This document shows, one piece after another, positions 1 through 64,000 of a stretch of 64,000 bases of DNA (the stretch's first letter is position 1; each line of letters starts with the position of its first letter). The notes beneath the pieces are model-generated. The model ran no database searches. It had not been told where the DNA came from and worked only from the letters and a program-made list of their open reading frames with translations. The stretch lies in contig CAVUAE010000001.1 in the NCBI GenBank assembly GCA_963739395.1, positions 518,056 to 582,055 of the forward strand. The letters run 5' to 3'. The translations under genes were made by a program, and so were the position numbers. Source of the DNA: an uncultured Chloroflexia bacterium (GTDB lineage Bacteria > Chloroflexota > Dehalococcoidia > Dehalococcoidales > RBG-16-60-22).

Positions 1-781
1 GAAACGTCGCCATGACGTTTGCTTAACTTAGCGCGGTCAGCCCCTACTAATATGGGGTGATGTATGTACATTGGAGGTTCGTAGCCGAGAGCCTGGTACA
101 TCAGCAGATGCCGCGGCGTGCTGGATATCCAGCCTTCATCACGGATGACGTGCGTTATTTTCATAGCTGTATCGTCAACGACATTGGCAAGGTGATATGT
201 GGGATAGCCATCCGACTTCAGCATAATAAAGTCGTCGATATTAGCATTCTCAAAGACAATATCCCCATAAATAAGGTCGTGGAACTTTGTCTGCCCTTCC
301 AGCGGCACTTTAAAGCGGATAACAGGCTTAATACTGGAGGCTTCTTTGGCCGCCCTCTCTGCAAGAGTCAAATCGCGGCAGAGCCGGTCGTAGCCTGATA
401 ACTGCTTACGAGCCTCCTGTTCCTTATGCATCTTTTCCAAGCGCTCCTCGGAACAATAGCACTTGTAGGCGTTGCCCTGCTGTACCATGCGTTCGGCAGC
501 TTGTTTATATAAATCAAGTCGCTCCGACTGAAAATATGGACCATAGTTACCACCGACCCCTATTCCCTCATCCCAATTGAGTCCCAGCCATTTGAGAGCT
601 TCTATATGGGCTTCCACCGAGCCTTCCGCTTTACGGACGACGTCCGTATCCTCAATACGTAGGATGAAAGTACCGCCAGTGTGCCTTGCGAGCAACCAAT
701 CGAACATGGCAGTGCGTATACTTCCCACATGGGGTTTACCGGTGGGACTGGGAGCAAAGCGCACTCTAACAGGAGCAGTCA
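1..781 (-). CDS. gltX: glutamate--tRNA ligase, N-terminal catalytic part (3' end runs off the window)
   Basis: Open-ended, so absent from the ORF track. My translation of the minus strand from the ATG at 781-779 gives MTAPVRVRFAPSPTGKPHVGSIRTAMFDWLLARHTGGTFILRIEDTD...GADRAKLSKRHG. It has a class I HIGH-type (HVGS) motif and a KMSKS-type (KLSKR) motif and a typical GluRS N-terminus. Confidence 0.9.
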
Positions 782-952
782 TGACTAACCTTTCTTACGG
801 ACATATACGCATCCATTCTACCATCCTATTGAGACAAATTTCTATGGTCAGGCTGTGATAAAAGTATTACTCTTTTCACGGCACAGGATATATAATAAAT
901 ACAAATTCAGGGATGCGGGGAGGAGGAAGTCTTAATAGACAAGGGAGGTTAT

Positions 953-1522
953 ATGGCTCAAGAGCAGGATAAGGACACCATTATACAGCAAGGAAAAGCA
1001 GTAACCGTCGTTGTAAGTCGCATGGTATTTCCGGGACACGAGAAAGACTACGAAGAATGGGTAAAGAAACTTGCCGAGGCGGCTAAAGAGTTCCCCGGTA
1101 ATACTGGGGTGACTATCCTCATTCCGTCAAAGGGGCAAGCCGGACTGCATCATGTAGTTATGTATTTCGCTGACGAAAAGTCTCTGCATAAGTGGGAGAC
1201 GTCTTATATCCGCCAAAAGTTATCCCACGAGGCGGACGCTTTCTCTCGCAAGACTCGGCAGGAGCAGTCGGGTCTGGAGACCTGGTTTTCAATACCGGAA
1301 TGTCCGGAACTTGAGACGCCACCACACTGGAAAATGGCTATTGTTACCTTTCTAGCGGTATATGTATTATCTATTATTATCATACCGCTGCTGCATCTGG
1401 CGGAGAAATGGAATTTCTATGTGGAGAGCATTTTAGTTTCGGGGCTACTGGTGGGGGTATTAACTTGGGCAGTGATGCCGTTATTGAGCCGGTATGTTTT
1501 CCGGAAGTGGCTGTATAAATAG
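953..1522 (+). CDS. ABM/Dabb-like domain protein with two C-terminal transmembrane helices
   Basis: 189-aa ORF. The N-terminal ~100 aa resemble ferredoxin-fold monooxygenase-like domains. There are two hydrophobic helices at the C-terminus, and GGGAGG lies just upstream of the ATG. Confidence 0.5.
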   Translation: MAQEQDKDTIIQQGKAVTVVVSRMVFPGHEKDYEEWVKKLAEAAKEFPGNTGVTILIPSKGQAGLHHVVMYFADEKSLHKWETSYIRQKLSHEADAFSRKTRQEQSGLETWFSIPECPELETPPHWKMAIVTFLAVYVLSIIIIPLLHLAEKWNFYVESILVSGLLVGVLTWAVMPLLSRYVFRKWLYK

Positions 1523-1535
1523 GAGCAAGAAAAAT

Positions 1536-1558
1536 AAGAGGGGCTTAACGCCCCTCTT
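1536..1558. terminator. bidirectional intrinsic terminator hairpin between convergent genes
   Basis: AAGAGGGGC-ttaac-GCCCCTCTT forms a 9-bp stem. It is preceded by an A-run and followed by a T-rich tract. It sits between the stop of 953..1522(+) and the stop of 1564..2775(-). Confidence 0.65.
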
Positions 1559-1563
1559 TCGTT

Positions 1564-2775
1564 TTATTCTTCTTTTTTGGGCGGTGGGGGAGGTGGGGGT
1601 GGTCCGGGAGGCCCAAAGGGCATCGGGGAGTAAAGGGCTGTATGGACTTTTTTCAGCCAATCCGGGATGTTTATTTTCTGGGGGCATTTTTCCAGGCATT
1701 CATTACATTCAATACACTTATCCGCCTTCTGGTCCTGCGGGATGCCGAAGGGTCCATTATACATGAACTTGCCGCTCATGATATCGTCGTACATAATGGC
1801 GTCGTTATAAAGCTGGAAGACGCGCGGGATTTCTACTTTGTTAGGACACGGCTGACAGTAGCGACATTGGGTGCAAGCGATGGGACTTAAACTCTTATAA
1901 GCTGCCTTTATCTTTTTAACCACGGCAAGGTCGTCCGTCTTAAGCGTATTGGGTCCTTTAAAACGGCTAGCGATTTTCACATTCTCCACTACCTGTTCCA
2001 TCGTGCTCATGCCGCTTAAAGTGACGGAGATTTCCGGCTGGTTCCAGAGCCAATTAAACCCCCATTCTACGAGTTTTATCTGGCGTTTGGCTTCTTTCAA
2101 GACCTTAGCGATGGGGTCGGGTGGGGGGTCTTTCGCCAGCTTGCCGCCGCGGAGGGGCTCCATGATGACTACGGCTAATCCCTTAGAGGCGGCGTATTCC
2201 ACGCCCTTACGCCCAGCCTGCTCGTGCTCATCCATATAGTTGTACTGTACCTGGGCTAAAACCCAGTTATCGTAACCGTCAACGATTTCTTTAAAGGCAT
2301 CGAAGTTATCATGGAAGGAAAAACCCAGGCGTCCTATTTTACCTTGCGCCATCTGCTTTTCCGCCCAGTTAAGGACATCCCATTCATGTACCTTAGCCCA
2401 ACCCATTTTACTCAAACCGTGTAGAAGATAGAAGTCGATTTTATCAATATCGAGTTTCTTAAGCTGCTCGCCTAAAATACGGTCGATGTCATCGGCTTTT
2501 TGCATCATATTGATGGGCAACTTTGTAACGACCTTCATCTTTTCACGATAACCGTCTTTAAGCGCTTTACCGACCGCTACCTCGCTTTGACCCATGTGGT
2601 ACATGTAAGCGGAGTCGATATAGTTGACGCCGTTATCAGCGGCGTAGCGAATCATCTTAATGGCTTCAGGCTCGTTGATTTTTGACTGGTCGGGTCCAAG
2701 CGTCGGCAAGCGCATAGCGCCGAAGCCGAGGGCGGAAACTTTCCAGTCTAGCTTGCCGAATTTACGATATTGCAT
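1564..2775 (-). CDS. aldo/keto reductase fused to a C-terminal 4Fe-4S ferredoxin-type domain, ending in a polyproline tail
   Basis: 403 aa. The N-terminus MQYRKFGKLDWKVSALGFGAMRLP is AKR-like. C-terminal Cys clusters are CTQCRYCQPCP and CIECNECLEKCP. The last residues are PFGPPGPPPPPPPPKKEE. Confidence 0.8.
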   Translation of the reverse strand: MQYRKFGKLDWKVSALGFGAMRLPTLGPDQSKINEPEAIKMIRYAADNGVNYIDSAYMYHMGQSEVAVGKALKDGYREKMKVVTKLPINMMQKADDIDRILGEQLKKLDIDKIDFYLLHGLSKMGWAKVHEWDVLNWAEKQMAQGKIGRLGFSFHDNFDAFKEIVDGYDNWVLAQVQYNYMDEHEQAGRKGVEYAASKGLAVVIMEPLRGGKLAKDPPPDPIAKVLKEAKRQIKLVEWGFNWLWNQPEISVTLSGMSTMEQVVENVKIASRFKGPNTLKTDDLAVVKKIKAAYKSLSPIACTQCRYCQPCPNKVEIPRVFQLYNDAIMYDDIMSGKFMYNGPFGIPQDQKADKCIECNECLEKCPQKINIPDWLKKVHTALYSPMPFGPPGPPPPPPPPKKEE

Positions 2776-2877
2776 AAAAATCTCCTACTAAAAAAAATAT
2801 TATAACGCGATATATCGAGATAGCTCTAATCCGTATTTAATCACTTTTTTAAAAGAGATGCAAATGAGGCGAATAAA

Positions 2878-3774
2878 TTAGCTTATTTCTCTTAATACCT
2901 TCTCCAAATCCGGCGGCAGTGACGAGCCGAACTCAACAAAGGCGCCAGTGGAGGGTAAGCGGAAGCCTATTTTGCTGGCGTGTAGGAACTGGCGGGGAAA
3001 CTTGGAGGATTTTAAACCGTAAGTGGTATCGCCAACGACGGGAAAGCCGATAGCTGCCAGGTGTACTCTTATCTGGTGTGTGCGGCCGGTTTCCGGTTTG
3101 ATTTCCAGCAAAGAATACTTGCCGATATATTTAGTGACACGATATTCCGTGCGCGCTTCCCGTCCTTTGGCGACGATAGCCATACGCTGACCGTGAGACG
3201 GGTCGCGGCCAATAGCCGCTTCGATGGTGCCTTTTTCCGGCGTGATTCTCCCCTGCACCAGCGTGATATAAGTCTTTTTAATAGTACGGTTCTTAAACTG
3301 CTGCATGAGATTCGCCTGTGCCTGGCGGTTTTTCGCCACCAGCAGAAGACCTGATGTATCTTTATCTAGGCGGTGGACGATGCCAGGTCGCAGCGAATCG
3401 GTATCTTTCGCCAATGTAGGCAGGTAGTTTAAAATGGCGTTAACAAGCGTATGCGAAGGGTGGCCGGGGGCGGGGTGTACTGGCAAGCCTGCCGGTTTAT
3501 CCACTACCAGCAGGTCGGCATCTTCATAAACGATGTTAAGAGGGATATTCTCCGGTTCTAAATGGGACGAAGGTTCGGGGGGAATAACGACATTAACTTT
3601 ATCGCCTATAGTAAGCTTGAGGCTTGGTTTGACTATCTTATCATTGACGGTGACATAGCCGTCCTGTATAAGCTGTTGGGCATGTGTACGCGAAAGCTCC
3701 GAACACTTTTCCCCGACAAATTTATCGAGGCGGAGTCCCGTCACGTCAGCAACGAAAGAATATTCCCCGCTCAT
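2878..3774 (-). CDS. rluD: RluA-family 23S rRNA pseudouridine synthase (RluD-like) with S4 domain
   Basis: 298 aa with the catalytic motif HRLDKDTSGLLLVAK and an N-terminal S4-like RNA-binding segment. It lies downstream of lspA, as in many bacteria. Confidence 0.85.
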   Translation of the reverse strand: MSGEYSFVADVTGLRLDKFVGEKCSELSRTHAQQLIQDGYVTVNDKIVKPSLKLTIGDKVNVVIPPEPSSHLEPENIPLNIVYEDADLLVVDKPAGLPVHPAPGHPSHTLVNAILNYLPTLAKDTDSLRPGIVHRLDKDTSGLLLVAKNRQAQANLMQQFKNRTIKKTYITLVQGRITPEKGTIEAAIGRDPSHGQRMAIVAKGREARTEYRVTKYIGKYSLLEIKPETGRTHQIRVHLAAIGFPVVGDTTYGLKSSKFPRQFLHASKIGFRLPSTGAFVEFGSSLPPDLEKVLREIS

Positions 3775-4628
3775 TCTTTTCTTTTCGTTAAGCCGGAATA
3801 GAAAATGAGGCGATAGGCGATGATGATAACGCCGATAGATATCGACATATCCGCTATATTGAAAGCAGGCCAGACTTTAAAATCGAGATAGTCGGTGACA
3901 AATCCCTGCCAGATGCGGTCGATGATATTATTACCAATCGCACCGCCTAATATTAAACCCAGCCCTACCCGCACCCACATACTTTGGAGGAAGGACCACC
4001 GACTGCGAACAAGAAAAACCAGGAGCAGGATAACTACAACGCCAACCGCCGCAGCGATGATAAAAAACAGCTGATGACCCGCAAAGATGCCAAAAGCCGC
4101 GCCGGTATTTTGCACATGCATGATACGGAAAAAACCAGCGTCGTAAAACACTTCTCCAGAGGCAAGATTAGCCCTGATTAATGCCTTAATGATTTGGTCG
4201 GCAATGATAACGAAAGCGGCGACGCTGCCGAAAATGATATCCCGCCATTTATCTTGGGGGCGGAGTTGTTTTGCATTCTTAGCCAACAACGCTTTGCATT
4301 TCAGACATAGGGTTGCCTGCGGTAATACTTCTAACCGTTCAGGGTCGATGGGCTTACCGCAATTATCACATAATCCATAAGTGCCCTTCTTGATTTTATC
4401 CAGGGCATGCTCGACTTTAGCCATTTCCTGGCGGATGCGATTCTCTAAGGCAAGGCGTTTTTCCAACTCGAGGGTTTCCGTGGCTTCTTCTTCCCGCTTG
4501 CCAAAAGGACTCCCCTCACGCCGTTCTTCAGCGGTAGACGCATTGGTATGCAACTGTGTTAACTCGTTGGTAAGGCGTTTATATTCTGTTTCCAGTTGTT
4601 CATGTTGTTTCTTAAATTGTTCAGTCAT
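3771..4628 (-). CDS. lspA: fusion protein: N-terminal DksA/TraR C4 zinc-finger domain plus C-terminal lipoprotein signal peptidase II
   Basis: Continuous 285-aa ORF. Residues ~1-120 are coiled-coil plus CDNCGKPIDPERLEVLPQATLCLKC (CxxC-x17-CxxC). Residues ~130-285 are LspA-like, with GNNIIDR and FNIADMSI catalytic Asp motifs and four TM helices. Confidence 0.8.
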   Translation of the reverse strand: MTEQFKKQHEQLETEYKRLTNELTQLHTNASTAEERREGSPFGKREEEATETLELEKRLALENRIRQEMAKVEHALDKIKKGTYGLCDNCGKPIDPERLEVLPQATLCLKCKALLAKNAKQLRPQDKWRDIIFGSVAAFVIIADQIIKALIRANLASGEVFYDAGFFRIMHVQNTGAAFGIFAGHQLFFIIAAAVGVVVILLLVFLVRSRWSFLQSMWVRVGLGLILGGAIGNNIIDRIWQGFVTDYLDFKVWPAFNIADMSISIGVIIIAYRLIFYSGLTKRKE

Positions 4629-4963
4629 ACCTGCCTCCGGTTCCTTGACTTAATCGAGAAAGGCTTTTTGACTATCACCTAACCCTATCAATATATGTTA
4701 TTACATGCGAAAATTTTAAGGAAAACGGAAAAAACGCTTGATTAGTATAAAATAATCACCGAACAACTAAAGGCATCGGGCAACCGCCGGCACCGGGAGG
4801 TGACAGCTACGTACAAATTAATCCCCGATTTAGCTTCCGATGAATGAAACATACCCACAGTGTAAACTATTTATCTCATTTGGTCAATGGCTTTCCGCCC
4901 GATTTTTGAAAAAATATTATATATAAGTACTAGAAAAGACAATAGACTCAAAATATGTAGTGA

Positions 4964-5233
4964 TTACACGTTTGTCACTCGCCCATATTTAACTTTCGCG
5001 AATACCAGCCAGCTATTTAAGACAATACCAATAGAATTCCAGATAATCAGGGGAACAAGACCGAATACAATGCCATAAATAAGCCACAATATGACACCAA
5101 ATAACATCGAAGTGGTAAAGATAAGACTTATTTCATGGGCACTTTTAAGTTTATAAACGCGGATGATTTGTGGCACAACGGCGAAACTAGTGAAAATACC
5201 GGCAACAATGCCCAGATATTCTAAAGGAGACAA
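4964..5233 (-). CDS. SemiSWEET / PQ-loop family small sugar transporter
   Basis: 89 aa with three TM helices and a PQ motif in helix 1 (FAVVPQIIRVYK), as in bacterial SemiSWEET proteins. Confidence 0.7.
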   Translation of the reverse strand: MSPLEYLGIVAGIFTSFAVVPQIIRVYKLKSAHEISLIFTTSMLFGVILWLIYGIVFGLVPLIIWNSIGIVLNSWLVFAKVKYGRVTNV

Positions 5234-5432
5234 AGAACAACCTCCTTATTCGTGTAAGTATGAACATCTAATTTTAGCATAACATGAGTAAATAACTCTA
5301 AATTCTACTCTATAAGTGAGAGCTACGAAGTTGGGGGATTACACCCAATCATATTAGGTGATATCATTCTCCGTGTTAATCAAGTATAGATGTAATATTT
5401 AATCGTATGAGAAAACGCTAAAAAGGTAAAAA

Positions 5433-5993
5433 ATGCAAATATCTAAGAGTAAAGTACGTGTAGAATCGATAAAACCCACGTCCTCACCTAAAGGTAGCCC
5501 CCAAAAACAGTCAGCCGCTAGTAATGTCATTACGCCTAAGACGCCATCGTCGGTCAAAGGGTCACCTAAGCCTACACTGCAACCTGTAAAAACACCGGCA
5601 GCAGGATATAATGACAATTTTTTAACTTTACAAAACATGTTAGCCAGCGCTAAACAGGAATTAGAATTAATCCGTAGGATGAGAGCCGACACTATCAAAT
5701 ACCAGCAGCAAACAGCCACCAAAGCCCGCAGCGAAGCCCACCAGCTTGTTCTTAATGCCCGACTATCAACACAGCGGGAAATTGAAGAGGTTATCCGCCA
5801 AGCGAGCGAGGAATTACAAAAAGTGCTGGCGGATATTCGCGTAATCCGTATAACAGCGCAGGAAGAGCTTGCCACGCAGCGTAGATATACCGATGCCGCC
5901 AAGCTAAACAGTCTTTCGCTCTCGTTCCAAAAGGCTTTTCAAAATGCTATCGAACACGACGTAGAGAAAAAGCCGGAAATCGTTAAGCCTTAA
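5433..5993 (+). CDS. hypothetical protein: Pro/Ser/Lys-rich N-terminus plus coiled coil
   Basis: 186 aa with KGSP repeats at the N-terminus, then a long heptad-like helix (ELELIRRMRADTIKYQQQTATKARSEAHQL...). The overlapping minus ORF 5399..5902 is Cys/Ser-rich junk. Confidence 0.5.
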   Translation: MQISKSKVRVESIKPTSSPKGSPQKQSAASNVITPKTPSSVKGSPKPTLQPVKTPAAGYNDNFLTLQNMLASAKQELELIRRMRADTIKYQQQTATKARSEAHQLVLNARLSTQREIEEVIRQASEELQKVLADIRVIRITAQEELATQRRYTDAAKLNSLSLSFQKAFQNAIEHDVEKKPEIVKP

Positions 5994-6132
5994 AACAAAC
6001 GCCCAATATCCTCCACAAACCAGTTATCCCACCGCTTTTCCTTTCCTCCTCTTTAAACCCTGGGATGTCTTTTTTTAAACACTCACCTTTTAAGCTTTGT
6101 GACGATACACTGCTTGCGGTAAAATGTGATTA

Positions 6133-6789
6133 ATGACCATTATAGAAAATGTCCGACAAATACTCGCCGAGCTACCAGAGGGTGTAAAGCTCGTCGCCGC
6201 CGCTAAAACAAGAAGTCCGCAGGAAATTTTAGAAGCAGTTGAGGCAGGTATTAAGATTGTCGGGGAAAACTATGTGCAGGAAGCAGAGGAGGCTTACCGT
6301 GTCATCGGCAACAAAGTCGAGTGGCATTTCATCGGACACCTCCAGCGAAATAAGGTCAAAAAAGCCGTCGAGATTTTCGACATGATAGAGACGGTTGACT
6401 CCATAGATATAGCTCAAGAAATTGATAAAAGATGTCAGCGAATCGGTAAGGTAATGCCAGTGCTGGTGGAGATAAATAGCGCGTGGGAGGCGCAAAAGGC
6501 AGGGGTCAAGCCCGAGGACGTTCTAGAGCTAATTACGGAAATAGCAAATCTGAAGAATATCAAGGTGATGGGGCTAATGACCATGGGGACGGCGACAGGA
6601 AAACCAGAGGAATTGCGGGTAAATTTCCGCGATACAAAAAGGATTTTTGAGGAGTTAAGGAAAAAGTCACTTCCGAACGTAGAAATGAAATACCTTTCCA
6701 TGGGCATGACAGACTCTTATAAAATCGCTCTGGAAGAAGGCGCCAATATCGTCAGGATAGGCAGTAAGATATTTGGCGCTAGAGGTTAG
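6133..6789 (+). CDS. yggS: YggS/YlmE-family pyridoxal-phosphate homeostasis protein
   Basis: 218 aa. It shows typical YggS features: AAAKTRS (PLP lysine region), WHFIGHLQRNK and LSMGMTDSYKIALEEGANIVRIGSKIFG. Confidence 0.85.
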   Translation: MTIIENVRQILAELPEGVKLVAAAKTRSPQEILEAVEAGIKIVGENYVQEAEEAYRVIGNKVEWHFIGHLQRNKVKKAVEIFDMIETVDSIDIAQEIDKRCQRIGKVMPVLVEINSAWEAQKAGVKPEDVLELITEIANLKNIKVMGLMTMGTATGKPEELRVNFRDTKRIFEELRKKSLPNVEMKYLSMGMTDSYKIALEEGANIVRIGSKIFGARG

Positions 6790-6801
6790 CGTCCGCGGGG
6801 G
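6786..6801. repeat. left copy of a 16-bp direct repeat, TTAGCGTCCGCGGGGG
   Basis: Exact 16-mer also found at 7825..7840. This copy contains the yggS TAG stop at 6787-6789. Confidence 0.9.
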
Positions 6802-7824
6802 GTACTAAGGTAAAATGGGGTTATTGGGGGAAAGGGAATAATAATGAAGTGACAAAAAGAGAAATAAAATACGTTGTTTGACTATTGTCCCTTTTGTTAT
6901 TTATGTGTTAAAATCATTGTTACGTTATGAAAAATTATAATATTTGGGACATCATAACTACTATCGCTGCTATTATTGCAGTAGTGATGTCTCTATTAGC
7001 ATTTTTTCAAGCTAATAATGCCAATAACTTAGCTGCTGAGGCAAACAAAATAGCCATCAATTCAAATCAAATAGCCATCATTGCTAACCAAATATCTTCA
7101 AACGCAAGTAAATTAGCTAATGAAGCGAATAATATAGCTCTTAAAGCTAATCAATATTATCGTGAATCTTATGTTCCAATGATAAATGCTATCATTATTT
7201 CGGATTTTCACGAAGAAGAAAATATATGGACTAATACTGTAGAAATCAAGAATGTAGGACAACCACTAAACAATATCCGTTGTTTTTCGTATTCAATATT
7301 AGAAATATCCTGCGATAATACTTCGTCAAAGACCTATTTACGTTTGTTTAATTATTTTAGTAATATTGGGAATTATACAGGAAATGGCCAAGGCTTGCTA
7401 TATACTAATGGGCTGAAGAGTAATGAGTCCAAATATGTTAAAGTAGCTGACGATTTTTCTTCTACTGCATATTTTTCTGGAAATACACTTGTATATATTA
7501 GGAATATCATCCTTTTAAAAATATCTTATACCGATACTTTTGGTGAGTATTATGAAACATATCTGGAATCAGGAATTGATGGCAATTTTCGAGATACAGA
7601 CAAACTAGAAGCACAAAATTTATTAGACCAAGTATTGGAATATTATACAATATTTTTTAAATATGCTGTTCCTATTCCAGAAACAGGCTATTCAATAGAA
7701 ATCCCGGTACCTGTCTTAGTACAACCAGTTCTTGATTATTTAGATGGAACTAAATTGTGGAATTGGTATAAAACGGAAATATTAAAAAAATAGATTACTA
7801 CATTTTACTTACTGATAGTTGTGA
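6802..7824. mobile_element. AT-rich ~1-kb insertion (single cargo ORF, no recombinase) between the direct repeats
   Basis: Bounded by the 16-bp direct repeat. Sampled 60-nt lines inside give 22/60 and 16/60 G+C, versus 32/60 in the adjacent loader gene. Confidence 0.6.
6927..7793 (+). CDS. hypothetical membrane-anchored protein (cargo of the AT-rich insertion)
   Basis: 288 aa with an N-terminal TM helix (IITTIAAIIAVVMSLLAFF) and an Asn/Ala-rich repeat segment ANKIAINSNQIAIIANQISSNASKLANEANNIALKANQ. The ~200-aa C-terminal domain has no motif I recognise. There is no SD; TGTTAAAAT ends 12 nt upstream of the ATG. Confidence 0.55.
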   Translation: MKNYNIWDIITTIAAIIAVVMSLLAFFQANNANNLAAEANKIAINSNQIAIIANQISSNASKLANEANNIALKANQYYRESYVPMINAIIISDFHEEENIWTNTVEIKNVGQPLNNIRCFSYSILEISCDNTSSKTYLRLFNYFSNIGNYTGNGQGLLYTNGLKSNESKYVKVADDFSSTAYFSGNTLVYIRNIILLKISYTDTFGEYYETYLESGIDGNFRDTDKLEAQNLLDQVLEYYTIFFKYAVPIPETGYSIEIPVPVLVQPVLDYLDGTKLWNWYKTEILKK

Positions 7825-7840
7825 TTAGCGTCCGCGGGGG
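7825..7840. repeat. right copy of the 16-bp direct repeat, TTAGCGTCCGCGGGGG
   Basis: Identical to 6786..6801. It contains the stop (TTA = TAA on the minus strand) and the last codons (..PRGR) of the loader gene. Confidence 0.9.
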
Positions 7841-9240
7841 TTTTTGGGGTGGGGGGTATTACTCTTTTGTCTGGGTTTTCTTTCGTTACGAAAGTCCGGT
7901 GCAATAATAGCGAAGGTAACGCTGATATTGCGGTCAATCAGACGCGAACTAATGGAGCTATCTACCTCTTCTTTAATTTCGTCCAAAGTCAAGCGGGTGG
8001 TGATAACGGTGGGGAGGCGACTGTTATAACGGTAATTGATAAGCTGGTAGAGTTTCTCCTTCACCCATGGATTAGTGCTTTGCTCGCCGAAGTCATCTAA
8101 CACAAGAAGTGGCGCAGTTTTCACACTTTCGAAAAGCTGGTCGTAAGATATTTTACTCTCCGGATTAAAAGCAGACCGAAGGTGGTCGAGGAAATCAGGA
8201 ACGACGACGAAAAGAGCCGGCTTTCCCATTTCATAACGGTAGTTGACGATAGCGGAGGCGAGATGCGTTTTGCCGCAGCCGGTTTCGCCCAGAAAAACCA
8301 GCCAGCCCTCCGGATTTTTCGCGAAATCAAAAGCGAGACGATAGGCAGCGTCCATGTTATCCTGCTGCTCCATCGATAAATCGGTGCGGCGCTTATAGTT
8401 GATGAAGGTCATGTTTTTCTGCAATTCGAATTCCGGCGGCCAGGCATAGATAGAGGCAGCCGATTCTTCTTCAAGGACAAAAACACGAGATAAACGGGCA
8501 TCAGTGAGGCGCGTGCGCAAACGGTCGTCCAGCTCGTCGATAGGTATGGCAGTAACGATAACTGTAGGCAGGCTGGCGTTAAAGCGTGAGGTAAGCAGTT
8601 GGTCTAGTTTTTCTTTAGCCCAGGGAGTGCCGGACTGCACGCCGAGGTCATCTAAAGCGAGCAACGGAGCACTCTTGACCTGTTCAAAGAACTCACTATA
8701 AGACGTTTCACTTTCAGGATTAATCGATGTACGCAGGCGGTCGAGCAGGTCGGGTGTGGTGCTATAGAGAGCGGGCTGAACCTTATCGATTCGCTCATTA
8801 ACGATAGCGGCTGCCATGTGGGTTTTACCGCTGCCGCTGGGTCCGTTGATAACCAGCCACCCTTCTGGATTATCGGCGAAGGCATGGGCAGCTTGATAAG
8901 CCTGACTAAAACGCTCCTGGGTTTGCGGGTTGCTGCTCCTGCCTTCCGGAATGAGATTATCGAAGGTGAAACGAGTCAGCGAACCGATGTTTGAATATTG
9001 CTTTAGTCGGGATAATCGTTCTTTATCTTGTTTGGATTGAACGCATTTACAGGGAACGGTATGACTATAGTCCGGTTGACCCGAAGGCAAACGGGGATGC
9101 ACCTTACGCGCGCCTTTACATATAGGACAAACTGCATTCTGCGTCGGCGACTCGTCAGCGTCGGACCATGTGTCCGTATTTTCCTTTGAAGTATTTGTCT
9201 GGCCCTGTCGCTTTAGTATCTCTTTGATATGTTCCATCAC
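7825..9240 (-). CDS. helicase-loader-like protein with an N-terminal Cys4 zinc finger and two tandem DnaC/DnaI/IstB-type AAA+ modules
   Basis: 471 aa. The zinc finger is CPICKG...CKC. Module 1 has Walker A GPSGSGKT and Walker B LLALDDLG; module 2 has GETGCGKT and LLVLDDFG. The two modules align with 66/110 identical residues in my hand alignment. The gene lies downstream of dnaB and a DnaD-domain gene. Confidence 0.8.
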   Translation of the reverse strand: MMEHIKEILKRQGQTNTSKENTDTWSDADESPTQNAVCPICKGARKVHPRLPSGQPDYSHTVPCKCVQSKQDKERLSRLKQYSNIGSLTRFTFDNLIPEGRSSNPQTQERFSQAYQAAHAFADNPEGWLVINGPSGSGKTHMAAAIVNERIDKVQPALYSTTPDLLDRLRTSINPESETSYSEFFEQVKSAPLLALDDLGVQSGTPWAKEKLDQLLTSRFNASLPTVIVTAIPIDELDDRLRTRLTDARLSRVFVLEEESAASIYAWPPEFELQKNMTFINYKRRTDLSMEQQDNMDAAYRLAFDFAKNPEGWLVFLGETGCGKTHLASAIVNYRYEMGKPALFVVVPDFLDHLRSAFNPESKISYDQLFESVKTAPLLVLDDFGEQSTNPWVKEKLYQLINYRYNSRLPTVITTRLTLDEIKEEVDSSISSRLIDRNISVTFAIIAPDFRNERKPRQKSNTPHPKNPRGR

Positions 9241-9862
9241 TGCGACCTTCTACCGACCAATTTTCCAGTATTTTAGCGATATATCTAATGCTTCTCTTGT
9301 TATGCAAAACCGCCTCTTTAATAGCGTCCCTTATCCATTTTTCCGGATACATGTTCTCCATATCACGGAGTTCATCGGCAATCATCGGGGTCAACATGCC
9401 GATGTTTTGTTCATAAAGCGTAAAGATATCCGGCAGCGGTTCCGTTATAACAGGTTCAGGCATACCGGTTTTTAACCCCGCCAGCTTAAATTCGCCGCTC
9501 TTAATTTTTTCTACTGCCTGTCGACTGGCTTGGTCATTTAGAAAATAGATATCTTCAGATGTGTCTTCTTTCTCTACCGATATGTTTAATAAAGCGCCGT
9601 GGTCTACCGCCATTTTTAAAGCGTCATGCAGTTTATCCTTTGAGCTATTAAGACTCTGCATTAAAGCGGCATTTTCCAGCAGCTCATTGTAAGCGACAAA
9701 ACGCGGGTAGCCTTTTTTAGGGTAAAGCATCGCTATAATATACAAAATCGTTTTTAGTTCAGCGATGTCCGTTATCTGCGGCAACAAACCGCTGAAAAAG
9801 ACATTCGGTATAGCGGTATAAACTACTTTACTGCCGGATGGAAAACCTTCAAACTGCGTCAT
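9155..9862 (-). CDS. DnaD-domain replication initiation/primosome protein
   Basis: 235 aa with a C-terminal DnaD/DnaB_2-like region (YEQNIGMLTPMIADELRDMENMYPEKWIRDAIKEAVLHNKRSIRYIAKILENW). It overlaps dnaB by 4 nt and overlaps the annotated loader start by 86 nt. Confidence 0.75.
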   Translation of the reverse strand: MTQFEGFPSGSKVVYTAIPNVFFSGLLPQITDIAELKTILYIIAMLYPKKGYPRFVAYNELLENAALMQSLNSSKDKLHDALKMAVDHGALLNISVEKEDTSEDIYFLNDQASRQAVEKIKSGEFKLAGLKTGMPEPVITEPLPDIFTLYEQNIGMLTPMIADELRDMENMYPEKWIRDAIKEAVLHNKRSIRYIAKILENWSVEGRSDGTYQRDTKATGPDKYFKGKYGHMVRR

Positions 9863-11241
9863 AGCAAAGTCGGCTCCACGCTGCCCAGAGTTTCAAATTT
9901 AGCCAGAGTATGGCGGAAACGAAGCTTAATACGACCGGTCGGTCCATTGCGGTGCTTAGCGATAATGACATCAGCCTCCTCGCGGGGATATTCGCGGTCG
10001 GGATGAGCAGCAATCCACTCTTCTTCGCTCTTGTAATAATACTCATCACGATAAATAAAGAGGACGACGTCGGCATCCTGCTCGATACTGCCACTTTCAC
10101 GGAGGTCGGAGAGCTGGGGCTCGTGAGAAGCGCGCCACTCGACGGCACGGCTTAATTGAGATACTGCCAAAACAGGAGCGTTAATTTCTCGCGCTAGAGC
10201 TTTAAGCGACCGGGAGATGAAGCTGATTTCCTGTACGCGGTTTTCGCCCCTGCCGCTGCTTTCACCCTGCATCATCTGGAGATAATCAAGAATGACCAAA
10301 TCGATACCCCGCTCATAATTAAGACGGAGGGTTTTGGAGCGTAACTCCGCCATGCGAATCATTGGGGTATCGTCTATATATATGGGAGATTCTGAAAGGA
10401 CGCCAGTAGCCTCCATGACCTTCCTCTCTTCTTCCTCGGTTTTATGCTCGCCGAAGCGGATACGCCGTGCGTTAATGCCGGACTCACTGGAGACTAAACG
10501 CGTTACTAGAGAGTCGCGACTCATCTCCAGGCTAAAGAGGGCAACCGTGGCACGGTGTTCAACAGCAGCGTTACGGGCGATATTCAATGCCAAGCTGGTT
10601 TTGCCCATGCTGGGGCGTCCGGCAACGATAATAAGGTCGGAACGCTGGAATCCATTAAGAAACTCATCCAATCCGACAAACCCGGAAGGAACATACGGTA
10701 AACGCTCGGGACGTTCCGTAGAGGTAGCTGGGGCGACTTCAAAGTATTTATCCAGCACTTCACGGATATGGGTAAGGTCATTACTACCGCCGCCGCGGCG
10801 CAAGCGGAACAAAATGCCTTCGGCCTTAGCCAATTCTCCCTCAACATCGGGCCCAGCCTCATAACCAATGGCAGAGATATGGTCGCCGGCCATTATCAAC
10901 TGACGCATTACAGAAAGCCGATAGACTATGCGGGCATAATGCTCAATATCCAATGATGTTGGACAGACCGATATCAGGTAACTTAAGCGCGCGGGACCAC
11001 CGATAGTGTCCAGCTTGCCCAGACGTGAAAGCTCCTGCGCTAACGTGACCTGGTTGATAGCCTCATCACGCTGATAAAGCGTCATAGCGGCTGCAAAAAG
11101 CAGTCGGTTATTCTCGAAGTAGAAATCCGATGGCTGCAGGAAATCGGCGATCTGGAAAATAGACGTGCCGTCAATCAGCAACGAACCGATGACCGCTTCT
11201 TCAGCATCATTATCGTTGGGTGGGAGTTTAACATCGTTCAC
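9859..11241 (-). CDS. dnaB: replicative DNA helicase DnaB
   Basis: 460 aa. N-terminus PPNDNDAEEAVIGSLLIDG, Walker A GRPSMGKTSLALN, and the SQLSR motif. Confidence 0.95.
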   Translation of the reverse strand: MNDVKLPPNDNDAEEAVIGSLLIDGTSIFQIADFLQPSDFYFENNRLLFAAAMTLYQRDEAINQVTLAQELSRLGKLDTIGGPARLSYLISVCPTSLDIEHYARIVYRLSVMRQLIMAGDHISAIGYEAGPDVEGELAKAEGILFRLRRGGGSNDLTHIREVLDKYFEVAPATSTERPERLPYVPSGFVGLDEFLNGFQRSDLIIVAGRPSMGKTSLALNIARNAAVEHRATVALFSLEMSRDSLVTRLVSSESGINARRIRFGEHKTEEEERKVMEATGVLSESPIYIDDTPMIRMAELRSKTLRLNYERGIDLVILDYLQMMQGESSGRGENRVQEISFISRSLKALAREINAPVLAVSQLSRAVEWRASHEPQLSDLRESGSIEQDADVVLFIYRDEYYYKSEEEWIAAHPDREYPREEADVIIAKHRNGPTGRIKLRFRHTLAKFETLGSVEPTLL

Positions 11242-11247
11242 GCGATA

Positions 11248-11973
11248 TTACTCCTTCTTTTCAGCCTTTTTCTTAGCTTTAGGTTTCTCTTCCTTTTTCT
11301 CTTTTTTGGCGGGCTTTTCTGCCGCTGCTGGTTTTTCTTCTTTTTTCGTTTCCGGTTCTTTTTCGGCTTTTTCCGCCTTGGCTTTCTTTTCTTTAACTGG
11401 TTTGTCCTCTTTTGAGGGCTTCCCTGCTTTTTCTACGGCAGGTTTTTCTTTCTTAGCCTTCTTTTCTTTCTTTTCTTCCTTTGGTTTTTCGGCTTTTTCT
11501 GCCTTAACAGGAACTGCCGCGCCCTCGGTTTCGGACATGACAGTGACGTTAACGGTAGCAGTAATTTCATGAGTGAACCTTACGGTCACGTCATAAACAC
11601 CAACCTGCCGAATCGGCTCGGTGAGTTCAATTTTCTTTTTATCGATATTAAGAGAAGTAGTTTTAGATAACTCATCAGCGATATCGGCGCCGGTGATCGA
11701 ACCATAAAGTCTATCTTTCTCGCCGACTTTGGCTTTAAGGGTAATCGCCACACCTTGAATCTTCTTTGCCACCTCTGCCATTTCAGCTTCTATAATGGCA
11801 CGCTGCTTGAGGACTTTTTTAAGATGAGCATCGATAGTAACAGAAGCTTGCGAATTTGCCAGGACAGCCAGCTTACGCGGGAACAAAAAGTTGCGGGCAT
11901 AACCATCGGCGACTTCTTTGGACTGCCCGGCTCGGGCGACTTTGGGGACATCTTCGATAAAAATAACCTTCAC
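11248..11973 (-). CDS. rplI: 50S ribosomal protein L9 with a ~90-aa Lys/Glu/Ala/Pro-rich C-terminal extension
   Basis: MKVIFIEDVPKVARAGQSKEVADGYARNFLFPRKLA is the canonical L9 N-terminus. The protein is 241 aa, whereas typical L9 is roughly 150 aa. The tail is KAEKAEKPKEEKKEKKAKKEK...KKKAEKKE. GTG start. Confidence 0.9.
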   Translation of the reverse strand: MKVIFIEDVPKVARAGQSKEVADGYARNFLFPRKLAVLANSQASVTIDAHLKKVLKQRAIIEAEMAEVAKKIQGVAITLKAKVGEKDRLYGSITGADIADELSKTTSLNIDKKKIELTEPIRQVGVYDVTVRFTHEITATVNVTVMSETEGAAVPVKAEKAEKPKEEKKEKKAKKEKPAVEKAGKPSKEDKPVKEKKAKAEKAEKEPETKKEEKPAAAEKPAKKEKKEEKPKAKKKAEKKE

Positions 11974-12073
11974 GATTTTCTCCTTTTTTGGGTGACAAAT
12001 AATTAAACACCTTATCGGTGTGACGCGTCAATATCTTGTTACATTCAACCACGAAAAAATTGAAAAAAATTTT

Positions 12074-13000
12074 TTATCCGCTAAGATATTTACCAACATT
12101 TACAGCCGCCACCGCACCATCGCCGGCGGCGCCAATAACCTGCCGGATAGAACCGCTGCGAATATCACCAGCCGCAAAAATACCGGGTACATTAGTTTCT
12201 AATTTATCATTGGTAATGATAGCACCAACGGCGTCCAGATTAACAAGACCTTTAAGATAACCGGTGGCAGGCTGCGACCCGACGGAGACAAATACACCGG
12301 AGACATCAAGCTCGGTTTCTTTATTTGTTTTAACATTCTGGAGTCTTATTTTTTGAACGAACTTATCTCCCAATATCGCCAGAACAATCGTCTCCCAAAG
12401 AATCTGAATCCTTTTATCAGCCATCAATTTTTCCTGCACAATTTTTGTAGCACGCAATTCATTACGGCGGTGAATCAGTGTTATTTTGGAGGCAAATTTA
12501 GTAAGCTCCAGAGCTTCGGTTACCGCGGCATTACCGCCACCGACAACAGCCACGGTTTTATCGCGGAAGAAAGCGCCGTCGCAAGTGGCGCAGTAAGAAA
12601 CGCCTTTACCGGTGAATTCCGTCTCGCCGGGAACGCCAAGCTTTTGTCGCTCTGAACCTCCGGCAATAATAACCGCTTTAGTGGGGAAATCACCCTGTGG
12701 AGTTTTAACTATCTTTTGTTTACCGTTTAACTCAATACTAATAACCTCATCATAAAGCGTCTCTACCCCGAATTTCGTTGCTTGCTGGTGCATCGACTGC
12801 GTTAAGTCAACGCCGGCGACGCCTTCAGCATAACCAGGATAATTTTCTACCCTACCGGCATTAATAATCTGGCCACCGATAGCCGCTTTTTCAATGAGGA
12901 GAGTGGCTAAACGGGCACGGGCGGTATAAATCCCGGCGCTTAAACCCGCTGGACCTCCGCCGATGATAATGACGTCGTATTTTTTGATTGATTCAGCCAT
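12074..13000 (-). CDS. trxB: thioredoxin-disulfide reductase
   Basis: 308 aa with the FAD motif GGGPAGLSAGIY, the redox-active CATCDG, and the NADPH motif GGGNAA. Confidence 0.93.
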   Translation of the reverse strand: MAESIKKYDVIIIGGGPAGLSAGIYTARARLATLLIEKAAIGGQIINAGRVENYPGYAEGVAGVDLTQSMHQQATKFGVETLYDEVISIELNGKQKIVKTPQGDFPTKAVIIAGGSERQKLGVPGETEFTGKGVSYCATCDGAFFRDKTVAVVGGGNAAVTEALELTKFASKITLIHRRNELRATKIVQEKLMADKRIQILWETIVLAILGDKFVQKIRLQNVKTNKETELDVSGVFVSVGSQPATGYLKGLVNLDAVGAIITNDKLETNVPGIFAAGDIRSGSIRQVIGAAGDGAVAAVNVGKYLSG

Positions 13001-13007
13001 CTTTATT

Positions 13008-13337
13008 TTAACCTGCTAATACTGTATCAATATTTTTCTTAAGTTCCGGCTTGGGTCGGAAGCCGACCACTTTAGAAACCGGCTGTCCGTCTTTAAAGAC
13101 TATCAACGTGGGTATACTCATCACGCCGAACTTACTGGCGATTTTAGGGCTGTCATCGACGTTAAGCTTAAAGAAGGATACTTTACCTTCATATTCATTA
13201 GCTAACTCATCGACAATTGGCGCCACCATGCGGCAGGGCCCGCACCAGGGCGCCCAAAAATCCACTAGCGCCGGCGTTTTTGCTTTTAATACTACTTCAT
13301 CAAATTTCGCTTCGTTCACTTCCACTGGTTTGCTCAT
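13008..13337 (-). CDS. trxA: thioredoxin
   Basis: 109 aa with the WCGPC active site. Confidence 0.95.
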   Translation of the reverse strand: MSKPVEVNEAKFDEVVLKAKTPALVDFWAPWCGPCRMVAPIVDELANEYEGKVSFFKLNVDDSPKIASKFGVMSIPTLIVFKDGQPVSKVVGFRPKPELKKNIDTVLAG

Positions 13338-14337
13338 GCTTCTCCTCTTTTACTTTTTCTATAATACCGCGCTCTATAGTCTCTTTAGCCAAACCGATAG
13401 CATTTTTAATAGCCCTGGCTTTACTGCGTCCGTGAGCGATAATGACCACACCATTAACCCCCAGGAGGCAAGCGCCGCCATATTCACTAAAATCCAGCTT
13501 CTTCGTCCAGGCGCCCAGGCCAATATCCTTAAGGAGCTCGCGCGTCCTTAATCGCGAAACGCTGGACAAGACATGACCGAGCTCTTGTATCGAGGCTAAA
13601 AAATTATCGTTGAATCCTTCGATGGTCTTAAGGACGATATTGCCGGTAAAGCCATCCGTCACAATAACATCGGCGGTTTTAAGCGAAATATCATGTCCCT
13701 CGATATTGCCGATAAAGCTGATATCTTTAGCTTCCTTAAGAAGCTGAAAAGTGTCCTGCGCCAAACGGTTCCCTTTGCCTTCTTCGCCGCCATTACTTAA
13801 AAGACCAACCCGTGGGAAAGGAATATTAAGAATATATTTGCTATAAAGACTGCCCAGGCGAGCGAACTCCAGCAGGTGTTCGGGACGGCAATCGGCATTA
13901 GCGCCGGCATCGATGAGTAAGCTAGGCCGGGATGTTAAGGCATCAATAAAGCAGCCGATAGCCGGTCGACTGACGCCATTGGCTTTGCCCAGGGTGAGTA
14001 GTGATTTAGCGACGACCGCGCCGGTATTGCCGGCGGAAACAAAAGCCGAGGCATGACCGTTTTTTACCAGATTGATACCCACGACGATTGATGAATTCGG
14101 CTTATTTTGTAAAGCTCTAACAGGATGTTCATCAAAGTCGATGAGTTCTGTAGCATCGACGATGCTGATGCTGGTTTTTACCGGAGATTTTTCCAGCAGT
14201 TTGCGGAGTACGTTCTTTCTGCCGACCAAAATGACTTCAACACTATATTCTTGAACGGCTTTAATAGCTCCTTTAACCATTTCATGCGGAGCGTAGTCAC
14301 CGCCGGCGGCGTCAAGTGCAATTTTCGGGTATCTCAA
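13300..14337 (-). CDS. plsX: phosphate acyltransferase PlsX
   Basis: 345 aa. It shows the typical PlsX IALDAAGGDYAP and FVSAGNTGA motifs. Its 3' end overlaps the trxA start by 38 nt. Confidence 0.9.
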   Translation of the reverse strand: MRYPKIALDAAGGDYAPHEMVKGAIKAVQEYSVEVILVGRKNVLRKLLEKSPVKTSISIVDATELIDFDEHPVRALQNKPNSSIVVGINLVKNGHASAFVSAGNTGAVVAKSLLTLGKANGVSRPAIGCFIDALTSRPSLLIDAGANADCRPEHLLEFARLGSLYSKYILNIPFPRVGLLSNGGEEGKGNRLAQDTFQLLKEAKDISFIGNIEGHDISLKTADVIVTDGFTGNIVLKTIEGFNDNFLASIQELGHVLSSVSRLRTRELLKDIGLGAWTKKLDFSEYGGACLLGVNGVVIIAHGRSKARAIKNAIGLAKETIERGIIEKVKEEKHEQTSGSERSEI

Positions 14338-15314
14338 TTTTTGCCCCTTTTACCAGAGATAGCAGTCTCCCATATATCGCACTGGCCTCCCCAGGCGGCT
14401 ATGACGTTTCCTTTTTCAGAAATTTTGACGATTTCACAAGAAGTTGGACAAGATTTACACTCAAAGGAAGAGGTATCATATTCAGCTTCGCTGATATCAA
14501 AGCCGTGAAAGCGGCAGGCTTCCTCCGTTTTCTTCGATGCTTCATGAGCGAGTAAAGCCGCTCCAATAGCGCCCATAACTTCATGGTGGGGAGGAACAAT
14601 TATCTCCGTCTTAAGCTCCTCCCGCAGCGCCCGGATAATCCCCTGGTTAAAAGCTACCCCACCCTGAAAGACAATGGGTGGTTTTATATCTTTGCCCGAG
14701 CCAACATCGCTCAAGTAGTTATGTACTAAAGTACAGCATAATCCGTAAATAATGTCGTCGACTTTATGCCCCATCTGCTGTTTATGGACCATATCGGACT
14801 CGGCGAAAACAGTACAGCGACCGGTGATATGAACCGTATCTTTCCCCGCTAAAGCCCGACGGGAAAATTCCTCGATACTCATGCGTAATCGTCCTGCCTG
14901 GTGGTCGAGGAAGCTGCCGGTGCCAGCGGCGCAAACGGTGTTCATGGCGAAGTCCGCCACCATGCCGTCTCGAATGAGAATCAGCTTACTATCCTGTCCG
15001 CCGATTTCAATGATAGTGCGAACACCAGGGTAATAATGAACTGCCCCCATAGCCTGGCAGGTAATCTCGTTTTTGATAAGGTCGGCGCCGACGATAGCTC
15101 CGGCAAGATAACGGGCGCTACCAGTGGCAGCCACCCCTTTAATAGTTACATTCGCTGGTAATTGCTTCTTTATTTGTCCAAGTCCCTGTTGGATAACCAC
15201 TACCGGTCTGCCTTCGGTAGGTAAATACAAAGAGGTGATAAGTTTGTCTGCTGAATCTAATATAGCGAATTTGACGGTGACCGAACCAACATCAATACCG
15301 AGATATGCTTCCAT
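14334..15314 (-). CDS. BadF/BadG/BcrA/BcrD-family ATPase (acyl-CoA dehydratase activase-like), with no partner dehydratase nearby
   Basis: 326 aa with an ASKHA fold start (LGIDVGSVTVKFAIL), GGQDSK and CAAGTGSF motifs, and a C-terminal Cys cluster CKSCPTSC...GGQC. Its stop overlaps the plsX start (ATGA). Confidence 0.75.
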   Translation of the reverse strand: MEAYLGIDVGSVTVKFAILDSADKLITSLYLPTEGRPVVVIQQGLGQIKKQLPANVTIKGVAATGSARYLAGAIVGADLIKNEITCQAMGAVHYYPGVRTIIEIGGQDSKLILIRDGMVADFAMNTVCAAGTGSFLDHQAGRLRMSIEEFSRRALAGKDTVHITGRCTVFAESDMVHKQQMGHKVDDIIYGLCCTLVHNYLSDVGSGKDIKPPIVFQGGVAFNQGIIRALREELKTEIIVPPHHEVMGAIGAALLAHEASKKTEEACRFHGFDISEAEYDTSSFECKSCPTSCEIVKISEKGNVIAAWGGQCDIWETAISGKRGKN

Positions 15315-15349
15315 ACTAATCTAATGTTAATCTTTTTTCAGCTAAAAAA

Positions 15350-16555
15350 CTACTTTTTATCCTTACTCTTCTCAAATTCTTTACGAACAGCAGTGAGTGT
15401 TTTTGGATTCGCTAAAAGGTCGGCGGCGGTCATCGCCATTGCCTTAGCGGCATCGAGAATTATATCTAATGCCTCTTTAGTCGCCGCAACTTTTACGAAT
15501 TCGACAGTATGAATTTGAACATTTTTTGACGCCACACTAATCATCGGATGGATAGTCGGTACCAGCCAGCTGACATTGCCGACATCGGAGCTGCCTCCCC
15601 ATCTATCCGTCTCGCCAAGGGGTATAGAGTGTCCAAGCGACTCCATATTTCCCTGGAAAAGTTTAGCTAAAGCCATATTGTTCAACATAGGTGCATAGCG
15701 TTCATTTTCCCAGCGATATTTAAGCTTAGCGCCAGTGGCAGATGCCGCACCTTCAAAACACTTGATGACCTTTTCTTTCAGTACGTCCAGATACGCATCG
15801 TCTGGGGCGCGGACGCCAAACTTGGCGGCGGTATGGGCGGGGACAATATTAGCCGCTTCACCGCCATCGGTGATGATGCCGTGAATACGAGCTTTTTCTC
15901 TGATATGCTGTCGTAGAGCGTTTATGGCGTTAAATGATAGAATCATGGCTTCCAGAGCATTGATGCCTGAGGCAGGGTTGGCAGCAGCATGAGCAGCTTT
16001 ACCGAAGAATTCAACTTCTAAACCCTGACAGGCTAAAGCATTCAAGATTACGCGATTCCCGCCACCAGGATGTACTATCATGACGGCGTCAATTCCATCG
16101 AAAACATTCTTTTTCGCCATAATAGCCTTGCCGGCATCGCCTTCTTCGCCTGGCGTGCCGAAAACAACGATGCTGCCGCCGCATTTATCCACGGCGAGTT
16201 TCGCGGCAATTCCTGCTGCGATAGAACTCGTAGCGATGAGGTTATGACCGCAGCCGTGCCCGATTTTAGGTAGAGCATCATATTCGGCAAGGAAGGCTAT
16301 CTTTGGTTTGCCTTTACCGTAAATACCGCGGAAGGCTGTCGGCATATCAGCAATGCCTTTAATCACCGTAAAACTATTAGCTTTTAAAAACTCGGCTAGC
16401 CAGGTACAAGCCCGACGTTCTTGCATCGATGTTTCCGGGTTATCGTGGATTTTATGGCTCAATTCAGCCAGTTTTGGCGTAAGTGAGTCTATTTCTTTAG
16501 CTATAGCTGTCTTTAACTTAGTAACGTCCAAGATACATCTCCCGAATACGCTCAA
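15350..16555 (-). CDS. M20-family metallohydrolase (amidohydrolase / AbgB-like)
   Basis: 401 aa with AEYDALPKIGHGCGHNL and GTPGEEG metal-ligand motifs typical of M20 amidohydrolases. Confidence 0.75.
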   Translation of the reverse strand: MSVFGRCILDVTKLKTAIAKEIDSLTPKLAELSHKIHDNPETSMQERRACTWLAEFLKANSFTVIKGIADMPTAFRGIYGKGKPKIAFLAEYDALPKIGHGCGHNLIATSSIAAGIAAKLAVDKCGGSIVVFGTPGEEGDAGKAIMAKKNVFDGIDAVMIVHPGGGNRVILNALACQGLEVEFFGKAAHAAANPASGINALEAMILSFNAINALRQHIREKARIHGIITDGGEAANIVPAHTAAKFGVRAPDDAYLDVLKEKVIKCFEGAASATGAKLKYRWENERYAPMLNNMALAKLFQGNMESLGHSIPLGETDRWGGSSDVGNVSWLVPTIHPMISVASKNVQIHTVEFVKVAATKEALDIILDAAKAMAMTAADLLANPKTLTAVRKEFEKSKDKK

Positions 16556-16562
16556 AGATTCA

Positions 16563-17057
16563 TTACTTGGGGTGAATAACTTTGTCGTAGTTAATCATAG
16601 CACTTTTACTAAAACCGACTTTAGTAAAATATCGGATATTTTTAGTGTCACTCTGCGGAACGACAACACGAACAGTGCCGACGCCTTTAGTCTTAGCATA
16701 TTTCTCCAGAGCATCAATCAACATCGTGCCAATGCCATGTTTCTGGTAATCCGGATTTACGGCGATAAGAAAAACAACGCCGGTATCTATCGGCGGGAAA
16801 CCCGCGTATTCCAACTTCGCTAAGATAAAGCCTATTAAAATACCTTCATACTCGGCGATAAAGCTTAAATCAAGAGAGCTTTTAATCTGGGACGCCATTA
16901 CCTCTTTTTCTGGTATCTTAGCCCACCAGATGCCCAGTGTAGAGGTAATGTCACTGGAAGTCAGGCGACGTATTTTTACCGCGTTCTTATCGATAGTCTT
17001 CATCCAAAGACTCACCCACTCCACTTTTAATCGTGAATCAAGATTAACCAGGCACAT
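16563..17057 (-). CDS. GNAT-family N-acetyltransferase
   Basis: 164-aa ORF with the acetyl-CoA motif VNPDYQKHGIGTMLIDALEKYAK. The likely true start is the internal ATG at 17003 (MKTIDKN...). Confidence 0.75.
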   Translation of the reverse strand: MCLVNLDSRLKVEWVSLWMKTIDKNAVKIRRLTSSDITSTLGIWWAKIPEKEVMASQIKSSLDLSFIAEYEGILIGFILAKLEYAGFPPIDTGVVFLIAVNPDYQKHGIGTMLIDALEKYAKTKGVGTVRVVVPQSDTKNIRYFTKVGFSKSAMINYDKVIHPK

Positions 17058-17149
17058 CTCCTATTATAACCCAGTAAACAAGGGATTTCTAGGAAAAATG
17101 CTACTTAAAATACGTATTTTTTAGTTGTAACAAATATTTTAGAATTGTA

Positions 17150-17178
17150 TTGCATCCTGATATTAAGCGTGTTATAAT
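17150..17178 (+). promoter_or_regulatory. sigma70-type promoter of the nusA operon
   Basis: TTGCAT (17150-17155), an exact 17-nt spacer, then TATAAT (17173-17178), about 100 nt upstream of the nusA ATG. Confidence 0.65.
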
Positions 17179-17211
17179 AAAGCTGCCTGGGGAATTAGAA
17201 TAGTTTTTTGG

Positions 17212-17236
17212 AAGTGGGTTAAATCCCACTTTTTTA
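17212..17236 (+). terminator. intrinsic-terminator-like hairpin plus T-run inside the nusA 5' leader (candidate attenuator)
   Basis: AAGTGGG-ttaaat-CCCACTT followed by TTTTT. It lies between the predicted promoter and the nusA SD (GGAGG at ~17261). Confidence 0.55.
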
Positions 17237-17277
17237 TTGAATATGAAAAAAGAATATAGTGGAGGTCAGCATCCGAA

Positions 17278-18735
17278 ATGAAGAGCGATTTTTTGCTCGC
17301 CATAACGCAGCTGGCGGCAGAAAAAAATCTGCCTAAGGATGTGGTTCTTAACGCTGTAGAAGCGGCGCTGATATCAGCTTATAAGAAGGACAGCTTTTCC
17401 TCCAGTCAAAACGTAGCTGTAAAAATCAATACTTCGACGGGTAAGGTAGAGGTTTGGGCGGAAAAAACGGTAGTGGAGAAGGTTAAAAATCCAGATACCG
17501 AGATTCTGCTAAAGGACGCTAAAAAGCTTCAAAACGACATCAAACTCGGTGAATTGTTTATGGTGGAGTCCACCCCCGAGAATGCCGGTCGTATCGCCGC
17601 GCAGACAGCTAAACAGGTCATATCACAGCGTCTGCACGAAGCCGAGCATAGCGCTATTTTCGAAGAGTATGCGGATAAAGAGGGGGAGGTAGTAAGTGGA
17701 GTCGTCCAGCGTTTCGAGGCAGGACAGGCGTACATTGAACTAGGCAGAACCGAAGCCGTACTGCCAGCCGCAGAACAGGTGCGCTCTGAGCGCTATCGCG
17801 TTGGCCAACATTTGAAGGTTGTACTACTGCAGGTTGCTCACACCACTAAAGGACCCAGAGTAATTGTCTCGCGCTCCCATCCGGAGTTATTACGCCGCTT
17901 ATTCGAGCTGGAAGTGCCGGAGGTTTATAACGGCACCGTGGAGATAAAGTCCATCGCGCGTGAAGCCGGTTTCCGCAGTAAAATAGCCGTATCCGCCAAA
18001 CAGGAGGGCATCGACCCAGTTGGGTGTTGCGTGGGACTGCGAGGCATCAGAATACAGAACATCGTTAGCGAGTTGAGCGGCGAGAAAATCGATGTGGTGA
18101 TGTGGAGTCCCGACCCGGCTACCTTCATCGCTAACGCCCTTAGTCCGGCGCATATCGTCGGCGTACAGCTGAATAAAAAAGACCAGGTAGCCACCGTCAT
18201 CGTGCCAGATAAGCAATTATCTCTGGCTATCGGTAAAGAAGGACAGAACGCGCGGCTGGCGGCGAAACTTACCGGCTGGCGTATCGATATCAAGAGCGCT
18301 TCGACAGCCGAACTCGAGAAGATAAAAGAACCAGCGCTCGAGACAAAAGAGGCGGTAGGCATCGAAGTCGGCGGAGGAGAGGAAGGAAAGCTACCTGGGG
18401 AAATGCCAACCGAGCTTGAACCGCTGGAGTTAGTCGAGGAGCCGACCGAAGAGGCAGAGGAAAAGGAGGAGGAAGAAGAAGAGGAAGAGGGTGAACCGGT
18501 TGCCGCCGAAATTCTCATGCCTCCGAAAATAAAAACGGAACAAGGCGAAGGGAAGGCAAAATTACGCTTCGCCGAGGATATACTACCAACTCGCCATGTT
18601 AAAGAAACCGTAAAACCGTCCAAGACAAAGAAGAAAAAGAAAGGCGCTTACGCTAAGGCTACCGGTGAAGATACCAGCAAAGCTAAAAAAGCGCGTCGAC
18701 GCTATACCGAAGAGGAGGAAGAAGAATATTTCTAA
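17278..18735 (+). CDS. nusA: transcription termination/antitermination factor NusA with an acidic/basic low-complexity C-terminal tail
   Basis: 485 aa with N-terminus [26 protein letters not shown]1 and KH domains (GACVGxRG-like [13 protein letters not shown]), and the tail [13 protein letters not shown]...KTKKKKKG...EEEEEEYF. Confidence 0.93.
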
Positions 18736-19033
18736 CGCCCGCCAGGAAACAAGCAAAGCTATACCGCAACGAACCTGCATAACCTGCAGACAAACTAAAA
18801 ACAAGCGAGAATTAGTGCGGGTAGTACGTACCACTGCGGGCGAAGTAGAAATAGATTTAAAGGGGAAGATGGAGGGGCGGGGAGCTTATTTATGTCGAAA
18901 TTGGGCATGCTGGGAGACCGCTTTAAAGGGCGACCAGCTTGGACATGCTTTAAAAGTAAAAATTAACCGCGATAACACCGAATGGCTTAGTAAAGCCGGC
19001 AGAGAAATACTTAAGGAGTTAATCGGTGGCTAG
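18665..19033 (+). CDS. ylxR: YlxR/DUF448-family RNA-binding protein
   Basis: Shows [19 protein letters not shown] and GRGAYLC motifs. The only in-frame canonical start is the ATG at 18665, which overlaps the last 71 nt of nusA. Confidence 0.75.
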
Positions 19034-20894
19034 AGTCAGTAAACCGAAAAAAGCTACGACAACAGCGGCGGAAAAACCTGCGAAAGAAGAAAAACCAAGC
19101 AAAGAAGCGACGCAGGATAAAACCCCGGTTATCGACCTGCCGCGTTCGATAAGCGTGCGTCAGCTGGCCGAACTCCTGAACGTCGACGCTATCAATATTA
19201 TCAAGCAATTGATGCGTAACGGCATCATGGCGAATATCAACCAGGTTATCGATTATGAAACTGCCTCTTCAGTTATTTCCAGCTTCGGCTTTAAGCCACA
19301 TCTGACGCCGATAAAAGACCAACTGCTAGCCCACGCCGCCGAAGAAAGTAAGCGACTCAAGCGAAAATACGGTAAAGATTCGGAGAACCTTGTGCCGCGT
19401 CCACCGGTAGTGACCGTGATGGGACACGTCGACCACGGCAAGACGAAGCTACTCGACGCTATCAGAAAGACCAATGTAGTGGACTCCGAAGCAGGCGGCA
19501 TCACTCAGCATATCGGCGCCTACCAGGTAACTATCGACGGACAAAAAATCACCTTTTTAGATACCCCAGGCCACGAAGCGTTTACTGCCATGCGCGCCCA
19601 CGGCGCCAACATCACCGACGTCACTATTCTCGTCGTAGCTGCCGATGATGGCGTCATGCCGCAGACCAAGGAAGCCATTGACCATGCTCGCGCGGCGGAT
19701 GTCCCTATCGTTGTCGCTATTAACAAGATAGATAAAGATAACGCTAATCCTACCCTGGTAAAACAGCAGCTTACCGAAGCCGGACTGGTGGTAGAGGAAT
19801 GGGGAGGCACTGTCGTAGCCGTAGAAGTCTCCGCTAAAGAAAAAAAGGGCATCAAGGAGCTGTTGGAAAGTGTGCTGCTAGTCGCCGAAATGGAAGAACT
19901 GAAGGCGAACCCTAATCTACCTGCCGCCGGCATCGTGATTGAAGCCGAAATGGATAAAACGATGGGGCCGCTGGCAACCGTGCTGATAAAGTCCGGCACC
20001 TTGAGAGAGGAAGACAACGTAGTGGTGGGGACGACCTGGGGCAGAGTTAGAGCTATGTTCAACGACATGGGCAAGCGGATAAAAAAAGCCGAACCATCCA
20101 TGCCCGTGGAAATCCTAGGTCTAGGCGAGGTGCCGCAGGTAGGCGACACGCTGACCACTGCGACCGACGAACGCCACGCCCAGGCGATATTAGCCAGGCG
20201 ACGCACCGAGCAAGAAAAAGAAGCCCTTAAGGCAAGGAAAGTAGTTAATCTCGATAATCTTTACGAACAGATAAACGCTGGCAAAGTAAAAGAGCTTAAT
20301 GTCATTCTTAAGACAGATGTTCAGGGCAGTATCGAACCCATCAGGACATCACTGGAGCGGTTAGCGACAGAAGAAGTTAAGGTTAGGATAATCCATAGCG
20401 CTGCCGGTAATGTCAGTGAAAGCGATGTTATGTTAGCGGCGGCTTCCAACGGGCTAATCATCGGATTCAATGTCACTGCTCCAGAAGGAGCGCGTAAGTT
20501 AGCTGCTACCACAGGCGTAGATGTACGCTTTTATAAAATTATTTATTCACTTATCGATGATGTCGATAAAGCGCTTAAGGGATTACTGGAACCAAAGTTC
20601 ATCGAAGTCATCGAGGCGCGAGCTGATGTTAGAGCCGTCTTTTCGGCTGGCAAGGGAACGAAAGCCGCTGGTGTAATGGTGACCGAGGGTAAGATAACAC
20701 GCAATGCCTCCGTAAGAGTCAAGCGAGGCAAGGAGATACTGGCTGACTCTAAAGTAATTAGCTTGAAGCGATTTAAGGACGATGTTAAGGAGGTAGCCGC
20801 CGGCTACGAGTGCGGCGTGGGCGTCAAAGAGTTTAACGATTTTAAGGTCGGCGACGTTTTGGAATTCTATAAAATGGAGAAATCCAGTAAATAG
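19026..20894 (+). CDS. infB: translation initiation factor IF-2
   Basis: 622 aa with GTPase motifs [13 protein letters not shown] and NKID, plus the conserved C-terminal domains. Confidence 0.95.
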
Positions 20895-20914
20895 TTAGTC
20901 GCCGAAATTCTGCT

Positions 20915-21274
20915 ATGCCACAGTCACATCGTATTGAACGCGTTAACGCCCTTATCCGTCGTGAAATCAGCGAGATTATCCAGCACGAACTTCGAGACCC
21001 CCGTTTAAGCGAGTTTATCACCGTCACCGAGGTCAATACCTCTCCCGACTTAAAACACGCTAAAGTCTACGTCTGCAGTATGAGCGGCCAGCAGGAGGAA
21101 GAGAAAATTTTAGGTGTTCTCAATTCAGCCGCAGGCTTCCTGCGCACAGCCTTGGCCAACAACATAACGATACGATATATCCCCGAGCTGCACTTCGTAT
21201 GGGACAACTCCCTCGAGCATGGCGACAAGATACTGCGGCTTATCGACGAAGTGTCGCACCAAGACAATCTTTAA
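20915..21274 (+). CDS. rbfA: ribosome-binding factor A
   Basis: 119 aa. RIERVNALIRREISEIIQHELRDPRL is typical RbfA, and the gene follows infB. Confidence 0.9.
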   Translation: MPQSHRIERVNALIRREISEIIQHELRDPRLSEFITVTEVNTSPDLKHAKVYVCSMSGQQEEEKILGVLNSAAGFLRTALANNITIRYIPELHFVWDNSLEHGDKILRLIDEVSHQDNL

Positions 21275-21339
21275 CCTTCCTAAATATCATTTATCTCATT
21301 TTGAATACTCAATTTTTGTAAAGGAAAAAAGGGTTCATT

Positions 21340-22236
21340 TTGGACGGAATACTAAATATCAATAAACCTGCGGGCAAGACGTCATTTGGTGTCGTGGCTT
21401 TGGTGAAGCGTCTGACGGGCGAACAACACGTAGGACATGCCGGCACACTTGACCCGGATGCTTCAGGAGTTTTACCAATCTGTCTGGGAAAAGCCACACG
21501 TGTCGTTGAATTTCTCATGGATAGTAAAAAAACCTATCTTGCCGAAATCGAGCTTGGTAAAGCGACTGATACCTTCGACGGCAGCGGTAAGGTTGTTTAC
21601 CAGAAAGACATTTCAGACATCGACATTGATAAAGTGAGACAAACATTAAAGCAATTCCAAGGTGATATTAAACAAACACCGCCGATGTATAGCGCTCTGA
21701 AACACCAAGGACAGCCCCTCTACCAGCTCGCCAGGTCGGGTATCAATATCGAACGAAAAAGCAGGAAAATTAAAATCTACCGACTGGATTTACTTACCTT
21801 GCAGATGCCGATAATAACCCTCGACGTTGAATGCAGTAAAGGCACCTATATACGCTCGCTGGCTAACGACCTGGGGGAGGTTTTGGGGTGCGGGGCTTAT
21901 CTTAAGCGCCTTGTTCGTTCCCACTACGGCATCTTTGATATCGAAACCGCTGTAACTTTAGCACAACTAGAAGAAGCGATAAAAAGGGAGAGCTGGCAAA
22001 AATTTCTCTACCCTATCGATAGCGTTTTACAGGACATGAGTACTATCACGGTGGATAAAAACGGAGAGGCAGCGATAAAAACAGGCAGTTCGCTTAAACA
22101 GAATGAAGGCGATAACGGCGCCCAAAACACTAACTCAAAATATCGGCGGGCGTATAGTCAGGACGGACGTTTTTTGGCGATATTAACACGGGAAAAAGAC
22201 GGCACGAACTGGCGACCGAAGAAGGTTTTTATATAG
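21340..22236 (+). CDS. truB: tRNA pseudouridine(55) synthase TruB
   Basis: 298 aa with GILNINKPAGKTS and the catalytic GHAGTLDPDASG motif. Confidence 0.92.
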   Translation: MDGILNINKPAGKTSFGVVALVKRLTGEQHVGHAGTLDPDASGVLPICLGKATRVVEFLMDSKKTYLAEIELGKATDTFDGSGKVVYQKDISDIDIDKVRQTLKQFQGDIKQTPPMYSALKHQGQPLYQLARSGINIERKSRKIKIYRLDLLTLQMPIITLDVECSKGTYIRSLANDLGEVLGCGAYLKRLVRSHYGIFDIETAVTLAQLEEAIKRESWQKFLYPIDSVLQDMSTITVDKNGEAAIKTGSSLKQNEGDNGAQNTNSKYRRAYSQDGRFLAILTREKDGTNWRPKKVFI

Positions 22237-22285
22237 GAATTCCCTAGTAAAACAATTATTATGTCAAGTATTTTGAGCTTAAACC

Positions 22286-22315
22286 TTGACAGTCTGGAGC
22301 TAAAGAGAGTATATT
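22286..22315 (+). promoter_or_regulatory. candidate promoter of the inositol-lipid operon
   Basis: TTGACA (22286-22291), an 18-nt spacer, then TATATT (22310-22315). Confidence 0.5.
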
Positions 22316-22318
22316 GCA

Positions 22319-22356
22319 ACGGATGCCCGCTAGAGCTGGCTAATCATCCGTTTTTT
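22319..22356 (+). promoter_or_regulatory. leader hairpin followed by a T6 run upstream of ino1 (terminator/attenuator-like)
   Basis: ACGGATG...(19-nt partly self-pairing loop)...CATCCGT then TTTTTT. It starts only a few nt after the predicted -10 and lies ~30 nt before the ino1 SD/ATG. Confidence 0.4.
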
Positions 22357-22387
22357 CCAGTGTTGAATCATCTCAAAAGAAAGGGGT

Positions 22388-23512
22388 ATGAAGAAAACGA
22401 TGGGGAAAATTAATGTGGCGATTATCGGCGTAGGCAACTGCGCTTCTTCCCTGGTACAGGGCGTTTATTATTACAAAAACGCTAAAGCATCAGAACAAGT
22501 ACCGGGTTTAATGCATGTCAATCTGGGCGGCTACCACATCAGCGATATCAACTTCGTCGCCGCTTTTGATATTGACAAAAACAAGGTGGGCAAAGACCTC
22601 GCCGAAGCTATTTATGCTAAACCTAATAATACCTATAAATTCTGCGACGTGCCGCTGACCGGCGTAAAAGTAAATCGGGGGATGACCCATGATGGACTGG
22701 GCAAGTACCTCTCGGAAATTATACAGAAGGCGCCCCCGCCAACAGTGGACATCGTCAAAGTGCTTAAAGAGACCAATACCCATGTCGTCTTGAATTACCT
22801 GCCCGTTGGCAGCGAGATGGCTACCAAGTGGTATGTCGAACAGGTCTTACAGGCTGGCTGCGGTTTCATCAACTGCATACCCGTCTTTATTGCCAGTCGG
22901 AAGGATTGGAGTGCCCGTTTTGCCGACCATGGATTGCCCATCATCGGCGACGATATTAAGTCGCAGGTAGGCGCAACCATTGTCCACCGCGTACTCACCA
23001 AGCTATTCGTTGACCGCGGCGTGAAACTGGAGAAGACTTATCAACTGAATTTTGGGGGCAATACTGACTTCCTCAATATGCTCGAAAGGGAGCGACTGGA
23101 ATCCAAGAAAATTTCTAAAACCGGCGCGGTCACTTCCCAGCTGCCCTATAAAATGGACCCCGATGATGTCCATGTAGGACCCAGCGACTACGTGCCGTTC
23201 CTGTTAGACCGTAAGTTCTGCCATATCAGGATGGAAGGACGCACCTTCGGCGACGTGCCGCTGCTGGTCGAAGCCAAACTGGAAGTCTGGGATAGTCCCA
23301 ACTCTGCCGGTGTGGTCATCGACGCGATAAGGTGCTGCAAGCTTGCCCTGGATAAAGGTTTAAAAGGAGCACTAACGGCACCATCCTCCTATTTTATGAA
23401 AACGCCGCCAATCCAGTACTCCGACTCCGAAGCTCGCACCAAGGTGGAAGAATTCATCGCGGCTAATGCCGCGCCTAAAGAAAAATCAGCTAAAAAACGG
23501 GAGTCAAAATAA
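22388..23512 (+). CDS. ino1: myo-inositol-1-phosphate synthase (small bacterial/archaeal type)
   Basis: 374 aa. It has the N-terminal Rossmann motif [22 protein letters not shown] and conserved GDDIKSQ and [12 protein letters not shown] regions. Confidence 0.85.
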
Positions 23513-23518
23513 GCAAGC

Positions 23519-24676
23519 ATGAAAATTGCCCTGGTCTCCCCGTATGACTTCGGCAGTCCGGGCGGCGTAGTCAGTCACATATCATGCTTAGAACAACAGT
23601 TTACCCGTCTGGGGCACGAGGTTAAAATTATCGCCCCGTCATCGAAGGCTGATGTTATTGCCGCCAGATTGGGTGACCGTTTTATCCACATCGGTACGCC
23701 CCGCCCTATGCCCGTCAGCGGCTCGATAGCCCGTATCACTATATCTCTATGGCTTGACCACAAAATAGAAGAGGTGTTCGACCGGGAGAAATTCGATATC
23801 TGCCACCTCCATGAACCTTTAATGCCGATGCTTTGCACTTCGGTCTTGCGCATCAAAAAAGCGCCGATGGTCGGTACTTTTCATGCTTCCGGCGGCAAAC
23901 CCTGGTATATCATGTTCACACCCATCGGTAAATGGTACCTCAACCGTTGGTTCCGCAAATTAGACGGGCGCATCGCTGTTTCGCAGGTAGCATTTGGATA
24001 TGTGAAAAAATACTTCCCTGCTGACTACGAAATTATCCCTAACGGAGTAGACACCCAACACTTCAATGACAAGGTCGAGCCCATCGAGAAATTTATCGAT
24101 GGTAAGATAAATATCCTTTTTGTAGGGCGGTTGGAAAAGCGTAAGGGATTCGATTACTTACTCGAAGCCTATAGACATATTAAGGCAGAAATGCCCGATT
24201 GCCGCCTGATACAGGTGGGGCCAGGGATACGACTCCGCAACAAGTATATCAAGCGCGTTCGCCGATATGGACTACAGGATGTGCATTTTACCGGCTATGC
24301 CTTATATAGAGATTTACCGAGATATTACAAGACTGCCGATATCGCTTGCTTTCCGGCGACGGGACGCGAGAGTCAAGGAATTGTCCTTTTAGAAGCGATG
24401 TCCGTCGGTAAGCCGATAGTCGCTTCGGCTATCGACGGCTTTACCAGCGTTTTTTCAGATGGTGTCGAAGGAATCGCAGTGCCTCCTAAAAACCCGAAAA
24501 AACTCGCCGAAGCTTTATTGAAACTCATGCGGAACAAACAACTACGTCAGGACATGGGCAAAAGAGGCATAATCAAGGCAAAACAGTATGATTGGTCAAA
24601 AATCGCTAATAAGTTGTTGGATTTATATCATGAGATTTTAAAGAACGGTAAAAAACCTGTTTCAAAACAAAAATGA
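23519..24676 (+). CDS. GT4-family glycosyltransferase (PimA-like phosphatidylinositol mannosyltransferase candidate)
   Basis: 385 aa with a GT-B fold. N-terminus MKIALVSPYDFGSPGGV; C-terminal EX7E-type region (RESQGIVLLEAMSVGKPIVAS). It is sandwiched between ino1 and a CDP-alcohol phosphatidyltransferase. Confidence 0.7.
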   Translation: MKIALVSPYDFGSPGGVVSHISCLEQQFTRLGHEVKIIAPSSKADVIAARLGDRFIHIGTPRPMPVSGSIARITISLWLDHKIEEVFDREKFDICHLHEPLMPMLCTSVLRIKKAPMVGTFHASGGKPWYIMFTPIGKWYLNRWFRKLDGRIAVSQVAFGYVKKYFPADYEIIPNGVDTQHFNDKVEPIEKFIDGKINILFVGRLEKRKGFDYLLEAYRHIKAEMPDCRLIQVGPGIRLRNKYIKRVRRYGLQDVHFTGYALYRDLPRYYKTADIACFPATGRESQGIVLLEAMSVGKPIVASAIDGFTSVFSDGVEGIAVPPKNPKKLAEALLKLMRNKQLRQDMGKRGIIKAKQYDWSKIANKLLDLYHEILKNGKKPVSKQK

Positions 24677-25269
24677 CAAAGTTAGATACAATACGTAAAA
24701 CGCTCGCTAAATATATTTCGGAACCGATAGTTAGTCTGATAGCTAAGACGCCGCTGACACCAAATATCATTACCTTTATCGGCTTTATCATTACTATCGG
24801 TGCCGGTGTGTTGGTGGTTACTGAGCATTTTCTGGCAGCAGGGATTTTAGTGCTGGTAGCAGGGCTGTTCGACATGCTGGACGGGGCTCTAGCGCGTATG
24901 ACCAATAAAACCACCCGTTTCGGTGCGATTTTGGATTCTACCCTCGACCGTATTTCTGAAGCCATACTTTTAATTGCTTTGTTAGCGGTGTTTGCCAGGA
25001 GTGGACTGGTAACGGAAAGCATTTTATCGGGGGTGGCGCTGGTGGGTTCGTTATTAGTAAGCTACATCCGCGCCAGGATGGAGGGACTTGGTGTTGAATG
25101 TAAAGCCGGACTTTTCACCCGTCCGGAGAGAGTCATCATCCTGGCACTGGGATTAATGTTGAGTCAGTTCGCTAACGCCCTGCTCATTATGCTGGCAGTT
25201 CTGACATTTTTCAGCTGGTTTACCGTCATCGAGCGGATGGTTTATGCCTGGCGTAAACTAAAAGATTAG
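24673..25269 (+). CDS. CDP-alcohol phosphatidyltransferase (phosphatidylinositol-phosphate synthase-like)
   Basis: 198 aa and multi-TM. It has the full signature DMLDGALARMTNKTTRFGAILDSTLDRISE, i.e. D-x2-DG-x2-AR-x8-G-x3-D-x3-D. It overlaps the upstream GT4 gene by 4 nt. Confidence 0.8.
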   Translation: MTKLDTIRKTLAKYISEPIVSLIAKTPLTPNIITFIGFIITIGAGVLVVTEHFLAAGILVLVAGLFDMLDGALARMTNKTTRFGAILDSTLDRISEAILLIALLAVFARSGLVTESILSGVALVGSLLVSYIRARMEGLGVECKAGLFTRPERVIILALGLMLSQFANALLIMLAVLTFFSWFTVIERMVYAWRKLKD

Positions 25270-25467
25270 AAACGATATAAAAATAGTATTAAGAGTACCT
25301 CGCAATCTACAGCTAGGAAGAAAATAGAACAAAAAAGCTACGGATAGTATAGATACGCTACCATCGTAACGACTGGTCATCTGTCAACGCTTTCCACTAC
25401 CTATTAGTACGATGGACATGGCACGCCTGCGATGGTAGAATGTATGGGTTTTGCGAAGGAGGAAAAA

Positions 25468-26751
25468 ATGGCGGTTGCTGCGGTTATCGGGGCACAATGG
25501 GGAGATGAGGGTAAAGGTAAAATCGTCGATATGCTGGCGGAGAAAGCCAGATATGTAGTACGCTTCTCCGGCGGCGATAATGCCGGTCATACGGTGGTCA
25601 ATCCTCACGGGGAATTCAAGCTGCGTCTGACGCCCTCGGGTATCTTCTATAAGAACACCACGTCCATCATCGGCAACGGTGTGGTTATTAATCCAGCGGT
25701 ATTGAACGACGAGGTGGATAACCTGAATGCGCGAGGCATCGATACTTCTAAGCTACTCATCAGCGACCGCGCTCATCTGATTATGCCCTACCATATCGTT
25801 ATCGAGGGATTGGAGGAAAAAGCGCTCGGCGATAAAGCCATCGGCACGACACTCAAGGGAATCGGGCCTGCTTTTGCCGATAAGGTGGCGAGGATGGGCA
25901 TTAGAGCGGGCGACCTTTTAGACAAAGCCTATTTTCGGAACAGACTCACTACGGTACTGGAAGCCAAAAACAAGTTGCTGACCAAGGTTTACGGGGCAAA
26001 AGCACTTTCTCTTGACGAAATTTACAGTCAATACTGCCAGTACGCTGACCGCTGGGCACCACGTATTTGCGATACGACCGCGGTGTTGGCAACAGCGATA
26101 GAACGCAACGAGCCGATACTGCTGGAGGGAGCGCAGGGATTCCTGCTCGACCCGGATTATGGCACCTATCCCTTCGTTACGTCTTCATCACCAGCGTCTG
26201 CCAATGCCTGCCTGGGTTCCGGTATAGCTCCTAATAAAATTACGCATATCATCGGCGTCTTTAAAGCCTTTCAGACGCGTGTAGGCGCCGGACCGATGCC
26301 GACGGAGCTGAAGGACGCCACCGGCGATGCTATACGCGAGCGGGGACATGAATACGGGACAACTACGGGAAGAGCGCGGCGCTGCGGCTGGTTTGACGCC
26401 GTGGCAGCGCGTTTAAGCATGGGTATTAACGGTTTTAGTTCCATGGTTATAACCCGCATTGATATTCTCGATAATATGCCGCACCTCAAGATTTGCACCG
26501 GCTACAAAGTCGACGGCAAGAATATCGATGATTTCCCAGCGAGCGTTAACGTGCTGGAAAAATGCCAACCAGTTTATGAGGACATACCGGGTTGGGATAA
26601 GCCCACCAGCGACGTCCGTAAGTATAAAGACCTGCCCTCCAACGCCAAGCGTTATATTGAGCGACTGGAAGAATTAATCGGCTGTCCGGTGAGTTATATT
26701 TCCGTCGGCAGGCACCGCGAACAAACGATTATAAGAAAGTCGATTTTCTAA
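25468..26751 (+). CDS. purA: adenylosuccinate synthetase
   Basis: GAQWGDEGKGK P-loop at the N-terminus. I place the start at the ATG at 25468 because AGGAGG lies 7 nt upstream; the track ORF starts at 25432. Confidence 0.93.
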   Translation: MAVAAVIGAQWGDEGKGKIVDMLAEKARYVVRFSGGDNAGHTVVNPHGEFKLRLTPSGIFYKNTTSIIGNGVVINPAVLNDEVDNLNARGIDTSKLLISDRAHLIMPYHIVIEGLEEKALGDKAIGTTLKGIGPAFADKVARMGIRAGDLLDKAYFRNRLTTVLEAKNKLLTKVYGAKALSLDEIYSQYCQYADRWAPRICDTTAVLATAIERNEPILLEGAQGFLLDPDYGTYPFVTSSSPASANACLGSGIAPNKITHIIGVFKAFQTRVGAGPMPTELKDATGDAIRERGHEYGTTTGRARRCGWFDAVAARLSMGINGFSSMVITRIDILDNMPHLKICTGYKVDGKNIDDFPASVNVLEKCQPVYEDIPGWDKPTSDVRKYKDLPSNAKRYIERLEELIGCPVSYISVGRHREQTIIRKSIF

Positions 26752-26753
26752 TA

Positions 26754-26847
26754 GTCATTCTGAGGGAGTCCCTCGGTTACTCTTGGGACGACCGAAGAAT
26801 CTCGCCCAGTCGAAAATAACGAGATCCTTCGCTACGCTCAGGATGAC
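26754..26847. repeat. REPIN-like composite palindrome (two hairpin arms in inverted orientation, GTCAT...ATGAC termini)
   Basis: The left arm is GTCATTCTGAGG...CGAAGAATCTC and the right arm is GAGATCCTTCGCTACGCTCAGGATGAC. The termini are inverted (GTCATTCTGAG versus GTCATCCTGAG on the other strand). It has the same architecture as 48595..48680. Confidence 0.75.
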
Positions 26848-26850
26848 AAT

Positions 26851-27306
26851 GTGACCAAAATGATTACTATTCGAGAAGCTAAAGAAAAAGACATCCCTCG
26901 CCTGCTGGAGCTTTATCAACAGCTTTCTTTCAATCCGAGCGACTATAAAAAAGCGCCGCTGGAAGAATGCCGTCGCGTGTTCAAAAAGCAGTCCAAAATA
27001 CCGGGGTATAGTCTGTTAGTGGCGGAGGAAAACGGGGAGGTTATCGGCACGACGGTTCTGGCGATACTGCCAGGCATGGCGCACGGTACGAATCCCTTTG
27101 CTGTGATTGAATACGTAGTCGTGGATGAGAAAAAACGCAGCCAAGGTGTTGGAAAAAAGTTAATGGACTACTGCAAAGATGTAGCTAAAAACGCCGGCTG
27201 CTATAAAATAATGCTTACCAGCGATAAGCGGCGTAAACGGGCGCATAAGTTTTACCAGTCAGTGGGGTTCGCGGCGTCGGCGGAGGGGTTTAGGTTTTAC
27301 TTCTAG
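26851..27306 (+). CDS. GNAT-family N-acetyltransferase
   Basis: 151 aa with the motif VVDEKKRSQGVGKKLMDYCKDVAK. The start is either the GTG at 26851 or the ATG at 26860. Confidence 0.75.
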   Translation: MTKMITIREAKEKDIPRLLELYQQLSFNPSDYKKAPLEECRRVFKKQSKIPGYSLLVAEENGEVIGTTVLAILPGMAHGTNPFAVIEYVVVDEKKRSQGVGKKLMDYCKDVAKNAGCYKIMLTSDKRRKRAHKFYQSVGFAASAEGFRFYF

Positions 27307-27489
27307 TCCTGGTCCAGATATAGTTTCCAGTATCATGTTATATCTAAATTTGTCTTTTTTCAGTGAATCCCTGACTGCCTGATTGATGAGGTCCGATACC
27401 GAACTTGACTTGGCGATGGCTTTAAGCCGCAGGGCTTTATATAAATCAGGGTCCAGATAGACAGTAGTTCGTTTACTCGCTTTAGTCAT
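27259..27489 (-). CDS. ribbon-helix-helix (CopG/antitoxin-like) DNA-binding protein
   Basis: 76 aa. The N-terminus KRTTVYLDPDLYKALRLKAIAKSSSVSDLINQAVRDSL shows an RHH pattern. The 3' tail overlaps the convergent GNAT gene by 48 nt. No toxin partner was seen. Confidence 0.55.
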   Translation of the reverse strand: MTKASKRTTVYLDPDLYKALRLKAIAKSSSVSDLINQAVRDSLKKDKFRYNMILETISGPGLEVKPKPLRRRREPH

Positions 27490-27513
27490 AATACTATTCC
27501 CCCAAACAACAAC

Positions 27514-27542
27514 ATTATAGCATTATAACGTTATGACGTCAA
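27514..27542 (-). promoter_or_regulatory. sigma70-type promoter for the RHH gene
   Basis: Read on the minus strand: TTGACG, a 17-nt spacer, then TATAAT. A GGGGGA SD follows, before the ATG at 27489. Confidence 0.55.
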
Positions 27543-27612
27543 GATGTTTTGGGAGAGAAGTTCAGGTATTATTTCTAGGGGTGGCTTCTTTTTAAACTGT
27601 GTTACCGGTGGA

Positions 27613-28047
27613 TTAGTTATTGCTTTTTTCTATCGGGTTTGCCAGAAAGTAAGGACCTTCAACGTCTTCCGGCAGCGCATGGCCCATTATTTCCTCCATA
27701 TCAGAAGCACCAAGAAATCCGCCGCCTAATTTTACCGTATCTCCCACACGCGCTACTGCTTGGCCTTTATCATTGATAATCCACATTTCTTTACCTTCGA
27801 TTTTCAATGAATAACCGTATGGCCAGATTATCAAAGCATGCAAATCATTGTTTACGTTTATCCTTAAATAACCGGCATCATCCACCAACTTACCCGATAA
27901 TAGCGTCAGCATCAACTCCTTCTGGACTTCTTTCTGCACCGGGAAATACGGTTCAGGCTGCGATTTTTCTGTAGCTGCACTATTACAACCAAATACCAAA
28001 ACTGACAATATGAGGATGCTGAAAACGATTTCTATTTTATTTTTCAT
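27613..28047 (-). CDS. putative lipoprotein, function unknown
   Basis: 144 aa with a signal peptide and lipobox (LSVLVFGC-NSA). Confidence 0.65.
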   Translation of the reverse strand: MKNKIEIVFSILILSVLVFGCNSAATEKSQPEPYFPVQKEVQKELMLTLLSGKLVDDAGYLRINVNNDLHALIIWPYGYSLKIEGKEMWIINDKGQAVARVGDTVKLGGGFLGASDMEEIMGHALPEDVEGPYFLANPIEKSNN

Positions 28048-28054
28048 CGTACTA

Positions 28055-28084
28055 ATTATAACGTAGAAATCAAGAGGCAGATAG
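28055..28084 (-). promoter_or_regulatory. conserved 30-nt upstream box (copy 1), containing a TATAAT 7 nt from the ATG
   Basis: The plus strand ATTATAACGTAGAAATCAAGAGGCaGATAG matches 29274..29303 at 29/30 positions. On the minus strand it reads ...CCTCTTGATTTCTACGTTATAAT, then 7 nt, then ATG, with no SD. Confidence 0.55.
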
Positions 28085-28152
28085 GTTTGTAGCTTTAATT
28101 ATTTAAGTATACGGAGGGGTTTAGGTATTATTTCTAGCTTGGCTTCTTATGC

Positions 28153-28776
28153 CTATTTTAAAGATAAAGTAATCGATTTAAAAACTGGGTTTAACGTAAG
28201 ACCGTTTTTACTTCCGACACCAATTTTTATCTCCAGATTATCTGGCGGCGTGATTATCGAAGGAGATAATGCCAGTTCTATGAGAATATTTCCTTGACCC
28301 GTGCCTATGATTTTGTTACTATTCTCACTCCGTCCTATGGTTATTACGGTAGGATAATCCGTTTCCGCTTTTGTTTCCAATACCGTAACATATCGTTCCG
28401 GATCGTATTCGTCTTGAGGATAATCACTGGATATACTGGTGATTTGCCAGCCATCGGAGATATTAAAACTGACGCCTCCCCAATCTTCAGGGTCAACTTC
28501 AACCCAGCCAATAATCCTTACCTGCCGGTTTTTCTGCTCGTTTACATCTCCATAAACAAAAATCGTGCCTCTTACAAATGAATCCAGACCAATATCCTGT
28601 GCCGTGATGAAAAAACTCTGATAGTCGATAAGCTCCGCGTTTACGTTTTTGAAAGTATTGATACTGTTGTTATTACAGGCAAATACCAGCAAAACAGCCG
28701 TCAGCGATATCAGTATTGATAAATATTTAGTTATCTTACTGGTTTTTAACATTTTCTCCATTTTAACCAAGCTCAA
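28153..28776 (-). CDS. putative lipoprotein, function unknown
   Basis: 207 aa with a signal peptide and lipobox (LLVFAC-NNN). The exact start among the N-terminal Met codons is uncertain. Confidence 0.6.
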   Translation of the reverse strand: MSLVKMEKMLKTSKITKYLSILISLTAVLLVFACNNNSINTFKNVNAELIDYQSFFITAQDIGLDSFVRGTIFVYGDVNEQKNRQVRIIGWVEVDPEDWGGVSFNISDGWQITSISSDYPQDEYDPERYVTVLETKAETDYPTVITIGRSENSNKIIGTGQGNILIELALSPSIITPPDNLEIKIGVGSKNGLTLNPVFKSITLSLK

Positions 28777-28808
28777 TGCTGAACACTATAAATTCAGCTT
28801 TATTATTG

Positions 28809-29267
28809 TTATTTTAACTCAACCTGCTTAGTGTAGTCTAATGTTCTGTTTTCGAACGTTATATGTAGCTTTAAAGGATACATAATATTATTAAGGATTG
28901 CTATATAACCGGGTATATCACATGTTCCAATTTTACTTTCACCGGGCAACAGAGGATTTGAAAGATTAATATCAAAATCGGCATCAAATGTATATTGTTC
29001 TTCCGTGATTTTGCCTGAGGTATCTGTTGACCGGGTAGACGGTTCAAGAGTAGCTCTCAAATAAATAACCGGCTCCTGTCCCATATTCTTCAGCGTTATT
29101 TCAATTATGTGCGTTCCACCAGGGTTTATTTCTCCACCAGGACCAGGAGGAGTTCCAACCATATTTACGGACAAAACTTCAACCGGCTGCTGATTAGACT
29201 GGCAACCAACAATCTCCATCAGAATAAGTATTAAAAATAGATAACCAAATATTACTGCTTTTTTCAT
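28809..29267 (-). CDS. putative lipoprotein, function unknown
   Basis: The track ORF extends to 29312. I prefer the ATG at 29267 (MKKAVIFGYLFLILILMEIVGC-QSN), which gives a canonical lipoprotein signal peptide. Confidence 0.6.
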   Translation of the reverse strand: MKKAVIFGYLFLILILMEIVGCQSNQQPVEVLSVNMVGTPPGPGGEINPGGTHIIEITLKNMGQEPVIYLRATLEPSTRSTDTSGKITEEQYTFDADFDINLSNPLLPGESKIGTCDIPGYIAILNNIMYPLKLHITFENRTLDYTKQVELK

Positions 29268-29273
29268 CTTATT

Positions 29274-29303
29274 TATTATAACGTAGAAATCAAGAGGCGG
29301 ATA
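29274..29303 (-). promoter_or_regulatory. conserved 30-nt upstream box (copy 2)
   Basis: ATTATAACGTAGAAATCAAGAGGCgGATAG. On the minus strand, TATAAT lies 7 nt upstream of the ATG at 29267. Confidence 0.55.
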
Positions 29304-29329
29304 GTGACCCATAAATGTTATACTAGACT

Positions 29330-31498
29330 ATGGACATCCTCACCGGACTTAATCCCGCCCAAAAAGAAGCCGTAGAAGCTATTAACGGGCCGGTGCTAAT
29401 TTTAGCCGGTCCAGGCAGCGGCAAGACCCGCGTCATTACCCACCGCGTTGCCTACCTCATTAAAGTAGTCGGCGTGAACCCGCGGCGCATCATGGCGGTC
29501 ACTTTCACCAATAAAGCCGCGCGTGAGATGGAGGAGCGACTCCTCAACCTGGTGAGTGCTTCCGTGCAGAACCTCACGCTCGGTACGTTTCACGCCATCT
29601 GCGCGCGCATCTTAAGGCAGGACGGTAAAGTCATTGGCGTCGACAAGAAATTCGTCATTTACGACGATGACGACCAGATAAGCCTGCTCAAGCGGAGTCT
29701 GCAAGACCTGGCTCTCGACCCCAAGCAGTTTGCTCCACGAGCGTTGCAGTCGGTCATCTCCAACGCTAAAAGTCAGATGCTGGGTCCCACCGACCTGCCT
29801 GGTAAGAGTTATTTTGAAGAGGTTACCCGACGCGTCTACGAGCGCTATCAGCAACTTTTAGCCGATAGTTCGGCGCTGGACTTCGACGACCTTTTAATGA
29901 AGACGGTGCTGCTCTTCCGTCATAACAAGGAGACTTTAGAGAAATATCAGGCACGCTACATGCACATCCAGGTGGATGAGTTCCAGGACACCAACCTGGT
30001 GCAGTACGAGCTTATAAAACTCCTCGCCGGTAAGTACCGCAACATCTGCGTCGTTGGCGACCCCGACCAGTCGATATATTCCTGGCGCGCGGCGGACATC
30101 CGTAACATCTTAAATTTTGAGAAGGACTTCCCCGACGCTAAAGTCATCCTCCTCGAACAGAACTATCGCTCCACGCAATTAATCCTCGACGCGGCGACGC
30201 ATGTTATCTCTGCCAACAAACAGCGCAAGCCCAAAGACCTGTGGACGGAGAACGAAAAGGGACTGCCACCCTACGTTATCGAGACCTACTCCGAAGAGGA
30301 GGAAGCGCAGTGGGTGGTCAACGAAATCGACAAATTGGTAAGGAGTAAAGAGGTCAAGCCGGGCGACTGCGCCATCATGTTCCGCACAAATGCGCAGTCC
30401 CGCGTGCTGGAGGAAGCCTTTATCCGCTACGGCATGCCCTACAAGCTGGTGGCCGGCACACGCTTCTACGAACGCCGCGAGGTCAAGGACATCATCGCCT
30501 ACCTCCGACTCATTCAAAATCCCAACGACACGGTCAGCCTGATGCGCGTCATCAACGTTCCCCAGCGCGGCATCGGCGAGCGGAGTCTGGACGAGCTTTC
30601 CCGCTGGGCACAGTCGCAGGGCGTCAACGAATACAAGGCTTTGCAGCTGCTGGCAGAGTCCAAGGACAGTAGTGCGGAACTTCCCTTTAGCGCGCGGACG
30701 GTTAAGGCATTAGCCGGCTTCGCGGCGATGTTGGATAACTTTATCGAGAAGAGTAAAGAGCTTGATATGGTTAAGCTCTTCGACCTCGTGGTCGAAAAAT
30801 CAGGCTATAAGCAGTACATCACGGGACTCGTCGACGGCGACGACCGTTGGGAAAATATCCTTGAGTTAAGAGGCGTGGCACAGGACTATAAGGATTTAGA
30901 TGCTACCGAAGGACTGACCGCTTTCCTCGAAGGCGTAGCGCTGGTGTCGGACGTCGACTCCCTCCCAGAGAAAGTGGAAACCGTCACCCTGATTACGCTG
31001 CACCAGGCCAAGGGACTGGAGTTCCCGGTGGTGTTCATCATCGGCATGGAGGAAGGCATCCTGCCGCATTACAAGAGCATCGACGACCCTGCCCAGCTGG
31101 AGGAGGAGCGTCGCCTTTGTTACGTGGGAATTACCCGGGCGAAGAAGAAAGTGTATCTGGTGCGGGCTTTTCGACGTCACCTCATGGGCAGCAGCGAGGT
31201 GAACAAGCCGTCGCGCTTCCTGCTGGACATACCGTCCCACTTAATCGCGCGGGGCGGGGTAACGGCAAAAGAGGACGAGTGGTCGGCGGCCGGCATCGAC
31301 GCCGCCGAAAAAGCCATCAAAGCCAATGAAGACCTCCCCGTATTCAAGGCTGGCGACCATGTCATGCACGAGCAGTTCGGCGAGGGAGTCGTCATCAACT
31401 ACCACAAAACCAGGAACGACGCCGAGGTGGTGGTGGCTTTCGATGGGGCGGGGATAAAGCGGTTTTTATTGAGTTTTGCCAAGATTGAGAAGATGTAA
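29330..31498 (+). CDS. pcrA: ATP-dependent DNA helicase PcrA/UvrD (SF1)
   Basis: 722 aa with LNPAQKEAVEAINGPVLILAGPGSGKTRV, DEFQDTN, TLHQAKGLEF and YVGITRAK helicase motifs. Confidence 0.93.
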   Translation: MDILTGLNPAQKEAVEAINGPVLILAGPGSGKTRVITHRVAYLIKVVGVNPRRIMAVTFTNKAAREMEERLLNLVSASVQNLTLGTFHAICARILRQDGKVIGVDKKFVIYDDDDQISLLKRSLQDLALDPKQFAPRALQSVISNAKSQMLGPTDLPGKSYFEEVTRRVYERYQQLLADSSALDFDDLLMKTVLLFRHNKETLEKYQARYMHIQVDEFQDTNLVQYELIKLLAGKYRNICVVGDPDQSIYSWRAADIRNILNFEKDFPDAKVILLEQNYRSTQLILDAATHVISANKQRKPKDLWTENEKGLPPYVIETYSEEEEAQWVVNEIDKLVRSKEVKPGDCAIMFRTNAQSRVLEEAFIRYGMPYKLVAGTRFYERREVKDIIAYLRLIQNPNDTVSLMRVINVPQRGIGERSLDELSRWAQSQGVNEYKALQLLAESKDSSAELPFSARTVKALAGFAAMLDNFIEKSKELDMVKLFDLVVEKSGYKQYITGLVDGDDRWENILELRGVAQDYKDLDATEGLTAFLEGVALVSDVDSLPEKVETVTLITLHQAKGLEFPVVFIIGMEEGILPHYKSIDDPAQLEEERRLCYVGITRAKKKVYLVRAFRRHLMGSSEVNKPSRFLLDIPSHLIARGGVTAKEDEWSAAGIDAAEKAIKANEDLPVFKAGDHVMHEQFGEGVVINYHKTRNDAEVVVAFDGAGIKRFLLSFAKIEKM

Positions 31499-31523
31499 AT
31501 TTCGTTTGTTTCCTATTTTTTTT

Positions 31524-32117
31524 CTAAGATTCCAACCAGTTTTCTAATAATTTCAAACCTTCTGTACATGCTTCCGAAACACGTCCAGAGAAATGCTGTG
31601 CCTTTTCTATATCTACAATGCCCACATGTCTATGCCAAAGTGACTCTTCATTAGAACGATTATAATTCACCAATGTTACTCTCACTTTTTCCCGCCAATC
31701 GTTAAATTCTTGGTAAGTCCATGTATCTCCAAATTTTGCATGATTCTTAATTTGCTCTAATACCTCAGCACCATTTTTGATTAAGGATTGTATTTCAATA
31801 TTAAATTCATTACTTTTATTAGTTAATTTTTTTACTTCTTTCCTTGCTTCATCACGTTGCTTATATGACGCTCTAAAAAGATACCAGATGAAAATAACTA
31901 TTAATGTTATTACAAGACCCGCTATTCCCCCTCCCACCGAGCGCCCTACTTTTTCTAGTACAGAAGCATTTGTTCCAGCAATCAACGTTAACCAAGTACC
32001 TCCAGCAACAGCCATTATAACCTGGCCGACCCACATAAAAAGTAGTGTTCTTTGGGCTTTTATCGTATCATAGAAGGCTCGTGAAAGAGCGGATTGATTA
32101 ATTGAATATTCTACCAT
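31524..32117 (-). CDS. hypothetical membrane protein (two TM helices plus a ~110-aa cytosolic domain) in an AT-rich gap
   Basis: 197 aa with no recognisable motif. It lies between pcrA and mutL and is visibly more AT-rich than both. Confidence 0.5.
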   Translation of the reverse strand: MVEYSINQSALSRAFYDTIKAQRTLLFMWVGQVIMAVAGGTWLTLIAGTNASVLEKVGRSVGGGIAGLVITLIVIFIWYLFRASYKQRDEARKEVKKLTNKSNEFNIEIQSLIKNGAEVLEQIKNHAKFGDTWTYQEFNDWREKVRVTLVNYNRSNEESLWHRHVGIVDIEKAQHFSGRVSEACTEGLKLLENWLES

Positions 32118-32156
32118 GCCCCTATTCTAGCACTTTTCAATTCAAGTTCAAGCATA

Positions 32157-32219
32157 ACGACCTCTCCTCCTAACCCCCTCTCCGCCAGCGGAGAGGGGGA
32201 ACTAAAGGGGGTGAGGTCG
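32157..32219. repeat. nested palindrome of the CCCTCTCC/GGAGAGGG type
   Basis: CGACCTC...CCCCCTCTCCGC-ca-GCGGAGAGGGGG...GGGGGTGAGGTCG. It is related to the paired element at 56110..56215. Confidence 0.7.
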
Positions 32220-32272
32220 GTAATTTCTTTGACTCCCTACCTCTAAAAGACTAAACTAAAACTAAAAAGAGC

Positions 32273-32301
32273 TTGACAAAGTACACGCTACCGTGTAAGA
32301 T
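32273..32301 (+). promoter_or_regulatory. sigma70-type promoter of mutL, implying a leaderless or near-leaderless mRNA
   Basis: TTGACA (32273-32278), a 17-nt spacer, then TAAGAT (32296-32301). The mutL ATG is at 32311, only 9 nt after the -10, with no SD. Confidence 0.55.
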
Positions 32302-32310
32302 TGCAGTAAT

Positions 32311-34026
32311 ATGTCTATCAAAATCCTCGATAAAGAAACCATCAATCAGATAGCCGCCGGCGAGGTCGTGGAAAGACCGGCGTCGGTAGTTAAAGAGCTG
32401 GTGGAAAACGCCCTGGACGCCGAGGCGAGTCAGATTGGGGTGGAGATAAGGGGCGGAGGCATTAGTCTGATTAAGGTCACAGACAACGGACTTGGCATTC
32501 CCTCGGACGAAGTCGAACTGGCTTTCGAGCGACACGCCACCAGTAAAATAAAAAGTCCGCAAGACCTCCAGAAGATAAACAGTCTGGGCTTTCGCGGCGA
32601 GGCACTGCCCAGTATCGCCGCCGTGGCGGATGTCGAGGTTGTCACTGCCGCCCAGGACGAGAAATCAGGTACCTACCTATCGCTGGAGGGTGGGACGGTC
32701 TTGAAAAAGGCTAGTCAGGCACGTACAAGAGGCACGACGGTTACCGTGAGGAACTTGTTCAAACGCGTCCCAGCCCGACTTAAATTTTTAAAGTCCCAAG
32801 CCACCGAGAGCGGGCACGTCGCTAACGTGGTCAGCCAATACGCCCTGGCGTACCCCGAGGTGGCGTTCAGCTTAAGCGCGGACGGCAAGGAAAGCCTTAA
32901 AACGTCGGGCAAGGGAAGTCTTCTGGACGCGATTATCGACGTCTACGGCGTCGCTACCGCCAGTAAAATGCTGTCGGTGGACAACTCACAGCAAAGCTGG
33001 AAGTCGGGGGAGGACACGCTGGACATTCACGTTACGGGCATGGTCGGGACGCCCGAACTGGCCAGAGCGGGACGCGACTTTTTAAGCTTCTTCGTCAATC
33101 GACGCTGGGTAAACAGTCGGACGCTCGCCTACGCCGTGGAAGAGGCTTACAGCGGACTCCTCATGACCGGCAAGCATCCGGTGGCGATAATCGACATCTC
33201 CCTGCCGACGGACGCCGTGGACGTCAATATTCATCCGGCGAAGAGTGAGGTGAAGTTCCGCGCCGAGGGAGAGGTCTTTAGAGCCGTCCAGAAAGCGGTG
33301 CGCCAAGCCCTCACAGCACAGATGCCGGTACCGAAAATCGAGGACGTCGTCGCGTCGTATAAAGCCATGCCGCCGCATCAACTCGACCAGTTATGGGGAA
33401 AAACTACGCTAAAATCGACTCCCTCAACAATGGAAGTCCAACCGACCCTGACTGCTTCCCTGCCGGTGTTAAGGGTGGTGGGACAAGTCATGAACAGCTA
33501 CATCGTAGCCGAGGGACCCGACGGTTTATACCTTATCGACCAGCATGCCGCGCACGAGCGGATACGCTACGACAAGGTACTTAAACAGCGGGAGCAAAAA
33601 AAGCCGGAGGTGCAGGGACTTTTAGAGCCAGCGACGCTTGAAGTGACGCCGCGACAGGACGCGATAATGCGGTCGTGCCTGGGACAGCTAACCGACTTCG
33701 GATTTAGTCTGGAGTCGTTTGGTGATAGAACCTATTTAGTAAGGACCGTGCCGGCGCTGGTGGCAGGAGATAACTGGACGGGGATGCTCAAGGAGCTGCT
33801 GGACGGCTTAGTCGGTGAGGAGCGGAGTAAATGGGACGAAAAAATCGTGGCGTCGCTAGCCTGTCACGGGGCGATTAAGGCGGGACAGGCTTTATCAGAT
33901 GAAGAAATGAGGACGCTGGTTCGACAACTGGAGCAGACGGCTAATCCCCACACCTGTCCCCATGGACGTCCCACCGTCATTAAGCTAAGCGCCATACAGC
34001 TGGAGCGGGAGTTCGGGCGGGAATAA
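32311..34026 (+). CDS. mutL: DNA mismatch repair protein MutL
   Basis: 571 aa. N-terminal GHKL ATPase motifs IKILDKETINQIAAGEVVERPASVVKELVENALDA and DNGLGI; C-terminal domain containing CPHGRP. Confidence 0.93.
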   Translation: MSIKILDKETINQIAAGEVVERPASVVKELVENALDAEASQIGVEIRGGGISLIKVTDNGLGIPSDEVELAFERHATSKIKSPQDLQKINSLGFRGEALPSIAAVADVEVVTAAQDEKSGTYLSLEGGTVLKKASQARTRGTTVTVRNLFKRVPARLKFLKSQATESGHVANVVSQYALAYPEVAFSLSADGKESLKTSGKGSLLDAIIDVYGVATASKMLSVDNSQQSWKSGEDTLDIHVTGMVGTPELARAGRDFLSFFVNRRWVNSRTLAYAVEEAYSGLLMTGKHPVAIIDISLPTDAVDVNIHPAKSEVKFRAEGEVFRAVQKAVRQALTAQMPVPKIEDVVASYKAMPPHQLDQLWGKTTLKSTPSTMEVQPTLTASLPVLRVVGQVMNSYIVAEGPDGLYLIDQHAAHERIRYDKVLKQREQKKPEVQGLLEPATLEVTPRQDAIMRSCLGQLTDFGFSLESFGDRTYLVRTVPALVAGDNWTGMLKELLDGLVGEERSKWDEKIVASLACHGAIKAGQALSDEEMRTLVRQLEQTANPHTCPHGRPTVIKLSAIQLEREFGRE

Positions 34027-34072
34027 ATATTAACAATAATGACGTAAAATTGTATAATAAAAAACAAAGTAG

Positions 34073-34969
34073 GTGTTTAAGATGGTTGTGGAAGTAGTAA
34101 CAAACAAAAAAATAAATATAAGCCATGAAAGAACATGTAATTGTCCCCCAAACCATATTAATTGTTTAACACCAAAAGAATGGATACGTTCCCAAGTTGG
34201 TATATGGGAATTCTCTTATGAAAAAAGAGATATAAGGGATAAAAGTATTCATCCGGCTGTCTTTCCAATAGCCTTACCAACACAGTGTATTAAATTGTTT
34301 ACACATGAAGGAGAATTAATATTAGATCCGTTTGCCGGCATAGGTACTACATTATTAGCCGCACAAGACCTTAATAGAAATGCTGTTGGTTTTGATTTAA
34401 AAGAAGAATATATTGAAGTAACTAAGTCTAGACTTGCACAAAGTAGACTATTAAATAATACACAGCAAATAGAAATCAAGGACGATGCACGTAATATTTC
34501 TAATTATTTAAGTGAAGAGACTATCGCATTAGTCGTGACATCACCACCATATTCAAGATTCTTAGATAAGCCTCGTTTAAACAAGAGTATGAGAGGCAAT
34601 TTAAGAAATAATAAGCATTACCTGACAGTCCAGCAATATTCTCAAGACCCTAAAGACATCGGTACTCTTGAACCAATTACATTTAGCAAAGAATTAGCTC
34701 AAATCTTTAAAGGCATATTACCTCTTTTAAGGCCAAAGGCTCATTGCGTCATAGACATTAATGACCTTTGGTGGGAAAATAAAAGGATACCTACGCATGT
34801 TTATATCGTAGAAGAAATGCTTAAGGTAGGGTATGATTTAAGAAATATCATGATTTGGGACAGGAGGAATTTAGTAAATAGGGTAGGTATTTTCGGTTGG
34901 CCTAATAACTTTATTAAGCTTGGAACCACGTTTGAATATTTATTAGACTTCTGGAAACCCGCCTCTTAA
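34073..34969 (+). CDS. amino (N4-cytosine or N6-adenine) DNA methyltransferase, motif order I then IV
   Basis: The AdoMet motif LDPFAGIGTTLLAA precedes the catalytic motif VVTSPPY. The likely start is the ATG at 34082, with AGGTG 9 nt upstream. It is AT-rich (18/60 G+C in a sampled line versus 34/60 in mutL). It is convergent with and overlaps the REase gene. Confidence 0.8.
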   Translation: MFKMVVEVVTNKKINISHERTCNCPPNHINCLTPKEWIRSQVGIWEFSYEKRDIRDKSIHPAVFPIALPTQCIKLFTHEGELILDPFAGIGTTLLAAQDLNRNAVGFDLKEEYIEVTKSRLAQSRLLNNTQQIEIKDDARNISNYLSEETIALVVTSPPYSRFLDKPRLNKSMRGNLRNNKHYLTVQQYSQDPKDIGTLEPITFSKELAQIFKGILPLLRPKAHCVIDINDLWWENKRIPTHVYIVEEMLKVGYDLRNIMIWDRRNLVNRVGIFGWPNNFIKLGTTFEYLLDFWKPAS

Positions 34970-35673
34970 ATTAACCTCTCTCTTTTTGAAAAGCAAAGGC
35001 TCAGTTTATCCGGATTTATTCTAAAGCCAGTCCCATGATCATGAGTAGAACCATCCTGATATTGACCAATTCTTATATCTACACAAATAACACCATCTTT
35101 TGTGTTATTTTTAAATCCGTTAAAGTTAAAACCACTCAATAGCCAAGCTTCATTAAACCAAAACTCTTCATTCTTACCAGCACCTTTACAATCAGCTTGT
35201 ACATATATAACATGTTTAAGCTTCTTTTCAAACACTTTTCTTAGTGTTTCTTCATCCCAATAACCAAGTTGTTCACTATCTGATGATACAAGCACAATTT
35301 TATCTTGGGTAATAATTATTTTAAATCCTTTTAAACCTCTTAAGGTATTGTATTCCGTTGCTTTAGCAGTTGTATGAAGGATTTTTTTACCGTTACTTTT
35401 CTCCGTAATATACCCATATTTTTTTAAAAGTATCGAATTCGCTTTTTCAGGCTGGGGAGCTTTAGTAAATAGAGTCAACATACTACCACTACCCTTTCTT
35501 GCTGATTTTAATTCGGCAAAAGTAGTGTTAGCGATATCTATATTATTTTCTTTAATATCTAATAGATCCTCTAGAGTTTTCCCTATGCCTGTATTACCTG
35601 TCCTATGTGTTTTGATATATCCTCTTGCTTTGATTAACTTCATTTTTTCAATGAATTCGTCAAGGTTTTTCAT
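34966..35673 (-). CDS. MvaI/BcnI-family type IIP restriction endonuclease
   Basis: 235 aa. IKARGYIKTHRTGNTGIGKTLEDLLDIKENN...FAELKSARKGSGSMLTLFTKAP and C-terminal STHDHGTGFRI match my recollection of the BcnI/MvaI pattern (KGY.., ENN, ElK..R, LTLF.K.P, HDRG..lRI). It is tail-to-tail with the MTase. Confidence 0.75.
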   Translation of the reverse strand: MKNLDEFIEKMKLIKARGYIKTHRTGNTGIGKTLEDLLDIKENNIDIANTTFAELKSARKGSGSMLTLFTKAPQPEKANSILLKKYGYITEKSNGKKILHTTAKATEYNTLRGLKGFKIIITQDKIVLVSSDSEQLGYWDEETLRKVFEKKLKHVIYVQADCKGAGKNEEFWFNEAWLLSGFNFNGFKNNTKDGVICVDIRIGQYQDGSTHDHGTGFRINPDKLSLCFSKRERLI

Positions 35674-35712
35674 ACATATTTTCCTTCGTTCCTTAGTATA
35701 TCATATAAAAAT

Positions 35713-36135
35713 TTATTCTTTCTCCTCCCCTTCCAATGTTTGATGCACCTCGTCCCACCTGACCATGCCGTCTTCGATAAGCTGGCGGATTTTCTTTTGA
35801 TGCGGCTTGAGTTTAGAATTCCCAGTCTTAATCTCTAGGATAACGATTTCCCGGGGGTCACCCTGCGCCAGACCAGGAAAAATTATCATGTCGATAGGAC
35901 TGCCGATAAAACGCACTTCCGTGGGGTCGTAAGCAAAGTCGGGGAAAAAGGGCACCATCTGCTCGGTGAACTTGCCGCCGAGGGAAGCTCTACTCCTCGA
36001 AATAGCATCCTGCCGCGCCTCCTCTATCTCCTCCCGAAAGCGTCTTTCGTAGACCGACCGGATAATGAAGGCAATGAAAATAATAACAATAATAGCAACG
36101 ACTACAGTGATGGCGATAATAGCGGCGGTGTCCAT
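35713..36135 (-). CDS. membrane-anchored endonuclease related to archaeal Holliday-junction resolvases (COG4741-like)
   Basis: It has an N-terminal TM helix, then GGKFTEQMVPFFPDFAYDPTEVRFIGSPIDMIIFPG...ILEIKTGNSKL (a D...E-x-K nuclease core). The start is set at the ATG at 36135, with AGGAGG 6 nt upstream; the track starts at the GTG at 36150. Confidence 0.65.
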   Translation of the reverse strand: MDTAAIIAITVVVAIIVIIFIAFIIRSVYERRFREEIEEARQDAISRSRASLGGKFTEQMVPFFPDFAYDPTEVRFIGSPIDMIIFPGLAQGDPREIVILEIKTGNSKLKPHQKKIRQLIEDGMVRWDEVHQTLEGEEKE

Positions 36136-36163
36136 GGCAGTCCTCCTCACTTACATTTAAAGT

Positions 36164-36242
36164 GTCATTCCCATGCAAATGGGAATCCAGGGGTGGAGGA
36201 AAGGAGGATTGTAAACTGGATTCCCGCTTTCGCGGGAATGAC
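36164..36242. repeat. REPIN-like paired hairpins (TCCAG/CTGGA-type)
   Basis: The left arm is GTCA-TTCCCAT-GCAA-ATGGGAA-TCCAG and the right arm is CTGGA-TTCCCGC-TTTC-GCGGGAA-TGAC. It shares its architecture with 45379..45478, where the stems covary. Confidence 0.8.
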
Positions 36243-36261
36243 GTAACAAACAAGTCGCGAA

Positions 36262-36843
36262 CTATCCTTTAGTCTGGCTGCTGCCGGGTTTAACTAATGG
36301 GACGCCCTGGGCGCAGAGGGGGCAGTCCTTAGGTTGGTAGGTTATTACCTGTGTGCGATGGCAGGCATAGAACGGCACGCCGAAGTCGGGTTCTTGGACG
36401 GAGCGTAAGACAAGCACCCCGACGCCTACAATGTTGCCGCCTAGCTTTTTCACCGCGGCGATGACTTCGTTGACCGAGCCACCGGTGGTGAGAATATCGT
36501 CCACGATAAGCACCTTTTCACCGGGAGTAATCTGGAAGCCGCGACGGAACGCCCTGCCACCTCCCGACTCATCTCTTTCGGCAAATATACTACGCACGCC
36601 AAGCTGTCGAGCGGTTTCGTAAGCCAAAATGATGCCTGGAGTTGTCGGACCCGCCACCACCTGCACGCCGCTCTTGCGGTAATGGTTAGCAATCATGCGA
36701 CATAGTTTTTCTGTATATTCGGGATACTGGATTACCAGTGATTTTTCCCAATAAACCGGGGAGTGCAGACCGGAGGTAAGCAAGAAATGTCCCTTGAGTA
36801 AAGCGCCCGACTTCTCGAACATCGATTCGACAGTGTCTGCCAT
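36262..36843 (-). CDS. pyrE: orotate phosphoribosyltransferase
   Basis: 193 aa with the PRPP-binding motif VLIVDDILTTGGS and an N-terminus typical of short PyrE. Confidence 0.88.
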   Translation of the reverse strand: MADTVESMFEKSGALLKGHFLLTSGLHSPVYWEKSLVIQYPEYTEKLCRMIANHYRKSGVQVVAGPTTPGIILAYETARQLGVRSIFAERDESGGGRAFRRGFQITPGEKVLIVDDILTTGGSVNEVIAAVKKLGGNIVGVGVLVLRSVQEPDFGVPFYACHRTQVITYQPKDCPLCAQGVPLVKPGSSQTKG

Positions 36844-36855
36844 AAACCCAAGTCC

Positions 36856-37407
36856 TTATTTAAGTGTATTATCCGATGCCGCTACCTGGTCGTTCAGCGG
36901 GAAGCTGGGCACAGTGCCCCAGTCGGACGGCGGCCAGGTTACCAGCCAAGCCTTGCCGATTAAGTTTTCACGCGGTATGAACCAGCCTCGATGCGAGTCG
37001 TTACTGACATCACGGTTATCACCGAGAACAAAGTACTTATCCGATGGGACTATCTGCTTGGATAGAGAATAGCTGAAGGAGCGTTTGACGTATGGCTCGT
37101 CCAGTTTTGCACCGTTGACATATATTATCCCGTGCGTTATTTCCACCGTGTCGCCAGGCAGACCGATTACACGTTTGATAAACTCTTCATCGTTACCAAG
37201 AGGAGATTCAAAGATCACGACATCGCCCCGCTGGGGGTTACCAAACCAGTAGGCAGATTTAAGAACAACCACCCGTTGACCTTCAATGAAATTAGGCTCC
37301 ATGCTGGATTGGTAAACTTCGTAGGTCTGTAAGGTCGCCCGGGCAGCAAAAAATATCACCAGCGCCAGAGCAATAGTTATCAGTATTTCACGCAGTATGG
37401 GTTTCAT
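36856..37407 (-). CDS. lepB: signal peptidase I
   Basis: 183 aa with an N-terminal TM helix, the catalytic SMEP motif, and KRVIGLPGD and GDNRDVSNDSH boxes. Confidence 0.9.
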   Translation of the reverse strand: MKPILREILITIALALVIFFAARATLQTYEVYQSSMEPNFIEGQRVVVLKSAYWFGNPQRGDVVIFESPLGNDEEFIKRVIGLPGDTVEITHGIIYVNGAKLDEPYVKRSFSYSLSKQIVPSDKYFVLGDNRDVSNDSHRGWFIPRENLIGKAWLVTWPPSDWGTVPSFPLNDQVAASDNTLK

Positions 37408-37557
37408 ATTATTTAGTCTCGACTTATGTCACATTATACTCTATTTTTATTCGTCCCGCCAGTTTATATAACGTCTAATTACCCGACGCGTTCTTGCTAA
37501 AAAACGCCGCAGGTATTAGGATAAATAAAGATGTAATTATCAGGAGAAGTAACGTAT

Positions 37558-37992
37558 TTGATGAAATTTCTACAGGCGATACGGAAACGAATATCGATAT
37601 TAACCCTCGTGCTGCTGGCAGTATTTATCGCGCTAATAATCGTCGCTTTAGTCATCGGCATCGATAGCGACCGCGGGGTACTGGTAGCCTGGCTGGGAGT
37701 TATCATCTTATTAGCCGGACTAACACGCCGGTGGCGCAAGGAATGGCAATACCTCCTACTTATCGCTGGAGCGATTATCGGGTCAATAATACTATCTGGA
37801 CTTCATGAGTTAGTTATTGGTGGTGGCAGCATACCGCAAAACTGGTGGGCGAACTTTTTCCATGCGCTAGTTACCGATATTATCCTGCTTTTCGTTCCAG
37901 TGGCAATTATATACGGTATAATTGGCGCTATCACGCTATTTATTGTGCGTCTGGTAACGCTACGGAAGAAGAAAGTATCGGAAAAAGCTTGA
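37558..37992 (+). CDS. hypothetical integral membrane protein (4 TM)
   Basis: 144-aa hydrophobic ORF with no recognisable motif. Confidence 0.45.
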   Translation: MMKFLQAIRKRISILTLVLLAVFIALIIVALVIGIDSDRGVLVAWLGVIILLAGLTRRWRKEWQYLLLIAGAIIGSIILSGLHELVIGGGSIPQNWWANFFHALVTDIILLFVPVAIIYGIIGAITLFIVRLVTLRKKKVSEKA

Positions 37993-38078
37993 CTGTTGGG
38001 GTAGTTTTGGGTTATCTTATACCAAGACGGCTTATACCAAGATAATCTAGGTATAAATACCGCAGGGACGATAAAAGC

Positions 38079-38690
38079 ATGGAAGTAATCTACACCGCAG
38101 CATTAGCCATCGCCGCCTTTTTCCTGGGAGCCGTTCCTTTTTCGGTGATTATCGGACGTAAATTACTGAAAAAGGACATTACTAATTACGGGGATGGCAA
38201 TCCCGGATCAATTAATGTTTTCCGAGCGGGCGGCAAGACGGCAGGTTTCCTGGCGATAATCCTGGATGTAGCTAAAGGCGTGCCTTTTGTCTTATTATCT
38301 CACCTGCTCAACCTCCCGCTTCTTGCTCCTGTCATCGTCGGGACATGCGCCGTGCTGGGACATGCTTTCTCGCCATTCTTGCACTGGCGCGGTGGCAAAG
38401 CAATAGCCATAACCTTCGGGGTTATGCTGGGACTATTACCCCAATATGATATCTTACTGACGTTTATCATTTTTATGGTAACCTGTGCCCTGCTCATTAA
38501 AAACGATGCCTGGGGCGTAGTTATCAGCGCGGCAGGCACGCTGGCATACCTCACCACTTATAACGGCTATTCCTGGCAGTCACTATTGATGGTGTGTCTG
38601 CTGGCGATACTCATTATCAAACATTACGAGGATTTACGCAGGCTACCTAGTCTACGCGGCAGACTGCTCCACTGGCTGCAAGTAAGATAA
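38079..38690 (+). CDS. plsY: glycerol-3-phosphate acyltransferase PlsY family (paralog 1)
   Basis: 203 aa with GDGNPGSINVFRAGGK, DVAKG and GHAFSPFLHWRGGKAIA, which correspond to PlsY motifs 1-3. Confidence 0.8.
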   Translation: MEVIYTAALAIAAFFLGAVPFSVIIGRKLLKKDITNYGDGNPGSINVFRAGGKTAGFLAIILDVAKGVPFVLLSHLLNLPLLAPVIVGTCAVLGHAFSPFLHWRGGKAIAITFGVMLGLLPQYDILLTFIIFMVTCALLIKNDAWGVVISAAGTLAYLTTYNGYSWQSLLMVCLLAILIIKHYEDLRRLPSLRGRLLHWLQVR

Positions 38691-38723
38691 TCGGCAAGGC
38701 ATATTCATCGAGAAGGATAGAGA

Positions 38724-39872
38724 ATGATATACCAGACAATCATCGCGGCAGTATTGTTAATCTTCTTTATTAACCTTATTCTTAATTTAAGGAATATGCG
38801 GACGCCTGATAAAAACAGCAAAATACCGCATCCAGCACCGCTTATTTCCGTACTCATCCCCGCCAGGGACGAAGAGGAGAACATCCGTACCTGTCTGGAG
38901 TCGCTACAAAAGCAGGACTACCCCAACTATGAAATACTGGTGCTGGATGACAACTCGACAGACAATACCACTGCTATCGTTCAAGAAATAGCATTTAAGG
39001 ACAATCGTATCCAACTATATTTCGGCGAACCCTTACCAGATGAGTGGGCAGGTAAACCTTTTGCCTGCTATCAGCTTGCCCAGAAAGCCAAGGGCTCGTG
39101 GTTATTATTCGTTGACGCCGACACGATACATGAACCCCACATGCTGCGCAGTACCCTCGCCTTAGCGAAGGAATTAAAGGTCTCATTACTTTCCGGTTTT
39201 CCACGGCAGATGGCAAGCTCTCTCCCCCAAAAAATAGTTATACCAGTATTCTATTTCCTTCTGCTAGGCTGGATACCGCTCTGGTGGCTGCATCGTTCCA
39301 AAAAGCCGAAGCCTTCAATGGCTATCGGACAATTCTTTTTCTTCGATAGAGACGAATACTGGCATATCGGCGGACATAAGGCAGTAAAATCTAAAATCGT
39401 CGAAGACATCTGGATGGGAGTAGAAATTTCACGTCATGGGGGTCGCCACATAGCCGTCGACCTATCACCCGTAGTGTCTACTAATATGTACCATGATTTC
39501 GGGGCGGCATGGAAAGGTCTGGGTAGGTCGATATATTCGGTTGCCGCTATGGCACCGTTGGCTCTGGCTGCATTGGTGCTGCTGGCATATTACGTTTATG
39601 TCGCGCCGTTTTTCTGGCTCTGGAATGGATTTTTTGTTGGCGGAGAGTCCCTTTTATGGCGAGGTTTGGTGGTAATACAAATAATTATAATGCTAGTCAT
39701 GCGCTGGCTGGTGGATAATCGCTTCCGTGAGCCGCCAATCTCGATGTGGTTCCAACCAATCGGCATGCTGTTTTATCTAATAAACGTTTTCTATTCCGGT
39801 GGAAGGTGGCTGGTAGGCGCGGGTATTACCTGGAAGGAACGTTTCTACGGTAAAGAATCGACAATAGAGTAA
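38724..39872 (+). CDS. membrane-bound GT2-family glycosyltransferase
   Basis: 382 aa with ISVLIPARDEEENI, LVLDDNSTD and FVDADT (DXD) motifs and multiple C-terminal TM helices. Confidence 0.75.
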   Translation: MIYQTIIAAVLLIFFINLILNLRNMRTPDKNSKIPHPAPLISVLIPARDEEENIRTCLESLQKQDYPNYEILVLDDNSTDNTTAIVQEIAFKDNRIQLYFGEPLPDEWAGKPFACYQLAQKAKGSWLLFVDADTIHEPHMLRSTLALAKELKVSLLSGFPRQMASSLPQKIVIPVFYFLLLGWIPLWWLHRSKKPKPSMAIGQFFFFDRDEYWHIGGHKAVKSKIVEDIWMGVEISRHGGRHIAVDLSPVVSTNMYHDFGAAWKGLGRSIYSVAAMAPLALAALVLLAYYVYVAPFFWLWNGFFVGGESLLWRGLVVIQIIIMLVMRWLVDNRFREPPISMWFQPIGMLFYLINVFYSGGRWLVGAGITWKERFYGKESTIE

Positions 39873-39878
39873 AAATTA

Positions 39879-39900
39879 AGAGGGGGTTTTCACCCCCTCT
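39879..39900. terminator. bidirectional intrinsic terminator between convergent GT2 and dapA
   Basis: AGAGGGGG-ttttca-CCCCCTCT forms an 8-bp GC-rich stem flanked by A- and T-rich runs. Confidence 0.65.
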
Positions 39901-39932
39901 ACTATTTAACTAAATTTTTTCAAATATTTTTG

Positions 39933-40832
39933 CTACACTTTTAGGTCAATAGTCTGTCTCTTTAACTCCTCAATGATTTTTTCGGCTTCTTTTTCCGTGG
40001 GAGGCACTAGCGGTAAACGCGGCTTGCCCACCTTGAAGCCGAGGTAATTAAGGGCAAGCTTAATCGGGGCGGGGCTAGGTATAGAAAACATAGCATTCAC
40101 TAACGGCACCAGTTTACGATGAATAGCCGCCGCTTCCTTGATTTTATCGGCTAGAATGAGGTCTATCATCTTCTTGTATTGTTTACCCGTTAGATGAGTA
40201 GTGACGCCGATAACCCCGTAACCCCCTAACGCCATGATGAGGAAGGTATCATTATCGTTGCCGCTCCAGATATAGAAATCGTTCCTGACCTTAGCCACGC
40301 CGCTGATAACCTGCGCGACATGCTCCATGTTGCCGTTGGCTTCCTTAACGCCGACGATGTTTTTAATCTGGCTTATCCTGATAATCGTCTCGGGTGTCAT
40401 GTTGACCACCACACGGCCAGGTATGTTGTACACAATAATCGGCAGGCTGGTACTCTCCGCCACTGCTTTAAAATGCTGGTAGATGCCTTCCTGATTAGGC
40501 TTGTTGTAATAAGGGACGACGGAAAGGCAGGCATCTACGCCGATTTTTTCCGCCTTCTCAGTATTTTCCACAGCTTCTTTAGTGCTATTACTGCCTGTAT
40601 ATGCTACCAGAGTTGCCTTATCGCCAACCGCCCCTTTCACCTCGGTGAAGATGCGCATTTCTTCTTCCCAGGAAAGCGTCGGGGCTTCACCGGTGGTGGC
40701 GGCTAGGACTAATCCGTCGTTACCGGCAGCCAGCACCGCTTTAGCCAGCTTTTTCGTTTGTTCGTAATCAACTTCGCCATTATCTTTAAAGGGGGTGACC
40801 ATAGCGGTTAAACATCGTGCCAGCTTTTTCAT
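39933..40832 (-). CDS. dapA: 4-hydroxy-tetrahydrodipicolinate synthase
   Basis: 299 aa with TAMVTPF, GTTGE-like ATTGEAPTLS and the VGVKEA (Schiff-base Lys) motif. Confidence 0.92.
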   Translation of the reverse strand: MKKLARCLTAMVTPFKDNGEVDYEQTKKLAKAVLAAGNDGLVLAATTGEAPTLSWEEEMRIFTEVKGAVGDKATLVAYTGSNSTKEAVENTEKAEKIGVDACLSVVPYYNKPNQEGIYQHFKAVAESTSLPIIVYNIPGRVVVNMTPETIIRISQIKNIVGVKEANGNMEHVAQVISGVAKVRNDFYIWSGNDNDTFLIMALGGYGVIGVTTHLTGKQYKKMIDLILADKIKEAAAIHRKLVPLVNAMFSIPSPAPIKLALNYLGFKVGKPRLPLVPPTEKEAEKIIEELKRQTIDLKV

Positions 40833-40871
40833 CGTGGTTTGCCTCCTAGAGTTCCTTATAATGTTTTTTTA

Positions 40872-41660
40872 TCACAAACCGAGCAGTTTATCAAGACCAT
40901 AAATAAAACCTTTTTGTTTGACGACTGCTTTAATAGCCAAGATTACGCCCGGCATATAACATTCCCGGTTGATGGTATCATGCCGTATGCTTAAGGTCTG
41001 ACCGGCCGTGCCGAAAATAACTTCTTGATGCGCCATGAGCCCAGGCATACGGACGCTATGGATGCTGATGCATTCGACCGATTGACCACGACTGGGAGTA
41101 GTTTCACCAGCCGAGGGAGGTAAAAACGGCTTCCCTCTGGCTTCCGCCATGGCTTTAGCGGTCAATAACGATGTGCCGGAGGGAGCATCGAGCTTTTTAT
41201 CGTGGTGTAGTTCGACAATTTCCGCGTGGTCGATGAACTTGCCGGCGATTTTTGCCAGGTGAATCATCAGAACAGCACCAAGAGCAAAATTCGGCGCTGC
41301 GACGATGCCAATCTCATTAGCCCCGGCGAGCTTTTGCATTTCTTTAAGCTCGTCAGCGCTGAAACCAGTCGTCCCGATAACTAGATTAACGCCAGCCTTT
41401 GCCGCCAACCTTACGGCGGGCATCGAGGCTTTGGCGATAGTGAAATCTACCATTACATCCGGTTCACAGGAATCAAGAATGGACTTTAAATTGGTGGAGA
41501 AAGGCACCGTTAAACCGTCTGGCAAAATGAGAGTATCCCCGGTAACTTTAATATCAACCGCGCCGACCAGTTTCATATCCTTTTCCTGGCAAACGGCTTT
41601 GACCACTTCCTGCCCCACCCTACCGGCTGCTCCATGGACTACTACCTTGATTGGTGACAT
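40872..41660 (-). CDS. dapB: 4-hydroxy-tetrahydrodipicolinate reductase
   Basis: IKVVVHGAAGRVG Rossmann start and the ELHHDKKLDAPSGT motif. I chose the ATG at 41660; the track starts at 41675. Confidence 0.9.
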   Translation of the reverse strand: MSPIKVVVHGAAGRVGQEVVKAVCQEKDMKLVGAVDIKVTGDTLILPDGLTVPFSTNLKSILDSCEPDVMVDFTIAKASMPAVRLAAKAGVNLVIGTTGFSADELKEMQKLAGANEIGIVAAPNFALGAVLMIHLAKIAGKFIDHAEIVELHHDKKLDAPSGTSLLTAKAMAEARGKPFLPPSAGETTPSRGQSVECISIHSVRMPGLMAHQEVIFGTAGQTLSIRHDTINRECYMPGVILAIKAVVKQKGFIYGLDKLLGL

Positions 41661-41696
41661 AGCATTACACCTCACACAAAAAGAATGGTAGAAAGA

Positions 41697-43949
41697 TTAA
41701 TCGCGTTTATAGGGGGGTCGTGAAGGTCCGCGATTAGGTCGGCCGTCATTGTAGCGCGGTTTGCCCCTGAAGCCTGACGAGCCGCTGGAGCCGCCCTTGC
41801 GGAAGGGGTAGTCCGCAGTGGGAGTACCACCCTCGGACGGTTGTGATTCTTTTTCAAATAACGCGCGTCGGGATAAATTCACTCTGCCCATGTCATCGAT
41901 ACTGATTACTTTGACGGTGACCTCATCGCCGATTTTAACTTCGTCTTCAACTCTATCCAGGCGGTGGTCAGCCAGCTCGCTGATATGCACCAGCCCTTCT
42001 TTGCCGGGGAGAATTTCCACCATGGCGCCAAAGTTCAGGATACGGCTGACTTTTCCAGTAAAAATATCGCCGATTTTCGCTTCGCGGGTTAGACTTTCGA
42101 TGATGCTAACGGCTTTTTGTGTGGCTTCTGCGTCCGATGAGCCTATCGTTATCGTGCCGTCGTCAGCAACATCGATAGTTGTCTTAGTCGACTCGATAAT
42201 CGAGCGAATGGTCTTGCCGCCCGTGCCGATGACCGCGCCGATTTTACTCTGGTCGATTTTTATTTTAGTCATTCTGGGGGCAAACTTACTAACATCAGAC
42301 CGACTGGCGCTAATAATTTCATACATTTTATCAAGGATGAAAAGCCGGGCATCCTTACCCTGGTTAAGCGTTTTTTCTACAATTTCTAAAGAAATGCCCT
42401 TAAGTTTAGTGTCCATTTGAATGGCGGTAATGCCATCCTTCGTGCCAGCAATTTTAAAGTCCATGTCCCCGTTGAAATCTTCAATGCCTTCGATATCAGT
42501 CAGCACGGCGTACTTGCCGTTATCATCTGTAATTAACCCCATGGCAATACCAGCCACAGCTTTTTTCACCGGTACGCCGGCGTCCATTAAAGATAGACTG
42601 CCAGCGCAAACGCTAGCCATTGAGGTACTGCCGCTGGAGCTTAAAACCTCCGAGACGAGGCGGATGGTATAGGGGAAGTCCTCGTCGCTTGGTAAGACGG
42701 GCGTTAAAGCGCGTTCGGCGAGGGCGCCATGCCCTATCTCACGCCTGCCTGGCGAGCCAACACGCCTGACCTCACCGGTAGAAAAACCGGGGAAATTATA
42801 ATGATGGATGAAGCGCTTGCTTTCTTCCAGTCCTAGTCCATCAAGCATTTGTTCCTTGCGGGTGGAGCCCAGGGTAGTGATAGACATGACCTGGGTCTGA
42901 CCACGGGTGAACATGCCGGAGCCATGGGTACGCGGTAATAATCCTACTTCGCAAGAAAGAGGTCGTATTTCCGTAAGCGAGCGGCCGCTGATACGCTTGC
43001 CCTGTCCCAGAACATTCGCGCGGACGGCTACTTTTACCTTGTTATCGATAGCGGAGGCGATTTCGCTCTCAGACAGTTCTTTATCAGTATTACTGGACAT
43101 GAGGTCTTTGACCATCGTATCGAGCATCTGCTCACGAACGTTCTTATCCGTCTGTTTAAATACCTGCGCTAGTTCCTCGTCAATCTTGCGGCTCAGGGCT
43201 ACGATAGCCTCGGTATTCACTTTTTCTTCTGGTATAGGCAGTTTAGGTTTACCAGCCAGGTTACGTAATTCTTCCTGGAGTTTAATAATATCCTGGTTTG
43301 CTTCATGGGCAAACTTAATACCCTTGAGCACGATATCTTCGGTGATTTCCTTAGCGCCCGACTCCACCATGATGATTTTGTCTTTGGTGCTGACGACGAT
43401 AAGGTCGAGCTGGCTTTCATCGAACTGCGCCATCTTGGGATTTAACACTAGCTCGCCATTGATATAGCCTACGTTGACCGCGCCAACGGGTCCGTCAAAA
43501 GGTATTTCGGATAACGCCAGCACTGCCGAGGAGCCGATAATCGAAAGCATATCCGGGTCGTTTTCCTGGTCGGCGGAAAGGACAGTGGTGACGATTTGGA
43601 TTTCCGAGTGCCAGCTCTTGGGCAGGAGTGGACGTATAGGGCGGTCGGTCATGCGGCAGGCGAGGATAGCCGCTTCGCTGGGGCGTCCCTCCCGGCGGAT
43701 AAAACCCCCGGGTATTTTGCCAGCGGCGTAAAGTCGCTCCTCGTAGTCGATGGTTAGGGGCAGGAAATCCACCCCTTCTCTGGGTTCTTTGTTAAAACAT
43801 ACGGTAACCAGAACTACCGTATCGCCATAACGGACGGTGACCGCGGCGTTAGCTTGCTGGGCAAGCTTGCCCGTTTCGATAATAAGGTCACGTCCAGCGA
43901 GATTACAATGAACAGATTGTGCAGCCAAAGGAATACTCCCTCCAACCAA
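41697..43949 (-). CDS. pnp: polyribonucleotide nucleotidyltransferase (PNPase) with an Arg/Gly/Pro-rich C-terminal tail
   Basis: 750 aa with two RNase PH domains, a KH domain (IGAVIGTGGKTIRSI) and an S1 domain. The TTG start at 43949 is uncertain; an internal TTG at 43928 follows a GGAGGG. Confidence 0.93.
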   Translation of the reverse strand: MVGGSIPLAAQSVHCNLAGRDLIIETGKLAQQANAAVTVRYGDTVVLVTVCFNKEPREGVDFLPLTIDYEERLYAAGKIPGGFIRREGRPSEAAILACRMTDRPIRPLLPKSWHSEIQIVTTVLSADQENDPDMLSIIGSSAVLALSEIPFDGPVGAVNVGYINGELVLNPKMAQFDESQLDLIVVSTKDKIIMVESGAKEITEDIVLKGIKFAHEANQDIIKLQEELRNLAGKPKLPIPEEKVNTEAIVALSRKIDEELAQVFKQTDKNVREQMLDTMVKDLMSSNTDKELSESEIASAIDNKVKVAVRANVLGQGKRISGRSLTEIRPLSCEVGLLPRTHGSGMFTRGQTQVMSITTLGSTRKEQMLDGLGLEESKRFIHHYNFPGFSTGEVRRVGSPGRREIGHGALAERALTPVLPSDEDFPYTIRLVSEVLSSSGSTSMASVCAGSLSLMDAGVPVKKAVAGIAMGLITDDNGKYAVLTDIEGIEDFNGDMDFKIAGTKDGITAIQMDTKLKGISLEIVEKTLNQGKDARLFILDKMYEIISASRSDVSKFAPRMTKIKIDQSKIGAVIGTGGKTIRSIIESTKTTIDVADDGTITIGSSDAEATQKAVSIIESLTREAKIGDIFTGKVSRILNFGAMVEILPGKEGLVHISELADHRLDRVEDEVKIGDEVTVKVISIDDMGRVNLSRRALFEKESQPSEGGTPTADYPFRKGGSSGSSGFRGKPRYNDGRPNRGPSRPPYKRD

Positions 43950-43955
43950 ACGGCT

Positions 43956-44219
43956 TTACTTGCGTAGTCCTAGTTTCTTGATTAGTTTATTATACCGGTC
44001 AATGTCTTCCCGGCTAAGATACGCCAAAAGCCTCCGCCGCTGCCCGACGAGCCCGAGTAATCCCCGCTGCGTATGAAAGTCCTTGCGGTGAGTCGCCAAA
44101 TGATTGGTGAGCTGGTTGATTCTTTCAGTAAGCAGGGCTATCTGGACTTCGGTTGAGCCTGTATCGCCTTCTTTGGCTTGATAGGATGTGATGACTTCCG
44201 TCTTCTTAGCTTTGTCCAA
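43956..44219 (-). CDS. rpsO: 30S ribosomal protein S15
   Basis: 87 aa. [28 protein letters not shown]-like motif. TTG start. It lies upstream of pnp, as usual. Confidence 0.93.
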
Positions 44220-44338
44220 CTTTTACCTCTTAAGACCGTATATTGATTATTTATATTACGTGGCAATTATAACATAATATGAGGGGGAAGTAAATTTGTC
44301 CTCTTCCTTACGCTCCTCTATAATTAAATTGAGACTAT

Positions 44339-44680
44339 ATGCACGAAGCCAGTATTACAGAAAGCATGCTCTCGTTAGCTTTGGAAAAAGCTAAGGAAGC
44401 TAAAGCCGGCAAGATAACCCGTATCAATCTGGTAGTGGGCGAGCTTTCCGGCGTCGTGCCGGAGTGCGTCCAGTTTTACTTCGACGAGATGAGTAAGAAG
44501 ACCATCGCCGAAGGGGCGACGCTTGCCTTTGAGACCAAGCCGACACAGCTAAAATGTCGTAAGTGCCAGACCGTTTTTACACCAGATAATCACGAGTGGA
44601 AATGTCCCAAGTGTAAAGAAACCAGCGTGGAGATAGCATCCGGCCGCGAGTGTTATATGGAAAGCATCGAGGTGGAGTAG
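44339..44680 (+). CDS. hypA: hydrogenase nickel incorporation protein HypA
   Basis: 113 aa starting MHE with ITESMLS, and a zinc site CRKC...CPKC. Confidence 0.9.
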   Translation: MHEASITESMLSLALEKAKEAKAGKITRINLVVGELSGVVPECVQFYFDEMSKKTIAEGATLAFETKPTQLKCRKCQTVFTPDNHEWKCPKCKETSVEIASGRECYMESIEVE

Positions 44681-45355
44681 ATGGCAGTAAAAGTAATTAA
44701 GGTCGGCGAAAAAATCCTCGGTAAAAACGAGGATAAAGCCAAAGAAAATAAAAAGCGACTGGATAAACAAGGCATTCTGACGATAAACATCATGTCGTCG
44801 CCCGGAGCGGGCAAGACCAGCTTGATTCTTAGCACAATTAAACAAATGAGCAAGAAACATAAAATCGCCGTCATCGAAGGGGATGTAGCCTCCAGCGTCG
44901 ACTCTGAAAAGGTAAATGCCTTGGGAATACCAGTGGTGCAAATCAATACTCAAGGCGGCTGCCATCTGGATGCTTTTATGGTGGAAAAGGGGCTTAATAA
45001 CCTGCCGCTGGAAAGAGTTGATTTACTTTTTATCGAAAATGTCGGCAATCTTATCTGTCCCAATAACTATCTACTGGGTGAAGATATTCGCCTCATGATT
45101 GCCAGTTTGCCCGAGGGCGATGATAAACCGTACAAATACCCCGCTATGTTCGCCGACAGCGACGTGGTGATATTAAATAAAATCGACCTTCAGCCTTATC
45201 TCGATTTTAACGAAAAAGCCTTCCGTAAGGTTGTTAATGGACTGAATCCCGATGTTATCATTTTCCCCGTCTCATGTAAAACGGGGGCGGGGCTTAAAGA
45301 GTGGTTCGACTGGCTGGAAACTAAGATAAAAGCTAAGAAAAAGAAACAGTCTTAG
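44681..45355 (+). CDS. hypB: hydrogenase nickel incorporation GTPase HypB
   Basis: 224 aa with the P-loop SSPGAGKTSL, ENVGNLICP and NKIDL motifs. There is no His-rich stretch. Confidence 0.92.
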   Translation: MAVKVIKVGEKILGKNEDKAKENKKRLDKQGILTINIMSSPGAGKTSLILSTIKQMSKKHKIAVIEGDVASSVDSEKVNALGIPVVQINTQGGCHLDAFMVEKGLNNLPLERVDLLFIENVGNLICPNNYLLGEDIRLMIASLPEGDDKPYKYPAMFADSDVVILNKIDLQPYLDFNEKAFRKVVNGLNPDVIIFPVSCKTGAGLKEWFDWLETKIKAKKKKQS

Positions 45356-45378
45356 GAAACAATAATTCTTTAAAAACC

Positions 45379-45478
45379 ATACCGACGCAAGTCGGTATCC
45401 AGTATACTTGAGTAAGTATTGTTTATCGGCGAATATGTAAGGTTCGTCTTACTGGATTCCGGTTTTCACCGGAATGGT
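45379..45478. repeat. REPIN-like paired hairpins (TCCAG/CTGGA-type) in the hypB-hypF gap
   Basis: The left arm is TACCGAC-GCAA-GTCGGTA-TCCAG and the right arm is CTGGA-TTCCGGT-TTTC-ACCGGAA-TGGT. Loops and flanks match 36164..36242, while the stems differ but stay fully paired. Confidence 0.8.
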
Positions 45479-45490
45479 AAGAATATTGCT

Positions 45491-47785
45491 ATGATGAAAA
45501 CAAAAACAATTACTTTGGCGCGCATCAGCGTCAGCGGCGTCGTGCAGGGGGTGGGTTTCCGTCCATTCGTTTACCGCTTGGCCAAGCAACACAACCTACT
45601 CGGCTGGGTATGTAATACCTCCGAGGGCGTGAAAATCGAGGTGGAGGGGGAGGTTAAAGACATCGAACTGTTCTTAAACAAACTACGCGATCAGGCGCCG
45701 CCGGTGTCGCATATTGAAGATATCAAAGTCACGTCGGGCACGCCAGCTAACTACGACAAGTTTGAAATCCGTAAAAGTATAGCCGAAGTCGGTAAGTATC
45801 AACTAATTTCCCCGGATATCGCCACCTGCCCTGATTGTTTGAAAGAAATATTCGACCCTACCAACCGCCGTTACCGATATCCTTTTACCAACTGTACGAA
45901 CTGCGGTCCCCGTTTTACGATTATCCAGGACATACCTTACGACCGCCCTAAAACCACGATGAAAAGTTTTAAGATGTGCCCGGCATGCCAGAAAGAATAT
46001 AATGACCCTCTTAACCGCCGTTTTCACGCCCAGCCCAATGCCTGTCCTGTATGTGGACCACAGCTTAACTTGGTAGATAACCAAGGCAAGGTTGTAGTCT
46101 GCAAGGATGTTTTAAAAAAGACCGCCGAACTGCTGAAAGAAGGAAAAATCGTGGCGGTAAAGGGGCTGGGAGGCTTTTTATTAGCCTGCGACGCCACCAG
46201 CGAGAAAGTCGTCAACCGCCTACGCCAGCGTAAGAACCGTCCGGCTAAACCACTGGCGGTAATGGTCGCTGACTTGGATGAAGCTAAAAAACACTGCGAA
46301 GTGAATGATGAAGAAATCAAGCTGCTGACCTCGTCGGGCAGTCCCATCGTTTTATTGAAATGGAAACCTGAATCCAGTATTACTCAAGCAGTCACGCCGG
46401 GACTAAAATACCTCGGCGTAATGCTCCCCTATACTCCCCTCCACCAACTCCTCTTAAGCAAGGTCGGCCTACCGCTGGTGATGACGTCCGGCAACTTAAG
46501 CGAGGAGCCTATCGCCAAAGACAATGATGAGGCTGTAAGACGACTTGGTAAAATCGCCGACTACTTCCTCATACATAATCGCGATATCTACGCCCGGTAT
46601 GACGATTCTGTAATGCTGGTAGAACAAGATATACCCCGCTTTACGCGTCGTGCCCGCGGCTACGCTCCTTATCCCATCCATCTTCCTTACCAGAGTAAAC
46701 AAATACTGGGCTGCGGGGCAGAGGAAAAGAATACCTTTTGCCTGACACGAGATAATTACGCTTTCATCAGCCAGCATATCGGGGACATGGAAAACATGGA
46801 AACGCTTGAACATTATGTCAACACCATCGACCTGTATAAGAAGCTGTTCAGGATTAAACCGGAAATTATTGCCCACGATATGCACCCAGAGTACTTACCG
46901 ACCAAATACGCCAAAGAGCTGGCGGAAAAAGACGGCTTAAAGCTCTTCCCCGTCCAACACCACCATGCACATATCGCGTCCTGCCTGGCGGATAACGGCG
47001 TAAATGGACCGGTTATCGGGGTGGCTTTAGATGGGACGGGATATGGTACTGACGGCAATATCTGGGGCGGGGAATTCATAGTGGCGGATTATAAGGACTT
47101 TAAACGGGCGGCGCACCTAGAATACCTACCATTAGCGGGGGGAACTTTAGCGATTAAAAAGCCCTACCGTACCACCATAGGTTATATGCTGGCTTTAGGA
47201 CTGGATCTAGATAAAAAAATGCCTTTCTTGAAGCAGGTGGACGAGAACGAAATAGTAATTATTAAGAACCAGGTACAGACGAAATTCAACGCGCCGCTGA
47301 CCTCCAGCATGGGTCGACTCTTCGACGCGGTGGCGGCATTAACGAGGATAAGGAGCATAATCGAATACGAAGCCCAGGCGGCTATCGACCTCGAGATGTC
47401 GGCTAATAACGCCCCTGACGAAACAGGATTTTATCCATTCACTTTTGAAGAACGAGATGAAATTATGGTGATTAAGATACATGACCTATTAAGAGCCGTT
47501 ATTTTAGATATCAAAGACCACGCAAGCCAATCCATTATCGCTATGCGTTTTCATAACACGATAACTCGCCTAATTTTAGAGACCTGTCAGAAAATCGCGG
47601 AAGACACAGGCATCAAGCAGGTAGCTTTAAGCGGCGGAGTTTTCCAGAATCGCTTGCTTTTAAGAAAAACCGTGCTTCTGCTTGAGTCCGCTGGCTTTAA
47701 GGTTTATACTCACCGACAGGTGCCCTGCAACGACGGCGGTATTTCGCTGGGGCAAGTGGCGATTGCTAATTATAATGGAGAGTGA
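45491..47785 (+). CDS. hypF: carbamoyltransferase HypF
   Basis: It has an acylphosphatase domain (VSGVVQGVGFRPFVYRLA), two CxxC-x18-CxxC zinc fingers, and YrdC-like and Kae1-like domains. The start is set at the ATG at 45491; the track start at 45419 reads through the repeat. Confidence 0.93.
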   Translation: MMKTKTITLARISVSGVVQGVGFRPFVYRLAKQHNLLGWVCNTSEGVKIEVEGEVKDIELFLNKLRDQAPPVSHIEDIKVTSGTPANYDKFEIRKSIAEVGKYQLISPDIATCPDCLKEIFDPTNRRYRYPFTNCTNCGPRFTIIQDIPYDRPKTTMKSFKMCPACQKEYNDPLNRRFHAQPNACPVCGPQLNLVDNQGKVVVCKDVLKKTAELLKEGKIVAVKGLGGFLLACDATSEKVVNRLRQRKNRPAKPLAVMVADLDEAKKHCEVNDEEIKLLTSSGSPIVLLKWKPESSITQAVTPGLKYLGVMLPYTPLHQLLLSKVGLPLVMTSGNLSEEPIAKDNDEAVRRLGKIADYFLIHNRDIYARYDDSVMLVEQDIPRFTRRARGYAPYPIHLPYQSKQILGCGAEEKNTFCLTRDNYAFISQHIGDMENMETLEHYVNTIDLYKKLFRIKPEIIAHDMHPEYLPTKYAKELAEKDGLKLFPVQHHHAHIASCLADNGVNGPVIGVALDGTGYGTDGNIWGGEFIVADYKDFKRAAHLEYLPLAGGTLAIKKPYRTTIGYMLALGLDLDKKMPFLKQVDENEIVIIKNQVQTKFNAPLTSSMGRLFDAVAALTRIRSIIEYEAQAAIDLEMSANNAPDETGFYPFTFEERDEIMVIKIHDLLRAVILDIKDHASQSIIAMRFHNTITRLILETCQKIAEDTGIKQVALSGGVFQNRLLLRKTVLLLESAGFKVYTHRQVPCNDGGISLGQVAIANYNGE

Positions 47786-47788
47786 ATC

Positions 47789-48367
47789 ATGACTAAAAAA
47801 ACTTTTGGACCCCAACCGTGGCTTTTCCCTCACCCAACGGTGCTGTTAGGTTCGGTGCACGATGGTAAAGCTGATTTTGCCGCTTATGCCTGGTGTGGTA
47901 TTACCAGTGCCGAGCCACCCACAATCTCCGTCGGTATCAGGCACCAGCGGCATACTTTAAAAGGTATTTTCCAAAATAAAACCTTTTCCGTAAACGTTCC
48001 GTCAGTAGACCTCCTTAAAGAGACAGACTATTGCGGCACAGTTTCCGGGGCAGACACGGACAAGGTTAATGACTGTAAATTTAAAGTATTTTATGGTGGT
48101 TTAAAAACGGCGCCACTCATCGAGCAATGCCCGGTTAATCTGGAATGTGAAGTCCTGCACATTCTTAATCTGGGCAGCCACGCTTTGGTGGTTGGTAAAA
48201 TAGTTCAGACGCATGTTTCCGAGGATTGCCTGACTAACGACCAGCCGGATATCCTGAAAATCAAACCATTCGTTTACAGTCGCGGTCCCGTGTCACGCTA
48301 TAACGCTGTCGGCGAAGTACTGGGACAGGCTTTCGACGTCGGCAAAGCGATAAAAAAGAAGGGATAG
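47789..48367 (+). CDS. flavin reductase-like (FMN-binding split-barrel) domain protein embedded in the hyp operon
   Basis: 192 aa with a flavin_reduct-like pattern (PTVLLGS...KADFAAYAW.., NVPS.., ...VNLECEV). It lies 3 nt after the hypF stop and 4 nt before the hypC start. Confidence 0.6.
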   Translation: MTKKTFGPQPWLFPHPTVLLGSVHDGKADFAAYAWCGITSAEPPTISVGIRHQRHTLKGIFQNKTFSVNVPSVDLLKETDYCGTVSGADTDKVNDCKFKVFYGGLKTAPLIEQCPVNLECEVLHILNLGSHALVVGKIVQTHVSEDCLTNDQPDILKIKPFVYSRGPVSRYNAVGEVLGQAFDVGKAIKKKG

Positions 48368-48371
48368 TCTG

Positions 48372-48593
48372 ATGTGTTTAGCCGTACCAGCACTCATCAA
48401 GTCAATTAAAGGTCAACAAGCCGTAGTGGACATCGAAGGCGTGACTAGGGATATCAGTTTACAGCTTACACCGGAGGCAAAAGTAGGCGACTACGTTCTG
48501 CTGCATACCGGCTATGCTATTAGCATCATTGACGCCGACGAAGCCGAGGAAACACTTAAACTTTTAAAAGAGATAAGCGAAGCCAGTCCATAA
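48372..48593 (+). CDS. hypC: hydrogenase assembly chaperone HypC
   Basis: 73 aa with the hallmark MCLAVP N-terminus. Confidence 0.92.
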   Translation: MCLAVPALIKSIKGQQAVVDIEGVTRDISLQLTPEAKVGDYVLLHTGYAISIIDADEAEETLKLLKEISEASP

Positions 48594-48594
48594 C

Positions 48595-48680
48595 GTCATT
48601 GCGAGGAGCGCAGCGACACGGCAATCTCCATTATTGAATTATGACAATGACCAAGATTGCCACGCTTCGCTCGCAATGAC
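48595..48680. repeat. REPIN-like composite palindrome (GTCAT...ATGAC termini) in the hypC-hypD gap
   Basis: The left arm is GTCATTGCGAGGAGCGCAGCGACACGGCAATCT and the right arm is AGATTGCCACGCTTCGCTCGCAATGAC. Each arm is an ATTGC/GCAAT hairpin, and the arms are inverted. Confidence 0.8.
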
Positions 48681-48691
48681 AAAAAAGTAGT

Positions 48692-49786
48692 ATGAAATAC
48701 GTTGAAGAATACCGCGACCCGAAGCTGGCGAAAAAGCTGCTGGAGAAAATACATCAGAAGTCGCATAAGCATATTAAGTTGATGGAATTCTGCGGCGGAC
48801 ATACGGTGGCAATCTTTAAGCACGGACTCCGCCAGCTGTTGCCTCCAAATATCGAGATGCTGTCCGGTCCGGGCTGTCCCGTCTGCGTCACTGCCAGCGC
48901 TGACCTCGATAAAGCGATTATATTAGGAAAGATCCCTGACGTCATCATTACCAGCTTTGGCGATATGGTGCGGGTGCCGGGGAGCTTTTCCAGTCTGCAG
49001 CAGGCTAAAGCCGAGGGTGCGGATGTCAGGATTGTCTATTCCACGCAGGATGCTTTAGCCATCGCCCGTGAAAATCCAACCAAATCAGTAGTCTTTATCG
49101 GCATTGGCTTCGAGACCACTGCGCCGACCGTTGCCGCTTCAATTTTACAGGCAGAACAAGAAAAACTGAAAAATTATTACGTATATTCGCTGCATAAGGT
49201 TTGCCCGCCAATCATGAAAACTATTCTTGACCTGGGCGAGGTGAAGATAGACGGCATTATCTGTCCGGGGCACGTCAGCACCATTATCGGCTCGCGTCCC
49301 TATCAATTCATCGCCGATGACTACCATATCGCCTGCGTCGTTTCTGGTTTCGAGCCAGTGGATATCCTGCTGGCGGTGGAAAGGCTGGTTGAGCAAATTG
49401 AGAGTAATCAGCCGAAGGTAGAAATCGCTTACCGGCGGGGGGTAAAGGAAGAGGGGAACCTGCCTGCTTTACGCTTGATGGACACTGTATTTGAAGTCGG
49501 TGAGGCGAACTGGCGAGGCATCGGTATGGTACCGGGAAGCGGACTGACAATCCGAGAAAAATACAGCCAGTTCAACGCTGAAAAACATTTTATTATCAAA
49601 GTCCAGCCATCCCACGAGCCCAAAGGCTGTATCTGCGGGGCAGTACTGCGGGGCATAAGCACACCTAAAGACTGTAAGCTTTTCCGTAAGACCTGCACGC
49701 CGGAGCATCCTGTAGGTCCCTGCATGGTATCATCAGAAGGAAGTTGCGCCACCTATTACCAATACGGAGACGACAATGGAAGATAA
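48692..49786 (+). CDS. hypD: hydrogenase formation protein HypD
   Basis: 364 aa with MKYVEEYRDP, the CGGHT motif, GPGCPVCV, and C-terminal Cys motifs. Confidence 0.93.
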   Translation: MKYVEEYRDPKLAKKLLEKIHQKSHKHIKLMEFCGGHTVAIFKHGLRQLLPPNIEMLSGPGCPVCVTASADLDKAIILGKIPDVIITSFGDMVRVPGSFSSLQQAKAEGADVRIVYSTQDALAIARENPTKSVVFIGIGFETTAPTVAASILQAEQEKLKNYYVYSLHKVCPPIMKTILDLGEVKIDGIICPGHVSTIIGSRPYQFIADDYHIACVVSGFEPVDILLAVERLVEQIESNQPKVEIAYRRGVKEEGNLPALRLMDTVFEVGEANWRGIGMVPGSGLTIREKYSQFNAEKHFIIKVQPSHEPKGCICGAVLRGISTPKDCKLFRKTCTPEHPVGPCMVSSEGSCATYYQYGDDNGR

Positions 49787-50777
49787 AATCCTGCTCGCTC
49801 ATGGCAGCGGCGGCAAGCTCATGCACGACCTCATCCAGAGCTTTATGCCCGACTTAGCTAATCCCATTTTGGAAAAGCTGGAAGATGCGGCGGTCTTTGA
49901 CGTTAAAGGCAGGCTGGCTTTCACTACGGATAGCTACATCGTTAATCCTATTTTCTTCCCAGGTGGGGATATCGGGCGGCTGGCGGTCTGCGGCACGGTT
50001 AACGACCTCGCCATGAGTGGGGCGAAACCGCTTTACTTGAGTCTGGCTTTTATCATCGAGGAAGGACTACCCGTCGCCGACCTGAAGAAAATCCTCGGCT
50101 CGATTAAAAAAGCTGCGGCGGAAGCCAACGTAAAAATCGTCACCGGCGACACGAAAGTGGTGAATAAAGGTTCTGCCGATAAGCTTTTTATCAATACGGC
50201 GGGAGTGGGCATTGTACCAGAGGGAGTGGATATCTCCGCCGCTAACGCCAAAATCGGCGATAAAGTGATCTTAAGCGGCAACATCGGCGACCATGGTATC
50301 GCCGTATTAAGTCAGCGGGAGGGGCTTAAGTTCGGTACGTCTGTCCCCTCCGATTGTGCCCCGTTGAATGACTTGGTAGCAGATATGCTGATGGTAACGA
50401 AAAACATCCACTGCATGCGCGACCCCACCCGGGGTGGACTGGCAACCACGCTGAATGACTTTGCGGAAAATTCAAACGTGGGTATTATGATAGAAGAAGA
50501 TAAAGTGCCAGTTAATAAAGCCGTGTTGGCAGCCTGCGAGCTGCTGGGACTCGACCCGTTATATATCGCCAACGAGGGCAAGCTGGTTGCTGTCGTGCCG
50601 GCTAAAAACGCTGACGCAGTACTCGCTGTGATGAAGAAAAACAAGTATGGCAAGAACACCACCATCATCGGCGAAGTCGTCGCCGAGCATCCTCGACGCG
50701 TGGTTATGAAAACAATTTTAGGGGCTTCGCGGATTATCGATATGCCGGTAGGTGAACTGCTGCCGCGGATATGCTAA
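49776..50777 (+). CDS. hypE: hydrogenase expression/formation protein HypE
   Basis: 333 aa with a PurM-like fold. LAHGSGG N-terminus; the C-terminus ends PRIC (the carbamoyl/cyano carrier Cys). Confidence 0.93.
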   Translation: MEDKILLAHGSGGKLMHDLIQSFMPDLANPILEKLEDAAVFDVKGRLAFTTDSYIVNPIFFPGGDIGRLAVCGTVNDLAMSGAKPLYLSLAFIIEEGLPVADLKKILGSIKKAAAEANVKIVTGDTKVVNKGSADKLFINTAGVGIVPEGVDISAANAKIGDKVILSGNIGDHGIAVLSQREGLKFGTSVPSDCAPLNDLVADMLMVTKNIHCMRDPTRGGLATTLNDFAENSNVGIMIEEDKVPVNKAVLAACELLGLDPLYIANEGKLVAVVPAKNADAVLAVMKKNKYGKNTTIIGEVVAEHPRRVVMKTILGASRIIDMPVGELLPRIC

Positions 50778-51244
50778 AGATGAATAAAGAATCTACTCCC
50801 CGTATCGTCGTCATTGGCGTGGGCAACCTGCTGCAAAAAGATGAAGGTGTTGGCATCCACGCTGTTCAAGCGCTCCAGGAAATGAAATTACCCAAGGATG
50901 TGGAACTAATTGATGGGGGGACATCGCCGGATATAATCGCCTATACCCGGGCGACATATAAAATGATAATCATCGATTGCGCTAAAGCAGGGGGAAAACC
51001 AGGGACGTTTTACTATTTTAAGCCAGAGGATTTAGCCACGGGTGAAGGGACCTTAACCTCTGCGCATGAAATGGGCGTCGTCGAAAACCTGAACTTAATG
51101 TCGCTGACCGGTAATAAACCCAAAGATGTCGTCATCATCGGCATCGAACCGGCCGAAATCGACTGGGGCATGGAGCTTTCGCCAACGCTCAAGCAAAAGC
51201 TGCCGGACTTAATAAAAATGGTTTTAAAAGAGATTAGCAATTAA
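50771..51244 (+). CDS. [NiFe]-hydrogenase maturation endopeptidase (HyaD/HybD/HycI family)
   Basis: 157 aa with IVVIGVGNLLQKDEGVGIHAV and DGGT motifs typical of the family. Confidence 0.85.
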   Translation: MLKMNKESTPRIVVIGVGNLLQKDEGVGIHAVQALQEMKLPKDVELIDGGTSPDIIAYTRATYKMIIIDCAKAGGKPGTFYYFKPEDLATGEGTLTSAHEMGVVENLNLMSLTGNKPKDVVIIGIEPAEIDWGMELSPTLKQKLPDLIKMVLKEISN

Positions 51245-51363
51245 AAAATTATGCCCTTGATTTTTACTCTTTCATAAATTTACTTTACTATCGCTGTTGC
51301 TTGGGATATAATAACTTGTATTAATGTTCTTAATACAAGTCCCTGATAACGAAAGGAGACCCC

Positions 51364-52212
51364 ATGGATTTTAAAGGTAAGACAGCCGTAGTTACAGGCT
51401 CTTCCGGCGGCATCGGTAAAGCGATTGCTATCGCCCTGGCTAAAGAAGGGGCGGCTATCGTCCTGGCGTCCCGTAACGTGCCTAACATGGAAGCCGTGAA
51501 AAAGGAGATTGAAGCCCTCGGTCGCAAAGTAGTCGTCATTCAGTGCGACACTTCTAAAGACGAGAGCGTAGTTGACATGCGGGATAAGGCGTTGAAGGCA
51601 TTCGGCAATATCGATATCTTAATCAATAATGCCGCCGTCGGTATCCGCGGTTCGCTGGAGGACGTAAGTCTGGACGACTGGAGATATATCATCAACACGA
51701 ATATCATGGGCTATATCCGTAACGTGCACGCTTTCCTGCCACATTTTATACAACGCAAGAGCGGCTATATCGTCAACGTTTCTTCCATCCAGGCGTTGGC
51801 TTACGGCGCCGAGATGCAAAATACCCCCTATATCACCACTAAAGCAGGCATCATCGGTTTTACGGACTGTCTTTCCTCTTACCTGCGTCCCAAAGGCATT
51901 AAGGTCTCCTGCCTGATTCCGGGCGGCGTCATCACCAATATCGCGGAAAACTCGCGGTTCGTCGGCTCGGAAGAACGAAAGAAAGAACTGCGTGATAGGG
52001 ACCTGCAATTCACTAAGTCCCCGATGTTCCTCACCGCGGAGCAATGCGCGCAAGGGCTAATCGAGGGAATGAAGAAAGAGGAGTATTTTATTCTTACGCC
52101 ACCTAATATGGCGGAGATGCTTAAGATGCAGGGGCGAGACATCGCCATGCTTAATGCTTATGTGGCTAATCCGCCACCACCAAGATTCCCTCCCCCACCC
52201 CAACCAAAATAG
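51364..52212 (+). CDS. short-chain dehydrogenase/reductase (SDR) ending in a proline-rich tail
   Basis: 282 aa with TGSSGGIGKAIA (TGxxxGxG), NNAA, and the catalytic Y-x3-K (YITTK). The C-terminus is ANPPPPRFPPPPQPK. Confidence 0.85.
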   Translation: MDFKGKTAVVTGSSGGIGKAIAIALAKEGAAIVLASRNVPNMEAVKKEIEALGRKVVVIQCDTSKDESVVDMRDKALKAFGNIDILINNAAVGIRGSLEDVSLDDWRYIINTNIMGYIRNVHAFLPHFIQRKSGYIVNVSSIQALAYGAEMQNTPYITTKAGIIGFTDCLSSYLRPKGIKVSCLIPGGVITNIAENSRFVGSEERKKELRDRDLQFTKSPMFLTAEQCAQGLIEGMKKEEYFILTPPNMAEMLKMQGRDIAMLNAYVANPPPPRFPPPPQPK

Positions 52213-52261
52213 ATATCGTCGTTCTTGTCAGCTACGCCGGGATAGTTTATACTCCAGATAC

Positions 52262-52358
52262 GGGAGCGGATGAGTCCCGGTGGGCTTCGCGGACTTCAAA
52301 TCCGTTGGGGTCCTTCTTTGAAGGATTCGGTGGGTTCGACTCCCATGCGCTCCCGCCA
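52262..52358 (+). tRNA. selC: tRNA-Sec (anticodon TCA), with encoded CCA
   Basis: GGGAGCGGATGAGTCCCGGTGGGCTTCGCGGACTTCAAATCCGTTGGGGTCCTTCTTTGAAGGATTCGGTGGGTTCGACTCCCATGCGCTCCCGCCA. The anticodon loop CTTCAAA, a long variable arm, a 6-bp D stem, a GGTTCGACTCC T arm and a G-CCA end closely parallel E. coli selC as I recall it. selA and selB are nearby. Confidence 0.92.
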
Positions 52359-52367
52359 GAATGTATT
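52350..52367. repeat. attL-like direct repeat spanning the tRNA-Sec 3' end
   Basis: CTCCCGCCAGAATGTATT. It is repeated at 53485..53502 as CTCCCGCGAGAATGTATT (17/18). Confidence 0.85.
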
Positions 52368-52434
52368 CTGTCTTTATATAAGATGGAGACAAAGAAGTCG
52401 ATTTTACGAAAAGACTCAGAGGTTTCATACTAAT

Positions 52435-53361
52435 ATGGAAAAAAGGAAGATACTGGTAATACTTGATGACGAGTTAAGTATTCTAAAAGCATATAAACGC
52501 TTTATTAACCTTTTGCCAGAAGTAAAACACATAGAATTAGCCTTTTTTTCCACTGACTCGGATGCAGTAAAATTCGTCAAAGAAAATGCCGAATACATAA
52601 TCGGTTTCATTCAAGATATGAGTAGACCATCAGTTGGTCAGACAGGCTTTGCTGGAATACGTTTTTTAAATGAAGTAATTAACACACTGACACCTTGGGC
52701 TAAGACTGTCATAGCTTCAGGGCAAGTATATGCAGAAGAAATCATGGAATTATTGTACTCAGCGAAATATAAAATTCGGTTTCTTGCTAAACCTTTCGAT
52801 GTGAGTCATTTCCGTATTAACATACAATGGTTATTAGAATCACAGGTTGATACTGAAGATTTTCTACTTAACGAAGCCCAATTGAAGGATTCTAAAATCA
52901 TACAGTTGATAAAAACACCTTGGGAAGACGTATATAGATATATCGCTGAAAATCCTTCATTTCTTCACTCTATGGATCCAAGGTTGTTCGAGGAACTAGT
53001 TGCAGACATCTTCAAGCGTTTCGGCTGGGATGTGGAACTGACTGCTCATACCCATGATGGTGGATATGATATTATAGCTATCAAGCAAAATGATCCTACA
53101 TGCCAACGCATACTCATTGAAGCTAAACGATATGCACCAAATCGAGTAGTTGGTGTCGAGATTGTTCGTTCAATATACGGACTTAGGTCTCTTCACGCAG
53201 CAAGCCAAGTTGTTCTAGCAACAAGCTCTTATATATCTGATGTGGCAAAAAAAGAATTCCTTAGAGTAATACCTTGGGAACTGGACTTTATTGAACGGGA
53301 TAGGATTTTAGATTGGTGCAGGCAATATGGTGGAGTGAGTCTAGATGGGTCTTTAAAATGA
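52435..53361 (+). CDS. fusion of a response-regulator receiver (REC) domain with an Mrr-type PD-(D/E)xK restriction endonuclease domain
   Basis: REC features are VILDDE (acidic pair), IIGFIQDMSRP (phospho-acceptor Asp position), VIASG and FLAKPFD (Lys-Pro). Mrr_cat features are FEELVADIFKRFGW...GGYDIIAI...ILIEAKRY. The start is set at the ATG at 52435; the track ORF from 52270 overlaps the tRNA. Confidence 0.7.
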   Translation: MEKRKILVILDDELSILKAYKRFINLLPEVKHIELAFFSTDSDAVKFVKENAEYIIGFIQDMSRPSVGQTGFAGIRFLNEVINTLTPWAKTVIASGQVYAEEIMELLYSAKYKIRFLAKPFDVSHFRINIQWLLESQVDTEDFLLNEAQLKDSKIIQLIKTPWEDVYRYIAENPSFLHSMDPRLFEELVADIFKRFGWDVELTAHTHDGGYDIIAIKQNDPTCQRILIEAKRYAPNRVVGVEIVRSIYGLRSLHAASQVVLATSSYISDVAKKEFLRVIPWELDFIERDRILDWCRQYGGVSLDGSLK

Positions 53362-53484
53362 TTACACTGTTTCATGTATGATATTGAGAATAGAAACAGG
53401 AACATTGTTTGGGCGAATATACACAGTGTCTTAATTGACAATGATGACAACTACTATTTTCAGTAATTCTAAGATTTATCTATA

Positions 53485-53502
53485 CTCCCGCGAGAATGTA
53501 TT
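53485..53502. repeat. attR-like direct repeat
   Basis: CTCCCGCGAGAATGTATT, matching 52350..52367 at 17/18 positions. Confidence 0.85.
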
Positions 53503-53564
53503 ATCTCCTTGAGAATTATTCTCAGGTGTGTAATAAAACCAATAGCTATTTCTTCTAGATAGCT

Positions 53565-54209
53565 CTACAGCCTGTCTTTGATGTTTTTGCGTTTGACAAC
53601 GTGTTTCCAGCTGCCGCCTTGTCGCCGCATTTCTACCAGGCGCGGGATATACCGGAGCAGAGGCAGCATGGTGAGTACCAGTGTATAGACGATGAATTCC
53701 CAGCTGTGATTGATGAACCAGCCGATAAACCCGAAACTGAAAAAGGCAATGCTATAAGCGATGGTCGGGGTGCGGAGAATCAACAGTAGCAAGAGGAAAA
53801 CGCCGAGGTAGATGGGAACACCCCACGGCATGAAAAACATCAGGATGCCGATGCAACATGCCCCGCCTTTACCGCCGTGGAACTTTAAGAAGACGGGGAA
53901 GTTATGTCCCAGGACAACGAAAAACCCCGCTAGATATTGCCAGAGGTACGGCGTCCCAAAGTAATAATCCATCCCTACCAAGTATTTTGCTACGGCGATA
54001 CCGGCGGCGCCTTTGCCGATGTCCACCAGCAGGGTGACCATGCCGTACCAGAAGCCAACCTTATAAAAGACGTTCATGGCGCCGGCATTACGGCTGCCGA
54101 CATCGCGGATATCCACGCCCTTGCCGAAGCGGGCGACAAGATAGGCCGTAGGGAAAGAGCCTATCAGGTAGGCGATGACCAGAGCGACAACGATAAAAAA
54201 AATATGCAA
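53565..54209 (-). CDS. plsY: glycerol-3-phosphate acyltransferase PlsY family (paralog 2)
   Basis: 214 aa with GSFPTAYLV, GSRNAGAMNVF, DIGKG and GHNFPVFLKFHGGKGGA motifs. Confidence 0.8.
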   Translation of the reverse strand: MHIFFIVVALVIAYLIGSFPTAYLVARFGKGVDIRDVGSRNAGAMNVFYKVGFWYGMVTLLVDIGKGAAGIAVAKYLVGMDYYFGTPYLWQYLAGFFVVLGHNFPVFLKFHGGKGGACCIGILMFFMPWGVPIYLGVFLLLLLILRTPTIAYSIAFFSFGFIGWFINHSWEFIVYTLVLTMLPLLRYIPRLVEMRRQGGSWKHVVKRKNIKDRL

Positions 54210-54340
54210 GATTCGGACCTTAAAACCAAAAGATGATTACTTGTCACAGTATATTACAATAGAATGCAGGGGTTTTTCCAGTTAATGAGGAATTAAAGTC
54301 TTAAGATTGCATGTCTATTAAGTTATTTCTTAGTACAGGA

Positions 54341-55174
54341 TTATTTCTTTACAAGCAGGAGCGGCGTGTTCCCACCCAAAAAGACTTTTTGGGCGACGCT
54401 GCCTAGAGACCAAAGTTTAGTCTTATTCCGGGTTGACATCGCTACCAGGTCGTAAGCGAGTTTATCCGCCGTGTCGATAATTTTATCGGCGACAGAACCA
54501 ACATCAACCTTATATTCTGCGTGTATCCCTACTTCCTTGCATAAATTACACTGGTGTTTTAAATAGGCGTCCGCTTCTTTATAATATTTTTTATCCTTCT
54601 CACTGACCACCTGGATGAGCGTGATTTCCATTTCGAGTTTAGAAGCCATATTAACAATATAGGGAATTATTTCTTCGCTCATTTTTGAGCCGTCTAGTGG
54701 CACCAGAGCTTTTTTTAATATACGCTTCTCACGAATATCAGAACGTCGTTTGTGGGCTCTGATGAGCATCACGGCATGACTCATATTAGCCCTTACTACC
54801 TTATCGGCGACGCTGCCTACCGCCCAACGAGTAAGTCCAGACCGACCGTGGCTCGCCATAACAATCAGTTGATAAGGCATTTTACTGGCGTATTTTATAA
54901 TAGTTTCGGCGGGGCTACCGGACAGAGTGACTTTCATTACCTCGATTGGCTTAGCGCCAGTATTCTCAATATATTTATTGGCATGATATTTGGTGACTTT
55001 TATAATCTGGTCCATGTATGTTGTATGCTTTTTGGGCTGAAGGACCTCGTTGGGCTCAAAAACAGTCAGCAGACTGATATAGGAACCCATCTTGGCGGCT
55101 AATTCTTCAGCGTAAGGTAAAGCCGCCTCTGCCAGCTTGGAACCATCTAAGGGAACAATAATTCGTTCGTACAT
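54341..55174 (-). CDS. tandem universal stress protein (two UspA domains)
   Basis: 277 aa. There are two repeats of the Usp pattern: YERIIVPLDGS...ASHGRSGLTRWAVGSVADKV and KKALVPLDGS...STRNKTKLWSLGSVAQKV. Confidence 0.85.
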   Translation of the reverse strand: MYERIIVPLDGSKLAEAALPYAEELAAKMGSYISLLTVFEPNEVLQPKKHTTYMDQIIKVTKYHANKYIENTGAKPIEVMKVTLSGSPAETIIKYASKMPYQLIVMASHGRSGLTRWAVGSVADKVVRANMSHAVMLIRAHKRRSDIREKRILKKALVPLDGSKMSEEIIPYIVNMASKLEMEITLIQVVSEKDKKYYKEADAYLKHQCNLCKEVGIHAEYKVDVGSVADKIIDTADKLAYDLVAMSTRNKTKLWSLGSVAQKVFLGGNTPLLLVKK

Positions 55175-55274
55175 CTTCTTTCCTTAACGGGTGATATTAC
55201 ATATTTTATGAATATTTGATAGTACATAATAGCATATCTACATCAAATTTCAATGGGTATCTTCCCCTAATTTA

Positions 55275-55303
55275 TTGACAGTCGCTAATCCCAGACCTAT
55301 AAT
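55275..55303 (+). promoter_or_regulatory. perfect-consensus sigma70 promoter
   Basis: TTGACA (55275-55280), a 17-nt spacer, then TATAAT (55298-55303). This is followed by an AGGAGG SD and the ATG at 55333. Confidence 0.65.
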
Positions 55304-55332
55304 CTCTATTACCCTTTTTAGGAGGTAAAAAC

Positions 55333-55869
55333 ATGTGCTTTTCTAAAATAAAGGAGTTTTTCATCAGAAAAGAGGAACCTGTACCTACACCTCAAATTCA
55401 ACCCACAGAACTACCTTATCCAGAAGAACCAAAAGATACCAATAAAACAATAGATAGTATAAACGTCGCCGCATTAGTTAATAATTGGCTAACCAAGTAC
55501 CACGTTCCAGCGCAATACCGGAATTACTGGCAAAACTTTCACATCATCATCTCTACAACTTACGATGCCCCGGCAGCTACCTCCTCACAGAAAGATGAAA
55601 TGTACCTAAGGCCGGAATGGGCAAATGAAGGGGTACTATCCCACGAACTCGCCCATGAAAGTTATTCGCTGCTTAATTGCTTTAAGAAAGTCACGTTCAA
55701 GTGTAAGTATAATAAGTACCTGACCTCTGACCCATTAATAGTTTTACTACATTCCAAGAATACTTATATGAATACTAATATAGTTGAAGCTCATGCGGAA
55801 ATATATCGTTATATCGGGGACCATATGCCGACAGAGTTATATCAATATTATCCAAAATTATTAGTGTGA
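55333..55869 (+). CDS. hypothetical protein with an HExxH motif (possible small zinc metallopeptidase)
   Basis: 178 aa with SHELAHE and, downstream, EAHAE. It is AT-rich, and I recognise no family. Confidence 0.45.
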   Translation: MCFSKIKEFFIRKEEPVPTPQIQPTELPYPEEPKDTNKTIDSINVAALVNNWLTKYHVPAQYRNYWQNFHIIISTTYDAPAATSSQKDEMYLRPEWANEGVLSHELAHESYSLLNCFKKVTFKCKYNKYLTSDPLIVLLHSKNTYMNTNIVEAHAEIYRYIGDHMPTELYQYYPKLLV

Positions 55870-55889
55870 TAATACCAAAATTAACGTAA

Positions 55890-56087
55890 CTATTTATAGG
55901 GTTCTTTGTGGCCGCAGTTCGGGCAGAGATAATATTTAGACATCGGTAAGAAATAAGCCAGCGGCGCCAGCAGGCAGCCCAAAGGCGATACCAGACAGCC
56001 GAGGCAGCCGACGCAGCCTAGATATTCCAGTACGTTCTTCCGTGCCTCGCAATAATTCATTGGCGTGCCGCATTGAGGACAATTCAT
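55890..56087 (-). CDS. small LITAF-like zinc-ribbon membrane protein
   Basis: 65 aa. CPQC, then a hydrophobic Cys/Gly/Leu-rich segment (YLGCVGCLGCLVSPLGCLLAPLAYFL), then CPNCGH. This is the split zinc-knuckle plus membrane-insertion layout of LITAF/SIMPLE-like domains. Confidence 0.5.
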   Translation of the reverse strand: MNCPQCGTPMNYCEARKNVLEYLGCVGCLGCLVSPLGCLLAPLAYFLPMSKYYLCPNCGHKEPYK

Positions 56088-56109
56088 AACACTCCTTCTT
56101 TCAAATGTT

Positions 56110-56215
56110 CACCCTCACCTAACCTCTCCCATAAAGGGAGAGGAATGAACAGCTAGAGTCAAGATAATTCCTTTCGTATCTTCTCTCCCCTTGTGGGAGA
56201 GACAACAGTGAGGGG
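56110..56215. repeat. paired hairpins of the CCTCTCCC/GGGAGAGG type with inverted CACCCTCAC/GTGAGGGG outer boxes
   Basis: The left arm is CACCCTCACC-TAA-CCTCTCCC-ataa-AGGGAGAGG and the right arm is TCTCTCCC-cttg-TGGGAGAGA-CAACA-GTGAGGGG. It is related to 32157..32219. Confidence 0.7.
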
Positions 56216-56226
56216 TAATTTCTGGA

Positions 56227-58077
56227 TTAGTAAAGTAAGTGGTCATCCCCCACCCGCTTAGTCACTTTCTCCTTATCCAGGTATTCCAGCAGCGCCTGGA
56301 CGTACTTACGGCTGGAACCGAACATATCCCGTACTTCTCCCAACGTAATCTTGCCGTTCTTTTTGATTTGGGCAGTGATTTTGTATTTCATTTCGTCGTA
56401 GGCTTGGGCGGAAAAGACGATATTATCACTCACCTTAACCACCTTGCCCTGTCCGATAAGGATATTGAGCAAATCCGGGTCGGGGATAAGGTCGGAGGGC
56501 GGGGCAAAGGGGCTGGCGGCTAAAGACTTTAAGAACTTATCCATTTTATCCTGCTGGGCAGCAGTCAGCTTAACCGTATGAGATGGGAGGCGGATATAGC
56601 CTCCCTCCTCTATCAAAATCCCCTTCTTGATCAAGCTCTCCAGTGCAAGTGTTACAAAATTCCCCAGTTTAAGTCGGGTGGCGAACTCCGCCCGGGGCAT
56701 GCCGGGTCGGGCGGGGTACTTCTTATGATATTCCGCCAGATTAGCAACGGTTTTTTCGCTTAAGTTTTTCCAGCCAGGTGCCGTCAAGAGCAGACGATTT
56801 TTACTTTCACCAAGGGCAATAACGCGTCCTTCCTCAACTAATAAATTTATGACGCTTGTAATTTCATTTAACGGAATATTACTCTGTATTGATAGTGCGG
56901 CAAGCTCCAGCGGCTGTTTGGTTTCCAGCAGGGCTAAGATTACCTCTCCAGCAGTGCCGCTTTCTTTAACCTTAAGGTTCTCGATGACTTCGGGACGGAA
57001 CCGGCGAAGTCTTTTAGCCTGCGCGTCCACAATTTCTCCACCGCCCAGTGTCTCAATAGGCGAGCGGATAATATATTTATCACCTTTTATAATCGCCAGC
57101 GGCTTTTCTAACGTCAGTTGTGCCCAGGTGACGTCGCCGGGCTTAAGCGCCTCACTTTCTAACAAGCGTACTTTAGCCATCGTCTCCGCCGCTAAGGTAT
57201 GAAAGCTTATCTCCGCGCCGTGCTTAATTCCGTGTTTTAAATAAGCAATCAGCTTAAGATTCACTGTGACTAGATTGGTGGGTTTAAGCCAGCCGGGCTT
57301 GGTCACCACATCACCTCGCGTTAGCTGGCTAGTGTTAATCCCCACCAGGTTCGCCGCCACCCGACTGCCCGGAGTAGCGGTATCTATTTTCGCTTTATGC
57401 GTCTGGAGGGCGCGGATTCTGGACTTCAAACCGGTGGGGACAATTTCCACCTCCTGTCCCACGGTTAAAGCGCCGTCGATAAGCGTGCCGGTGACCACCG
57501 TGCCAGAGCCGGTAATCGTAAAAATACGGTCGATGGGGAGGCGGGGACGTCCCAGGTCTTTCTTAGGTTCGGTTTGGTCCAACTGCTTATCAATAACGCT
57601 TACGAGCTCCGGAATGCCTTCGCCGGTGACCGAGGAGACGGCAATGATAGGCGACCCAGCGATGGTAGTAGTGGCGATGAGCTCTTCCAACTCCATGCGG
57701 ACCAGCGCCAGCATCTCCTCGTCCACTAAGTCTTTTTTCGTGATGGCGACCACCCCGCGTTTTACCCCGATTAAGTCCAGAATGGCGAGGTGCTCAAGCG
57801 TCTGGGGCATGATGCCTTCGTTGGCGGCGACAATCAGCAAAGCCAGGTCGATACCACCGACGCCTGCCAGCATATTCTTCACGAAACGCTCGTGCCCCGG
57901 CACATCGACAATACCCACCTCTCGACCGCTCGGTAGCTTGAGCCAGGCAAAACCCAAATCGATGGTCATGCCTCGCTCTTTTTCTTCCCGCAGACGGTCG
58001 GGGTCAATACCGGTGAGTGCTTTCACCAGCAGCGACTTGCCGTGGTCGATATGACCCGCTGTACCGAGAACGAACAT
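56227..58077 (-). CDS. selB: selenocysteine-specific translation elongation factor SelB
   Basis: 616 aa. The N-terminal GTPase has GTAGHIDHGKS, DVPGHE and TKKD motifs. The long C-terminal winged-helix extension is characteristic of bacterial SelB. Confidence 0.9.
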   Translation of the reverse strand: MFVLGTAGHIDHGKSLLVKALTGIDPDRLREEKERGMTIDLGFAWLKLPSGREVGIVDVPGHERFVKNMLAGVGGIDLALLIVAANEGIMPQTLEHLAILDLIGVKRGVVAITKKDLVDEEMLALVRMELEELIATTTIAGSPIIAVSSVTGEGIPELVSVIDKQLDQTEPKKDLGRPRLPIDRIFTITGSGTVVTGTLIDGALTVGQEVEIVPTGLKSRIRALQTHKAKIDTATPGSRVAANLVGINTSQLTRGDVVTKPGWLKPTNLVTVNLKLIAYLKHGIKHGAEISFHTLAAETMAKVRLLESEALKPGDVTWAQLTLEKPLAIIKGDKYIIRSPIETLGGGEIVDAQAKRLRRFRPEVIENLKVKESGTAGEVILALLETKQPLELAALSIQSNIPLNEITSVINLLVEEGRVIALGESKNRLLLTAPGWKNLSEKTVANLAEYHKKYPARPGMPRAEFATRLKLGNFVTLALESLIKKGILIEEGGYIRLPSHTVKLTAAQQDKMDKFLKSLAASPFAPPSDLIPDPDLLNILIGQGKVVKVSDNIVFSAQAYDEMKYKITAQIKKNGKITLGEVRDMFGSSRKYVQALLEYLDKEKVTKRVGDDHLLY

Positions 58078-58103
58078 TTTTTCTCTACATCAATTTTATA
58101 TTT

Positions 58104-58619
58104 TTAACGTTTCACAGGCGTCACTGCCTGTGACACAAATAACCATTTATAGTTTACCGGCTGCTTAACTATTCCCGCTTTTACAGGATTAAATATAACG
58201 TAATTCATTATGTCGAAGAAGTCATTTTCATTCCTGATAATTCGGTCATAGTTTTCATCAATCCAAATACTGCCTTTAACATGTAATACTCTTTGTATTT
58301 CATGAGCCGAGTAGGATTTAATACTATGCATTATCTGAGCAAGGCTGTAATAAACTCCTCTAGACTGTTCTAGCGGTAACAATACTATATGAACGTGCGT
58401 TTTCATTACAACGCAGGCATACAATTTATATTTTTTATCGATGTGATACTTAATAGCCGCTAAAACAATATCTTTAGCCGGTGGAGTTAGTTCATATCCT
58501 ATCGCTACATTAAAAGTGATAAAATAAGCACTCCCGGGGTTCTCCCAGTGTGGCAGATTCCTTTTGTATATTCGGAACTCTTTAACTGGTTTTAACCTAG
58601 AGCCTGATTTCAATATCAT
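58104..58619 (-). CDS. IS200-like Y1 (HUH) transposase of the REP-associated (RAYT) type
   Basis: 171 aa with YKRNLPHWENPGSAYFITF, the HUH motif THVHIVLL, and C-terminal NYVIFNPVKAGIV (catalytic Tyr region). It is AT-rich and flanked by inverted hairpins. Confidence 0.75.
   Translation of the reverse strand: MILKSGSRLKPVKEFRIYKRNLPHWENPGSAYFITFNVAIGYELTPPAKDIVLAAIKYHIDKKYKLYACVVMKTHVHIVLLPLEQSRGVYYSLAQIMHSIKSYSAHEIQRVLHVKGSIWIDENYDRIIRNENDFFDIMNYVIFNPVKAGIVKQPVNYKWLFVSQAVTPVKR
58112..58133. repeat. hairpin flanking the RAYT gene (3' side, overlapping its last codons)
   Basis: TCACAGGC-gtcact-GCCTGTGA, an 8-bp stem. Confidence 0.8.
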
Positions 58620-58635
58620 TCCCCTTAATGATTAT

Positions 58636-58657
58636 TCACGGGCAGAGACGCCCGTGA
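58636..58657. repeat. hairpin flanking the RAYT gene (5' side), inverted relative to 58112..58133
   Basis: TCACGGGC-agagac-GCCCGTGA. Read on the opposite strand it is TCACGGGCGTCTCTGCCCGTGA. It differs from the other copy by an A-to-G change with a compensating T-to-C change in the stem, plus one loop change. Confidence 0.8.
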
Positions 58658-58695
58658 GACGGTCTTTACACTGTATAACGTTTTACTGCTATTCC

Positions 58696-59871
58696 CTAAT
58701 GGTGGAAAAACCTGATGCCGGAAAACGCCATAACCATGCCGTAATCGTTGCAGGCTTTAATAACGTCATCATCACGGACCGAGCCGCCAGGCTGTAAAAC
58801 GTAAGCCACGCCGCTTTCATAAGCCCGGTCGATAGTATCGCGGAAGGGTATCATGCCGTCGGACGAGAGGGAGACGCCCTTAAGCTTCTTCAGCCAGTCC
58901 CTTTTCTGGTCCCAGGTAAGCTGCGGCGGCACTCTAACCATGGCGGACTTTATCGTTTCTTTTTCAAACTTGTTCAGTCGTTCCTGTAAATATAAATCAA
59001 TGGCGTTATTCTTATCCGCCCGAGAGACATCTTCACGCCACTTAATCGCCAAAACGGTGGGATGCTGACGCAAGAACCAGCGGTCGGCTTTTTCCGCCGC
59101 CAGGCGCGTACAATGAATGCGTGACTGCTGCCCCGCCCCGATGCCGATAGCCTGCCCGTCTACGGCGAAGCCGATGGTATTAGACTGGGTGTATTTAATA
59201 GCCGTCGTGCAGATAATAAGGTCGCGGACAACATCGGCGGAGAATTCCTTCTTTTTCGTCACGACATTTTTTAGCATATCTGCTGTAGCGATAGTATTGT
59301 TGCGCTTCTGCTCGAACTGGATGCCGAAGACCTCGCGCATCTCTGTTTCTTCCGGTGTGTAATCAGCGTCCATTTCGATAACTAAATATTTACCGCTTTT
59401 TTTGGCTTTAAGGATATCCAAGGCGTCTTTTTCATATCCCGGGGCGATGACACCGTCGGAGACCTCTCGATAAATCAGCTTAGCCGTCGGCACATCCACT
59501 TTATCGCTCAAAGCCACGAAGTCGCCGTAGGAAGAAACGCGGTCGGCGCCGCGGGCCCGAGCATAAGCCGCCATCACCGGCGACTCCGACATGTCCTCGA
59601 CGAAATAGGCTTTCTTAAGTACATCGGTAAGCGGGATGCCCACCGCTGCCCCTGCCGGACTGACATGCTTAAAGGACGCCGCCGCCGGCAGCTTGAGAAT
59701 CTGCTTCAGCTCTCTAACTAGCTGCCAGGAGTTCAAAGCATCCAGCATATTGATATAACCCGGCGCGCCGTTAAGGACATTAAATGGGAGAGTACCTTTC
59801 TTGGCGAAAATGCGGGCGGGTTTCTGGTGGGGATTAAAACCGTAACGTAGGATAATTTCTTTTTCAGCCAT
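58696..59871 (-). CDS. purH: AICAR formyltransferase-domain protein (PurH lacking the N-terminal IMP cyclohydrolase/MGS domain)
   Basis: 391 aa. It starts at the AICARFT region (LRYGFNPHQ) and ends with the conserved QPGGSVRDDDVI...MVFTGxRxFxH-like tail (MAFSGIRFFHH). Confidence 0.8.
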   Translation of the reverse strand: MAEKEIILRYGFNPHQKPARIFAKKGTLPFNVLNGAPGYINMLDALNSWQLVRELKQILKLPAAASFKHVSPAGAAVGIPLTDVLKKAYFVEDMSESPVMAAYARARGADRVSSYGDFVALSDKVDVPTAKLIYREVSDGVIAPGYEKDALDILKAKKSGKYLVIEMDADYTPEETEMREVFGIQFEQKRNNTIATADMLKNVVTKKKEFSADVVRDLIICTTAIKYTQSNTIGFAVDGQAIGIGAGQQSRIHCTRLAAEKADRWFLRQHPTVLAIKWREDVSRADKNNAIDLYLQERLNKFEKETIKSAMVRVPPQLTWDQKRDWLKKLKGVSLSSDGMIPFRDTIDRAYESGVAYVLQPGGSVRDDDVIKACNDYGMVMAFSGIRFFHH

Positions 59872-59891
59872 TTTATGACTCCTGAATTTCT

Positions 59892-61250
59892 TTATTTATC
59901 AGCCAGACTGGAAAGCGCTTTGATAACAATATCATCTTCTTCCGGCAGGACAGTGCGAGGGTCGAGGAGGAGCTGGTCTTTTTCCACTCGCCCGATGATT
60001 GGAACTACCATAAGGCGTAACTTACGCCCGATTTCTTGTGATTTCTTGCCGCCACCAATAGATACCAGCTTGGTCGGCAAGCTGCCGCCTGGTAAACTGC
60101 CACCCCCTACCATCGTCTCCCCATTAACCACTTTAGCGTCACCGTAAGCCTTTGCCCAGTTTTTGGCGCGTTTTTCTATTTCCTTCAGCGGCGCGGCAAT
60201 CATTCGCCAGACCGGAATTTTAACGACCGCCTCTCCTTTGAGATAATACAGTAGCGTTACTGCCAATGCTGCCAGTCTCGTTTTATCGATGCGTAATGCC
60301 CGCGCCAACGGGTGTCGCTTAAGTTTATCGATATACTGCTTTTCACCGACGATAATGCCAGCCTGCGGTCCGCCTAATAACTTATCGCCGGAGAAGAAGG
60401 TAAGCGAGACTCCTACTTTAACGCTTTGCTGCACCATCGGCTCCGGAGCTAATCCGAATTTGGTAGTATCCAGCAAACTTCCGCTACCGATATCGTCAAG
60501 AACTAATAAGTGGTGTTTCTTACCGATATTCACCAACTCTTCTAACGTGACTTCACTGGTAAAGCCCACCAGCCTAAAATTACTGGAATGTACGCGCATA
60601 AGAGCCACAGTTCCCTCGTCGATGGCTTCTTCAAAGTCGCGGGCATAAGTACGATTAGTCGTCCCTACCTCGACAAGTTTTACGCCGCTCTGCCGCATGA
60701 CGTCCGGAATGCGGAAGCCACCCCCTATCTCCACCGCCTGACCGCGAGAAACGATGACTTTTTTACGCTTGGCTAAAGCCGTAAGTCCTAGAAGCACCGC
60801 CGCGGCGTTATTATTAACAACAAGCGCCGCTTCGGCGCCGGTAAGCTGGCATAAAAGACTCTCTACGTGTACATGGCGCGACCCTCGTTCGCCGCTTGTT
60901 AAGTCAAACTCAAGATTGGCGTAGCCGCGGCTGGCTTCTTCCATGGCTGTCAGAGCTTGTTCACTTAAAGGCGCACGTCCAAGATTAGTATGTAAAATCA
61001 CGCCGGAGGCATTGATTACACGGCGTAGACTTGGTTTGACGATAGTATTAAGTCGATTCAGTGTCGCAGTAACTATTTGGTCTAGGGAGGGGCGGGGTTT
61101 ACCTGACTTTATGTTTTTACGTTCTTGCTCCAGCTGCTGTCGGACAACATCAACTAATAACTCATGAGGGTAGTTCTTGGTCGAACGGGCAAATCGGGCG
61201 TCAGTTAACACCTTATCAACACTCGGCAATTTCCGCAGTTCCGTGTCCAT
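59892..61250 (-). CDS. selA: L-seryl-tRNA(Sec) selenium transferase SelA
   Basis: LRKLPSVDKVL N-terminus and the PLP-lysine region (FSGDKLLGGPQAG). I chose the ATG at 61250; the track begins at the TTG at 61268. Confidence 0.9.
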   Translation of the reverse strand: MDTELRKLPSVDKVLTDARFARSTKNYPHELLVDVVRQQLEQERKNIKSGKPRPSLDQIVTATLNRLNTIVKPSLRRVINASGVILHTNLGRAPLSEQALTAMEEASRGYANLEFDLTSGERGSRHVHVESLLCQLTGAEAALVVNNNAAAVLLGLTALAKRKKVIVSRGQAVEIGGGFRIPDVMRQSGVKLVEVGTTNRTYARDFEEAIDEGTVALMRVHSSNFRLVGFTSEVTLEELVNIGKKHHLLVLDDIGSGSLLDTTKFGLAPEPMVQQSVKVGVSLTFFSGDKLLGGPQAGIIVGEKQYIDKLKRHPLARALRIDKTRLAALAVTLLYYLKGEAVVKIPVWRMIAAPLKEIEKRAKNWAKAYGDAKVVNGETMVGGGSLPGGSLPTKLVSIGGGKKSQEIGRKLRLMVVPIIGRVEKDQLLLDPRTVLPEEDDIVIKALSSLADK

Positions 61251-61361
61251 CGGCTTAATTCTACACAATAAATAGGTTTACTTCAAAATGTAGTAGAATG
61301 AAAATATAGACCTATATTATAATTTCCCAGCAACATGATTTATCCAGCAGGAAAACATCTT

Positions 61362-62408
61362 ATGAAAATCGCAGTAGCCATGAGTGGCGGCGTCGACTCT
61401 TCCGTAGCTGCCGCTTTACTTAAGCGAGAGGGGCATGAAGTCATCGGTGTGACAATGCAATTATCTTCCCCTGACGATACTGTTCGCCAAGCCATCACCG
61501 ACGCCCAAAAAGTCGCTGAAAAACTGGGAATTGAACACCATATTATCGATTTACAGGATGTATTTTCTCGCACGATTATTACCGACTTTTACCGCGAATA
61601 CAGTCGCGGCTATACACCGAATCCCTGTGTTATGTGCAACAGGGATATCAAATTTGGTATATTGTGGGAAAGGGTTAAGGGGCTGGGAGTAGAGTTTTTA
61701 GCCACCGGGCATTATGCCAGAATTGCAAAAGACGATAACCGATATCTACTGAAAAAAGGGAAGGATAAGCATAAAGACCAAAGTTACTTTCTTTGCCAGC
61801 TGACGCAGGAACAGTTGTCTCGTACCCTGTTCCCGCTCGGCAGGTTGACTAAAGAAAAAGTAAAACAAATTGCTCGTAAACTTGGACTTCCCGTCACGGA
61901 AAGACCGGAAAGTCAGGAAATATGTTTTGTAACAGATAATGACCATGCCCGATTTTTAAGAGAACACTTCTCGGGGGAAATAAAACCGGGACCGATACTA
62001 AACAAACAGGGGAAATTAATGGGACAACATCAAGGCATTATGTTTTATACCGTCGGGCAGCGTAAGGGACTCGGCATTACAGCTGCCGAACCGTTATATG
62101 TAACTGCCATTGAACCGGAAAGGAATACTGTAATCGTTGGAATAAAAGAGGAAACATACTCCAGTGATTTGGTTGCCGATAACCTTAACTGGATAGCCAT
62201 AACCATGCCGGAAAAACCAATCAAGGTAAAAGCTAGAATTAGATATCATCACCCGGAGGCAAACGCTATTATTACCCCACTGGACGAAAAGCGTGTTCAT
62301 GTGAAATTCAATAAACCGCAAATGGCTATCACTCCCGGACAAGCGGTGGTTTTTTATCATGGCGATACTGTTATCGGAGGCGGTAAAATAGTGAGACAAG
62401 GCAGGTAA
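61362..62408 (+). CDS. mnmA: tRNA 2-thiouridine(34) synthase MnmA
   Basis: PP-loop motif AMSGGVDSS, NPCVMCN, and DQSYFL motifs. The ATG at 61362 is preferred over 61335. Confidence 0.92.
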   Translation: MKIAVAMSGGVDSSVAAALLKREGHEVIGVTMQLSSPDDTVRQAITDAQKVAEKLGIEHHIIDLQDVFSRTIITDFYREYSRGYTPNPCVMCNRDIKFGILWERVKGLGVEFLATGHYARIAKDDNRYLLKKGKDKHKDQSYFLCQLTQEQLSRTLFPLGRLTKEKVKQIARKLGLPVTERPESQEICFVTDNDHARFLREHFSGEIKPGPILNKQGKLMGQHQGIMFYTVGQRKGLGITAAEPLYVTAIEPERNTVIVGIKEETYSSDLVADNLNWIAITMPEKPIKVKARIRYHHPEANAIITPLDEKRVHVKFNKPQMAITPGQAVVFYHGDTVIGGGKIVRQGR

Positions 62409-62411
62409 ATT

Positions 62412-62870
62412 ATGGTTTCGATAATCGCCGTAAACCGGAGTGAAAAGAAAGGCACCAGTAAAAAACCTGTTCCGGAAATAGAGGTTAAAGAAGGCTTCGG
62501 CGTCGTCGGCGATGCCCACGCTGACTGCCAGACACACCGCCAGGTAAGCTTGCTGGCGATAGAGAGCATCGACAAAATGCGCCGTAAAGGCTTCGACTTT
62601 TTAAAACCGGGAGACTTTGCGGAAAATATTACCACCAAAGGTATCAACTTAGCTTCACTCCCTATCGGCACCAGATTAAACGCCGGTAAAGAAGTGATAT
62701 TGGAAATTACACAGATCGGCAAGGAATGTCATGCCGCCTGCGCTATCCGTAAGCAGGTAGGCGACTGTGTCATGCCGCGGGAGGGGGTATTCGCTAAAGT
62801 TATTCGCAGCGGACGCATAAAAGCTGGTGACACTATCAAGATAGTCGATAAGAGAAAAAATGGAAAGTAA
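62412..62870 (+). CDS. MOSC-domain protein (Moco sulfurase C-terminal-like)
   Basis: 152 aa with GVVGDAHA, RQVSLL, GDFAENITT and a conserved Cys region (GKECHAAC). Confidence 0.7.
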   Translation: MVSIIAVNRSEKKGTSKKPVPEIEVKEGFGVVGDAHADCQTHRQVSLLAIESIDKMRRKGFDFLKPGDFAENITTKGINLASLPIGTRLNAGKEVILEITQIGKECHAACAIRKQVGDCVMPREGVFAKVIRSGRIKAGDTIKIVDKRKNGK

Positions 62871-63564
62871 AATTTTAACCAACATCGAATATAGTCGCGT
62901 TCTTGGTACCTGCCGAACAGCTACTGAAAGAATCATTAAAGAAACCGCCCTGACCATCCGCATCAGCGGCAAACACCATGCCACGGCAATGATTCTGGCG
63001 ACGTTAGAAAGAGAATTCATTTATGGTCACCTGCTAACCCAGGGAATAATCCAAAGCGCTAGGGATATACGAAGTCTAACGATCAGAAACTATACCGCTG
63101 AAGTTACTCTAGCTCGCAAGGTTAATAAGAAACCACCCCACCATAAAGTCAGCTCTAGTCTTAAGGTAAGAACCAGCGACATTTTTAACTATGTGAAGGC
63201 TATCACGCAATCCGAGATATTTAACGAGACGGAAGCTGTTTATACCGCCGGCTTGTTTCTTTATGGTAGAGAGGCAGCAGTTTGCATCGCCGAAGACCTG
63301 GGACGGTACAACGTTTTGGATAAGGTCATCGGTTATGGTCTCCTGCATAATATCGATTTCCGCCAGACCATCGTAGCTTCTACTGGCAGGCAGCCTGCAG
63401 AAATGCTGTTAAAATGCCGTAATGTAGGCATCCCCGTTATTGCCACTAAAGCGGTACCGACTACTCTGGCGGTTGAAATCGCCGATAAAGCCGGCATCAC
63501 CATTATCGGGCTGGTGCGAGGTAAGACAATGATAGTTTATAGTCACCCGGAGAGAATCATTTAA
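62860..63564 (+). CDS. fdhD: FdhD-family formate dehydrogenase accessory sulfurtransferase paralog (no Cys in the catalytic-loop region)
   Basis: 234 aa with REFIYGHLLTQGII, AEDLGRYNVLDKVIG (the EDxGRHNAxDK box with H replaced by Y) and STGRQPAEMLLKCRNVGIPVI. The position of the E. coli SSCGVCG loop reads VSSSLKV. Confidence 0.75.
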   Translation: MESKILTNIEYSRVLGTCRTATERIIKETALTIRISGKHHATAMILATLEREFIYGHLLTQGIIQSARDIRSLTIRNYTAEVTLARKVNKKPPHHKVSSSLKVRTSDIFNYVKAITQSEIFNETEAVYTAGLFLYGREAAVCIAEDLGRYNVLDKVIGYGLLHNIDFRQTIVASTGRQPAEMLLKCRNVGIPVIATKAVPTTLAVEIADKAGITIIGLVRGKTMIVYSHPERII

Positions 63565-64000
63565 ATGTCGAGCTTAAAAACATCAAGGAAAATTAATTGT
63601 TGGGAACTAACCAGCAAACAGCTGACCCCAACAAAGTCGGACGTTATTGTCGAGGAGGAACTGCCTATCTATGTTAACGGTAAGCAGCTAATCACCGCCT
63701 CCGTTACCCCTACCTTCGAGAGGGAGTTTGCTTTAGGCTACCTACTAGGTCAGGGATTCATTAACCGACAGGATGAAGTAGAATCGGTAGAAATACTAAA
63801 CAACACCATCCACGTGACTTTGAAGGATAAACGCAAAATATTCACCGGTACAGGAAAGACCGACTACCGCATTGTTTCCAGCGGCGGCAGGTCTATGTAT
63901 GCCGGAGATGCCGCTTTGCCGGTAATAAAATCAAATATTTCCGTTCGGAAGCGAATTATCTTTTACGCGATGAATCAGCTTTTTAGAAATGCCGAGCTTT
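63565..64000 (+). CDS. fdhD: second FdhD-family paralog, N-terminal part (runs off the window)
   Basis: Open-ended, so not in the track. My translation gives MSSLKTSRKINCWELT...EEELPIYVNGKQLITASVTPTFEREFALGYLLGQGFI...DYRIVSSGGRSMYAG. The start overlaps the previous stop region (TAAATG). Confidence 0.75.
   Translation, partial: MSSLKTSRKINCWELTSKQLTPTKSDVIVEEELPIYVNGKQLITASVTPTFEREFALGYLLGQGFINRQDEVESVEILNNTIHVTLKDKRKIFTGTGKTDYRIVSSGGRSMYAGDAALPVIKSNISVRKRIIFYAMNQLFRNAEL

Follow-up and report, generated by a model that had tools for sequence, protein, structure and literature searches.

A small islet of foreign, AT-rich DNA, horizontally acquired and holding one gene, is inserted between selC, the gene for tRNA-Sec, and plsY in an uncultured Dehalococcoidales bacterium (Chloroflexota). 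It is bounded by an 18-bp direct repeat that begins inside the 3′ end of selC, its gene fuses a receiver (REC) domain to an Mrr-type nuclease, and no recombinase is encoded in cis. The best explanation, in which we have moderate confidence, appears to be that a recombinase, since lost or acting in trans, inserted the islet site-specifically at the selC 3′ end. The analysis covered a 64-kb window of contig CAVUAE010000001.1, by which is meant the whole stretch of DNA analysed, and coordinates are positions within it.

The selC-plsY locus and its direct repeat

The left core flank of the locus is a gene for a short-chain dehydrogenase (SDR) with a proline-rich tail (51364-52212, + strand; Pfam adh_short, 177.7 bits), which also lies upstream of selC in the related loci L002 (87% identity), L006 and L102 (82%). 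A promoter scan placed a promoter-like TTGTCA-17-TATACT at 52225-52253, ahead of selC itself (52262-52358, + strand), an intact tRNA-Sec gene with the anticodon TCA and an encoded CCA that was recognized both by ARAGORN and by Rfam RF01852 (73.3 bits, E 1.9e-14, covering 52262-52354). Its acceptor stem runs to 52354 and is followed by the discriminator G52355 and by CCA at 52356-52358. The right core flank is plsY (glycerol-3-phosphate acyltransferase; 53565-54209, − strand; Pfam G3P_acyltransf, 133 bits), which is convergent with selC and syntenic with it in L002, L003, L004 and L006. An identical-protein look-up returned no record for the REC-Mrr protein or PlsY, and with the SDR it returned a single 2.1-kb contig that ends within the tRNA.

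The left, attL-like copy of the repeat, CTCCCGCCAGAATGTATT (52350-52367, + strand), consists of the last five nucleotides of the acceptor stem, the discriminator G, the CCA and the 9 nt past selC, its tRNA part being 9 nt long and the other 9 nt, GAATGTATT, lying beyond the CCA; the islet starts within or just past this CCA. The right, attR-like copy, CTCCCGCGAGAATGTATT (53485-53502, + strand), matches the left at 17 of 18 positions, the one mismatch turning CCA into CGA. Comparison of the two gives the islet-core pattern CTCCCGC(C/G)AGAATGTATT, with the islet-side flanks ...TTTATCTATA and CTGTCTTTATAT.... The 18-mer has two matches in the whole window, both at the islet edges, and the repeat grows to 22/26 only if mismatches are allowed. 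Between the copies lies the islet interior (52368-53484, + strand; 1117 nt, 36.3% G+C), which was delimited from composition, relatives and contig depth and is compact, with 67 nt ahead of its sole gene (52435-53361, + strand), 123 nt behind it and neither a pseudogene fragment nor a spare ORF. The initial annotation had reported the tRNA-Sec gene with its 17/18 repeat, the AT-rich interior, the single REC-Mrr gene and the lack of any mobility gene in the islet; the repeat coordinates are exact and the other three statements were borne out, an ATG start at 52435 being added for the gene. From the right repeat to the plsY stop there is an AT-rich spacer of 62 nt (53503-53564, no strand assigned), in which an imperfect palindrome (inverted repeat I16) has its centre near 53517 and its arms at 53499-53516 and 53518-53535. 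This spacer is presumably the original selC-plsY intergenic DNA, and the spacers of relatives are too different to be aligned with it.

With a G+C of 0.363, the interior lies below the window average of 0.47 (z = −2.4) and among the lowest 2.8% of windows of its size, and GC3 is 0.29 in the islet gene vs 0.60-0.69 in the SDR gene and plsY. A two-boundary likelihood segmentation placed the left change point at 52360, within the left repeat, and in the same run the right one at 53588, which takes in the AT-rich spacer past the right repeat. Composition by itself is weak evidence for an islet since the window has five low-GC patches. On reading the sequence, no signs of an integron cassette (an attC-like structure or a GTTRRRY core) were found at the islet boundaries, and this idea was rejected.

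That the 18-mer is a coincidence, either by chance or as a shared regulatory or terminator motif, and that the gene arrived by homologous replacement in a variable slot, is very improbable. The slot between selC and plsY does hold different small genes from one relative to the next, without notable or long repeats in L002 and L006, and across the window a 17/18 repeat within 6 kb is no great rarity (roughly 0.3 expected, by our estimate). In a test anchored on the tRNA 3′ end and reaching 5 kb downstream, however, a 17/18 match was reached in none of 1000 dinucleotide shuffles (usual best 13, maximum 16), which tells against the chance match that had been named as a possible refutation. Furthermore, both copies lie at composition boundaries, and of the seven longest direct repeats found in the window, five enclose a low-GC insert.

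A receiver domain fused to an Mrr-type nuclease

The islet gene encodes a REC-Mrr_cat fusion of 308 residues. Mrr_cat (PF04471) covers residues 177-295 with 74.8 bits against a cut-off of 21, and the nuclease motif DGGYD...EAK corresponds to PD-(D/E)xK, with D208, D212 and K231 invariant in the family (alignment A1); PADLOC calls the protein mREase_IV. Pfam Response_reg is below threshold for this protein, and it is the predicted fold that confirms the N-terminal half as a receiver domain. The AlphaFold2 model (pLDDT 85) has five beta-alpha units in this domain, and Foldseek with the model returned receiver domains at TM 0.78-0.87 and, for the nuclease part, the nuclease domains of AspBHI and MspJI. 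The receiver domain of PDB 2rjn also matches (E 0.02), conservation across 38 homologues (alignment A1) is at least 90% for residues D12, D61 and K119 of the cargo receiver, and residues 141-159 form a disordered linker.

The type IV enzymes Mrr, MspJI and AspBHI have the PD-(D/E)xK nuclease domain in common with the cargo, which differs from them in having a receiver domain instead of an N-terminal modification reader (Mrr_N or SRA-like) and in lacking a recognisable DNA-binding domain. The neighbourhoods of its homologues are defensive or mobile in character (TIR, HsdR, AbiJ, TraG, RepB primase), and on plasmids, phages and viral contigs no full-length REC-Mrr relative was found, matches there being restricted to the nuclease domain. 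The cargo is probably a stand-alone anti-phage or defence nuclease whose activity would be gated via the receiver domain, and the direct fusion of a receiver to an Mrr-type nuclease suggests that DNA cleavage may be switched by phosphorylation. To our knowledge, no receiver-Mrr fusion in which phosphorylation switches DNA cleavage has been characterised.

Relatives, recombinases and the mode of insertion

In two related Dehalococcoidales/Chloroflexi genomes, L003 and L004, selC lies 5 nt from the plsY stop and the site is empty, while in L002 and L006 the slot holds different, unrelated small genes; hence the islet is a lineage-specific insertion. In the related strains of runs X4-X6, for which low-depth assembled contigs were used, depth was zero over 52372-53577 and the flanks were covered at 88-95% identity. 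The tRNA half of the repeat is present once in every relative, and GAATGTATT after the CCA is present in none because they are too diverged (71-85% PlsY identity).

Two metagenomic loci have recombinase-less inserts at selC that are bounded by partial copies of tRNA-Sec. In L102 the copy, 36-38 nt long and 172 nt downstream, starts at the T arm and ends with CCA plus GATA; that of L011, about 67 nt long and 1177 nt downstream, reaches CCA from the anticodon arm. Williams is said to have described, in 2002, sublocations of tRNA-targeting integrases, which the three repeat starts seen here (anticodon arm, T arm and 3′ end) resemble. Short copies of CTCCCGCCA also occur downstream of selC, as a 10-mer at +817 in L084 and a 9-mer at +433 in L127; these were not counted as further att scars because controls taken upstream and on the reverse strand contain the 9-mer at least as often as the downstream DNA does.

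About 45 ORFs of the window were compared with Pfam (E cut-offs 0.01 to 1e-5), and no recombinase family was matched by any of these. Among the matches listed, from 5 genome loci and at least 120 metagenomic selC loci, there was no integrase-bearing island with the 18-bp core, none of the loci examined had a DsiB-type serine recombinase module at the selC site, and the viral collection contained no integrase-bearing element with the core. The core 18-mer has four matches in viral contigs, all of one sequence, and these lie inside a phage ORF beside lysis and terminase genes. As a single sequence at roughly chance frequency, by our estimate, it was rejected as an attP.

In a site-specific insertion, a circular donor DNA would have carried an 18-bp core matching the selC end plus the following 9 nt, and integration between this attP and the chromosomal attB would have given a copy of the core at either edge, in direct orientation, with the tRNA kept intact. 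Its recombinase, encoded outside the islet, may have acted in trans or from an adjoining module that was later deleted. The C/G mismatch could mean that the attP core was an imperfect copy and that strand exchange took place 3′ of the mismatch, or it could be one later substitution in the unselected right copy. The islet entered at the very 3′ end of selC, ahead of the convergent plsY, in a single uncultured Dehalococcoidales lineage. Such an origin is favoured by the shuffle test, by the left change point inside the repeat, by the empty sites and other cargoes of the relatives, by the partial tRNA-Sec copies in L102 and L011, by the analogous ssrA islands of Dehalococcoides described below and by the neighbourhoods of the cargo homologues. 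Against it stand the lack of a recombinase and of a core-bearing integrase island, the chance nature of the viral match, and the excision joints and circles, none of which was seen in X1 or X4-X6, low-depth assembled contigs that are able to show presence, not absence. The attB half of the model is likewise putative, since no relative has GAATGTATT after the CCA.

The locus had initially been read as a footprint of site-specific integration with regeneration of the tRNA 3′ end. Of that reading, a genuine insertion by selC, a non-chance repeat that includes the tRNA end and a foreign composition stand; the site-specific integrase is putative, no core-bearing element that encodes one having turned up among the loci listed or in the viral collection. 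Regeneration is an overstatement, as no more than the terminal 9 nt of the tRNA are part of the repeat, and the tRNA would be intact under any mechanism. The comparison with relatives that had been proposed as a check yielded the empty sites in L003 and L004 but, among the listed genome and metagenomic loci, no larger integrase-bearing island.

The selC-linked pathogenicity islands of Enterobacteriaceae, which make selC a classic island site, have a P4-type tyrosine integrase beside selC and span tens of kb. They resemble the islet in the tRNA gene used, the 3′-end direct repeat and the foreign composition, and they differ from it in that the islet measures 1.1 kb, lacks an integrase and occurs in a distant phylum. 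The islet might thus be the last remnant of a larger selC island, with an integrase and further cargo, that decayed in place by deletion until two att copies and one gene were left. Some integration-module-less islands of Dehalococcoides have been explained in this way (PMC3146451), and the single repeat mismatch implies some age. Such decay is nevertheless improbable here, as the islet is compact, with one intact gene and no leftover ORF or pseudogene fragment, both repeats are nearly perfect, and other sites show an equally neat single-gene arrangement, a pattern seldom to be expected from random deletion.

Cis-mobilizable elements (CIMEs), a concept cited in PMC3146451, are derived from integrative elements of Streptococcus thermophilus. 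Like them, the selC islet lies between att-like repeats and lacks genes for recombination or transfer, and a related integrative element could in principle mobilise it. Unlike them, it has no known cognate integrative element, a recombinase-bearing element at the same att being absent from the genome loci and the listed metagenomic loci, so that mobilisation is conjectural. Of the features of an island with a site-specific integrase, it has the position at a tRNA end, the distal repeat and the empty site in relatives, and not an integrase of its own. In its present state, the islet is integration-module-less and CIME-like, and probably immobile on its own.

Other islets and known systems in Dehalococcoidia

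The repeat-bounded, recombinase-less layout occurs in at least one more islet of the window and may occur in two others. The initial annotation had pointed to such a layout at 6786-7840, and this was upheld: a second low-GC islet, at about 6786-7842, has an exact 16-mer at 6786-6801 and 7825-7840, an interior G+C of 0.30 and a single gene, the right copy of the duplication being the native 3′ end of the neighbouring gene. A 15/16 repeat, AT-rich, likewise marks the edges of an MvaI/BcnI restriction-modification pair (34025-40 and 36078-93). The islets do not share one repeat: its sequence varies, and so does its length, which is 16 bp in one clear case and 18 bp in the other. A comparison of the islet ends showed no common terminal sequence or inverted repeat at ≥13 matched nucleotides, which makes a common transposase with defined ends unlikely. 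With further recombinase-less islets bounded by unrelated repeats, site-specific insertion needs several specificities or independent losses, and a general process, whether trans-acting or recombinase-independent, fits differing repeats without a recombinase at least as well as several integrase losses do.

One such process would be insertion with target duplication, in which a restriction-type gene is put in at a staggered break of the selC-plsY junction and fill-in duplicates 18 bp, with no att or integrase involved. A published class (Furuta et al., 2010; PMC2853133) comprises restriction genes of types I-IV that were inserted with duplications on their flanks but no mobility genes, the repeats overlapping adjacent genes at their 3′ ends, and the present layout matches it in its restriction-type nuclease cargo, in the low G+C relative to the host and in the absence of a mobility gene (Nobusato et al., 2000; Furuta et al., 2010). 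The intraspecific screen in that study required R and M genes, and the class was also reported for type IV (PMC2853133). The MvaI/BcnI pair and the single-gene islet with its exact 16-bp duplication point in the same direction, and one general mechanism accommodates the differing repeats and the islet ends that share nothing. The published class is, however, defined by duplications of >30 bp (PMC2853133), whereas the repeat here is 18 bp and the target the end of a tRNA gene, the mechanism is not known from any experiment, and the cargo of the other islet, "islet A", is not a restriction gene. It is also at odds with the L102 and L011 repeats, which begin at the T arm and the anticodon arm, reportedly as tRNA-targeting integrases would have it. 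The recombinase-less islands of Dehalococcoides moreover stand in arrays with recombinase-bearing ones (PMC3146451). Target duplication is a possible origin of the selC islet, and a less likely one. A same-species empty site reading CCA-GAATGTATT-ATCTCCTTGAG once would fit both leading models, while CCA followed by ATCTCC would mean that the 9 nt are islet-borne.

It is also doubtful, although conceivable, that the selC islet is one case of a lineage-wide and so far undescribed insertion process, in which minimal AT-rich cassettes go in at core-gene 3′ ends and duplicate a short target by means of host-encoded or trans-acting machinery that is not att-specific. Under such a process, the cassettes may often hold one defence or surface gene, and the sites may include selC, the yggS/helicase-loader junction and possibly a GNAT gene and mutL.

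For site-specific insertion, the closest known counterpart is in Dehalococcoides mccartyi, where the 3′ end of ssrA is repeated over 20 bp at the edges of 31 islands, 15 of which are without an integration module and were considered by the authors to be cis-mobilizable elements (McMurdie et al., 2011; PMC3146451). These belong to the same class of bacteria, abut a small structured RNA gene at its 3′ end, are bounded by a short direct repeat (20 vs 18 bp), lack a recombinase in about half of the cases and carry accessory or defence cargo; the selC islet differs from them in its target, in having half of its repeat beyond the gene, and in its size of 1.1 kb with one gene, instead of several kb in a tandem array (PMC3146451). 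Small recombinase-less islands are thus already known in Dehalococcoidia, and the selC islet is a fairly ordinary case, by which selC joins ssrA as a small-RNA gene end that gathers such islets in this class.

The Dehalococcoidia are environmentally important and have small, streamlined genomes with few recognisable mobile elements. The selC islet indicates that single defence genes can become fixed in such genomes with almost no extra DNA. The genome-wide pattern of such islets is more interesting than the selC case alone, and if the recurring layout in the window reflects one mechanism, this would account for the gain of accessory genes without carried integrases.

An AT-rich insert at the 3′ end of tRNA-Sec

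The window is core genome (rplI-dnaB, plsX, nusA-infB-truB, pnp, dapAB, hypBFCDE-hycI, selA, selB and mnmA), and its sole tRNA is tRNA-Sec, encoded by selC on the + strand at 52262-52358 with anticodon TCA (ARAGORN). The local order is hypE, hycI, the SDR gene (51364-52212, +), selC, the islet (52368-53484), plsY (53565-54209, -), the USP gene (-), an unknown gene and selB (-). The Rfam tRNA-Sec model matches over 52262-52354 (73.3 bits), so that the acceptor stem ends at 52354; the discriminator is G52355 and CCA is encoded at 52356-52358. The final 9 nt of the tRNA gene and the following 9 nt form an 18-mer, CTCCCGCCAGAATGTATT (52350-52367), that recurs as CTCCCGCGAGAATGTATT at 53485-53502 and has no third match anywhere in the 64 kb with up to three mismatches permitted. 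When any 18-nt window across the tRNA end was compared with the next 5 kb, a 17/18 match was reached in none of 1000 dinucleotide shuffles (mode 13, maximum 16), and it is very improbable that the repeat arose by chance.

With a G+C content of 36.3%, the islet interior lies below the window's 47.0% (z = -2.4) and in the lowest 2.8% of segments of equal length; the GC3 of its gene is 0.29, that of the SDR gene 0.60 and that of plsY 0.69. Two-boundary likelihood segmentation places the left change point at 52360, within the left repeat, and the right one at 53588, which overshoots the right repeat by 86 nt because the 62-nt spacer before plsY is AT-rich too. The initial annotation, which had described a 17/18 repeat at the selC 3′ end enclosing an AT-rich interior, is borne out in every particular by sequence, shuffles and composition. 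Decay in place of a larger island is an unlikely origin, as the islet is tidy: its one intact gene has non-coding stretches of 67 nt and 123 nt on its two sides.

Five related genomes were found via PlsY (71-85% identity). Empty selC sites, for which a comparison of relatives had been suggested, are present in two of them (L003, 82%; L004, 77%), where only 5 nt separate the CCA from the plsY stop codon. In L002 (85%) selC is followed by a 455-nt gap with a small ORF, which from its appearance we take to encode a Dabb-type barrel protein; the gap in L006 (71%) measures 253 nt and contains a small membrane ORF, and L005 has plsY without a nearby tRNA-Sec. GAATGTATT follows the CCA in none of the relatives, which are too diverged to display the full 18-mer at an empty site, and the selC-plsY slot of L002 and L006 contains no long repeat. 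Three public sequencing runs that contain related strains (X4-X6) yield contigs with 88-95% identity over the SDR gene, plsY and the USP gene, and with zero depth across 52372-53577; in a fourth run, the freshwater sediment metagenome X1, probably the sample of origin, the islet is present at low depth, and no joints at the islet occur in the low-depth assembled contigs. Taken together, the empty or differently filled slots and the zero depth in X4-X6 show that the islet is a lineage-specific insertion and that the slot is variable among relatives.

Several further features of the region were observed. In run X1, a 386-nt Logan contig reads from a tRNA-Sec whose variable arm differs by 11 changes (window 52311-52325), and is like the arm of the relatives, into the initial 300 nt of the islet; it is otherwise identical, and represents either a second strain with the same islet or a chimera formed via the 33-nt tRNA end common to relatives. 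Two plsY paralogues are encoded in this genome, some 15 kb from each other (38079-38690 and 53565-54209), and L003 and L004 carry two tandem plsY copies immediately after selC. Between the USP gene and selB lies a 178-aa ORF (55333-55869, 38% G+C) that is unmatched in Pfam, NCBIfam and PADLOC and for which no flanking repeat was found; L002 and L004 have other genes between plsY and selB.

A receiver domain fused to an Mrr-type nuclease

The single islet gene (52435-53361) encodes the 308-aa protein REC-Mrr, in which residues 177-295 match Pfam Mrr_cat (74.8 bits) and the same region is also matched by PADLOC type IV methyl-directed restriction models. The N-terminal 135 residues fall below the Pfam Response_reg threshold and align with the solved receiver domain 2rjn (E 0.02). 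In an AlphaFold2 model with 38 homologues in the input (mean pLDDT 85), a domain of five beta-alpha units is joined by a disordered linker (141-159) to an alpha/beta nuclease domain. By Foldseek the first domain resembles the receiver domains 3jte, Spo0F and DctD (TM 0.78-0.87), and the nuclease domain resembles those of AspBHI and MspJI. Aligned across the family, D12, K119 and the phospho-acceptor position D61 show conservation of at least 90%, and the DGGYD...EAK residues D208, D212 and K231 do not vary. The Mrr_cat match, the modelled receiver fold and the conserved key residues show the original reading as a REC-Mrr fusion to be correct, and both halves look functional as judged from sequence and model.

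About 58 full-length relatives are known (nearest 56% identity), the few with a named organism coming from unrelated phyla (Thermoanaerobaculia and Longimicrobium), and none was found among sequenced plasmids, phages and viral contigs. Defence or mobile genes are present in all four homologue neighbourhoods examined, comprising a TIR protein, a DUF4062-TPR protein and a TraG coupling protein in one, HsdR and a RepB primase with an HTH_17 protein in another, an AAA_15/21 ATPase in a third, and AbiJ and DUF433 in the fourth; none of the four is a single-gene islet beside a tRNA.

Repeat-bounded low-G+C DNA elsewhere in the window

When the window's direct repeats of at least 15 nt, containing no more than one mismatch and spaced by 200-6000 nt, were ranked by length, low-GC DNA was enclosed by five of the top seven. 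The repeat-bounded, single-gene layout also reported at 6786-7840 is indeed found there, with an exact 16-mer, TTAGCGTCCGCGGGGG (6786-6801 and 7825-7840), around the one gene of an islet (6786-7842), which has 30% G+C and encodes a 288-aa protein with no family match. The left copy provides the yggS stop codon; the right copy, homologous in L138, is the 3′ terminus native to a convergent 471-aa double AAA+ helicase-loader-like gene. In the relatives L137 and L138 other, differing genes occupy this slot, 1 nt after yggS. A low-GC array of small genes (27281-29304; an RHH gene and three lipoprotein-like genes) contains three copies (27281, 27560 and 28112) of a 19-26-nt sequence that takes in the final codons and the stop of a GNAT gene, the third resembling a hybrid of the first two, as well as a 30-nt leader present twice (28055 and 29275), and may represent serial insertions or a tandem cassette array. 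An MvaI/BcnI restriction-modification pair (34025-36093; an N4/N6 methyltransferase and an MvaI/BcnI-family endonuclease, 33% G+C) adjoins mutL and is edged by an AT-rich 15/16 repeat (34025-34040 and 36078-36093) whose left copy overlaps the mutL stop codon and which may be due to chance. The islet ends have no sequence or inverted repeat in common. In agreement with the islets' description as recombinase-free, no recombinase family was matched among the approximately 45 window ORFs scanned against Pfam (E cut-offs 0.01 to 1e-5); for the ORF at 58104-58619, Pfam gave nothing at a cut-off of E 1e-5.

Insertion "with long target duplication", in which no mobility gene is present, has been described for restriction genes of types I-IV; the repeats frequently extend into the 3′ ends of adjacent genes (PMC2853133). 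Such an insertion at selC is a possible origin, though less likely than a site-specific one; in keeping with it are the restriction-type cargo and the occurrence, within the same 64 kb, of one or more further islets that lack a recombinase and have an unrelated repeat.

selC as a likely target for site-specific insertion

The ssrA islands of Dehalococcoides lie between copies of a 20-bp repeat from the 3′ end of that gene, and a serine-recombinase integration module is present in 16 of 31 and absent from the other 15, which were read by the authors as cis-mobilizable elements or fixed remnants (PMC3146451). Site-specific recombination of this type, in which a recombinase acting in trans, or since lost, would insert the islet at the selC 3′ end, is on balance its likely origin, and is favoured because of this taxonomic precedent, the anchoring on a tRNA 3′ end and the integrase-like repeat boundaries at two other selC loci (L102 and L011). 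A metagenome scan showed the 3′-terminal 27 nt of the window tRNA-Sec to be widely conserved, and when each of at least 120 metagenomic selC loci was searched for repeats anchored on the tRNA end, these two were the loci with clear partial tRNA-Sec copies downstream among the matches listed. L102, a close relative (SDR 82%, SelB 73%), has an exact 36-38-nt copy, which runs from the T arm to CCA and the following GATA, 172-210 nt downstream of tRNA-Sec. The att-bounded insert so delimited is very small and recombinase-free, its content being just one 45-codon hydrophobic membrane-type ORF. In L011 an approximately 67-nt diverged partial tRNA-Sec, from the anticodon arm to CCA, lies 1177 nt downstream (about 1150-1230) and bounds a 1.2-kb insert (39% G+C, three small ORFs) directly before selB. 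Neither insert contains a long ORF fit to be a recombinase. As reportedly set out by Williams in 2002, tRNA-targeting integrases use three sublocations, the anticodon arm, the T arm and the extreme 3′ end, to which the repeat starts in L011, L102 and the window presumably correspond, and it is mainly for this reason that a site-specific origin is favoured. The single C/G mismatch in the repeat is compatible with all four explanations.

Shorter CTCCCGCCA copies at two further selC loci (L084 and L127) were not above background and were discounted as att scars, and no integrase-bearing island at selC with this core was found among the matches listed. Viral matches to the core come from one phage coding sequence only, present four times (L007-L010, IMG/VR contigs from one sample), in which a 20-nt exact match, TACTCCCGCGAGAATGTATT, equal to the right repeat and its two preceding bases, lies within a 133-aa ORF adjoining lysis and terminase genes; given this position and a frequency near the estimated chance expectation, it was rejected as a chance match.

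While selC is a textbook island site, and recombinase-less, repeat-bounded islets at small-RNA gene ends have already been described in the Dehalococcoidia, selC is a new site for the lineage, with an unusually small cargo. Of greater interest may be the recurrence of the layout at unrelated gene 3′ ends and the predicted receiver-gated nuclease.

What the first reader, a model, noticed from the sequence alone, without database searches (positions are those of the whole stretch)
52435..53361. Response-regulator receiver domain fused to an Mrr-type restriction nuclease: a possibly phosphorylation-gated DNA-cleaving effector
The N-terminal ~125 residues keep every hallmark position of a phospho-accepting receiver.
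- The acidic pair (LDDE).
- The acceptor Asp (IQDMSRP).
- The Ser/Thr position (VIASG).
- The Lys-Pro (LAKPF).

The C-terminal ~130 residues match the Mrr_cat PD-(D/E)xK pattern (FEELVADIF..GW, GGYDIIA, ILIEAKRY). A ~60-aa linker joins the two parts.

No histidine kinase is encoded in the islet or anywhere in this window. Its location in a tRNA-borne AT-rich islet suggests a defence or addiction role in which a nuclease is switched by a two-component signal.

I do not know of a characterised system with this logic. The suggestion is an inference from domain content.
Basis: partly seen in the sequence, partly recalled or inferred. Interest (0 to 1): 0.7.

Follow-up and report, generated by a model that had tools for sequence, protein, structure and literature searches.

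The report
Solitary receiver-domain Mrr nuclease on tRNA-SeC islet
A small foreign DNA islet inserted at the selenocysteine tRNA gene of a Dehalococcoidales bacterium carries one gene for a DNA-cutting enzyme fused to a phosphorylation "switch" domain; it has no partner kinase nearby and is probably a rare, untested variant of two-component-style anti-phage effectors.

Summary
ORF 52435-53361(+) encodes a 308-aa protein. Residues 1-134 form a divergent but genuine response-regulator receiver (REC) domain. Residues 177-295 form an Mrr_cat PD-(D/E)xK nuclease domain.

Pfam misses the REC domain in this protein. It is nevertheless supported by a family profile (PDB REC 2rjn, E=6e-6), by hits to PF00072 domains in a 1.84-billion-protein library, and by an AlphaFold (βα)5 fold (TM about 0.8 to REC structures).

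Across 39 homologs the phospho-acceptor residues are kept in 34-38 of 39 members. The nuclease residues E186, D212 and K231 are invariant, and E229 is E or Q in 38.

The gene sits alone in a 1,135-bp, 33-43% GC islet. The islet is bounded by a 22/26 direct repeat of the tRNA-SeC 3' end, and a related contig lacks the gene.

No histidine kinase was found in the window or in 11 homolog neighbourhoods. Those neighbourhoods often hold integrases or recombinases and defence genes.

Detocs is a characterised defensive two-component system, and a minority of its effectors are REC-REase fusions.

This is therefore a rare, metagenome-only, kinase-less variant. Phospho-gating and a defence role are inferred, not shown.

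The parts
52435..53361 (+). REC-Mrr_cat gene (308 aa plus stop), the only gene of the islet
   Evidence: The ORF and its translation are. There are 39 full-length homologs at 35-56% identity, all aligned from the same start.
52435..52836 (+). Receiver (REC) domain, residues 1-134. Candidate phospho-acceptor is D61; acidic pair D11/D12; S95; K119; switch-position F116.
   Evidence: Profile against PDB gives REC at E=6e-6. The AF2 model shows a (βα)5 fold. Foldseek gives TM about 0.8 to REC structures. Conservation in 39 homologs: D11 34, D12 37, D61 36, S/T95 38, K119 36.
52837..52962 (+). Interdomain region, residues 135-176: a low-confidence helix or disordered linker at 141-159, then a conserved helical lead-in (W163, L177).
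   Evidence: pLDDT is below 50 for residues 141-159. W163 is nearly invariant and L177 is invariant.
52963..53319 (+). Mrr_cat PD-(D/E)xK nuclease domain, residues 177-295. Catalytic candidates are E186, D212, E229 and K231.
   Evidence: PF04471 at E=7.8e-21. All 39 of 39 members match it. E186, D212 and K231 are 39/39; E229 is E in 34 and Q in 4. The catalytic region aligns to the AspBHI catalytic region. Foldseek hits AspBHI and MspJI.
52262..52358 (+). tRNA-SeC gene (anticodon TCA); its 3' end is the left boundary of the islet
   Evidence: ARAGORN. Rfam RF01852 at 73.3 bits, E=1.6e-14.
52350..52375 (+). Left copy of the att-like direct repeat (last 9 nt of tRNA-SeC plus 17 nt)
   Evidence: the repeat finder family D1. 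It is unique in the window, and 0 of 2000 shuffles reach 22/26.
53485..53510 (+). Right copy of the att-like direct repeat (22/26 identical), the right boundary of the islet
   Evidence: GC returns to about 0.5 just downstream.
52359..53484 (.). Low-GC islet body (GC 0.33-0.43 against about 0.52 in the flanks); it holds no integrase and no second gene
   Evidence: Composition profile. ORF list. The related contig L133 keeps the hycI-SDR-tRNA-SeC...selB-selA order but lacks this gene.

Best explanation
The gene encodes a solitary response-regulator-type nuclease. An N-terminal receiver domain that looks competent for phosphorylation is joined by a flexible linker to an Mrr-family PD-(D/E)xK endonuclease domain. 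The protein lacks the DNA-recognition (Mrr_N-type) domain found in classical Type IV restriction enzymes.

The gene arrived by horizontal transfer as a single-gene cargo integrated at the 3' end of tRNA-SeC.

**Most likely mechanism (inferred).**
- The unphosphorylated protein is an autoinhibited or monomeric nuclease.
- Phosphorylation of D61 switches the receiver. The donor could be a non-cognate host kinase or a small-molecule donor such as acetyl phosphate.
- The switched receiver dimerises through its α4-β5-α5 face or releases the nuclease domain.
- Two PD-(D/E)xK domains then assemble into an active endonuclease that cuts DNA with little sequence specificity.
- In the cell this would act as a signal-gated anti-phage or abortive-infection effector, or as an addiction effector. 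It would be functionally analogous to the DtcC effector of Detocs, but without a dedicated kinase (DtcA) or buffer receiver (DtcB).

**Shown here:** both domains, conservation of both active sites, the solitary gene organisation, the islet and its repeats, and the mobile or defence-type neighbourhoods of homologs.

**Inferred:** phosphorylation, the direction of the switch, DNA cleavage and the defence role.
For: **Domains.**
- Mrr_cat at E=7.8e-21.
- REC by profile and by structure.
- A sister clade shares a 54-60% identical nuclease half and carries a REC that Pfam does call. P0052 scores 36 bits against a cut-off of 30.2; P0240 carries a precomputed PF00072 call.

**Active sites.**
- Receiver: D11 34/39, D12 37/39, D61 36/39, S/T95 38/39, K119 36/39.
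- Nuclease: E186, D212 and K231 39/39; E229 is E or Q in 38/39.
- Mrr_cat scores far higher than the 'inactive' NA-iREase1 model, 74.8 against 27.3 bits.

**Solitary status.**
- 0 of 11 homolog neighbourhoods (±7-10 kb) contain a histidine kinase or a stand-alone REC.
- No kinase was found in the 64-kb window.

**Defence or mobile context of homologs.**
- SIR2+HerA.
- Gabija-like AAA_15/OLD-TOPRIM plus a UvrD-family helicase, with a serine recombinase.
- Integrase, Cap4 nuclease and HsdM.
- AbiJ_NTD4.
- Integrase.
- Serine recombinase, relaxase, T4CP and an nSTAND6-TPR NTPase.
- TIR and AbiJ_NTD3-TIR proteins.
- SNF2 helicase and an SMC-like ATPase.

**Insertion.** The evidence is the direct repeat, the GC drop, and the gene's absence from the syntenic relative L133.

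**Precedent for the logic.** In Detocs, defence requires the kinase His and the receiver Asp, and REase effectors occur in a minority of operons.
Against: - There are no experimental data for any family member.
- No phosphodonor is identified. The lack of a kinase in cis across phyla is awkward for a classical two-component model.
- Pfam's own REC model does not reach threshold for this protein, and only 3 of 39 members hit it weakly.
- The receiver carries family-specific features whose effect on phosphochemistry is unknown: a conserved R64 at D+3, an enlarged β3-α3 loop, and an LTPWAKT motif.
- The predicted inter-domain geometry is uncertain (pTM 0.50), so the autoinhibition and dimerisation steps are speculative.
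- The defence association rests on 11 neighbourhoods with no statistical background model.
- Only 64 kb of a contig of about 1.47 Mb was visible, so a kinase acting in trans cannot be excluded.
Confidence: 0.5

Rival explanations
1. This is the effector of a Detocs-like defensive two-component system whose kinase, and possibly a buffer receiver, are encoded elsewhere in the genome. The gene would be an unlinked DtcC analogue rather than a truly kinase-independent protein.
For: Detocs shows that an HK to REC-effector relay works in phage defence, and some DtcC proteins carry REase effectors. The full set of phospho-acceptor residues is conserved. Only 64 kb of a contig of about 1.47 Mb could be inspected.
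Against: Detocs is defined as a three-gene operon. Here 0 of 11 homolog neighbourhoods and the window itself lack any kinase or stand-alone REC. The family is scattered across phyla on mobile elements, which makes dependence on a specific unlinked kinase unlikely. No Detocs model was among the PADLOC hits; only Mrr-type nuclease models matched.
Confidence: 0.2
2. The receiver is not phosphorylated. It would serve as a phosphorylation-independent dimerisation or regulatory module, or as a sensor for a phage protein or small ligand, as in atypical response regulators. The protein would then be a constitutive or ligand-gated Mrr-type nuclease.
For: The REC domain is divergent: Pfam misses it. It has an enlarged β3-α3 loop and a conserved Arg at D+3. 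No kinase lies in cis anywhere. Orphan atypical response regulators that act without phosphorylation are known (general knowledge).
Against: Atypical, phosphorylation-independent receivers usually lose one or more of the acidic, Thr or Lys residues. Here all five are retained in 87-97% of 39 members at 35-56% identity, which indicates purifying selection on phosphochemistry. The sister clade has a canonical REC.
Confidence: 0.17
3. It is an ordinary Type IV (modification-dependent) restriction endonuclease of the Mrr/MspJI kind. It would restrict modified foreign DNA, with the N-terminal domain playing only an accessory role.
For: The best PADLOC hits are mREase_IV models. The nuclease core aligns with AspBHI and MspJI. 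Source databases name homologs 'restriction endonuclease'.
Against: The PADLOC matches cover only the catalytic core (residues 177-291) and score low, at 27-31 bits. The DNA-modification reader domains that define those enzymes (Mrr_N winged helix, SRA-like) are absent and are replaced by REC.
Confidence: 0.08
4. It is not a nuclease in vivo. The Mrr_cat fold would act as a DNA-binding output domain, so the protein is a transcriptional response regulator; or the gene is a decaying remnant of an integrated element.
For: There is a weak secondary match to the 'inactive' NA-iREase1 family (27.3 bits). The islet has no integrase and looks like a remnant.
Against: E186, D212 and K231 are invariant and E229 is E or Q in 38 of 39. 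Mrr_cat scores about 75 bits. The ORF is intact and full length relative to homologs. No homolog sits in a conserved regulon (11 contexts).
Confidence: 0.05

Closest known systems
Detocs (defensive two-component system; DtcA kinase, DtcB buffer receiver, DtcC REC-effector), Rousset et al., bioRxiv 10.1101/2023.01.24.525353
   Same: Both have an N-terminal receiver domain fused to a cell-killing or DNA-targeting effector in an anti-phage context. The effector position is modular, and a minority of DtcC proteins carry restriction-endonuclease-fold (PF18742) or TOPRIM effectors. Phosphotransfer to the receiver Asp is required for Detocs defence.
   Different: Here there is no DtcA-type TPR-kinase and no DtcB in cis, in the window or in any of 11 homolog loci. 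The effector is Mrr_cat (PF04471), not PNP or PF18742. The REC is a distinct divergent subfamily. No Detocs model was among the PADLOC hits. Nothing has been tested experimentally.
Type IV modification-dependent restriction enzymes of the Mrr/MspJI/AspBHI group
   Same: They share a homologous PD-(D/E)xK catalytic core with the D...(E/Q)xK motif and are single-polypeptide, stand-alone genes.
   Different: Those enzymes use an N-terminal modified-DNA reader (Mrr_N winged helix or an SRA-like domain). Here that position is occupied by a receiver domain, so target recognition by DNA modification is not expected.
PADLOC candidate system PDC-S02 (uncharacterised single-gene candidate with an Mrr-like nuclease)
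   Same: It is a single-gene candidate of similar length (profiles of 324-390 positions), and the matches extend over the linker and nuclease region.
   Different: The scores are low (23-29 bits for the query; best E=2.7e-10 among members), so this is domain-level similarity. The N-terminal domain of PDC-S02 could not be inspected. No function or mechanism is published for PDC-S02 in the papers found.
Enzymatic response regulators in which REC gates a catalytic output (CheB, PleD, RpfG, PorX)
   Same: They have the same REC-linker-enzyme layout. PorX structures are the top full-length Foldseek hits. Relief of inhibition or dimerisation on phosphorylation is the established mechanism for this class (general knowledge).
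   Different: None of these has a PD-(D/E)xK DNA endonuclease as its output, and all have known cognate kinases or phosphorelays.

Membership tests
Response-regulator receiver domain (REC, PF00072 / CheY-like superfamily) | (βα)5 flavodoxin-like fold | tested here: met
   In the AF2 model β1-α1...β5-α5 spans residues 5-134 with pLDDT mostly 86-97. Foldseek gives TM 0.77-0.86 to stand-alone REC structures.
Response-regulator receiver domain (REC, PF00072 / CheY-like superfamily) | Significant sequence-profile similarity to REC | tested here: met
   The Pfam HMM misses the query. The family profile hits REC 2rjn at E=6.2e-6 and 3jte at 1.5e-4. It also reaches proteins carrying PF00072 REC domains at E about 1e-10 to 1e-8 in 1.84e9 sequences.
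Response-regulator receiver domain (REC, PF00072 / CheY-like superfamily) | Conserved active-site quintet (two acidic residues after β1, acceptor Asp after β3, Ser/Thr after β4, Lys after β5) | tested here: met
   D11, D12, D61, S95 and K119 lie at the predicted strand ends. They are conserved in 34-38 of 39 homologs.
Response-regulator receiver domain (REC, PF00072 / CheY-like superfamily) | Actual phosphorylation of the acceptor Asp | not testable with these tools
   This needs biochemistry: acetyl phosphate or a kinase, Phos-tag, BeF3-.
Mrr_cat PD-(D/E)xK nuclease (PF04471) | Profile match above the curated threshold over the whole domain | tested here: met
   74.8 bits against a cut-off of 21, profile positions 1-115 of 115. 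All 39 of 39 family members match.
Mrr_cat PD-(D/E)xK nuclease (PF04471) | Catalytic E...D...(E/Q)xK residues present and conserved | tested here: met
   E186, D212 and K231 are invariant; E229 is E in 34 and Q in 4 of 39. The region aligns to the AspBHI D...ExK region.
Type IV modification-dependent restriction enzyme (Mrr/MspJI type) | N-terminal modified-DNA recognition domain (Mrr_N winged helix or SRA-like) | tested here: not met
   The N-terminus is a REC fold, and there is no Mrr_N or SRA hit.
Detocs | Three-gene operon: TPR-histidine kinase DtcA, stand-alone receiver DtcB and REC-effector DtcC, all adjacent | tested here: not met
   No kinase or stand-alone REC lies next to the gene in the window or in 11 homolog loci.
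Detocs | DtcC-type protein: N-terminal REC fused to a toxic effector | tested here: met
   The REC plus Mrr_cat architecture is established. No Detocs model was among the PADLOC hits.
Integrative genomic islet at a tRNA gene | Direct repeat of the tRNA 3' end at the far boundary, atypical composition, and absence from relatives | tested here: met
   The repeat is 22/26 and 0 of 2000 shuffles reach that score. GC is 0.33-0.43 against 0.52. The syntenic contig L133 lacks the gene.
Integrative genomic islet at a tRNA gene | An integrase or recombinase inside the element | tested here: not met
   The 1,135-bp islet holds only the REC-Mrr gene, so it is a remnant or a minimal cargo.

The most novel reading that the evidence does not exclude
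A kinase-independent, single-gene immune or abortive-infection nuclease. Its receiver domain would read the cell's pool of small-molecule phosphodonors (for example acetyl phosphate), or be hijacked or triggered during infection. A two-component receiver would then act as a self-contained metabolic sensor that licenses non-specific DNA cleavage. That would explain how the gene can move between phyla without a cognate kinase.
Probability: 0.15. Interest if true: 0.75.

Novelty: new variant of a known kind. Interest (0 to 1): 0.5.

Why it matters
If the receiver really gates the nuclease, this would be the simplest known form of two-component-style immunity: one protein, no dedicated kinase, transferable between phyla. 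It would extend the Detocs principle (phosphotransfer that controls a lethal effector) to Mrr-type nucleases.

It would also raise a testable question: what phosphorylates an orphan receiver on a mobile element? The candidates are acetyl phosphate, promiscuous host kinases, or a phage-induced change.

In practical terms, a phosphorylation-switchable non-specific endonuclease could serve as a tool.

There is an annotation lesson too. Databases label the whole family simply 'restriction endonuclease' or 'hypothetical protein'. Only 2 of the proteins returned in the two homolog searches carried a precomputed PF00072 call.

Tried and rejected
- **Pfam, NCBIfam and PADLOC on the query alone.** The REC domain was not detected. 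I did not take this as absence, because profile and structural tests found it.
- **NCBIfam.** It gave only a spurious HisZ hit (E=0.035), which I ignored.
- **Exact look-up of the window protein's own contig.** It is not on record. The cluster look-up shows a singleton with no name.
- **Species-representative genomes.** The window's genome was not retrieved. Only about 5 full-length relatives turned up among 185,579 species, so the family is rare. This scan is pattern-based and can miss members.
- **Empty-site search.** I scanned metagenome contigs with the tRNA-SeC 3' end. No contig showed an exact empty attB. One syntenic relative (L133) lacks the gene but has other cargo and its own tRNA-end duplication.
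- **Plasmid and phage collections.** Only hits to the Mrr_cat domain were found, with no full-length relatives.
- **tRNA genes next to homologs.** None was found in 9 loci, so tRNA-SeC targeting is not a family trait.
- **Literature.** No paper on REC-Mrr_cat was found.
- **'Inactive REase' (NA-iREase1) reading.** Rejected, because the catalytic residues are invariant and Mrr_cat scores far higher.
- **Longer ORF from 52270.** Rejected. It overlaps the tRNA, and homologs align from M at 52435.
- **Promoter and terminator scan.** Uninformative: 7 promoter-like sites against 4.7 expected, and the only terminator-like hit lies inside the tRNA.
Full report
**1. What is at the coordinates**

The window holds an intact ORF at 52435..53361 on the + strand, encoding 308 aa. 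A longer reading from 52270 overlaps the tRNA gene. It is not supported, because 39 full-length homologs align from the Met at 52435.

**2. The nuclease half**

Pfam Mrr_cat (PF04471) matches residues 177-295 over the full profile, at E=7.8e-21 and 74.8 bits against a cut-off of 21. The matches to NA-iREase1 (27.3 bits) and Mrr_cat_2 are much weaker.

- In an alignment of 39 full-length homologs at 35-56% identity, E186, D208, D212, K231 and R232 are invariant. E229 is E in 34 and Q in 4.
- A family profile aligns the D...ExK region to the catalytic region of the Type IV enzyme AspBHI.
- Foldseek finds the AspBHI and MspJI nuclease domains.

The catalytic machinery is therefore under selection, and the domain is best read as an active endonuclease.

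**3. The receiver half**

Five lines of evidence agree.

- *Single-sequence search.* phmmer against PDB chains finds the REC domain of 2rjn (E=0.022). The alignment places DDE, the acceptor D, the SG and the K in register.
- *Family profile against PDB.* A profile of the N-terminal 160 residues of 25 homologs gives 2rjn at E=6.2e-6 and 3jte at 1.5e-4. Nearly all of the 26 hits at E<=1 are REC or CheY proteins.
- *Family profile against a large library.* Run against 1.84 billion representative proteins, the same profile first finds its own family: 38 proteins at E<=1e-10, either about 300-330 aa long or shorter fragments. It then finds proteins that a Pfam scan shows carry PF00072 receivers, in hybrid histidine kinases, NtrC-type regulators and CheY-like proteins.
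- *Structure.* The AlphaFold2 model has mean pLDDT 84.9. It shows β1-α1-β2-α2-β3-α3-β4-α4-β5-α5 over residues 5-134. D11/D12 follow β1, D61 follows β3, S95 follows β4 and K119 follows β5. Foldseek gives target-normalised TM 0.77-0.86 and rmsd 2.3-3.2 Å to stand-alone receivers, including 3jte, 3hv2, Spo0F, DrrB, HupR and Sln1.
- *Sister clade.* A related clade whose nuclease half is 54-60% identical carries a receiver that Pfam does call. P0052 scores 36 bits against a cut-off of 30.2, and several others hit weakly.

Conservation of the phospho-acceptor set among the 39 homologs is D11 34, D12 37, D61 36, S/T95 38 and K119 36. The switch position three residues before the Lys is aromatic in 22 of 39.

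The family has its own features: R64 at D+3 (34 of 39), a variable-length enlarged β3-α3 loop, and an LTPWAK/RT motif before β4. I cannot say what these do.

**4. The region between the domains**

Residues 141-159 are predicted with pLDDT below 50 and vary in sequence. Residues 160-176 are a conserved helical lead-in to the nuclease; W163 is nearly invariant. The true flexible linker is therefore about 20-25 residues, not 60. The pTM of 0.50 means the relative placement of the two domains is not reliably predicted.

**5. The islet**

tRNA-SeC lies at 52262-52358 (ARAGORN; Rfam 73.3 bits).

- A 26-nt direct repeat begins 9 nt before the tRNA 3' end (52350-52375) and recurs at 53485-53510 with 22 of 26 identity.
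- No other copy with 19 or more of 26 matches exists on either strand of the window. None of 2000 shuffles of the 3 kb downstream exceeds 19 of 26.
- GC falls from about 0.52 to 0.33-0.43 exactly between the repeats.
- The 1,135-bp interval contains only this gene, with no integrase.

The host is an uncultured Dehalococcoidales bacterium: its PurA is 85-93% identical to PurA from Dehalococcoidales MAGs, and the contig is 1.47 Mb long.

A related metagenome contig, L133, has an SDR protein 82% identical to the window's. It keeps the order hycI-SDR-tRNA-SeC ... selB-selA but lacks the REC-Mrr gene. It also carries its own exact 32-nt duplicate of the tRNA-SeC 3' end 206 nt downstream. The tRNA-SeC 3' end is therefore a recurrent integration site in this lineage, and the REC-Mrr gene is accessory cargo. 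I did not find an exact empty site.

**6. Kinases**

A motif screen of all ORFs of 120 aa or more found no H-box or G-box combination. Pfam scans of the 30 largest other ORFs in the window found only housekeeping functions. These include DnaB, NusA, IF-2, PurA, MutL, PNPase, HypF, SelA and a Type II R-M pair. None has HisKA, and the only HATPase_c hit is MutL. Smaller ORFs were not all scanned.

**7. Homologs and their contexts**

The family is rare and almost entirely metagenomic.

- About 60 full-length clusters at 90% identity were found among 5.8 billion proteins.
- 38 representatives at 50% identity have the specific N-terminal module.
- About 5 full-length relatives were found among 185,579 species-representative genomes. 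They come from Acidobacteriota, Thermoanaerobaculia, Phycisphaerae, a deltaproteobacterium and Melioribacter (a pattern-based scan).
- None was found in the plasmid or phage collections.
- Source databases call these proteins 'restriction endonuclease' or 'hypothetical protein'.

In 11 neighbourhoods the gene is always a solitary unit, and none contains a histidine kinase or a stand-alone receiver. The neighbours are:

| Locus | Notable neighbours |
|---|---|
| L001 | SIR2+HerA |
| L002 | Gabija-like AAA_15/OLD-TOPRIM plus a UvrD-family helicase; serine recombinase |
| L003 | tyrosine integrase, Cap4 nuclease, HsdM |
| L005 | no defence-type or mobile-element genes |
| L043 | AbiJ_NTD4 |
| L044 | metabolic genes |
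| L045 | integrase |
| L006 | serine recombinase, relaxase, T4 coupling protein, nSTAND6-TPR NTPase |
| L166 | RelA_SpoT |
| L167 | TIR and AbiJ_NTD3-TIR proteins, group II intron RT |
| L168 | SNF2 helicase, SMC-like ATPase |

The last two proteins (P0250, P0262) have a more divergent version of the N-terminal module that still keeps the QDSxR acceptor motif. P0247 is a clear family member. This pattern is typical of mobile defence cargo, but I did not compute an enrichment statistic.

**8. Mechanism**

What is shown is the architecture, the conserved active sites and the context.

My preferred mechanism borrows from what is established for enzymatic response regulators, where phosphorylation relieves inhibition or drives dimerisation through α4-β5-α5. 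It also borrows from PD-(D/E)xK nucleases, which generally act as dimers. On this view, phosphorylation of D61 converts an inactive monomer into an active nuclease dimer that cuts DNA with little specificity, because the DNA-reader domain of classical Mrr enzymes is missing.

Because the gene travels without a kinase, the donor is most simply a small molecule such as acetyl phosphate, or cross-talk from resident kinases. The opposite polarity is equally compatible with the data: the protein would be phosphorylated and off in healthy cells, then dephosphorylated and on when metabolism collapses.

Position T+1 is Gly or Ala in 36 of 39 members. From my own recollection of work on CheY-like receivers, this is compatible with access by small-molecule donors. 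That is a lead, not a test.

**9. Comparison with known systems**

A TPR-histidine kinase (DtcA) phosphorylates a REC-effector protein (DtcC), with a stand-alone receiver (DtcB) as a buffer. Defence requires the kinase His and the receiver Asp. About 80% of effectors are PNP ATP nucleosidases, and a minority are endonucleases (REase PF18742, TOPRIM) or transmembrane domains (bioRxiv 10.1101/2023.01.24.525353).
- *Other conflict systems.* REC domains are also noted among effectors of NTP-dependent conflict systems (PMC7159879) and in Type I-B CoCoNuT CnuA (PMC11090510).
- *Membership.* The present gene fails the Detocs membership test because it has no three-gene operon. It fails the Type IV restriction-enzyme test because it has no modified-DNA reader.
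- *PADLOC.* Its hits (mREase_IV, PDC-S02, ZorD) are domain-level matches to the nuclease core. PDC-S02 is an uncharacterised candidate.

I found no paper describing a REC-Mrr_cat protein.

**10. Verdict**

- The protein is a new, rare, kinase-less variant of a known kind: a receiver-gated toxic effector in a defence or mobile-element context.
- Its main interest is the open question of how an orphan receiver on a mobile single-gene islet is switched.
- Interest is 0.5.

Noticed in passing
window 52350-52375 / 53485-53510; L133 2626-2659 and 2832-2865: The 3' end of tRNA-SeC looks like a recurrent integration site in this Dehalococcoidales lineage. The window has a 22/26 repeat flanking the islet. 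A related contig has an exact 32-nt duplicate of the tRNA-SeC 3' end 206 nt downstream, enclosing no gene.
   Followed up: partly
window 34073-34969 (+) and 34966-35673 (-): A Type II restriction-modification pair: an N4/N6 DNA methylase (PF01555) convergent with an MvaI/BcnI-family restriction endonuclease (PF15515, E=5e-47).
   Followed up: no
window 45419-51244, 52262-52358, 56227-58077 (-), 59892-61268 (-): The hydrogenase maturation genes (hypF, hypC, hypD, hypE, hycI-type protease) lie directly upstream of the selenocysteine machinery (tRNA-SeC, selB, selA). The stretch between tRNA-SeC and selB is variable between relatives. In the window it holds REC-Mrr, PlsY, a universal stress protein and two small ORFs. 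In L133 it holds a coiled-coil protein and an MscS-like channel.
   Followed up: partly
window 55000-56100 and 58000-58500: Two further low-GC patches (0.37-0.41). The first holds a 178-aa ORF (55333-55869, +) and a 65-aa Cys-rich zinc-ribbon-like ORF (55890-56087, -) between the stress protein and selB. They may be additional foreign insertions.
   Followed up: no
window 7825-9240 (-): A 471-aa ORF carries two IstB/DnaA-like AAA+ modules in tandem. It lies next to DnaB helicase (9859-11241) and a DnaB_2/DnaD-like ORF (9155-9862). This looks like an unusual duplicated helicase-loader.
   Followed up: no
protein P0135 (1219 aa, from the N-terminal profile search): This protein has the architecture SIR2_2 + NARF + PAS + HisKA + HATPase_c + REC. 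It is a SIR2 effector domain fused to a hybrid histidine kinase, another possible marriage of two-component signalling with a defence effector.
   Followed up: no
proteins P0063-P0098, P0274-P0302: The same Mrr_cat clade is fused to many other N-terminal modules: sigma-70 region 4 HTH, RRM, IF2_N, GAF, and AAA or NACHT-like NTPases. The nuclease therefore seems to be a modular effector with swappable sensor or targeting domains.
   Followed up: no
L167 and L168 (proteins P0250, P0262): A divergent sub-branch of the family keeps the acceptor motif (F/I)QDSxR but has an insertion of about 15 residues right after it. These genes sit next to TIR and AbiJ proteins, or next to SNF2 and SMC-like genes.
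   Followed up: partly
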